The position numbers were made by a program, and so were the translations under genes. The notes under the pieces are model-generated. The model worked only from the letters and a program-made list of their open reading frames with translations, was not told the origin of the DNA and made no database searches. From the NCBI RefSeq assembly GCF_032062105.1, contig NW_026919154.1, positions 62,001 through 126,000 of the forward strand: a stretch of DNA of 64,000 nucleotides, in the 5' to 3' direction. Shown piece by piece: positions 1 to 64,000 of the stretch (positions are counted from its first letter, which is position 1; each line of letters opens with the position of its first letter). This DNA comes from Saccostrea cucullata (taxonomy: Eukaryota).

Positions 1-345
1 TGAGTTACAGATCAATTTTGAATTTTGAATGTCGTTTCGCTTCATTGATTTTTGACAAAATTATGGCATTTTTAATTTTACATAAACTTTTATGATTGGG
101 TTCGTGCTGTGCTAAATTCCGATGGTCAACATAAATATGAAGAGATGATGAAAAAATGAGTTGAATTTACGTCTTAATGGGGGTTACTTTCTTAGATTAC
201 AGGCATTCACAACCTTAAAATAAAGCAGTTTTTCCTTAGACATATACTTTTGCATATTATAAAATGACATCTTAAAGAAAAAGGGTAACCCGGTAGGGGA
301 CAAGTATTGTGAATTGCTTATGCAATACTCTTAGAATGCTTGTTT
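1..345 (+). mobile_element. End of a Helentron/HINE-like non-autonomous element, cut by the window edge
   Basis: Terminal ccggtaggggac followed by a gtattg..caatac hairpin and aatgcttgttt resembles the ends of oyster Helentron-associated repeats; recognition from memory only. Confidence 0.4.
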
Positions 346-779
346 TCAGTGTCCTTGGTGATAAAGCAAAAGCAAAATTGAAACTCATTAGAAATGGACA
401 GTAGTTAAGGCCAACAATAAAAAATGACTTGTTTGACGCACTCCGACTTACCTGTCAACATCACCTCTACCAAATCATTTTTTAGTACTTTGATTTTTAT
501 AAATTTTGTTAGTTTCCATAGACATAGACATTGTTTAATTTTAAAGACATATAAATGTTCAATAATCATTTTTACGGCAATAAAAATTAAATTTTTTTTG
601 TCAGGTGTATAATGAAAATACCAAGTTTCTGGTTTCTGTGAAAAAAAAAAATTTCAGATAGCAATTAAGAAAATCCATCACATTTTTACCTACCTACCTT
701 GCAAAATCAAACAAACAAAAATATGATAGCACGAACAATCACAAAATTGACATTAATACAGAAGAAAATTAAGCATAAT

Positions 780-797
780 CATTCATGTTACAGATAT
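780..797 (+). promoter_or_regulatory. Putative splice acceptor of a 5'UTR intron, copy A (AG at 792-793)
   Basis: ttacag|ATAT ~35 nt before the ATG. The same YAG|ATAT junction occurs in C (~12817), D (22651) and E (41151). Confidence 0.6.
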
Positions 798-828
798 ACG
801 TGTTTTGATTCTATCATAATATACCGGG

Positions 829-2862
829 ATGGATCATATTCCTCGGCTATCAGAGTCTGTGTATGTGGGACTATGTCGTAAACTAGGGAGTCCTACAGAA
901 GTGAGGATCAGGAGAGAAGTGATGGATACTCTGGAGGTTGTAAACAAACCTTTATACATCATGAGGGGTCTTGATAGAATACAGAGCGGGAGTAGACGTG
1001 AGGGATTCAGACTGAGGACTTCAGATGATGATTGGATGTTCTGGCTTCCGGACCACAAAGTTATATGTGATCTCTCTCAGATCAGTCTCTACCGTATCCA
1101 AGAAAACACTATGATTTTGATGAATTGTAATAATCTTCCACCGGGTTTTACCAGACTTTACCTAATGAGTCCATCAAATAATGTACAAACCGTTTTCTCC
1201 TGTGTAGTATTAAATTACAGTGTATTCATTTCAAGTGCATTATTCAGAAATAACCATTTGATTTACACTAAGATGAACACAATCTCTTCTGCTTTCCCTC
1301 ATGGACCTTGTTGTACATTTTCCGTAAGCAAGGGAATAGAAACTGACCAGGCGTTTTGTTTCCAGTCACATCACTGGCCTACGTCAGCACTGCCATGGAT
1401 ACAGAGATGTCGACAACAGGGTTGGCCAGCCCAGAATGTTGTATCGGAAATATTAAGCGGAGGATTTCATGTGGTTCCTATCGGAAGCACTCCTGATAAT
1501 GGACTAGAATGGAGAATATCTTTCTCAATAGCAGAACAAAAACTTATTTATTCAATGAATCACTGTCAGTTTTTGTGTTATGGTCTTCTTAAAATATTTC
1601 TCAAAGAAGTAATTAATTGTCAGACCAGTACACAAATTATTTGTTCATACTTCCTGAAAACTATTCTATTTTGGACTATACATAAGAATACTTCTTTGAT
1701 TTGGACACCTGATAACTTATTGTCTTGTTTCTGGATATGCTTTAAATTATTGATAAATAATGTACGTACTGGGGAATGTCCAAACTTTTTTATTCCACAA
1801 AACAACATGTTTAGAGTGAAAGTCACTGGTTCTGCGCAAACCTCACTGTTCAGTCAGTTGTATGATTTGTACGGTAAGGGGATATCCTGTTTACTCTTGA
1901 GTGAAACAATCAGACCTTACCTCTGTAGGGCTATATTAAACAGAACATTCAGAGTCTGTACAGACGAGAGCAGTATTGCATCTAGCACCTATTTAGATGC
2001 TGTCTTATTTAGTGAATTACCCTTATTTAATCTATGCATTGAGCGTATTGAGGAATTTGTAGTTTACATAAAACAAATAGAGAAAATGATTAAGGAAGGA
2101 TTGTCATCGTATCAACCAGTCATTTTACAAAGTATCACATCAAATGTGTTACGGAACGCTGCTTTGTATGTGCAAAAAAACATATGTCAAAATGAAAATT
2201 CTAGTAAGGTTTTCTATCAAGCTAAAAGGGGATTTAAGATGCTAAAACAGTCGTGTAAGTTCGGCTGTGTGTCTGATATCCTTTATCTTGCTATGTACTT
2301 CTACAGAACACGTAGATATGAAGATTCACTCAGTTGTTTACATAAAGCAACGGAAAGAATGTCAATGCCATATATAATGTATTTGGGTCATGTCAGACAA
2401 CATTTGTACCTATATTGCCTAGAAAGGGATACCCTGGGTAGTAAGATGAGGAGAGCTCTAGTGAGGGATATCATGCTACAATTTAAGTACACTTACATTG
2501 ATGAACTATCGTTAGAGCAGGGGATCAATAAGAAGAATGAATTTTTGTCATTAAAGATCCCACCTTTTGTGATGTTACACATGTTGTTTATACTGAATCA
2601 CCACAAACTTGGTAACACAGTCAGGTCACAACAATCTCTACAGGATCTACAGACTCTGCTGCTCTATGATGACGGGGTTTATGTACCTCATGTCTTTAGA
2701 GATATTTCGTGGCAGATATTGGGCATATGTCAACAAATCTGTGGAGACTTTTCGGGATCTCTCCGGTCTTATCAATATGCCTTACAACAAGAACCAGTAT
2801 TTCACAAGATCCAGGAAGCAACACTGTTACGTATAGAGAACCTTTCTGATAGGATGTTGTAA
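829..2862 (+). CDS. Mab-21/cGAS-like receptor (cGLR) nucleotidyltransferase with C-terminal TPR-like helical region, intact copy A (677 aa)
   Basis: Uninterrupted ORF. NTase motif SGSRREG-x5-SDDD, third acidic residue in ETDQAFCF. Mab-21 motifs [47 protein letters not shown]-like [27 protein letters not shown] near the C-terminus. Confidence 0.92.
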   Translation: MDHIPRLSESVYVGLCRKLGSPTEVRIRREVMDTLEVVNKPLYIMRGLDRIQSGSRREGFRLRTSDDDWMFWLPDHKVICDLSQISLYRIQENTMILMNCNNLPPGFTRLYLMSPSNNVQTVFSCVVLNYSVFISSALFRNNHLIYTKMNTISSAFPHGPCCTFSVSKGIETDQAFCFQSHHWPTSALPWIQRCRQQGWPAQNVVSEILSGGFHVVPIGSTPDNGLEWRISFSIAEQKLIYSMNHCQFLCYGLLKIFLKEVINCQTSTQIICSYFLKTILFWTIHKNTSLIWTPDNLLSCFWICFKLLINNVRTGECPNFFIPQNNMFRVKVTGSAQTSLFSQLYDLYGKGISCLLLSETIRPYLCRAILNRTFRVCTDESSIASSTYLDAVLFSELPLFNLCIERIEEFVVYIKQIEKMIKEGLSSYQPVILQSITSNVLRNAALYVQKNICQNENSSKVFYQAKRGFKMLKQSCKFGCVSDILYLAMYFYRTRRYEDSLSCLHKATERMSMPYIMYLGHVRQHLYLYCLERDTLGSKMRRALVRDIMLQFKYTYIDELSLEQGINKKNEFLSLKIPPFVMLHMLFILNHHKLGNTVRSQQSLQDLQTLLLYDDGVYVPHVFRDISWQILGICQQICGDFSGSLRSYQYALQQEPVFHKIQEATLLRIENLSDRML

Positions 2863-3533
2863 TTTTTTTTTACATTCAACATTGCATAATGTTTTTCTAA
2901 CCTAATTTTTGTAAAGGACACTGTAATTTTTTTTTCATAACTTTTTCAACCAGTTATATTATTTTACATTATTTTGTAACACTTGCATATTTTACTTTAT
3001 ATTTAGTGTTTCATCACTTATATTGTAAGTTATTTCATACTACTTAGTTTTCCTGATTTTTTTGTATTAATGCAAATATTAATTTGTTTTATGATATAGT
3101 ACGCTGTATACTCATACTGATTCAATGTCCGATCTTTCCCTTGTATTCCATTGTTTAGACATCTATTGAGAAAGCAAAATGTCATTTGTTCAATTATTTA
3201 AAATTAAAGTAAATTTCTAATTCACTACGTATTTCTCTCATTGTTTTTATATTATAGTTACCTTCTTCATTGACATTAACATGTAAATAGCATGGAAAGT
3301 CTCGTATATGATAAGTTTTAATTTCAAAAACGATATTCTAGATAAAAAATGATATTACAACCTATAATATACAATACGTGGTAGTGTTATGCAATTTTTA
3401 ATCTGGCCATGCTAAAAGAGTACGCTGTAATTCTTTCAGTTGTTGGATAATTATTTTTTATTTATTTGTTGAAGGTAAGGGCCGATTTGGCGGTTTTTGA
3501 TAGGTGATAATGGTTAACATAATTAGAATAATA

Positions 3534-3740
3534 CCGTATAAGCAGAATTTTTAGCGAGGATGCATTATAAGCGAGGGTGCTAAAATTGAGTATCGCTAAA
3601 AATTAATTGCACTTTATTTGTAATACATTCTTTAATGTTCATTTCAAAATTGCTAAAATAGCATCTCGCTAGAAATATATCACCAGTTTTTAAGGACAAA
3701 TCGCTAAATTTGTGTCTCGCTAAAATTTCCACTTATACGG
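3534..3740. mobile_element. TA-flanked MITE (Tc1/mariner-type)
   Basis: TIRs ccgtataag...cttatacgg with TA on both sides; internal tttagcga/tcgctaaa repeats. Confidence 0.8.
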
Positions 3741-4548
3741 TATACAAAGAAATATGTAAATAATTAGATATTGTGAGAGTAAAAGGATGATCGGACTGCA
3801 ATTTCCTCAACCAAATATGACACTATACAGTTTAAATATATCATTCATATGAGAAAGTCACCATGATTCCAGTTCCCCAAGAGCAAACTTATTGCGTGGG
3901 AATAATTTGATACCTTGTGGTGGGAGTAATTTGACACCACTAAGTGTTTGTTTGCTGATCAGAGCGAACTTGAATTTTGTAATAAAATAAAATGCAAGAC
4001 AAATATGAGGGATTTGTGTAAATGCTTAATTGCTTACAAGAAAATTATTCGAAAATTTTAACAATCATTATAACTGTATGCGGCCATGGACTAACTAAAC
4101 GTTTTCTATTACAAATCTTAAAATTTGCTGTAAACACCTTCCCTGCAATCACGCATTTTAACGCATATACCATTGCCCCGCAGTCACCTATATGCCTGTG
4201 CCCCTTAATTTAAACGTCTTTTACCTTTTTTGGCTTGTCAATGAATTCTATGAGAAGTAATGCATTTAGGCGATTAAAAGAAGGAACAGTCCTCTTCGTT
4301 TCTCGTGCATAGGGGCAGAGAGATGGGAGAGAGGGTTAAACATTTTCGTACATTTAAGTAGGAGGGCTGTTTGGAAATTATTGACACATACTGTTTATCC
4401 TCCTTTTTCTCTAATGAACACACAGAGACACAAAAATTTTAAACATCAGTTACAAAACAATTTTAAACAAAATGAAAAAAAAAAATTCCAAAAGAAAAAA
4501 CTAAATGAAAAAAAAAATAAAACAAAATAAAATGATAAAGAAAAAAAA

Positions 4549-4582
<34 letters not shown>

Positions 4583-4758
4583 AAGAGCGGGTACGCTAAG
4601 TGTCTCACTTTGATTCTAATATATTAGTGACACAGATCGTTTTTTCATTCCTCTTAAATAGGTTAAAAAATAAACATTGTTTAAAATGATATAACAAAAA
4701 CTGGTATTAAGGGATTTCCGTTATATAATTACACATTGAAATTCAGCGAATTTGTACA

Positions 4759-5695
4759 CTATCAGAAGCAGTGTAAATAGGATTCTGTCACAAAATAGAG
4801 AGTCAGACGGAAGAAAGGGTCAGAAGAGAAGTGATAAACATTAACGGGGTAACGGATAAACCTGTTTCCGTTATGAGAGGTTTTGACAGAATGAATATAG
4901 TGGGAGTAGGCATGAGGCATTCAGACTGAGTACTTCTGATATATGGTTTACACATTCTGGTTTCCAAACCACAAATGATATAAGAGGATTCCTATGTCAC
5001 TCTCTATCGTACAACAAACGACACCGTGATTTTGATGTGGTGTCATTATTTACCAATGGGATTTACAAGATTAAATCTGATGAGTTTATCAAATGAGGCA
5101 AAAATCAGTTCCTCCTATGTACATGTAGTAATGAATAGCAAAGTATATACTTTAGATACTTTATTCAGAAATAAACATTTTTAATTCTTAAAATTCCTCC
5201 ATTTTTTTACATCAAGACTGTCGTTCCTCATGGACCATATGCTACTTATATTTACCGTATTCCAAGGTTCAGAGACTGAACTTATGTTCTATTTCCCATC
5301 TGACTTGTGGATACAGAGAAGTCGTAAACAGAACCATCCAACTCAGAATGTTGTTTCAGACACATGCATATTAAGAGGAGGTTTACATGTTGTTCCTATC
5401 AGAAGCACATCTTAAAATGAATTAGAAAGGAGAATCTCATTCTCTCAAGCAGAAATAAAATCTCATTTACTCAATGAATCACTGTCATTTTTTTGTGTTA
5501 TGGTCTCTTCAATTTTGTGTTTTTGAAGTAATTAACTATCAGACCAATACAACAATTCTCTGCTCATATTTCTTAAAAACATTCGTATTTTGGTTTATTC
5601 AAACTAATACGTCATTGTCTTGGAACCTGATTACTTATAATTAAGGACTTGTGTATGGGAAAACTTTAGATCATTCATATACATAGTTTACATAG
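4759..5695 (+). pseudogene. cGLR paralogue B, heavily degraded 5' half
   Basis: Alignable to copy A by eye (ctatcagaagcagtg; ttcagactgagtacttctgat; cctcatggacc; ggaggtttacatgttgttcctatc; atgaatcactgtca). Many stops and frameshifts; homology ends at ~5695. Confidence 0.85.
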
Positions 5696-6460
5696 CAAGG
5701 CAAGTCTACATTGTGTCGATTTAGAGCCCGACTGAATAATAACGAAACACAGGACTGATCTGGCTCTGCTCCTATTTTGTATTGCTTTATGGACTTTGAG
5801 ATTGAATACTGTTGCCGATTATTTTAAATGAACAGCGATGTTATATATTCATTGTGCTGTTATATGCTTCTCATTGGAAAGTTCATTCATGCACTTATTG
5901 TTTGTTAGGTAATCTTAAGAATAAATATCACTGACTCGATATTTGAATATGTAAATATGTTCATATTTTTAATCAGGGGATAAAACTTAAGCTTCTTCCT
6001 GACATCCTCATATTCATATTGTCAAGGGCACTAATGATCCAATAACCTCATATACTTGTTATATATTTGTATTAGTATTGGTAAAATGCCCAATCTTATA
6101 TCTCTCAGGTAGTTTCCACAAACTGCCAAAGTCACGCTTCTTCAGATTTCTCCACTAGAATTTTTTTTAACTCTTGAACTAAAGATTAGTCACAATTGTA
6201 TGAAGTGATTTACGGATGGGGGGTATACATTTGATTGTTGTGTATTACTGTTCAGCCAATCAGATTATCAAATCAGATTATCCAGCTAACCAATGAAAAA
6301 GTGAATGATATCATAATGGAAATGACGTTTTAATGAAAATAATTGTGTGTAGAGATTTATAGAAAACTTAACATAAATTTTGACTAAACATGGAAGACAT
6401 GTTTGATGCATTTTTTTTAAACAAAGAAACATACAGCATTGACCAATGTCACGGATAAAT

Positions 6461-6622
6461 AGAGGATATTCAATGTTTTATAGTTGAATATGGAATTTAA
6501 TTCACGAGTAGGACAGGATTTTTTTTTTATATTTTCACGAGTGCGAAGCAAGAGTAAAAAAAAAATTCCTGTCTCACGAGTGAAATAAATTCTATATTCA
6601 AGTACAAAATATTTAATGTTCT
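6461..6622. repeat. Long imperfect palindrome with GCGAAGC apex
   Basis: Arms ttgaatatggaatttaattcacgagt..gacagga / tcctgtctcacgagtgaaataaattctatattcaa; GCGAAGC at 6543-6549. Confidence 0.75.
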
Positions 6623-6849
6623 GTTGTTTTTTTTTTTACATTTTAAAATTTTTTTCCTTTTTTTTTCCTTTGCCTCTGTCTTTTTTGTAATACAGTGATA
6701 GGCAACATGACGTCATAGTTGAGCGCTTGAGACGTCATAGGTAAGTGAGGTGGTAAACATGGATTTAGTAACATATTTTGGTAATTTTGGCAGTTTTATT
6801 ATCTGTCAGAATGGTTTTCTGTATTTATTTCTGTTTATCATATCAGGTC

Positions 6850-7122
6850 GCCCCGTGGGGATCGGGGTTAGATAAAGCCCTCAATACCCCCTTGCTTGTC
6901 GTACAAGGCGACTAAATGGGGCGGTCCTTCGGATGAGACCGTATAAACCGAGGCCCCGTGTCACAGCAGGTGTGGAACGATAAATATCCCTCCCTGCATG
7001 CTCAAAGGCCGTAAGTGCCGAGCATAGGCCTAAATTTGCAGCCCTTCACCGGCAATGTTTACGTCTCCATATCGGTGAAATATTTTGGAGTGGGACGTTA
7101 AACAGTATACAATTAATCAATC
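6850..7122 (+). mobile_element. Young ~270-bp SINE-like retroposon, copy 1
   Basis: Near-identical to copies at 19738, 29312(-) and 63785; (CAAT)-type tail; TSD ATATCAGGTC at 6840-6849 and 7125-7134. Confidence 0.88.
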
Positions 7123-7627
7123 TTATATCAGGTCAAGGAAGATTATTTTTACAACACTCTCCGTTATGGGAAGAAAAAATCGAGAGTTTTACCGCACTTC
7201 TGATATTTGTCACACTGTTAAAGGATATCATTTTGATACCCTTTCACACTGTGACAGAATATCATTTTTATTCAATGAATAAATAACAGAATTTTACCGG
7301 TAAAAATTATCACGTGACATTAAACTTCATATTTCCCTGTCAACGACATAATTTTCATCATATTCCACCTCTTCGGAAACCTACTGCATTTTCCCCATAA
7401 ATGTTATCGTTCGTTGAACGAGAACTCCTGAGAGTAGTTGACGTCACAATAGCCTATTTTTGTCACAGGGTTTCAATGCAACTTTACGTTAAAAATTAAG
7501 ATGAATTTGAGAGCGATATCGAATTTAAAAGTTTATGTTTATTAAAAATTTTTGCTTGTTTCGGTATAATAAACAATTCATTGCATGAATGTTCAGGAAA
7601 CATGAAGATTTATTCAACCAAGAAATA

Positions 7628-8700
7628 CGAGGGGTTATCAAAAAGTTCGTGGACTAGCGCCATAAAATTAAAACCGCTTTAGTTACATCAGTGAATTTTG
7701 AAATATCTATTCACTAGTATTCAGCATCTCTTTTTCTTTCTAAAGAATAAACCATGAATCATAAATTTTTATTTTCAATTAATTAGTAATGTTTTTGTAA
7801 GTAATGGTATGTCCAGTCGGCGCAACATCCAAAACGACGTTTTTGAGACCTATATGTGACTAAGAAAAACTCTTTTGATATGATCATTTGACATCCAAAA
7901 ATCCCATTAATTCAGGTGTGTGTTCGGACACAATTGTTCCATAAGATTTTTACTTCATTCTGGAAGTTCTATGAATTTTTTTTCGTAAATTTTACATGAA
8001 ATTTCCAAACAAATAAGGCCTTGAAAATGACGTCAAAAGGGGGGAGGAGTTTCCTTTTTCAACATTTTATAAGGTTCTGTCCCTGAAAAAACTGGTATAG
8101 ACCTAAGAAATGTTTAAACTGGCTACAAAGAAATAGTATTCATTCAGAGCACCTGTCTTTTAATGTCAAAATAGATTCGGAGAGAAAAGGAATGTACAGT
8201 TAATGTCGATTTGTAGTCAAGGTATGAAAAAATCAATCAGGTCAAAAAATTACGTTGATCATGTGTTATTGATATTGAACTCCAAAACGCAAAATATGCT
8301 GGCACAATCAAGCGATGATCTCTCCCAATGTATATACATGTATTCATTTGGAATATTATATTCATTGAAAGCCGCTGTTCATGACATTGTAAAGTCATAT
8401 AAGCAAGGCGGGTTTTTGTTCCAACTCAGCTCCAGGGAATCTCATCAAAATAAGTGTATGAGGTAGTAGAAGCGGACATTGAAAACCAATGACGTAGTAT
8501 GACGTCATGAAACTAAACAGCGACAGCGCCGGGTGATCATATAATGTCGTTTCTATTTTATAATAATTTGGAAAGTAATGAACGTATCCAACTAAAGTTT
8601 TCAACATTTCTTTATTTTTTGTTGTTTTATGTTCCATATAAAATTTAAAAGAACAGATTACATAGGTTCAATTTTATAGCATCAGTCCACGAACTTTTTG
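7628..8700. mobile_element. Non-autonomous mariner-like element, right TIR truncated
   Basis: TA|cgaggggttatcaaaaagttcgtggact at left; agtccacgaactttttg at 8684-8700. Confidence 0.7.
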
Positions 8701-8949
8701 TATAGTGGTTCATCTTAACTCAGTTGTTTTTTTTAAATTAAAATTAGAAGTGATGTCACTCGCAAATCCTTGACTTGGGAAAAGTGTAAAGTTGTGTGTT
8801 TTTCTACCTGTTTTTTTCCCTACCTGTCTGATTGATGCTGTATTTTTTACCGAGGTGTAGTTACATAGTTATGTAGAAAAAATTGACTTTACCTAGGGTT
8901 CCAAAATTATCAAGAGACTTTTGAGAAAACTTTCTAAATCATGATTTAG

Positions 8950-10500
8950 TTTGGCAATATTCATGTATCTGAAGTATCTAATGATTTGATAAAAAAAGAA
9001 GCATTCCTTTTAATCCATGATGCATATTTATAGACAATGTCAAAAGTATATCCATACGTGTGTGAGTTCTGCAGTGCGTTTACATCTTTAATAAACACAA
9101 AGAGTAAATCTACCAATATTGTGTATTTTTCATGTTGTAAACTTTGTTTTCCGGAATGTACTGAAAGGAAAAAGAAACGCAGGGTAGCATAATTTTCGAT
9201 AAAAAAATGACGACATGACCGAAAATTACGAAAATTGGTCAGAAGGGAAATTTAGTTACTGTGCATCAAAATCAGTATCCAGAATTACTCAACCGTAAAA
9301 TTTATGACGTCACGTAGGGAAAACGCCAAAAAGCCCAAAACACGTGCATTTTGATAACGACGAGTTTGTCAACAAATCTTGTTGCATTATTTGATGCATA
9401 TGAGGTATGCACAACGTTTTTCAATATTAAGAGACATTATGAATTGTTTACAATCTTGGCACAGTTTACGGAAGTTCAAGAGGGTCTTGTTTTCGAATTG
9501 CCTAATTAATGAAAAAGGCAACAACGGTTTACTAAGCAGTCTCTTGTAAATGTTCCCCCATAAAACGTTTTAGCCGTTGTCAAAGAGGGTCTGGAGTGGT
9601 TTTCAATCAACCGTGACGATGACGGTAACGCGAAACAGAGTCATGTTACGAGCGGGTTATTCGTCCTGCCATCTCTTAAATCGCCACCTTACTATCACAA
9701 AAACAGCTATTTATAGAGTAGATGATTATAATCATTACATTAATACGAAATTTGAAAGAAAATAATTCTGCAATTTGGTTTTTTGAGCCAGTCAACTTAC
9801 GGTTGTATTCCTCTCACTGGCGCTTGCGCGCGCCGCTTGACTTATTTTTTGCATGGTTACCAATGCTAAATTTAGCCAGGATTTGAAAGATAAACACTCT
9901 GATGATATTCCGTGCAAAGGAGAAATAAGACTCTGACAAATGCACGAGATAGACATTGAAGATAATGAGAGTTTTCGATTTTCACTTTTGGGGGGTATCG
10001 TCATTTGAGCTTCAATAACTTATGAATAATTAGACAAAATCATATGAGAATTTGGTTATATCTTTTTGGAAGATGATTTTAAAAGGTAGATAGGAAAACT
10101 AAAAAGTATTTTAAGAAAAACAAATTTAATTCACCTCAAAAGTTTACCCTGCGTTTCTTTTTCCTTTCAGTATATTTTGCCACGCTCTGAATAAAACACA
10201 AAGAAAATTCGCAAGTACGAAAACCCATTAGTGCAGACCTATTTGTAAAAGCAAACCTTTCTACATAAAGGATATGTGAAATATAACAATAAAACCTCGA
10301 AATGCGAATAATAAATACAAAACCTCTACACATTAAAAGACTACAATTAATTAAATTTTAATACTGAGAATCCATGGAGGGACATCAGCGCTATAATAAG
10401 TTTTAGATACTTTATTCTATACTTTTAATCTAACATGCTTATTCCATTGAAATAAATTATTACCTTTTTATTCTTGTTTTAATTCTAACTGCCAAATCAA
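8950..10500. mobile_element. Degenerate foldback/TIR element, ends uncertain
   Basis: Inverted match tactgaaaggaaaaagaaacgcagggta (~9159-9187) / taccctgcgtttctttttcctttcagta (~10145-10172), with weaker outer symmetry. Confidence 0.4.
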
Positions 10501-11790
10501 TATTTATATTTAAAATTTCTCATTTTAATAATTAATTACTTTAAATATTGTTTATTTTAATGACTTGCAGAAAACGCCAATTCCCCAACTCTAATGAATC
10601 TATAAAAATTCAGTATAAAATGCTGCAGAAAATAAATTGTGTAGACTCGTAAGCATTTGAACAAGGACTAATCTACCACCACTGGCTTCCAACAACTTTT
10701 TCACACCTGGGAGTAATTTGACACCACTTTAGAACAAACTAGTTAAAAATCAATATTACCTAATCAAAGACAAATATACAGCAAAGAGAGGGGGGTAATA
10801 ATCGACCGAGTTATTGTAGTAAATTCTAAAAACCCAGGCCCTGTTTCACGGTGAACATGTTGGCATGATAAAGTTCCCCAACTGCTCAGTGACCGTAGTT
10901 AAGGTCAGAATTTGAACCCTTTTACAGTAAACTGTTCTCAAATAGGACGGGAATCAATCTTTATATGTTTTAAGGAGCGTTAGAAACTTCGATCCTTAGA
11001 CATCTCTCAACTCTCCATTGGATAAAATGTATGTATTAATTGTAATTTACAATTTACGCCAACATTTAACAGGAAGGATATATCATAGGATGTGGGATAT
11101 TGTGGAGATCACATTATCCGGATTGTAATCAAAAATTGAAACTTGCTGTTAAGAAACTTCCGATTTCTGTATTTTCAAATAAAATTTCCTTTTTGTGAGT
11201 TTTGTGATAATTCATGCGACACACAAAAGTGAATCAGGAAAAGACGACTTTAAGTGAATCTATATTTAAAAAATCTGAGAAAAATGAAAGTACATGTCTC
11301 TTATCATGGTGTCTGCTTTTACACTGATAAGCCCACTGTTATATTCATCTACAGTAAAAGGTCCTATGATAATTTAATGATGCGTGTAAATGCACGTATA
11401 CGTTTTTAATAATAGTATGTAAAATGTATATAAATCAGTATAAAGATTTTAAAGTATTTTGTAAATAATTTCTTTTTTTGGTTTTTTAGATTCTCTTTAT
11501 CTCAGTTGTCCCCCTATGCATCCTAAAATACAATTTCTTGTTTAAATGTCATTAAAAGATAGTTGAAATAAATGATAGTACATGTATTATGCTTCAGCTA
11601 AAGTAAAATAATTATTTTTCTGTAGTTTGCACACTTCACGTCCAACATAGTTATACCCCGGAATATAGTTTACACCTATCTATTGGCTATGAGGACAATG
11701 GAAGGTTCATTCGCCTTTATCGTAATGGAACGTGTTTATCTTTTAAAAATTGCCTAAAATACACATATAGAGGCGCAAATTTTCAGAAGT

Positions 11791-11846
11791 GGGAAATTTG
11801 CTAACAGTGAATTATAAATATCTGCATGTGAAGGAAGTTTTTCAGT
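11791..11846 (+). promoter_or_regulatory. Candidate Pol II core promoter (kB-like site, TATA, Inr) ~1 kb upstream of copy C
   Basis: GGGAAATTTG at 11791-11800; TATAAAT at 11813; TCAGT Inr with A at 11844, 31 nt after the first T of the TATA box. Confidence 0.3.
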
Positions 11847-36119: not shown

Positions 36120-36930
36120 AATAGAAGAGTTTCTATTCATTAATATTCGTTACTTACCTTTATGGGGAGAAGGTTTACTATATGGTAGTCTTATGTGGTA
36201 CATATATCCGGAGTTGGGTGTATAAAGTTATCTTCGGGAGACATTTAACTCAGAGTGAATGCTACTATAATTATAGTTATCTAAAAGATTTTAGGATAGA
36301 AAATGTTAATTTTCGAACGTGTTATCAAATATCAATGGTTATTTCTAGTCATATGTCTAATCGATATATCACAGTAAACTTGAATAAAAATACAAGGTCA
36401 AGTTTGTATATATATGTTACATCTACTTGGTTAGATTAAGGAATGGTTAATACTTAATAAAATATTATGATACACGCTGACCATTTTTTTTCTCTCTCTT
36501 CAGCTTCCCTTATTTATGTAGAATTATATCACACAGGTTTAACTTTCCACACGATGGAAGAGTTTCTTTATATTAATATTCGAAGGGGATTTACTTAACT
36601 CTATCGGGAGAAGATCTACTATATGGTAGTCCTCTGAGGATATATGAGGGAGATGGGGTGTATAGAGATATTTTTGGTAGAACTTTATCTCTAAGTGAAT
36701 GTTACTTTAATTATACTTTTCATCTAAAAGATTTTTAGGAAAGGACATGTTAATTTTAAGACGTAATATCAATTATCAATTATTGTTTCCATTTATATGT
36801 CATATCGATATATCTTAGTACACTTGAATAAAAATACAAACCCAAGATTGACATATATGTCATATCTACTTTGTTAGTTGTAGTCGCAGATTATAATAAA
36901 TAAACACATTATGATACACAACTTTTCCTC
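36120..36930 (+). repeat. Diverged tandem duplication, period ~430 bp
   Basis: gaagagtttct, tactatatggtagtc, cttgaataaaaatacaa and catatctactt-like motifs each occur twice, ~430 bp apart. Confidence 0.8.
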
Positions 36931-37100
36931 TCGTTAACAATCCTTATTTATGTTGTATTATATAATTTTCTCTGCTAGGAGTCCTATCTTTCCAAATTTT
37001 TCCAATTTCTAAACATGCATTATCTACCTTTATTAAAGAATAAATGTCTTTATCTTCCATTGCATGAATATAATGGAACTACAATTTTTAAAGAAATTTA

Positions 37101-38113
37101 CGCTCAGCTATGTTAAGGACCGATATGGAAAATGTGACCTTTGCACCGTTTTAATATGTATTGCTTCTTTTAAAAAATTTTAACAAAGCAACTAAATACT
37201 TGTAGAAAAGGTAACATAGCTATCAATAATGGATAGGACTGGGCCGTAGTTATTACCAGTTATATCGCACGTATCAGCTGTTTGTCACGTGACTTGTATA
37301 AAAATAGAATTGTTAAGCTGAATGTAGGAAATGTGGATAGTGCAGGGGCATACGCTTGTTTTTCAAGAAAATAATTGATACACATTAAAAGAGGTTTATA
37401 TCCTCTACCCAAAAAGTGCTGGGAGCTAGTCAGTGCAGTTTGCGAAGTACTTAAAATTTTACCGAAAATGCTTATAATAGCTAAAAATTTCCACTTCGCT
37501 TAAATTCTGTTATAAATAAAATTAATGTTATGTAGACCAGGATCAGCTCCCAGCACTTTTCAAAATATACACTATATGAGCAATAAATATTCCAAATTTC
37601 AAAATAGTTTATGCCCTTGCACTTTTGATGTATATAACGAATACGCTCATCGTTTTAGCGATATTCTCTATATTCCTTATCCCTGTGCAGCTTCAATGCT
37701 ACTAGATAAATTCATATTCTATACACATTGTATTAAATAAATTATTTTCTTTTAGTTTTAATGATTAGGTCTGAAAATAAGCAATGGAATCAAATTTATT
37801 TAAGCATTCTTGTAATTATCAAACCAGTGAATTTGCTCCTCTGGATCACTTGTGCTGCGTCAAGTCAAGGCTGATGACGTCATATTTGACAAAAGGCTTT
37901 CTTCTATTACTCGACTGTATCGCTAGCAAGTATTGCAATTTTACAAGATTTTATGAATAATCGATAAAATAGATAAATTCAAGTTGTTATTTACGCATGA
38001 TCATGTCGTTAATTAATTTTTGTAGCTTGTTAAATTTCAATGACGTCACAATTAAACTTCCAATACGATGTACAAGGAATGTGAACTCTGACCTTCCTTA
38101 ACATAGCCGAGCG
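37101..38113. mobile_element. ~1.0-kb non-autonomous TIR element
   Basis: cgctcagctatgttaagga / tccttaacatagccgagcg; empty site aagaaatttatgcatatgg at ~21332. Confidence 0.85.
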
Positions 38114-39714
38114 CATATGGCATTAAGCTTAAAAAAAGGTAATGTAGTTTAAGAATGAAAAAAAAAGTCGAATGTTCATTGGTGTATGCTTGTATTTTTA
38201 TGGTAAAATTTTCATGAAATAAAACATGTTCTTTTATTCATCTTTTAAACTACAACTTATACAGATGTTATAAGAAATTTATTGATTTTTCAAAACAGCA
38301 GAGCATTTTTATTATGTTACTTCGTTTTATACAGAGAACTCAATAATCTAGACAAATAGAAAATAGTTCTGGACATAAACTCGGAAATCCCTGTGATAAA
38401 AGAACAAATTATTAATTAAGATACCTTTTTTTTTTAGTTTTTACTTGTGATTTAAACTTAGGGAAGCTATCTGCTTTTTCTTGTTTGTGATTTGAATTAG
38501 TATGGCGAAATTTTTATTCGAATATTATATTGAAATACGATAAACATACGCTGCAAGGCACAATAATTCCTTATTTGAACTTCAATTTTATCTTTAGTTT
38601 TTTTTTATTAAAAAAAAAATACTAAAAGTATTTCTCTATTCAGAGGTTAATAATAGATTTAAATGACACGGCGTTTTCCATATCTGGGTCTTTTGAGTCT
38701 AATTTTAAATTAGGTTTTCTCGATACACAGGTAATATTATCTACGTTATAAGACATCGATTTTATCCTGTTACTTACAACAGTGTTTTGATTTTCAGAAA
38801 TAGAGTACAGGTAATGGTGTGCACAATACAAACCGAAAGTTAAATAAAGGTAAGATATTTTTTTCGTTTAAAGGAAATATTTTGTCGGGTCATTTAGAAA
38901 ACAAGGTACCGAATGGTGGTGTTTTATAACACATTGTCAAGAGATTCGAATCTATTAATTTACGGATCAACAATAAAAGTGTTTCACCATTTTAGTGCAT
39001 GTATCCCTTAGAAGCATATCTTAACTTTCCACCTAAACCTCTGCATACGAACTTTTGATTATTTTGTCAACTGATAATATAGAACATATTGTTTTGTTAA
39101 TCAACAGATCGAGAATTTTTTTAAAGTGTGGGCAAGATGACGTCAATCAAAGAACACAAGTTTTCGTAATATTGGCATTAAGAGATGTTTTTGAACTCTA
39201 GAAAATGAAAAGAACCATGTAAACATGGTCAAAAATAAAATATTTTAATTCTGTAATGCTGTATCTGTCATTTTGATTAAAATCTACCACCGTTGACGTC
39301 ATATATGTATATCATGCAACTTGGGAATTGATCATGTCGTGTAAATAGAATTGGCATGTACAAAGATACGTAAAATGGAGTTAAAGATTAACATCGTGAA
39401 TACTATGTGACATTTATATGGAGTTCAGTTTATCAAACAGGTATGCTAATTTATTTTCCTCGACTTTATTCTCTTTTGAAGACAGTCAGATATAAACGTA
39501 CCCTGGTCGGCCTTTCCTCTGTCATTCATGAAAAAAATAATGCAACAGAACAACAAACAGCTTGATATTTTAAAAAACATGAGATTAGTACAGATTGAAA
39601 GTGTACCTTCTAAAATACTTGGAAAGTGCTGTTAGAATCCGAGTTAAGCATGGCTTTACGAAAAATCTCGGTTCATATGTATAAAATTCGATACAATGAC
39701 CTTGTCAGAAAAAA

Positions 39715-39976
39715 CAATTTGTCATTGAGTCAAATGCTGACTGACGTTTTTCATACCAATTGTTAGTCCATTATTTATACACTGAATTGACGACGGATTT
39801 CTTCCGTTATTTCCTGATCATGACAACGAGCACACGGCGGGTGTGACCGGTCGGTAGGGGATGCTCACTCCTCCATGGCACCTGATCCCACCTCTGATGT
39901 TTCGGAGGTCCGTGTTTGCTCTGCTCTGGTTTTGTATATTGTTTAATGGACTTTGAGATTGAATACTGTTCGTTAA
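39715..39976 (+). repeat. Interspersed repeat (retroposon-like)
   Basis: ggtgtgaccggtcggtaggggatgctcactcctccatggcacctgatccc; the segment atggactttgagattgaatactgtt also occurs at ~5788-5812. Confidence 0.5.
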
Positions 39977-41137
39977 CTCCATATACTACTTTATTCAAAA
40001 CATCGGGTAAGATTACGTGCAAATGTGACAAGACAGTGGGATTCTAGCAGCACTTTTTATTCAAAATGGGCATACTATAAAGGAGAAAAACACATATTTT
40101 GGCAACTGTGGGTCCTAATCGTTACCATGGCAACCGCAATGTCATTTTCTCTACATAATTAAATACCTTACAATTTGACCTTTCAGAAAATATGTAGGTT
40201 GCCTTATGTAAAAGTAACTAGAAAATGTCTAAATTTCTATCCGATAGTTTTTTGTCTATTTTCCAGAAAAAGGCAAAATCTCTGCTAGTCAAATGGTTAA
40301 CATAACCACGGGGGAGGGGGTTGAAAGATTTCCAGAGGAGGTGGGTTGAAGGGGAAAGGATTATTATTACGTACGTTTTACACACACACATGTAGTTTAA
40401 TGACTCAATAGGATACAGGTTTTATAAGGTTGGATGTTGGTCAAGCTGGGAAAAGGTACTTTAATGGATTACGTACTGAAAGGTTTTGAAAAAGAAAGGA
40501 AAATAAATTTCAGAACCCGAAAATCCATTTTTTATAAAAGGGATGAATTTCATTTTGGTTTTGCAACCGAATTTCTTTACATAATATAGCATTAGCCTTT
40601 CACTGCTCATTTTCTAAAGTAAAAACACAACCAAGATATGGAAAATTCTTCTATCTTTTTCGTTTCTGAAAATCTGAAGGGGGTTGCAACCCCGTAACCC
40701 CCCGCTGGATCTGCCAATGATGTAAAAATAACTTTTTAATACCGAATTTCTGAGTATTGCGTGTAGATCTTGTATACTTTTCATCTAAATGAGTCCATGT
40801 CGTACGAATATATTTTAAATAACTGCACAAGTGCCTAATATCATTTTCATTTTTAGATCCGCTTGGTATTTTATTTCAGAACTATCAAAGGTTAAAGAAT
40901 ACTATTTTAGAAAAATCTTGCCTAAATTCTATTAAAAATACATGTATAGAAATGCTTATGCATCAAAGCTCGTATATTCGTGTATGTCACAAAGCTCTCC
41001 TTAGATGATATTTAATTTAGCGAGACCTTGAAGAGGATGAAAACAAATATTTCAAAGTGCCACTAACAGCATTCAGAGGCAATATACGCTTTCTATTTGT
41101 TGACAAAACACAATAGAACAGGGAATTAGTGAAAAGT

Positions 41138-41155
41138 CATTTGTTTTTCAGATAT
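41138..41155 (+). promoter_or_regulatory. Putative splice acceptor, copy E
   Basis: catttgtttttcag|atat, identical to copy D, 36 nt upstream of the ATG. Confidence 0.7.
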
Positions 41156-41187
41156 CTACTTTTTCATCCCTTCATAATTTTGTGGGA

Positions 41188-43215
41188 ATGAATCATATAC
41201 CTCGGCTGTCAGAGGCTGTGTATGCAGGACTGTGTCGTGAAGTAGGGAGTCCTACAGAAGTGAAGTTCAGGAGAGAATTGTTGGACACTGAGGATGTGGT
41301 GAACAAACCTTTGTTTATTATAAGGGGATTTGAGAGAATGAAAAGTGGAAGTAAGCGTGAGGGATTCAGACTGAGAACTTCAGACACTGATTGGATGTTC
41401 TGGCCACCGGACCACAAGGTGATATGTGATATCTCTCAGATAAACCTCTATCGTATCCCACAACACATCGTGATTCTGATGGAGTGTGATGACCTACCAC
41501 CGGGATTTACCAGACTTAACCTAATTAGTCAATCAAATAAAGCAAGAATCAATTCTTCCTGTGTAGTAATGAATAACAATGTATACATATTAAGTACATT
41601 ATTCAGAGATAACCATTTGCATTTCTTAAATACCTCCAATATTCCTATTACTAGTGCTATCCCTCATGGACCTTGTTCTACCTATTCTGAATTCCAGGAT
41701 ACAGAGGATGACCTTGCGTTCTGTTTCCAGTCTCATCACTGGCCTACGTCAGCACTACCATGGATACAAAGATGTTATAAACGGGGATGGCCAGACCGGG
41801 ATGTTGTCTTTGACATATTGAGCGGAGGATTTCATGTTGTTCCGATCGGAAGCACTCCTGAAAATGAACAAGAATGGAGAATCTCATTCTCACGAGGTGA
41901 ACAAAAACTTGTTTATGCAATGAATCACTGTCAGTTTTTGTGTTATGGTCTTTTCAAATTTTTTCTGAAAGAAGTAATTAATTGTCAGACCAATGAAAGT
42001 ATTCTCTGCTCATATTTCATAAAAACTACTATACTGTGGGTCATACAGACCAATAGTTCCTTGTCTTGGACACCTGATAACTTATTGAACTGTTTCTGGA
42101 CATGTTTTAAATTAACGATATACATGGTACGTACTGGGTATTGTCCAAACTTTTTTATTCCAAAAAACAACATGTTTAGATCGAAAGTCACTGGTTCTGT
42201 ACAAACGTCATTGTTCAATCAGTTGTATGATTTTTATTGTAATGGAATATCTTGTCTACTTTTAAGTGACACAATTAGACCCTACCTCAGTATTGCTATA
42301 TTAAACAGAACATTGAGAATCTGTACAGACGAGATCAGTATTATATCCAGCACCGAGTTAGATAAACGCTTATACAAAGAATTACATTTACTATATCAAG
42401 GAGTAATAAGTATTGAGGATTTAGCAGTTTATATGAACCAAGTACAAATCATGATTAAGAAAAGACTTACACCGTATGAAACAGTTTCTTTACAATGTAT
42501 CACATCAAATATGCTAAGAGAAACTGCCATGTTTTTACAGACTAGACTTAATCAAAGTGAAACTCGCAATAAGGCTCTCTACGAAGTTAATAAAGGATAT
42601 ATTTTGCTTAAACAGTCGTGTAAGTTTGGATTTTTATCTGACATTATGTATCTTGCTATGTACTTCTACAGAACACGTAGATATGAAAACTCACTCAGTT
42701 ATTTAAATAAAGCACAGGAGGGAATGTCATTGCCGTATGTCATGTATAGGGATCATGTTAATGTTGATATGTATAGACACTACATGGAAAAGAGTACCCT
42801 GGGTACTAAGATGAGAAGAGCTGTAATGAGAAATATTATGCTTTGTTTTTTATACATTTATATTGATGAACTAGTGTTAGAACAGGAGATCAGTAAGAAG
42901 CATGGTATGTGTGCATTATTTATCCCACCTCTAGTGATGTTAAACATGTTGTTAATACTGAATCACCACAGACTGGGTCACACAGTGACGTCACAACAAT
43001 CTATACGTGATCTACAGACTCTCCTGCTCTATGATGACGGAGTTTATGTACCTTATCTCTTCAGAGACATTTCGTGGCAATTACTGGGAATCTGTCAACA
43101 AATCTGTGGAGACTATTCGGGATCTCTTCGGTCTTATCAATATTCCTCACAACAAAAACCATTTCACAAGATTCAGGAAGCAACATTGTTCAGAAAAAAC
43201 ACTCTTCCAATGTGA
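41188..43215 (+). CDS. Mab-21/cGAS-like receptor (cGLR) with C-terminal TPR-like region, intact copy E (675 aa from the ATG)
   Basis: The ORF track starts at GTG 41182, but the ATG aligned with the paralogues is at 41188. Motifs SGSKREG-x5-SDTD, EDDLAFCF, GFHVVPIG, EWRISFS, CSYFIKT, CPNFFIP and TPR-like ISWQLLGICQQICGDYSGSLRSYQ. Confidence 0.92.
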   Translation: MNHIPRLSEAVYAGLCREVGSPTEVKFRRELLDTEDVVNKPLFIIRGFERMKSGSKREGFRLRTSDTDWMFWPPDHKVICDISQINLYRIPQHIVILMECDDLPPGFTRLNLISQSNKARINSSCVVMNNNVYILSTLFRDNHLHFLNTSNIPITSAIPHGPCSTYSEFQDTEDDLAFCFQSHHWPTSALPWIQRCYKRGWPDRDVVFDILSGGFHVVPIGSTPENEQEWRISFSRGEQKLVYAMNHCQFLCYGLFKFFLKEVINCQTNESILCSYFIKTTILWVIQTNSSLSWTPDNLLNCFWTCFKLTIYMVRTGYCPNFFIPKNNMFRSKVTGSVQTSLFNQLYDFYCNGISCLLLSDTIRPYLSIAILNRTLRICTDEISIISSTELDKRLYKELHLLYQGVISIEDLAVYMNQVQIMIKKRLTPYETVSLQCITSNMLRETAMFLQTRLNQSETRNKALYEVNKGYILLKQSCKFGFLSDIMYLAMYFYRTRRYENSLSYLNKAQEGMSLPYVMYRDHVNVDMYRHYMEKSTLGTKMRRAVMRNIMLCFLYIYIDELVLEQEISKKHGMCALFIPPLVMLNMLLILNHHRLGHTVTSQQSIRDLQTLLLYDDGVYVPYLFRDISWQLLGICQQICGDYSGSLRSYQYSSQQKPFHKIQEATLFRKNTLPM

Positions 43216-43517
43216 AGCGATCTGACTTTTTCGACTAATTAACGTTATGTACAATCATTTTATTTTGTTGTAGGAGACTGATATATATATATAATATATA
43301 AATTTTGTTTCCTATATGGTTTTTTTGTTATGTAAGTAATCGGAAGTGTTATCGTTTCCCTTCTTTTGGTCTTATAGAATTATAAACAAATCATTACAAT
43401 ACATGCATAATCATTTTTTTCTGTAATAAAAATGTTCTTTTAAATTGTTATATTTCCTTTATTAAGATATAAAAAAAATGTTCATACGTTTAAACTTACT
43501 TTTAAAAACAACAGATA

Positions 43518-44755
43518 CTGTGAAATCACAAATTTTCGTGGGGTTTAATTTTCGTAGTTTTCGTGGTATGACGAGACCCACGAATTTATGTCCACCACGA
43601 AAAGTAAATTTTCATACGCAGCACAGATAAGGTTACAGTAAGGAGGCGGGGCCAAATTTGTACGGGAAATGTTTACTATGACGTCACACATAATATAAGG
43701 TCTTCAAAATACCACAAAATGAAATTATTTGCTATTTCAAAGAGCTTGATACCTGTATACTACATACAAACTTACTATTACATGCATTTTTGTCGTTTCT
43801 TAAATCCCACACAACAATATATAAACGATGCATCGATCACAATGCACTTGTCAATATGACGTCATCTCGCAAAAATGACGCAGTTTGTACACAGTGAGAG
43901 GCTGATCAAGAAATATTTTGTACGATGAAAAATGTCTTTTTTTCTCAAATAAAATATTATTTGCAGTAAAATAAAAAGCCGTTAACTTGGATGTGATGTC
44001 TATTTTAGTATATTTTTTATTAACTGTACGTGCATTCTCCAGACAAGCGATACTGTCGTGTGTTTGTATGCAGATTCATTGAAAAGGAATGCAAGGGCCC
44101 TAATAAATCGATTTATTGCAAGGGCATACCCTCAATGTATCTTGTCAAAATTTTACGCATAAACTCAAGAAGCATTAAGATTTTTGAAAAGTGCTGTGAA
44201 CCTCTTGAAATTTTGCAAATGAATTAATTATAGCTATATTTAATGTAGTTGATCAGCAAAATAGTCTACCTGCCATCCTACAAATAAAATTTTATCAATA
44301 AAAAAAGGGAATCTATATAGGTTGGCAGCTTTTTTCACAAACTACATATAGCGTTGAAAAGGATTATAAAATAAACTAAGATTTTTAACTTGGTTATGCT
44401 CTTGCAATATTGAAATTTATAGATGACCTCTAAACTGCAAGTATAATTGTCAAAGTCATGTGACGTCGACATCACACGACAAGTCTAAATAAAAATTCCA
44501 ATGTCCCCAACATGTGTATTTAAACCACATTACATAATTTTGATATCAGTGAATTCCTAAAAAGAATCGCCCATCCTAATAAAGTATGTATTTTTTATCT
44601 TAAAATATCGCCAATATTTCCATTTGTAACCTTAACTGTGCTGCGTATGCACAACTATTAAAAAGTTCCTCATCCATGAAATCAAATCCCCACGTACCAG
44701 CATTTTTTCCTTCAACCACCAAAATTTGACCCCATGAAAATATGTGTTTTTACAG
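43518..44755. mobile_element. TA-flanked MITE carrying a nested 1.03-kb TIR element (43617-44645)
   Basis: Outer ends ctgtgaaatcac...gtgtttttacag; inner ends cgcagcacagataaggttaca / tgtaaccttaactgtgctgcg; both TA-flanked. Confidence 0.82.
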
Positions 44756-45589
44756 TACTTAATAAAATTGTTAATTAATGAATTTTAAACTTTACAAAGT
44801 TACACGTTACTATTAAAACACCCCTCCCAGCCATTCAATAAAGCATGCAAGATTGCACCACAAGACAAAAATTGCAGCTTAATTTATACTATGCGATAGG
44901 TTCATCAATATAGAGATCTGAGCGAAGGAATTATTCTTTGCCAATTCAAAATGACTGTTTTTTCAGATCATTAGGTCGAATTTCGAATTTCCTCTAACCC
45001 AGCGCATTTTAGAAACACTGTAATTGACGTCCTGTCCACGGACTGTCATTAAAGCGTACGATACATAAGAGCATGGTTCTATCTAGCATAAGAGCCTGTT
45101 TAGGCATCTCCTTTATTTTGAGATTTTCAATCTAGAGCGATTGAAATGTGTACTAAAGTCATTTTCAGGAAGCATTCGCATCGGTACGGGGAGCGAAAGA
45201 TGAATTTATTTATCGTAATATGCTGCAATACTAATGATGGAAAGTTACAATCCCTTGAAACTCCATAATTGTGGCAAATATTTTGCGAAACATTTTTTTT
45301 TTGCTGACAAGATTCAAACTTAACTTTCGGCAATGGTATTAAAATCATTCAGCCGTTAAATTACGAACATTTACAAAATTGAATATAATTAAGGACAGAT
45401 GATACAAACAATTTTTTTCTTTGAAAAAGATTTAATATCCAGTCACAAGTTTAGAAGAGTGGATATTACTTAGAATATTTTCTCCTAAGAACTGGAAAAT
45501 GAAATAGACTAGTAAAATATTGGTAATATTTCAATAAAAAACAGATATAGACAAATCACATTCAGTAAAGGTTTACAGATTGAAACAAA

Positions 45590-45810
45590 TTTCAGAATAT
45601 GTTATCATGGTTCTAAAAGTGTAATATAAACTTTAGAAAAATATACCAAGCTTGTTGAATTTTAAGAGGAGGAACAAAATGACAAAAAATAAATAATATC
45701 ACATAGGCTGGTTTTTACAATTTAGCTTTTCCTAATAAAATTCAACCGGCTTGGTATATTTTTCTTAAGTTTATAATGCACTTTTAGCACCAAGATAACA
45801 TATTCTGAAA
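45590..45810. repeat. Imperfect palindrome with ~70-bp arms
   Basis: ttcagaatatgttatc...aaaaatataccaagc / gcttggtatattttt...gataacatattctgaaa. Confidence 0.7.
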
Positions 45811-46669
45811 GAAGAAGGTATGGTTTTAGCTTTATAGCGCCCTAAAAATGTCATGAAATCAAAAAGTTTTGAAATTGGCTTAAATATTAATTAAATATGT
45901 GACTGTGATAAATCAGGAAAGAATATGGCATGAAAGTTTACCATTCTGCAAATATGACGTCATTAATGTGAAGCATTTCTCTATTTTCAACAGAAAAAGC
46001 CTTAAAATGGCCCATTTCAAGGGTGATTTTCTTTTAGAAAACGAGGAAAACGAAAAAGCAATGGCGGGTCTACAAATGCAAACATATATATAGTATCATA
46101 ATAAGCACAGAGTTTGAAATTCATGCACTTAAACAAAATACTTTTATTTCCTATTTACTTCAAAAATAGGAAAAATTACATTGACCAAGCCCATTATGTC
46201 ACTTTCACAGTTAATAAAACGTTTCAAAAAATATGAAAAAGCTAATAAATTGGACTCAACCAAAAAAAAATTAAAAATTTAAAAGACAAAGAAAATTAAC
46301 CTTTCATGTGGTGACGTGGACAGCTGGTAGTTTGTAAGAGTAGAGTTATACTTCCTGCACTGACAGGAATTGGCCCGTGCCTCGGTTAATATAGCAGAAA
46401 AACCGGTTTAGTAAGGGAGTACAAATTTATTGGCCAATGAAATTTTATGTGTACAATTCATAAATGAAAGCTACTTACAAATATGGCATTAAGTAAATTA
46501 TGGCTCAGTAATTAATTCAGAAAAATAAAAGAAATATTTAAATAAATATGACGTTGCCGGATGAAGATATCCATACATTTTAGATTTAAAATTCTTTACT
46601 ATATTTATTATCATTTCCCCCTAAAATAGGATGCACGTACATGTATATGCTTTTTTTTCTTTTGCAGTG

Positions 46670-46980
46670 AAGTATGAATTCACCGGGATTAGACGAATTT
46701 CCGTGTATTTTTATAAGATGTTTTGGAAATATGTAAAAAAATATATATATGAAAGCCTAGTGAGATCATTTGAAGTTGGCGAATTATCATCTTCACAAAG
46801 ATCTTCTGTTATATCACATAAAAAGTAGCTTGGTAAGTCTTGATAACTAGCGTCCTATAAGTTCACAGAATTGTGATTATAAAAATTATAGCTTTTGTAT
46901 GTGCAAAGATACTACAAGTTATAATAGACAAACTCAATAATGACAATTATAATGGCATTATCAAGGGAATATTCATCGAT
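46670..46980 (+). mobile_element. Degenerate L1/Tx1-like LINE ORF2 fragment
   Basis: FYKMFW...SFEVGELSSSQRSSVIS, then N*RPIS.QNCDYK and IIAFVCAK: the pre-RT motifs typical of L1/Tx1. Confidence 0.6.
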
Positions 46981-49599
46981 GAAAGTGCAAAATTAATACG
47001 TTTTTTGTGAAAAAAAAAGAATGAGGAATACCATTGTTTGTAAAGTAAAATATCAATTACACACATCTACTGGGATTATTAGCGTTATATTTAGCACCTA
47101 AAAATATACATAAATATTGTGTCAGAAATATTTTAAGGTCGGACGATACGTTCCCCAAATATCTGTTTTGTAAATCTTTATAATGTATGATAAATATATA
47201 AATTCTTTATTACTTTCGGTTGTCTAAACCGGTTTTTAATTTGTTTTTAAAATTTGAAACACTAAAAATGTACTTTTGGCAAACTAGGTATTTTTTCCTA
47301 AAGAATTATATAAGAAATCCTAACCTCTGGTATCTCACACAAATGCCTGGTAAGGTACCTTGATTGTTTGTGAGAAATCATGTTAAAGTGGTAATTCTTC
47401 AAAGACGAAATCTTAAAAAAAAATAAATATTATTGAGGATCGTCTCGTCTGTCCTAAAGATGATATTGTTAAGTAGGAGCAAGGTACGTCTGTTTATAAA
47501 TAATTCATACAGATCTTTTGATCTGGGTTTGAATGATGAATATTTTTTTTATAAGGTAATGACTCTAAATCCTGATGGAGTGACTACAGTATACAATTCA
47601 ATTCATATTATAAGGTACCAGCATCCTGATATACTTGGCAATATTTTTTTTACAAATATTAGTTTCAGATCTAAGCAAGGCACTGCAAGAAATGATAATT
47701 CCCATTTATTTATATATTTTTACTTTATTGTTCCGATTTTAATAACGTAAAGTAATATTTTTTCTATTTAAACCTTAATAATGACAAGTACATGTAGTGA
47801 AAATTATTCGATGTGCTCATTTTGATATTGAGTCAAAATGTAAATCACGCCCCTCGATAAGATACCGAGCGGTCTTACAAAACATTTCATGATTTCAGTT
47901 AGGATTAATCCTTGTTCCTCATATCTTGAAAATAGACGCCGATATGTAGTCTACAGTTTATTTACACAACATATCACAAATAGAAACATTCAGGAAAAAA
48001 TAATTCACAGTATATAAAATCCAAGTAAACAATCACATATAAATCCAATCATAGGCAAAGGTTATAATCCAAGTAAACAAGTATAAGTGAGTATATCTAT
48101 ATCTCTACATATCAGTATTCTCCTATTTATCTTACTACTAAAATTCTGTCGCGCTATATATACTCAAGATCCGCTCCTGAGGATCAGAAGCACATTATAA
48201 GATCCTTAAGATCAGGAGTCAATACACAGGTCATTACGATCAGCAGGGGGGGGGGGGGTAGATATGAGGGGCGATTAATAAGATAAGATTTATAGTGTAA
48301 GTGTAGATAATGTGTGAACAATTAATTATTGAAAAATGATATTAAAGATAAGACATTCTAAATCGTTACATATTTCGTAAGATAGGGACATTGATGAGTC
48401 ATTGGTTGCCAGAAATAGATAACAGGAAAAATACAAACAGAAAGTTAAATTAAGGTGAGGTTTATTTTCTCTCTTTAAAAAACATGCAATTAGACATTCA
48501 ATCTTTTGAAAAAAATTACAGGAACTAATCTGAATGAATATAACCAAATTAATACTAGTAATGTTTGGTTTTTATGACTTATAGAGATATTATTAAGGTC
48601 AACGTGAGTTTAAAACAAAATTTTGCTCTAACACTACATTGCTTATCAATAAGATTTTTTTTTCATCCGGTTTTTATCAGAACAACTGATTCAACTTTCT
48701 GTAGAAATGTAACTAAGTAAATGGATAAATGGTGTATGAAATATTTGAGAGATTCGGCTAACCTGTTTTATTAAGCAAATCTAAAAAGCAAAGAAATAAA
48801 CTGTTCCTGTCAATGATTTCTTTTAATTTCAGCTTAATTCAGTGCACACATAAGTCATATAAGGAAGACATGATTAGATTATAAGTGGCTTTAAATGAAA
48901 ATCCTGTAAACGACGCGAACCCCATATCTTAATACTTTGAAAAGAATTTTTTATTTAGAGGAAGTTTCATCAAAAGAAAGGATTGGTTAAAATTATTTTA
49001 ATTTATATAAAGATTTTCATGCATTTTTAGCTTTCAGATTGGATTAAACTGATGTGTTATGCAGAATAATATCCTATCGATTTTATGTTTATTTATTAAT
49101 ATTAAATATACATATCAAAATCTAAAATACGAGATGAGATGTGTTCAAATATAAATATTTTGATAGCATTTGAGTTCTCTTGTTTCTTGTTGTGAATTTT
49201 TTTTCCTTATTTATGTGCCTCATTTTTTTTATCATTCAAACGACGAGACGGGGGATACTATCGAGTATTTAATTTTTGATTGAATGTATGTTGTGTATTT
49301 CCCTCAAGAGAATTTTTTCCTCACAATGACACGCCATCACTTGCCGATGGAGAGCTGCCAATTTTGTAATAAACTCGGCACTCAGGCACAATGAGCAGGG
49401 AGAGATATATCTTTCGTGCAAGCAGCTTCTGGCACACGGGACTTCGGTGTCCACGGTCTTTTTGAAAGACCGGTCACCACGTCCCACATTGGGATTGAAA
49501 AACTCTACTCTTGTCACAATCACTTGCCAATGTAAAATGGGTAAAAGACATTCTTCTTCATAGAATATTCTTCCATGAATCCAAAGATTTGTATAACTT

Positions 49600-52500
49600 T
49601 ATGAGTGTTTCATCCCGATAAAATTTGACCTTATTACTCATAAAATATATATGTATACCTAATATTTTTGTCAAAGGTGAGTCACTTAAAGTTGAGTAAA
49701 GGTATATAACAGCGGAAATCTTTAAAAAAAATCTCAACACAATACTTGAGCTAGCGGGAATGAGCTTCATGTACAGTTACATCTTTCCCTATATGAAATC
49801 ACGTGAAGAGTAATCCCCTTACTTAATTCAATTAATATTTTTTGAATAAAAATTTCAAGAACAAACAATTGTTTGATATGCCTTATTTAATCAAGCTTAA
49901 GTTTTTTGAGCATTAGTACTTTAAAGAATTCTCAGATTTGAGATATGCGTAGGCACATTTCAATGACCATAAATCAAACTTGTTCAGATGTTGATTTCAG
50001 GATGCACACTAAAAAAACACATTGTGATATATGCATTGTTAAAACTGATTACATTCCGCAGTATTGTTATGGCTTCCCATAGCTTTAAATGCGTATAAAA
50101 TGTGACAATCGTTGCAAATTGATTTTAAATTTTATGTTTTAGTTATGTACCTAAATACGACAAATTCATGTAGAGAGTACCCTAAACAATACATAAACGT
50201 ATTTGTTTCAATATCACATGACGTTGTTGATCACGTGTCTGTCATTTTTACTTTTTTGAAGTGCTTCACATTAATCGCTTTGGCACAGTCCTATAAAATC
50301 ATTATTCATATATTTTTTTAATCATTCATAATATCTTTGTCAAGTAAACAAACTCATCCTTGTGAAATGGAAATGTGCTTTTGAAAAGTTAAGCTATCAC
50401 TCTGGTACAAGCCATTTTAGAATAACTTCAAGTTAACGACAAATCTATGGGTATTTTCAGCTCAATATTATCATCTGTTTAAAAAGAAAGCCATAATACA
50501 TTTTCCAAGCATTATTCAGTTAGAGGGGAGACTCCTCTTACAGACTTTCACAAAACATCTCAAATTAATTTTCATTAAAGGCCCGCAAAAGGCTCTGTTA
50601 TAGACATATTATGAATTCTGTCTCTATCCACGAGTATAAAAAAAGGGTAAATGTCAAATGGTTTTTTTTGTATTTATTTTAAGCACCTCCCCCCCCCCCC
50701 CCCGCCGAATCTTACACAAGAGTAATAAAACAAAGTTATCTAAATTTTTCGAATATATTATATGTTAAAAAGTGATTAAAACATGATTATTTTAAACTAG
50801 CATTCTGCATCTTTATATGCAGATTGAAATAAAATGTTAGGTTTATGACACTCTCTCTATCATTACAGCTGAAGTCTGCAGTGACTTGACGTCATGTTCA
50901 ATTATTACGTCATACATTTGTATTTCAGAGAAGTCCATGCACAGTGTACACTGTGATATTCTATGGAAAGCCTTATCGTACATGCGTAGTTGGGTGAACT
51001 TCGTAATCTTGATGATCTGATTTCTGGCGTTATTGTTAAGTAGAGTGTTAAATTAATCCTCTACCAAACCGAAAGAGAAGTTGAACTTATTCTACTTACA
51101 GGTTGGTTGAGCTTTGTAAACCCACTCCTTGGTTTATGAATATCTACTTTTTACTGAATATCTAAAAGTATTCAATGAATAATAGAAGATTTTTTAATTA
51201 GTTAAAATACATTGATAGAAAAAGATAAAAGTGGAAAGTACCACATTCACATGACTGATGATATGTATGAAGCCGGTCATTTCGATTTTTAAATTTTTTA
51301 AAAAAGTTATCGAACCTTGATTAAAAGAAGAAAATTCAAATTTTTTCACAATATCCGTAGTTAAGGATTCATTTCCCTTCATAGCTTCCTAAACAGAGAT
51401 TTATGCATATTTTTCTCAAGACTTTTTTTTTAAATTTGAATAACTTATTAAATATTATAAAAATGCATGCGTTGCCCAAAGACTTCAATGTAGATTTGAA
51501 GATGCAATCGATTCGCAATTATAAAAATTTTGTAATTTTTTTGATAGAATAAATTTATCGGAAAATGATTTAAAATGCTAACCATTATAAGAAATATATC
51601 GTACCATACATCTATAATGTACAATTATGGTCATTTTACATTGAATAATTTAGTACCATAAGAATTTCATTCCAGATGAGTGTTAATATGCTTAAATAGT
51701 TTGCATTATCAGAAGTTTTCATCTTTACTAAGAATTGAACATACATCATAATAAATAATTGAAAAATTTTCAGACATTTCTGTATAAAATATACGTATAT
51801 TGTAAACCACTGTATACGTCAACATTTGTGACTATGCGTAGGGATAAGTATTGTGGAGAATATTGGCGCTCTTATATGAATTCTTTATAGGAGATAAAAC
51901 GGTGTTATAAGAAAATTATAATATATTTTATTATGTATCCAGCTGTAATTTCATCCAGATGAAATTTGACCTTATAACTTAAACGATTTACATGTATAAC
52001 TAATATCTGTGTAAATAGCGAGTCAATGAAAGTAATGTAATCATACATACAATGTAATAGCATAAATTTTTAAACTCACAATTGTTGAGCTACCTAGAAT
52101 GAGCCTCATATACATATGCATTTTTCTGGTTTGTATTAAGTATTTTTCTTGAAACCATATTTGATCAAGATAAGGAATTAAAGCACAATTTCTTATGAAT
52201 TTTTTTTTTCATGTTTGAGGATGTTTTGCATTGACCTTAGATCAAATTGTTCTGGGCCCGGTTGTTCAAAAGATGGTTAAATTTAACACAGTGGTTAAGG
52301 ATAATTTGATCTAAGGTCAATGCAAAACATCTTCAAACATGAAAAAAAATATTGATTTCAGGATGCACACTAAATAAGACCACATTGATATGATATATAT
52401 AAATTGTTTAAACTGATAATATTCGTTGGTTGATTTTCGTTATCTTGATGACCTCATTTCAGGTGCTAACATGAAGCAAATTGTTATATCAATCTTCTAA

Positions 52501-53080
52501 CAAAATGAAAGTGAAGACGGACTTATTGTATTTTAGGATTTCCTCTGCAGTTATGTCATACATGTACACCCACACTTTAATGTTGAATATCTACTTTTTC
52601 TCTAGCTCTGATAATGTTCTAAATGCATAATAAATGATTTTTAGCACTTCTGATTAATTTTAAACTACTTCAATATACATTGGTAGAAAAAGACAGAAGC
52701 GACATAATCCAAAACCACATGACTGGTATAATAGAAACCAGTCAGTTTGCAACTTAAATGTTTTAAGAAGTTATTGGCCACAGAAGAAGAAACATAGTAA
52801 TTGTCGAAATATCTGTGACTATGGATTTATGTAATTTCAAAGTTTCATAAATAGAGATTTTAATTTTATTTTATCACAAATTAATTTGTTTGAAATTCTA
52901 ATTAATATATTACAAGCGCATGCGTTGCCTGTAGACTTCAGTTTAGAGATCAATGTGCAATTCATTGGACAATGATAACATTTTTGTAAATTTCTTTGAT
53001 GGATAAATTTTATTTGAAAACTCCTTTAAAATGTTACCATGATTAAACATAGCGCACCATGCATCTATAATATATATGAT
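49600..53080 (+). repeat. Diverged tandem segmental duplication (~49600-51640 vs ~51945-53080)
   Basis: Collinear anchors aaatttgacctta, ttgatttcaggatgcacactaaa, gaatatctactttt and gcatgcgttgcc. Confidence 0.75.
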
Positions 53081-53086
53081 TATATT

Positions 53087-53089
53087 ATA

Positions 53090-53124
<35 letters not shown>
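53087..53124. repeat. (TTA)n microsatellite
   Basis: Direct reading. Confidence 0.9.
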
Positions 53125-53125
<1 letters not shown>

Positions 53126-53163
53126 CATTGCATATCTTAATGTAGGTCGCGGGTTTGCTTTTG

Positions 53164-55290
53164 TCAATGACAATGACAATGATTTATTTCTCTTAAATGC
53201 AAAAACATACATTGTAGAGAGGAGGTAGGAAAATTTACAAAGACAAAGAAAGAATATAATACATGTACATGTATAACACATAGAAAAAGAATATAATACA
53301 TATATAATAAACAATACAAAATATGATTAAGTTCAAGTCAGTTATTTCATCTATAATTTGTTTGACAATCATTAGAAATTTACATAATTTTTTCAATGCT
53401 AGAGAGTTTGTTGTTGTAAAAAGTTGCTTAAATTTCTCTATACATGTATTTGGTCTGCATGTGAGGGAGTTTGAAATATATTTTATCCTAGCCTCTTTAA
53501 TTTCTTTTTGTGTGCATTCAAAAACATAATGGAATTCATCACCAATCTTATAACAATTACATAAAGTACAAATCCTTTGTTCTCTTGGAAGACCATTCCA
53601 TCTCCCAGTTCCTATAGGGAGTTTAAAGTTGTTACATCTAAATTTACATAACAAAATTGAAAATTTTCTAGGCAGATGAACAAGATATCTCTCTGGTTCT
53701 AGTATTTCTTTATAAATACGATAATTTAACCCTTTGATGAGTTAAAAACATTACTTTGCCAGTTTTGGATATTTTGATCAACAAGTATTCTTTTTACTTC
53801 ATTTTTTACCCATGCTACACTGTACATCTGTTGTGTTGTCCATAAATAAGATAATCCACAATCATCTAGAATGTTTTTAACATAGTTAGCCCAAGGTAAA
53901 TTATGTCTTAATGCTAGTATATACATTTTTGTAGCAAATTTATCCATCGTTTGAGAAAAATGTAGTTTTGCCCAAAAAGAAATCATTCTCACCTTAATAT
54001 TAATGATAAGTGGAAATCTGCCAAGTTCCCCATATACCATGTAATTTGGCGTTTTAGTGTTCAAACCTAGTATGTATTTACAATATTTTAAGTGAAGTTT
54101 TTCAATTAAAGTATTTTTTGTAAATCCCCATATTTCACATCCATATAACAAAACTGGTTGTACAATTCTGTCAAACAAATCTATCTGACAATCCATAGAA
54201 AGATTATGTTGTTTACATTTTGATATCACTCTATACATAGCTTTTACAGATTTATTGTATTGTTCTTCTATATTTTGATTGAAAGAACCTGATTTAGAAA
54301 AATATATTCCTAAGTATTTATAACTGTCAACAATCTCTAGACTTAAACCGTCATAGGTAAAATATAAATCTTGTGTTATTCGACCTCTCCCAAAAATCAT
54401 TATTTTTGTCTTGTCAACATTTACTTTTAACCGCCATTTTATACAATATTCATGAAAACAGTTCAACACACTTTGTAATGACTCAGGGTTTTTAGCAAAT
54501 AAAACAGTGTCATCAGCATACAGCAGTGCAAAAAGCTTAATATATACATGGAGTTCATTTTCAATAATTTCAGATAATTTCTCTAGACCTGTTATATCCT
54601 TCATGTTGAGGATTGATTCTAAATCATTTAAATAGAGAGTGAACAAAAAAGGGGATAAATTTTCACCCTGTCTTACACCAAGTTGACAAGGAAAAGTATC
54701 TGAAAGAACACCATTTACTTTGAGTTTTGCCTTGATACTCTCATACATCTTCTTGATTATTCTAAAACATTTTCCATCTATATTACAATCAAATAATATT
54801 TTGTTCCAAAGTCTTATTCTCCATACAGAATCAAAAGCTTTTTTCAAAATCAATAAAGGCATAATAAATTCTTTTTTTAATCTTTTTGAATATTTCGATG
54901 ATTGTATGCAAAGTAAATATATAATCAGTTGTACCATAATTTGTACGAAATCCAGCTTGATTTTCTTTTATTATTTTGAATTCTTCTGAATATCTATTAA
55001 GTCTATTATTTAAAATGGATGTAATTAACTTTTCAACACAACTAATTAAAGTTATTGGGCGATAATTTTTGGGTTCAGTATCATCACCTGTATTCTTATA
55101 GATAGGAGTTATTTCACCACACAGCCACTCGGAGGGGAAACAACCACTGTTAAGAATTTTGTTGAATATTTTTTGATAGAGGGGCACCATTATGTTGCAT
55201 GAGCTTTCAATATATTCATTGTATACATGTATATCATCACTTCCACATGATTTGTTTCTTTTAAGACTTTTTATACTTTGCATTATTTCC
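53164..55290 (-). mobile_element. 5'-truncated LINE (CR1/L2-group, Zenon-like) RT pseudogene
   Basis: NYRPITLISC, QAGFR, FIDFEK/AFDSV, GVRQGENLSPFLF, LYADDT; C-terminal RICTLC..GDEFHYVFEC; AATAAA followed by a (TCATTG)3 tail at 53164-53188. Confidence 0.9.
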
Positions 55291-57447
55291 TTATTTTCTT
55301 AGTATCGGTATGTTTTTTTCTTTATCGTTTTCGAACAAAGTGATCAAATTTATGTGTTATGTTTATGTGTTATGCCTGAAATCCTATTTACCATAAATTT
55401 CGTAATAGTACAAAACTTTTTTATCACTCGCGTTGTAGTCGCTGTATGTTCATTTTCATGCATGAGGAATGTTTATACCGTTCATTCTGACTTTATGATT
55501 AGAATATTTCTTAATGCTAGTAACAATAACTTGTTGGTCATCCTCATATGTCTCTGCAATAAGTTAAATGATGAATAAAATCATGCATCTGTGTCACAAT
55601 TTACATTTTTTTTTTACATCTTGCATATTCCAAAGGCCAAGATATTCGTACTCGTATTGTTAACATGAATACGTTTAAAATATGACGTTGTAGACATATT
55701 TAACGATTTAAACGGAACATTTTACCGATATACAAAAGCAAAAAAATCTAGCGAGAAGACTTATTGATTTTTATATCAATGATTTTGATTTTACGTCATC
55801 TTGGAATTAGAATTAAAAAAAATCTGACTATTTCGTCTTCGTCTACGTCTTTAAAACGTTATTCAACCTTTTTTTTTTTTAAAAAGAAATTATTTTCCCA
55901 AAATTAGTTAAGAACGATATTTTTCTCTATATTTCAATAGTAAAGCGTGAAAAAAGTATTAGAAACTATGCTGCGTTACAGTGATATAGCATGAAAACTA
56001 CGTAGACAAATTTAATAAAAACTGCAGGTAACATGCTGTAAATTCTAAGTCACATTATATAGAATTTCAGGATATGTTTTCTCTTAAGAATTCTATGCAG
56101 TAAACCCGCTGCCTACCTTAATGCCATAATTTTTTTTTCCAAATGAGTGCTGAGGTAATTTAAAAATTTGACGTTTACTGTTCATACAAATGACTTAACC
56201 TGTATATAATAACTGATTGGAAGCATTAAAAAAATGTACGTATTCAGGTATATTGTGGAGAATATAATCGCTATTATCTGAGGTGTTTATAGGAGACAAA
56301 ACGTATTATTAAAAAACTCTAACTCCCAGTTTCTGACATAAAAAAATCAATTATTATTAATTATGACGTTACACAAGCTCTAGGCATACATTACTAAGTA
56401 ATATCTGTAAAATCTTAAACATCATTATCTCAATCATGGCTAAACCAAAAGATTACGGTTAACAGAGCTATAAGAATATTAAATGTATCTATGCACTTAA
56501 ATCCTATTTGTAAGCTTGCATTGCTTGGTCAGAGATGTCCGTTCAGGCGTGGAACACTTAATTCATTCATCTAGATACTGTCTGTGAAATCTTTTTATAT
56601 CAAATTCAATGATCATTTAAAAATCGAAAATGAATGAATTAAGGACAGATGATATAAGAATTTTTTTAGTAAGTAGACTTAATATTATCTCATAGACTTA
56701 GTCTTTGAATTGAAATAGACTTGGAAAATATTGGTTAAATATCTAAAAACAAACAAACAAACAAACAACCCAATAGACAACTCAACTCAAATAATGTCCA
56801 CAGATGAAAATAAATTTCACAATATATCAGCTTATAGTGCTAAACATGTCATATGAACTTTCAAAAAATATACCAAGCCATTTGAACTTTATGAGGAATA
56901 TAAAAATGGTAAAAATAAGTTTGACGTACTTTTTCTGGTTCCTTTTAACCATTTCGAGTAATCAGTACATTTAATTAAATCAATTAAGTAATTATATATT
57001 AACTTTAATTCCTGACCCAGTGAATACAGTGTTATAATCAGTTTATACACTGGTATGTTACACTCACATTTTAAAGTACCATACTTCTAACGTGCATGGA
57101 AACATTTTTTTAAAATACTATTTTAATACCTTAAACGAAGCACTGCAAGGCACGATAATTCCTATTTCTTTAAACGATTTACACTTTGTGTCATTGTTTT
57201 TAATTAAAACGATATAAATTTCTCATCAAACAAAAAAATAAAATAAAATAATTGGATGTCTTATTAGTTCGATTTTGAGTAATAAATAAAATTACGAATA
57301 GGACGTCGATTCGATATTGCTAAAAATATGGACATTGAATAGTAATTGATTACCAGCTATAGATTACTGCAATAAAATGCGTTCAAACAGAAAGTCAAAT
57401 TAAGAGCGAAGGAGTTATACTCTCAAAATGAATATTTGATTTAATAA

Positions 57448-58274
57448 AGGGGGAATTCACCATGCATCGGACACCCTTGTACTTCAACAAGTTCTAGCGA
57501 TATCGCTACTGATAGAAAGTTATCAAAATGGAGCTTTACATTTAGTAGGTGATCGGAACATAAATTTTGGGACACAAATATATACATGTATTTTTATTGA
57601 GGAAATATTATCAAAAATCGAGTTATCAAAATTTGTGTAGAATTCAACATGGATCGGACATTATTAACCATGCATCGGACAGAGGATATTTGGACCGAAA
57701 AAATATCATACCTTTATCATAATGCTTTAAAATCCTTGGTATTGATATACTTTTATATCTTATTTAAGAAATAACTCTCAAATTAAATTTATTATGATAT
57801 CGTTGCACAAATGTGGAAAGATTCACGATGCCTTACTCTGCCTTAGAAATGCTTTAAAATGCTTGTAATGCGGTAATTCGCGCCTTTTTCTCTTGCGTTC
57901 AATTAAATTGAGTCAGATTCTAGACGTTATATATCGATAAATTGTATTTTAACTGTTAATTTAGGGGTTTTTTTCTATTTCCGCAAAAAACAACTGTCAG
58001 TTGGGTTATGTATGAAAATGGTAGTGATAAACTTTGCATTAGAAAATGTCCAATGCTTGGTTAATTTGTGTCCGATGTACGGTGAAATGAGTATAGTAGT
58101 AAAAACCAGATCTAATAAGAATGAAATAAACATTGAGGTGAAATTTCTTTATAATTTATGTAAAATTACCAATCCCTAACAAATTTCACCCAAGTCCGAC
58201 TCGTTCCGTGGAAGTCGAATTTAAAGAACGATAACTCTAAAAATGGCAAAATCTTAATTTCTGGTAATTCCCCT
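57448..58274. mobile_element. Non-autonomous TIR element
   Basis: ggggaattcacca / tggtaattcccc; internal catgcatcggaca repeats and an inverse tgtccgatgtacggtgaa. Confidence 0.6.
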
Positions 58275-60078
58275 TTGATGATGTAAAATATGACGTAACT
58301 GCAAGGCCATTCTCGGTGTATTTTTATCAAAACATAATATTAACAATTGGTATTTTCAAAAAATTCAAATCCTCAGCTTCAAGTCAAATAAATACACGGA
58401 ACACTGAAGTTGAAAGAGAGTTTATTGCCCAAAGTTGTCCGAAACAGGGTATGTGTCCAATAGTCCAATCCACACTTTGCAAAAAGTTGTTTACCTATGT
58501 GGGGTCAACCAAAAAGTCAAAAGGGAAAGAAACGTCATTTCTCCAGTTTATGCAACCAAATATTTGGGCGTGCTGTAAAAAATTCATTGTGTTTAATTTT
58601 TTTTCTTTCAATTTGTGGGTAGCCCCATCTTGGGGCAATCAGTCCATAAAAAGCAGAGCTTTTTTTTAAAGTAAAATGACGAAGTTACAAACCCGAAAAC
58701 TACAAAGGCTACTGTGTGGATTGTATGGGTTTATCCCCTAAGATGGCGGCAATTTTTTTTTCATTTTGACAACTGAATTTGGAATGTTCAAATAGTATAT
58801 ATTAATTCAGATTAAAATTAATTCATTAATTAAGTCAGAAGAAGCCTTTCATTTAACACATATTTATAAATGTAAAGATGTAGAAAATAATCATCTTAAA
58901 TAGAATTATATTATTAAAATATTCAAAAACGTTTAGAAATAAAGTTTTATCACGCAATTCTGAAAATTTGTCGGTGAGATTTACATTGTAGTATCACTAC
59001 AAATTATTAATTTTTGAGGAATTAAACTTATAAGATTGATAATAATTAATAACATTAATAATTTAATCATTAATTATATCATCACACATAATTTTTATAA
59101 TTTTTAAAGACAATTTTGGCATATTCACACCGTTTTAAATGTTGAAAATATCTATTTTGCGATTTACACCTGCAATTACCTGAATTATTTATTTATAGAA
59201 AATTCCAATAATAATTCTGTAAAAAGATTTAAAGAATTTAATTGATTACTAATCCAGTGATATATAACACATAGCATAAATGAAATATTTTGACCCCTAT
59301 TAAGTTTTAAATGCCCTCCCACTCATCTAAAAGGCTCTAAGGGGTAGCAAGGCAAACACTCCAGGGATATGGCTAGTTTGTCAAATCGTGGCCTCAGATG
59401 AATTGCATCACTTATTTGATATATGCATCATTCAACCCCAAGACGTGAAGTCCGCCACTTGTTGTCATGGGGTTTAAGCTCAAGAAATGTCCACATTCAC
59501 TCAGCTTTCTTTGGCACTGGACTGTGGGAAATTTATATGGAGATATTCATAATTTTGAAGCTAGCAAAGAAGCGACATTCACTATATAGTCTTTACATGT
59601 AAATGATAATGATGTTGAGGTGGAAGTAGACCTGAAAAACAATCTTGGATTCTTTATTTATTTATTTTTGTTAAATGTGACAAAATTTTATCATTAAATT
59701 GTGGTATAAATTCAAATGTCTTTATCTGTGAATCAATCTTTTGCAATTGGTTCAGCTATCTACCTCTAAAGAAACAAAATATTACTTTTTAATATCTAAT
59801 ATGATATACAGTTTACCTAAAACAGTCAAATATAATGTAAAGTTAAAATAAAAAGTTAAATTGAAAAAAAAGTAATTACCTACCTACCTACCCTAATTTT
59901 GAGGGACATGTTACCGGAAACAAACATATTTTTTGGCCTTATTGAGTTGAATTTATTTTTGATGAAGCCATGCAAACAATTTAGAATTATAAAGGAACAA
60001 AAAGAAATTATCAAGAGATATTTTTTCATACAGGAGTCATTACAGATGTACACCTTGATTTTTTATTGCAAGTATTTA

Positions 60079-60410
60079 TTATACCCCCCGCTTGAAAAGC
60101 GGGGGGGGGATATATAGTAATCGTTTATTCCGTCCGTCCGTCTGTCCGTCTGTCCGTCCGTCCGTCTGTTACGCTTTAGGGTACCCATCTCTTATTCACA
60201 ACTCCTCTCATACCACTGAATGAAATTTGATGAAACTTTCACAGAATCTTTATTACATATTGCCATTGTGCACCTACTATTTTACCTTTTGATCCGACAC
60301 ATATTTTGGGTTTCCCGGCCACAGGAAAACATGGACTTTTTCACCAGTTACAACCATATGGGAGGCGGGGGGTATCATTTAGTGAGCTCATCGCTCACAG
60401 TACCTCTAGT
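60079..60410 (+). mobile_element. Helentron/DINE-1-like non-autonomous element
   Basis: TTATACCC start; ccccgc-ttgaaaa-gcgggg hairpin; (GTCY)n microsatellite; 3' subterminal gggtat; gtgagc..gctcac hairpin; T-run insertion site. Confidence 0.85.
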
Positions 60411-60697
60411 TTTTACCTATAATATTGTGATGATGCAATCATCTGTCAAAATCAGCTTTAGGATCAATCGCCAGTCTTCTCAGTTTTGGGTTTTTTACTT
60501 AAAAAAAAAGCAGAACTGTGACACTAAACTCAAGTTGTTGAATGCATCTATAGGCCATAAAAACGAACTTTTTTTCACTATGTTGATGAAAGAATCGACT
60601 TGATATCGATTTCAACAAACATAAACGCCAAATGCTAAACAAGGTTTCTTTCTTCACTTTCAAATCAGTACGTAACAAAAGTCAAAAGCTTATTAAG

Positions 60698-61598
60698 CAG
60701 GTCCAGTCCAAAGACTATTTCTACCTAAGTAGGTAATATGCTGACGGTGCGACCGTTAGAGCGAGCGTAAACTCTTCTATTTTTTTTATTTAGATCGGGC
60801 TCGTTAAACCGCACGTGACTTTTGGTGCGTCTAGACTCTGACGTCACATGACGTATGCAAGTTGCAATATACCGAGAAAAGGCCTGAACAGTGCTGAAAG
60901 TTAATGAAAAACGTTTTATTTTCTATTTATCTTCAATATATATGCATTAAATCAAGGCAAGTAAACTTTTTGTTGAACATTTGCCGTGATTCTCGCGAGA
61001 ACGTAGCTAAAACAAGTGATGCATTGTGGGTCCAAATTACGGCATCAAAAAATTCTATCGAATGAATGTGCAGAAGTCCGAATTTTCTCTTCGCACAGGC
61101 GTTGCTTTAAGAGCTGGCTATGCGAGCTGCGCTTCGTGCCTCCTCGCTGCGCTCGCTATTAATAGCTACCTAGGTATTTAAAAGCTACCCAAAGTAGCTA
61201 TTTTTACCTACTTTCTGCTTTACCTGCATTTTGTGGCCAAATATAGGAACGGCGCAACATGGTGAGCACAAAATTTCTTGATACAGTCACACTGATGATG
61301 AATATGACAAAATTTGGCCAAAAAATGAAAACTTCGTATATTATCAATTTTGCATAGAAACTAATGTAAAATTGCCGAGTTAGGAAGTATTCATTTTTTG
61401 GCCAAAATTTTGTCGTATTCATCATAAGTGTGACCGTATCGAAAAATATGGTATTCACCATGTTGCGCCGTTTGGTCTTTTGGTCGCAAAATGCAGAAAT
61501 TATATAAGGTAGGTAAAAATAGCTACTTTTGGTAGCTTTAAATACCTAGGTAGCTATTGATAGCTACGTAGGTAGAAATAGTCTTTCGACTGGACCTG
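60698..61598. mobile_element. 900-bp TIR element containing a 400-bp internal palindrome
   Basis: caggtccagtccaaagactatttctaccta / taggtagaaatagtctttcgactggacctg; TTAAG on both flanks; internal palindrome 61161-61558. Confidence 0.85.
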
Positions 61599-61839
61599 TT
61601 AAGGTAATGCCTTTTAGTCTAACATGTAAATTGTAATGTTTACATCCATTCAAAAACAAAATGACAGATCACGTTATGTAAGTTTAAGAAATGCATTTAT
61701 TTAACAATTACAAGTGATGAGTGTATAATTATATAGAAATAAGTTCATACGAACCTGTATCCGTAATGAAAGGATATTTCAACAATATGAATTAAAGGAT
61801 TTTAAAAAAAATTGTTAGGAGATAACACTTACTTGTTTT

Positions 61840-63510
61840 AAACATATTTTATTGAACGAGTCAAATGGATTGGAAACAAGTTCTTGCAACTTACAAGTTC
61901 CTCTCCATAAATATAACAAAATATCATGCAAATAATACATTAAAATATAATACATATATAATTACTGTGGTTTCATCAATTTTCGTTGGCACCAATTTTC
62001 GTGGATTTTGTAAAACAGACATTTTCGAGGATACGTAATTTCGTGGACAAAGGCATTGCCTATGCAAATGAATGTCATATTTCGTAATTCAATGAACATT
62101 TGAATTCGTGGATCTGCTCAACAACGAAATCCACGAAAATTGGTGCTCAACGAATATTGATGAAACCACAGTATAATATTTTCAAGTGATGCAAGTTAAT
62201 TACAAATCAATTTAAAATCTACATGGTTCAGTAATAAATCTATGGACCGCAGCAAAATATTAATATTAGTTGATACAGACAAATCTCAATCAATCCATAA
62301 TAGTAGGTTAGTGTCAATTGTAACCAATTCTTCAAGCATGAACAGGTAGTTAAAAAGATTGTTTCTAGCATTTGCATACTTTGTACAAGCAAAAAAATAA
62401 TGATAAACATCTTCATACTTTCCACAAGAACAAAGAGGACTGTTGATAATATTGCGTTTATATAGATCATAATTAAGTAAACAGTTGTGTCTTAGTTTAG
62501 TATGAAGTATGTTTGTGTAGCGTTTACCAAAAGAAAAATATGTTGGCGGATTGATGATTTTTGTACCAGCTCTTATGTTTTTACGGAAAGAATTAATTGA
62601 GATGGCTTCTCTTGTATTTAATTTCAATAAATTCCATTGTTTCACGGCGTCTGGCACAAATGACTTTTTGAATAGTTCTAATCTACATCTTGGAATAATG
62701 AACTATTCTTTATTGCGGGTATTGTATTTTGATCCATTTTCATGTTTTTTTGGTACAATATTATTTAAATATACAGGGACAGACCCTCATTTACATATGT
62801 CAGAAATAAAAGTTGTACCAATACAGAGCCCTGTGGTACACCTGCACATAAATCAAGTTTTGAAGAGAACAAATCCTTATACGTTACTTTCCGTGACCTA
62901 TGATTTAGATAACTAGAAAACCACTGGAGGATATCTCCGGACAAACCATAAGTTTGTAATTTAAAAATGAGACCTTTGTGCCATACTCTGTCAAATGCTT
63001 TGGACAAATCACAAAAAAAACATACAACATACTTTTCCTACATCAATATTTTGTACAATACTATGATATGTTTCATGTAATTGATACACATTAGAATGTC
63101 CGGGCAAAAAGCCGGCTTGATATCGATAAAACAGTTTATTACTGTGAAAAGAATTGTACACATGTTTAAAATTAATTTTTCCATAATTTTACTAACACAG
63201 GATAACAGCGATACAGGTCTATAATTTGAAACCAAAGAGGGTTCATCCTTTCTAAAAAGAGGAATAACATGAGCTATTTTCCAGAAAGATGGAAATATTC
63301 TATCTGACAGCGACCTGTTGTATAACATAGTGAGTAGTTTAACAACAGACTGAAGAGTAGATTTTAACATTTTATGACTTATACAGTCGGGTCCTATAGC
63401 TTTGTTCACGGGAAGTAATGAAATATGTCTGATACTTCATGTTCTTCAATTGATATTTTAGAAAATGTGCTACTACATATATTGTAGATGTTTGGTAGTG
63501 TTACACTTAC
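61840..63510 (-). mobile_element. CR1-like LINE fragment, 5'-truncated and internally deleted
   Basis: NKAIGPDCISHKMLK, SNYRPVSLLS, SKAFDRVWH and GVPQGSVL, then a jump that skips YADD to the C-terminal CSCG..EDVYHYFFAC; 3'UTR with AATAAA at ~61848. Confidence 0.85.
61965..62171. mobile_element. TA-flanked MITE nested in the CR1 3' region
   Basis: ctgtggtttcatcaat...attgatgaaaccacag; same ttttcgtgg/ccacgaaaa style as the 43518 element. Confidence 0.85.
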
Positions 63511-63784
63511 TTTTTCCCAGCACTTCCGCTGCAGCAGTGACGTAAAACATGAATTATGCTTTCATCCGATAAAAGTCAAAACCGGTCCGGAAAAAATACG
63601 GAATTATTTTGATTTTACTCAAGTAATAAACTTAACTTAAACGATTTGAAATAAAAAGCAAATTAATTCATTCTTTATCAATTTAGTCTGGGAAATGCGT
63701 TTATATAGAAAAATGGTTTATTTTTGATGTAAGGGAATACGGGGGGGGGGGGGGTAAACAGAGTAGAACGTTACATACGTAATT

Positions 63785-64000
63785 GCCCCGTGGGGATCCG
63801 GGTTACAATAGGTCCTCGGTACCCCCTTGCTTGTCGCAAAAGGCGACTAAATTGGGCGGTCCTTCGGATGAGACCGTATAAACCGAGGCTTTCTGTCACA
63901 GCAGGTCTGGCACAATTAAGATCCCTCCCTGCTCAAAGGCCGTAAGTGCCGAACATAGGCCTAAATTTGCAGCCCTTTACCGGCAAAGGTAACGTCCCCA
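63785..64000 (+). mobile_element. Young SINE-like retroposon, copy 4, cut by the window end
   Basis: Starts gccccgtggggatccgggtta like the other three copies. Confidence 0.88.

What the first reader, a model, noticed from the sequence alone, without database searches (positions are those of the whole stretch)
829..43215. Tandem array of five cGAS-like receptor genes in birth-and-death evolution: candidate uncharacterised innate-immune locus
Seen: five co-oriented paralogues over 42 kb; two intact, one recently disabled, one TE-shredded and one heavily eroded. Established: the GS/DxD/D signature with Mab-21 motifs defines the cGAS/cGLR family, which makes cyclic dinucleotide signals for STING, and bivalves are known to have expanded cGLR repertoires, so the family itself is not new. 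Inference: this ~675-aa subfamily behaves like a rapidly turning-over pattern-recognition cluster, comparable to NLR arrays. Its ligand and product cannot be read from sequence. This is the best candidate system in the window.
Basis: partly seen in the sequence, partly recalled or inferred. Interest (0 to 1): 0.8.

Follow-up and report, generated by a model that had tools for sequence, protein, structure and literature searches.

The report
Oyster cGAS-like receptor gene array
This stretch of hooded-oyster (Saccostrea cucullata) DNA holds five same-direction copies of a cGAS-like immune sensor gene fused to a TPR-like tail, two intact and three decayed; it is one ordinary piece of a very large oyster gene family that is already catalogued but whose trigger and product are still unknown.

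Summary
A and E are intact. D has one stop, five frame changes and a deletion. C is split by repeat insertions. B is an eroded N-terminal half.

The genome is Saccostrea cucullata. The array runs beyond the window: at least ten copies or fragments, four of them intact, on a 154-kb TE-rich contig. The genome holds at least 66 near-full-length copies.

The N-terminal 360 residues fold like cGAS (Z 27). G54, S55, D66, D68, D173 and the nucleotide-contact residues are kept in 44-45 of 45 intact paralogues. The C-terminal half is a TPR-like solenoid found only in this family. STING exons are present in the genome.

Selection is purifying overall (omega 0.43; 0.25 in the helical lobe, about 0.5 in linker and TPR), with no region above 1.

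The family is not new. Li et al. 2023 list cGLR-TPR fusions and cloned two C. virginica members (Table S3, entries 98 and 99); neither is marked active. Expression could not be tested.

Verdict: a real but ordinary new member of a known kind, biochemically an orphan. The scan noted a similar array elsewhere in this genome (s1-703790).

The parts
779..828 (+). Conserved 5' leader of gene A. It has a pyrimidine run and CAG (791-793) that read as a splice acceptor. Similarity between paralogues begins here.
   Evidence: blastn of A with flanks against the contig: matches to D, E, F and G start at 744-779. Alignment A2 shows an invariant CAG|ATAT in A, D, E, F and G. Positions.
829..2862 (+). Gene A: intact single-exon ORF of 677 aa, a cGLR (Mab-21) core plus a TPR-like C-terminal half.
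   Evidence: Mab-21_C 2e-15, Mab-21 3.3e-9; AlphaFold2 pLDDT 92, pTM 0.89; mouse cGAS Z 27.4, rmsd 3.2, 307 residues aligned.
829..1863 (+). Residues 1-345 of A: the cGAS-like nucleotidyltransferase core and helical lobe. Catalytic codons are G54-S55 (988-993), D66-D67-D68 (1024-1032) and D173 (1345-1347).
   Evidence: Model residues 10-363 align to mouse cGAS 149-507. G54, S55, D66 and D68 are invariant and D173 is at least 90% kept in 48 oyster proteins; they are kept in 44-45 of 45 S. cucullata paralogues. HMMER aligns D173 with the third catalytic Asp column of cGAS and Sp-cGLR1.
1864..2859 (+). Residues 346-677 of A: a helical linker (346-478) and a TPR-like alpha-solenoid (479-677) with two short strand pairs.
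   Evidence: Separate model with pLDDT 91. All top structural matches are TPR proteins at Z 10-12.4. Foldseek best E is 2.6e-3. Pfam TPR_2 scores 19.5 bits, below its cut-off. The module is found only in this family and its fragments.
4759..5679 (+). Pseudogene B: an eroded N-terminal half (residues 7-309), with 9 stops against A. It is cut off at a high-copy repeat.
   Evidence: Its best references belong to another Saccostrea subclade (P0007, P0015). Very high contig depth at 5601-6000.
12844..13998 (+). Pseudogene C, 5' part (residues 1 to about 373). The start codon and upstream acceptor-like TAG|ATAT are kept; there are many frame changes and stops.
13999..17887 (.). A 3.9-kb insertion splitting C: nested non-coding dispersed repeats (a 925-bp unit at 15114-16036 and a 1.3-kb unit at 16587-17886), with no ORF over 76 aa.
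   Evidence: Own-genome DNA search: dozens of scored copies at 86-91% identity and 9632 first-look candidates. Repeats and ORFs.
17888..19324 (+). Pseudogene C, 3' part (residues about 374-675). It is interrupted again at 18083-18582 by a 0.5-kb insert carrying an inverted repeat with 83-nt arms.
22690..24666 (+). Pseudogene D: full length, closest to E (72% aa identity). It has a stop at 22828-22830 (codon 47), five frame changes and a deletion of about 19 codons.
   Evidence: dN/dS against E is 0.47, the same as between intact copies.
41188..43215 (+). Gene E: intact single-exon ORF of 675 aa with the same architecture. Its acceptor CAG is at 41149-41151.
30849..32280 (+). Context: LTR-retrotransposon remnant between D and E (aspartyl protease and reverse transcriptase ORF fragments).
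   Evidence: Pfam RVP 1.7e-4; RVT_1 1.2e-28.
52943..55283 (-). Context: reverse-transcriptase ORFs of a retroelement between E and the next family member, which lies beyond the window.
   Evidence: Pfam RVT_1 1.8e-24 and 1.5e-9.

Best explanation
The locus is a segment of a tandem, co-oriented array of oyster-specific cGAS-like receptor (cGLR) genes in Saccostrea cucullata. Each gene has its whole coding sequence in one exon behind a short leader with a conserved splice acceptor. Each encodes about 675 aa: a cGAS-fold nucleotidyltransferase core followed by a helical linker and a family-specific TPR-like solenoid.

Shown here: the array and its decay states, the fold, the conserved catalytic and nucleotide-contact residues, purifying selection on 45 intact paralogues, genus-specific expansions, and STING ligand-binding-domain exons in the same genome.

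Inferred: the intact copies (A and E here) are cytosolic sensors. On binding a still unknown ligand, probably with help from the linker and TPR half, they would make a nucleotide second messenger read by one of the oyster's several STING proteins. The array grows by unequal crossing-over and loses members to frameshifts and TE insertions, which is birth-and-death evolution.
For: Five copies at the stated places; ten units on the contig, all on the + strand. At least 66 near-full-length single-ORF copies genome-wide, 17 of them with one or two stops. Pfam Mab-21 and Mab-21_C above cut-off. AlphaFold2 pLDDT 92. cGAS matches at Z 25-27 over about 300 residues, and Cv-cGLR1 at Z 26. G54, S55, D68 and D173 kept in 45 of 45 paralogues and D66 in 44 of 45. 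R229, S231, S233, E236, S273, Y274 and K277 kept in 44-45 of 45; they sit in the WR.SFS..E and SY..K blocks that HMMER aligns to cGAS. Overall omega is 0.43, and 305 of 673 sites are significantly constrained. Paralogue similarity is confined to the CDS plus about 50 nt with a conserved CAG acceptor. STING_LBD exons above cut-off at 6 or more loci. Family members are in the curated cGLR set of Li et al. 2023 (PMC9980059, Table S3 entries 98 and 99).
Against: No enzymatic or expression evidence exists for these genes. The two C. virginica members cloned by Li et al. have an empty Note column, so they are not among the 15 active enzymes found with no ligand, dsDNA or poly I:C. The published motif is matched only loosely: S53 stands where Q or T is expected, residue 67 is not hydrophobic in A, and D68 to D173 is 104 residues against the stated 50-90. 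The N-terminal half of the NTase domain is not detected by sequence profiles. Read data gave only contigs 90-95% alike, from paralogues or other individuals, and no verdict on transcription. The TPR assignment rests on middling Z scores.
Confidence: 0.65

Rival explanations
1. The proteins keep the cGAS fold but do not signal through cyclic dinucleotides. They could act as scaffolds or regulators through the TPR half, as Mab21L1 and MID49/51 use the fold without cGAS-type catalysis. Or they could carry out a different nucleotidyl-transfer reaction, such as linear oligonucleotides or protein nucleotidylation.
For: Two family members were cloned and are not flagged active in the only published screen. 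The active-site regex is met only loosely. About half of the protein is a protein-interaction-type repeat. MB21D2 and Mab21L1 are also among the sequence and fold matches.
Against: Near-total conservation of the metal-binding triad, the GS loop and the nucleotide-contact residues across 45 paralogues and 48 proteins from several oyster genera is hard to explain without catalysis. The best fold matches are active cGAS and cGLR1 enzymes. Most cGLRs in that screen were silent for lack of the right ligand, so a negative result there is weak.
Confidence: 0.25
2. The copies are cargo of, or amplified by, a mobile element: a selfish or retroposed gene family rather than a host receptor array.
For: Single coding exon. 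2123 first-look candidates in the genome. The contig is packed with LTR, LINE and non-autonomous repeats.
Against: Similarity between copies stops at the CDS ends and at a conserved splice acceptor, which shows an upstream intron. No terminal repeats or shared flanks were found. All ten units on the contig point the same way, as tandem duplication predicts. There is purifying selection on all domains. The tree shows clades shared between genera.
Confidence: 0.04
3. The pseudogenes or the multiplicity are assembly artefacts: uncollapsed haplotypes or indel errors.
For: The assembly is fragmented (23,869 contigs, 1.17 Gb). Two paralogue pairs on different contigs are 99.7-99.8% identical, which looks like haplotigs.
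Against: Copies in the window differ by about 22% in DNA. C carries kilobase insertions of dispersed repeats. B lacks half the gene. A, E, F, G and about 49 other copies are open over 2 kb, so random indel error is low. The sister species S. echinata, with a chromosome-scale assembly, also has a degraded copy next to an intact one.
Confidence: 0.03

Closest known systems
cGLR catalogue of Li et al. 2023 (PMC9980059): C. virginica LOC111100821 (XP_022288656.1) and LOC111101641 (XP_022289921.1), Table S3 entries 98 and 99; the 'cGLR-TPR' architecture of Fig. 1C
   Same: Same family and architecture. Current models of the same LOC identifiers are hits P0037 and P0045, 54% identical to A over its full length. 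The printed constructs share the SGS.REGF, D.D, EWRISFS.AEQ and [12 protein letters not shown] blocks with A.
   Different: Different genus and different paralogues. The window's genes sit in a Saccostrea-specific clade. No activity, ligand or product is reported for entries 98 and 99.
Characterised oyster cGLRs: Cv-cGLR1 (PDB 8gjw) and Cg-cGLR1, dsDNA-activated 2'3'-cUA synthases
   Same: Same fold (Z 26.1, 313 residues aligned), the same catalytic triad, and the same host group.
   Different: Only about 21% identity. Those enzymes have no TPR half. Theirs is a different branch of the cGLR tree (Table S3 entries 65 and 68 against 98 and 99).
Vertebrate cGAS
   Same: The catalytic domain superposes over model residues 10-363 (Z 27.4, rmsd 3.2 A). 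The WR.SFS..E and SY..K nucleotide-contact blocks are kept.
   Different: No zinc thumb: the query has a gap where cGAS carries its H/C-rich insertion. No disordered basic N-terminus. An extra 330-aa linker and TPR-like half. About 20% identity.
Human MB21D2 (PDB 7lt1), an orphan cGLR
   Same: cGAS-like fold (Z 25.5), a complete putative active site, and no known ligand or product.
   Different: Single-copy vertebrate gene without a TPR module; 14% identity.
CgcGAS of Qiao et al. 2021 (PMC8218723)
   Same: An oyster Mab-21 protein studied in a STING-TBK1-IRF context.
   Different: 590 aa with a Mab-21 domain and three zinc fingers, so a different protein family branch.
Tandem innate-immune receptor arrays that evolve by birth and death (own knowledge: NLR and TLR expansions in invertebrates)
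   Same: Co-oriented tandem paralogues, frequent pseudogenes, TE-rich surroundings and lineage-specific clades.
   Different: No domain shows omega above 1. Only one site (574) has a significant non-synonymous excess.

Membership tests
cGLR / cGAS-like receptors (criteria of Li et al. 2023, PMC9980059) | Active-site motif h[QT]GS-X8-20-[DE]h[DE]h-X50-90-h[DE]h | tested here: met
   G54-S55, then 10 residues, D66-x-D68, then D173. These are invariant or near-invariant in 48 oyster proteins and 44-45 of 45 S. cucullata paralogues. Literal deviations: S53 instead of Q/T, residue 67 variable, and a 104-residue spacer between D68 and D173. Li et al. nevertheless kept members of this family in their curated set.
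cGLR / cGAS-like receptors | Sequence homology across both the NTase core and the C-terminal helix bundle | tested here: met
   Pfam Mab-21 at 37.5 bits and Mab-21_C at 57.2 bits, both above the 24.1-bit cut-off. Only the second half of the NTase profile is matched. PDB profile search: Sp-cGLR1 2.5e-21 and cGAS about 1e-17.
cGLR / cGAS-like receptors | Predicted structural homology to cGAS or CD-NTase enzymes | tested here: met
   Model pLDDT 92. Foldseek E about 1e-11 with TM about 0.7 on the target. VIA-align Z 27.4, rmsd 3.2 A, 307 residues, covering model residues 10-363.
cGLR / cGAS-like receptors | Ligand-stimulated synthesis of a nucleotide second messenger | not testable with these tools
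   This needs biochemistry. In the literature, two C. virginica family members were cloned and are not flagged active with no ligand, dsDNA or poly I:C.
cGLR-STING pathway | A STING receptor encoded in the same genome | tested here: met
   PF15009 exons above cut-off at C13564, C8194, C10459, C1668, C4070, C2230 and C5634/C23783. Some of these may be haplotigs of each other.
Tetratricopeptide (TPR) repeat proteins | Sequence match to TPR profiles above threshold | tested here: not met
   TPR_2 scores 19.5 bits against a cut-off of 27, and TPR_1 13.5 against 27.8. A few paralogues carry precomputed TPR hits.
Tetratricopeptide (TPR) repeat proteins | TPR-type helical-hairpin solenoid fold | tested here: inconclusive
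   All 50 best chains are TPR or TPR-like proteins, but Z is 9-12.4, inside the range the tool calls non-specific for helical repeats. Foldseek E is at best 2.6e-3. Call it TPR-like.
Birth-and-death multigene family | Tandem paralogues with intact and decayed members and lineage-specific clades | tested here: met
Diversifying-selection receptor repertoire (NLR-like) | A sensor domain with omega above 1 or many positively selected sites | tested here: not met
   Parsimony (SLAC-like) counts on 45 intact CDS: omega 0.25-0.52 by domain, highest 30-codon window 0.76, and one site (574) significant after correction (p 1.9e-5). The method is conservative.

The most novel reading that the evidence does not exclude
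The linker and TPR-like half, found only in this oyster family and evolving about twice as fast as the enzyme's helical lobe, is the ligand sensor. The hundreds of paralogues would then form a repertoire of cGLRs that detect non-nucleic-acid cues, such as pathogen proteins or peptides, and convert them into nucleotide signals for the several oyster STINGs. That would be an NLR-like recognition logic built on a cGAS engine, and it would explain why family members were silent with dsDNA and dsRNA.
Probability: 0.25. Interest if true: 0.7.

Novelty: new member of a known kind. Interest (0 to 1): 0.33.

Why it matters
Bivalves have the largest cGLR repertoires known, and almost all of them are orphans. 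This locus shows, for one subfamily, that the enzyme's catalytic machinery is kept under purifying selection in dozens of paralogues while copies are continually lost. That argues the paralogues are working enzymes rather than relics. It also gives concrete intact genes (A and E) and natural null alleles (B, C, D) for testing what a TPR-tailed cGLR senses and makes. As a genomic finding it adds little that is new, because the family, its architecture and its radiation are already published.

Tried and rejected
1. Expression. The look-up of sequencing runs returned only low-share runs (0.10 or less of the words). Read laying on 1-6000 gave contigs 90-95% alike that tile the conserved parts of gene A and the repeats. 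These are paralogues or other individuals, so there is no verdict on transcription or on the splice acceptor. The exact-protein look-up for A is blanked for this genome. A Logan contig carrying a distant family member keeps the pyrimidine tract and AG in front of the ATG, so it is genomic DNA, not mRNA.

2. Residue-level mapping of the N-terminal NTase half onto cGAS by sequence. HMMER profiles align only from about residue 144 onward. The GS and DxD assignment therefore rests on the motif, its invariance, the predicted strand-loop-helix-strand topology and the global superposition.

3. Search for the TPR module in other architectures. Only truncated models and fragments of the same family came back.

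4. Search for other host genes on the contig by ORF plus Pfam. Only retroelement and hAT-like ORFs were found. Multi-exon genes could be missed by this approach.

5. Literature searches by LOC identifiers, and by cGLR with tetratricopeptide and bivalve terms, found no functional study of this subfamily. Table S1 of Li et al. is truncated in the held copy, so the absence of accession numbers there means nothing.

6. The TE-cargo, haplotig and retrogene-swarm readings were considered and set aside (see rivals).

Full report
**Observation.** The window has no N and about 32% G+C. The 677-aa ORF at 829-2862 (gene A) was searched against the window with tblastn. It finds five copies, all on the + strand.
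- A is the query itself.
- B is 4759-5679: residues 7-309 only, 37% identity, E 1.5e-37.
- C is in two blocks, 12844-14064 and 17888-19324.
- D is 22690-24663, with hits in frames 1, 3, 2, 1.
- E is 41188-43206, 66% identity over 674 residues.

Only A and E are open. E starts at the ATG at 41188, which aligns with the start codons of the other copies. The GTG at 41182 given by the ORF tool is two codons upstream.

**Lesions.**
- D, compared with its closest relative E, has one in-frame stop (22828-22830, codon 47), five frame changes and a deletion of about 19 codons. Its frame ends at 24666. Its dN/dS against E is 0.47, the same as between intact pairs (0.40-0.51). Most of its divergence therefore built up while it was still constrained, and it was disabled late.
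- C has at least nine frame changes and at least eight stops.
- C is also split at residue 373 by 3.9 kb (13999-17887). This insert has no ORF over 76 aa and is built from dispersed repeats. One is a 925-bp unit with dozens of scored copies at 87-91% identity and 9632 first-look candidates in the genome. Another is a 1.3-kb unit.
- A second 0.5-kb insert in C (18083-18582) carries an inverted repeat with 83-nt arms.
- B is only the N-terminal half, with nine stops. It ends at a very high-copy repeat.

**Where the window comes from, and the true size of the array.** One genome-wide hit (contig C3835, 103,014 bp) encodes a protein identical to NCBI's LOC134260584 of Saccostrea cucullata. The database lists that protein on a contig of the same length. 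The genome is therefore S. cucullata.

The window is bases 62001-126000 of a 154,454-bp contig. I fetched the rest of that contig. It carries two more fragments upstream, then two more intact genes (F, 673 aa; G, 677 aa) and a C-terminal fragment downstream. That makes ten units, all on the + strand.

The other long ORFs on the contig are LTR-retrotransposon, LINE and hAT-like genes. Genome-wide, 66 near-full-length single-ORF copies were scored out of 2123 first-look candidates. Of the 66, 49 have no stop and 17 have one or two. Two pairs on different contigs are 99.7-99.8% identical and may be haplotigs. All other pairs are below 93.5%.

**Gene structure.** Similarity between paralogues begins 50-85 nt before the ATG and ends at the stop codon. 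The shared leader contains an invariant pyrimidine run plus CAG|ATAT: 791-793 in A, 22649-22651 in D and 41149-41151 in E. C has a TAG|ATAT at the same place. I read this as a splice acceptor. Each gene would then have a non-coding first exon, one intron and the whole CDS in the last exon. A distant family member on a Logan contig also has a pyrimidine tract and AG just before its ATG. This is inferred from sequence; no RNA evidence was obtained.

**The protein: N-terminal half.**
- Pfam gives Mab-21_C (2e-15) and Mab-21 (3.3e-9, second half of the profile only), both above cut-off.
- The best PDB sequence matches are Sp-cGLR1 (8gjy), cGAS, MB21D2 and Cv-cGLR1 (8gjw).
- An AlphaFold2 model built on 48 family members has pLDDT 92 and pTM 0.89.
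- Its residues 10-363 superpose on mouse cGAS 149-507 with Z 27.4, rmsd 3.2 A and 307 aligned residues. Cv-cGLR1 gives Z 26.1 and MB21D2 gives Z 25.5.
- The model has the strand (49-53), G54-S55 loop-helix, strand (67-72, starting at D66-x-D68) and a later strand (170-176, holding D173). From my own knowledge, this order is typical of pol-beta-type nucleotidyltransferases.
- HMMER aligns D173 with the third catalytic Asp column of cGAS and Sp-cGLR1. It also aligns the blocks WR.SFS..E (R229, S231, S233, E236) and SY..K (S273, Y274, K277) with the corresponding cGAS blocks. From my own knowledge, these are nucleotide-contact residues in cGAS.
- Across 45 intact S. cucullata paralogues, G54, S55, D68, D173, S231, S233, E236 and Y274 are kept in 45 of 45. 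D66, R229, S273 and K277 are kept in 44 of 45. Residue 67 is free to vary.
- There is no zinc thumb: the query has a gap where cGAS carries its H/C-rich insertion.
- The pI is 8.6-8.8 for the whole proteins.

**The protein: C-terminal half.** Residues 346-677 were modelled alone (pLDDT 91). The result is a helical linker followed by a solenoid of helix pairs with two short strand pairs. Every one of the 50 best chains in an exhaustive structural search is a TPR or TPR-like protein (BtubC, kinesin light chain, PlcR/Rap, LGN, APC/C subunits). But Z is only 9-12.4, which the tool itself rates as non-specific for helical repeats. Foldseek gives nothing below E 2.6e-3. Pfam TPR profiles stay below cut-off. 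'TPR-like' is therefore the right term. A sequence search with this half alone finds only truncated models and fragments of the same family, so the module belongs to this family alone.

**Evolution.** In a tree of 119 family members, A, D, E, F and G fall in one starred clade of 11. The other members are five S. cucullata copies from other contigs and one S. echinata gene.
- D, E and F group together.
- G pairs with a copy on contig C3835.
- A pairs with the S. echinata gene (support 85).
- Saccostrea, C. virginica, C. gigas and O. edulis each have their own expansions.

The intact neighbours are old duplicates, with dS 0.32-0.55. The S. echinata locus also shows a degraded copy 8 kb upstream of the intact one, on the same strand.

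On 45 intact CDS I counted synonymous and non-synonymous changes by parsimony on a tree. This is a SLAC-like method and is conservative.

| Region | omega |
|---|---|
| Overall | 0.43 |
| Mab-21_C lobe | 0.25 |
| NTase core | 0.40 |
| Linker | 0.51 |
| TPR-like part | 0.52 |
| Highest 30-codon window (391-420) | 0.76 |

305 of 673 sites are significantly constrained. Only site 574, on a short strand inside the TPR-like part, has a non-synonymous excess that survives correction (p 1.9e-5). The family thus turns over: many pseudogenes, TE damage and lineage-specific clades. But the working copies are held by purifying selection, and there is no NLR-style hypervariable domain.

**Pathway context.** STING ligand-binding-domain exons score above the Pfam cut-off at six or more loci of the same genome. 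Li et al. count 225 cGLRs and 7 STINGs in C. virginica (Table S5).

**What is already known.** Li et al. 2023 (PMC9980059) curated 3,020 animal cGLRs. They report more than 200 in C. virginica and note that some cGLRs carry TPR or ankyrin modules.

Their Table S3 lists the 140 proteins cloned for the biochemical screen. Entries 98 (XP_022288656.1, LOC111100821) and 99 (XP_022289921.1, LOC111101641) are members of this very family. The printed constructs share the family's conserved blocks. Current models of the same two LOC identifiers are my hits P0037 and P0045, 54% identical to A over its full length. Those current models are not sequence-identical to the 2023 accessions.

The active oyster enzymes are entries 16, 65 and 68.

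The 'CgcGAS' of Qiao et al. 2021 is a different protein, with Mab-21 plus three zinc fingers. I found no functional paper on the TPR-tailed subfamily. Both agree with what I tested.

**Mechanism and rivals.** The best-supported reading is that A and E are working, ligand-gated nucleotidyltransferases of the cGLR type feeding STING, with an unknown ligand. The near-perfect retention of the catalytic and nucleotide-contact residues in dozens of paralogues under purifying selection is the main argument.

The chief rival is a non-cyclase role: a scaffold, or another kind of nucleotidyl transfer. It is kept alive by the negative screen result and by the loose fit to the published motif.

Three other readings are unlikely, for the reasons listed under rivals: cargo of a mobile element, an assembly artefact, and haplotigs.

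Expression, ligand, product and the role of the TPR-like half remain untested.

**Verdict.** The finding is real and correctly read in outline. It is a small sample of a large, published gene radiation, so it is a new member of a known kind and of moderate-to-low interest. Its main value is as a set of concrete test genes for an orphan cGLR subfamily.

Noticed in passing
window 15114-16036 (inside the insert in pseudogene C): A ~925-bp non-coding dispersed repeat with dozens of scored copies at 87-91% identity. The own-genome search with the whole 3.9-kb insert gave 9632 first-look candidates. Its family was not identified.
   Followed up: partly
window 14304-14330 and 17865-17891: A perfect 27-nt direct repeat ending in an A run, 3561 nt apart. 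The second copy abuts the point where pseudogene C resumes. It may be the tails of two SINE-like insertions or a duplication made at insertion.
   Followed up: no
window 18422-18589 and 16274-16433: Two long hairpin-type inverted repeats (83-nt arms, 84% complementary; 68-nt arms, 93% complementary) inside the inserts that break pseudogene C. They look MITE-like.
   Followed up: no
window 1-400, 3401-3800, 4001-4200, 5601-6000: Contig depth from public runs is hundreds to thousands of times higher here than on the genes between them, so these are very high-copy repeats flanking A and B.
   Followed up: no
contig C1291 2254-5673 (L001, - strand) and 21155-25965 (L003, + strand), upstream of the window: Long open Ty3/gypsy-type ORFs (1140 aa and 1303+310 aa, with gag knuckle, protease, RT, RNase H and integrase). 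These are apparently young LTR retrotransposons of the oyster, next to two family fragments at 7862-8263 and 11388-11847.
   Followed up: partly
codon 574 of the family (window 2548-2550 in gene A): The one site with a significant non-synonymous excess among 45 paralogues: 0.5 synonymous against 31.5 non-synonymous changes, with nine different residues. It lies on a short strand inside the TPR-like domain.
   Followed up: partly
L039 vs L041 and L050 vs L052 (contigs C16615/C12459 and C10734/C2815): Paralogue pairs 99.7-99.8% identical on different contigs. This suggests uncollapsed haplotypes in the 1.17-Gb assembly, so genome-wide copy counts are somewhat inflated.
   Followed up: no
contig C1291 61635-61833 (167-365 nt before the window's first base) vs L012 9624-9811: A 200-nt stretch upstream of gene A is 69% identical to a stretch 190-380 nt upstream of its S. 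echinata relative. Paralogues within the contig share nothing there. It may be the non-coding first exon or the promoter.
   Followed up: no
window 62286-62657 (- strand): ORF with a weak zf-RVT match (E 0.004): another retroelement remnant near the window's end.
   Followed up: no
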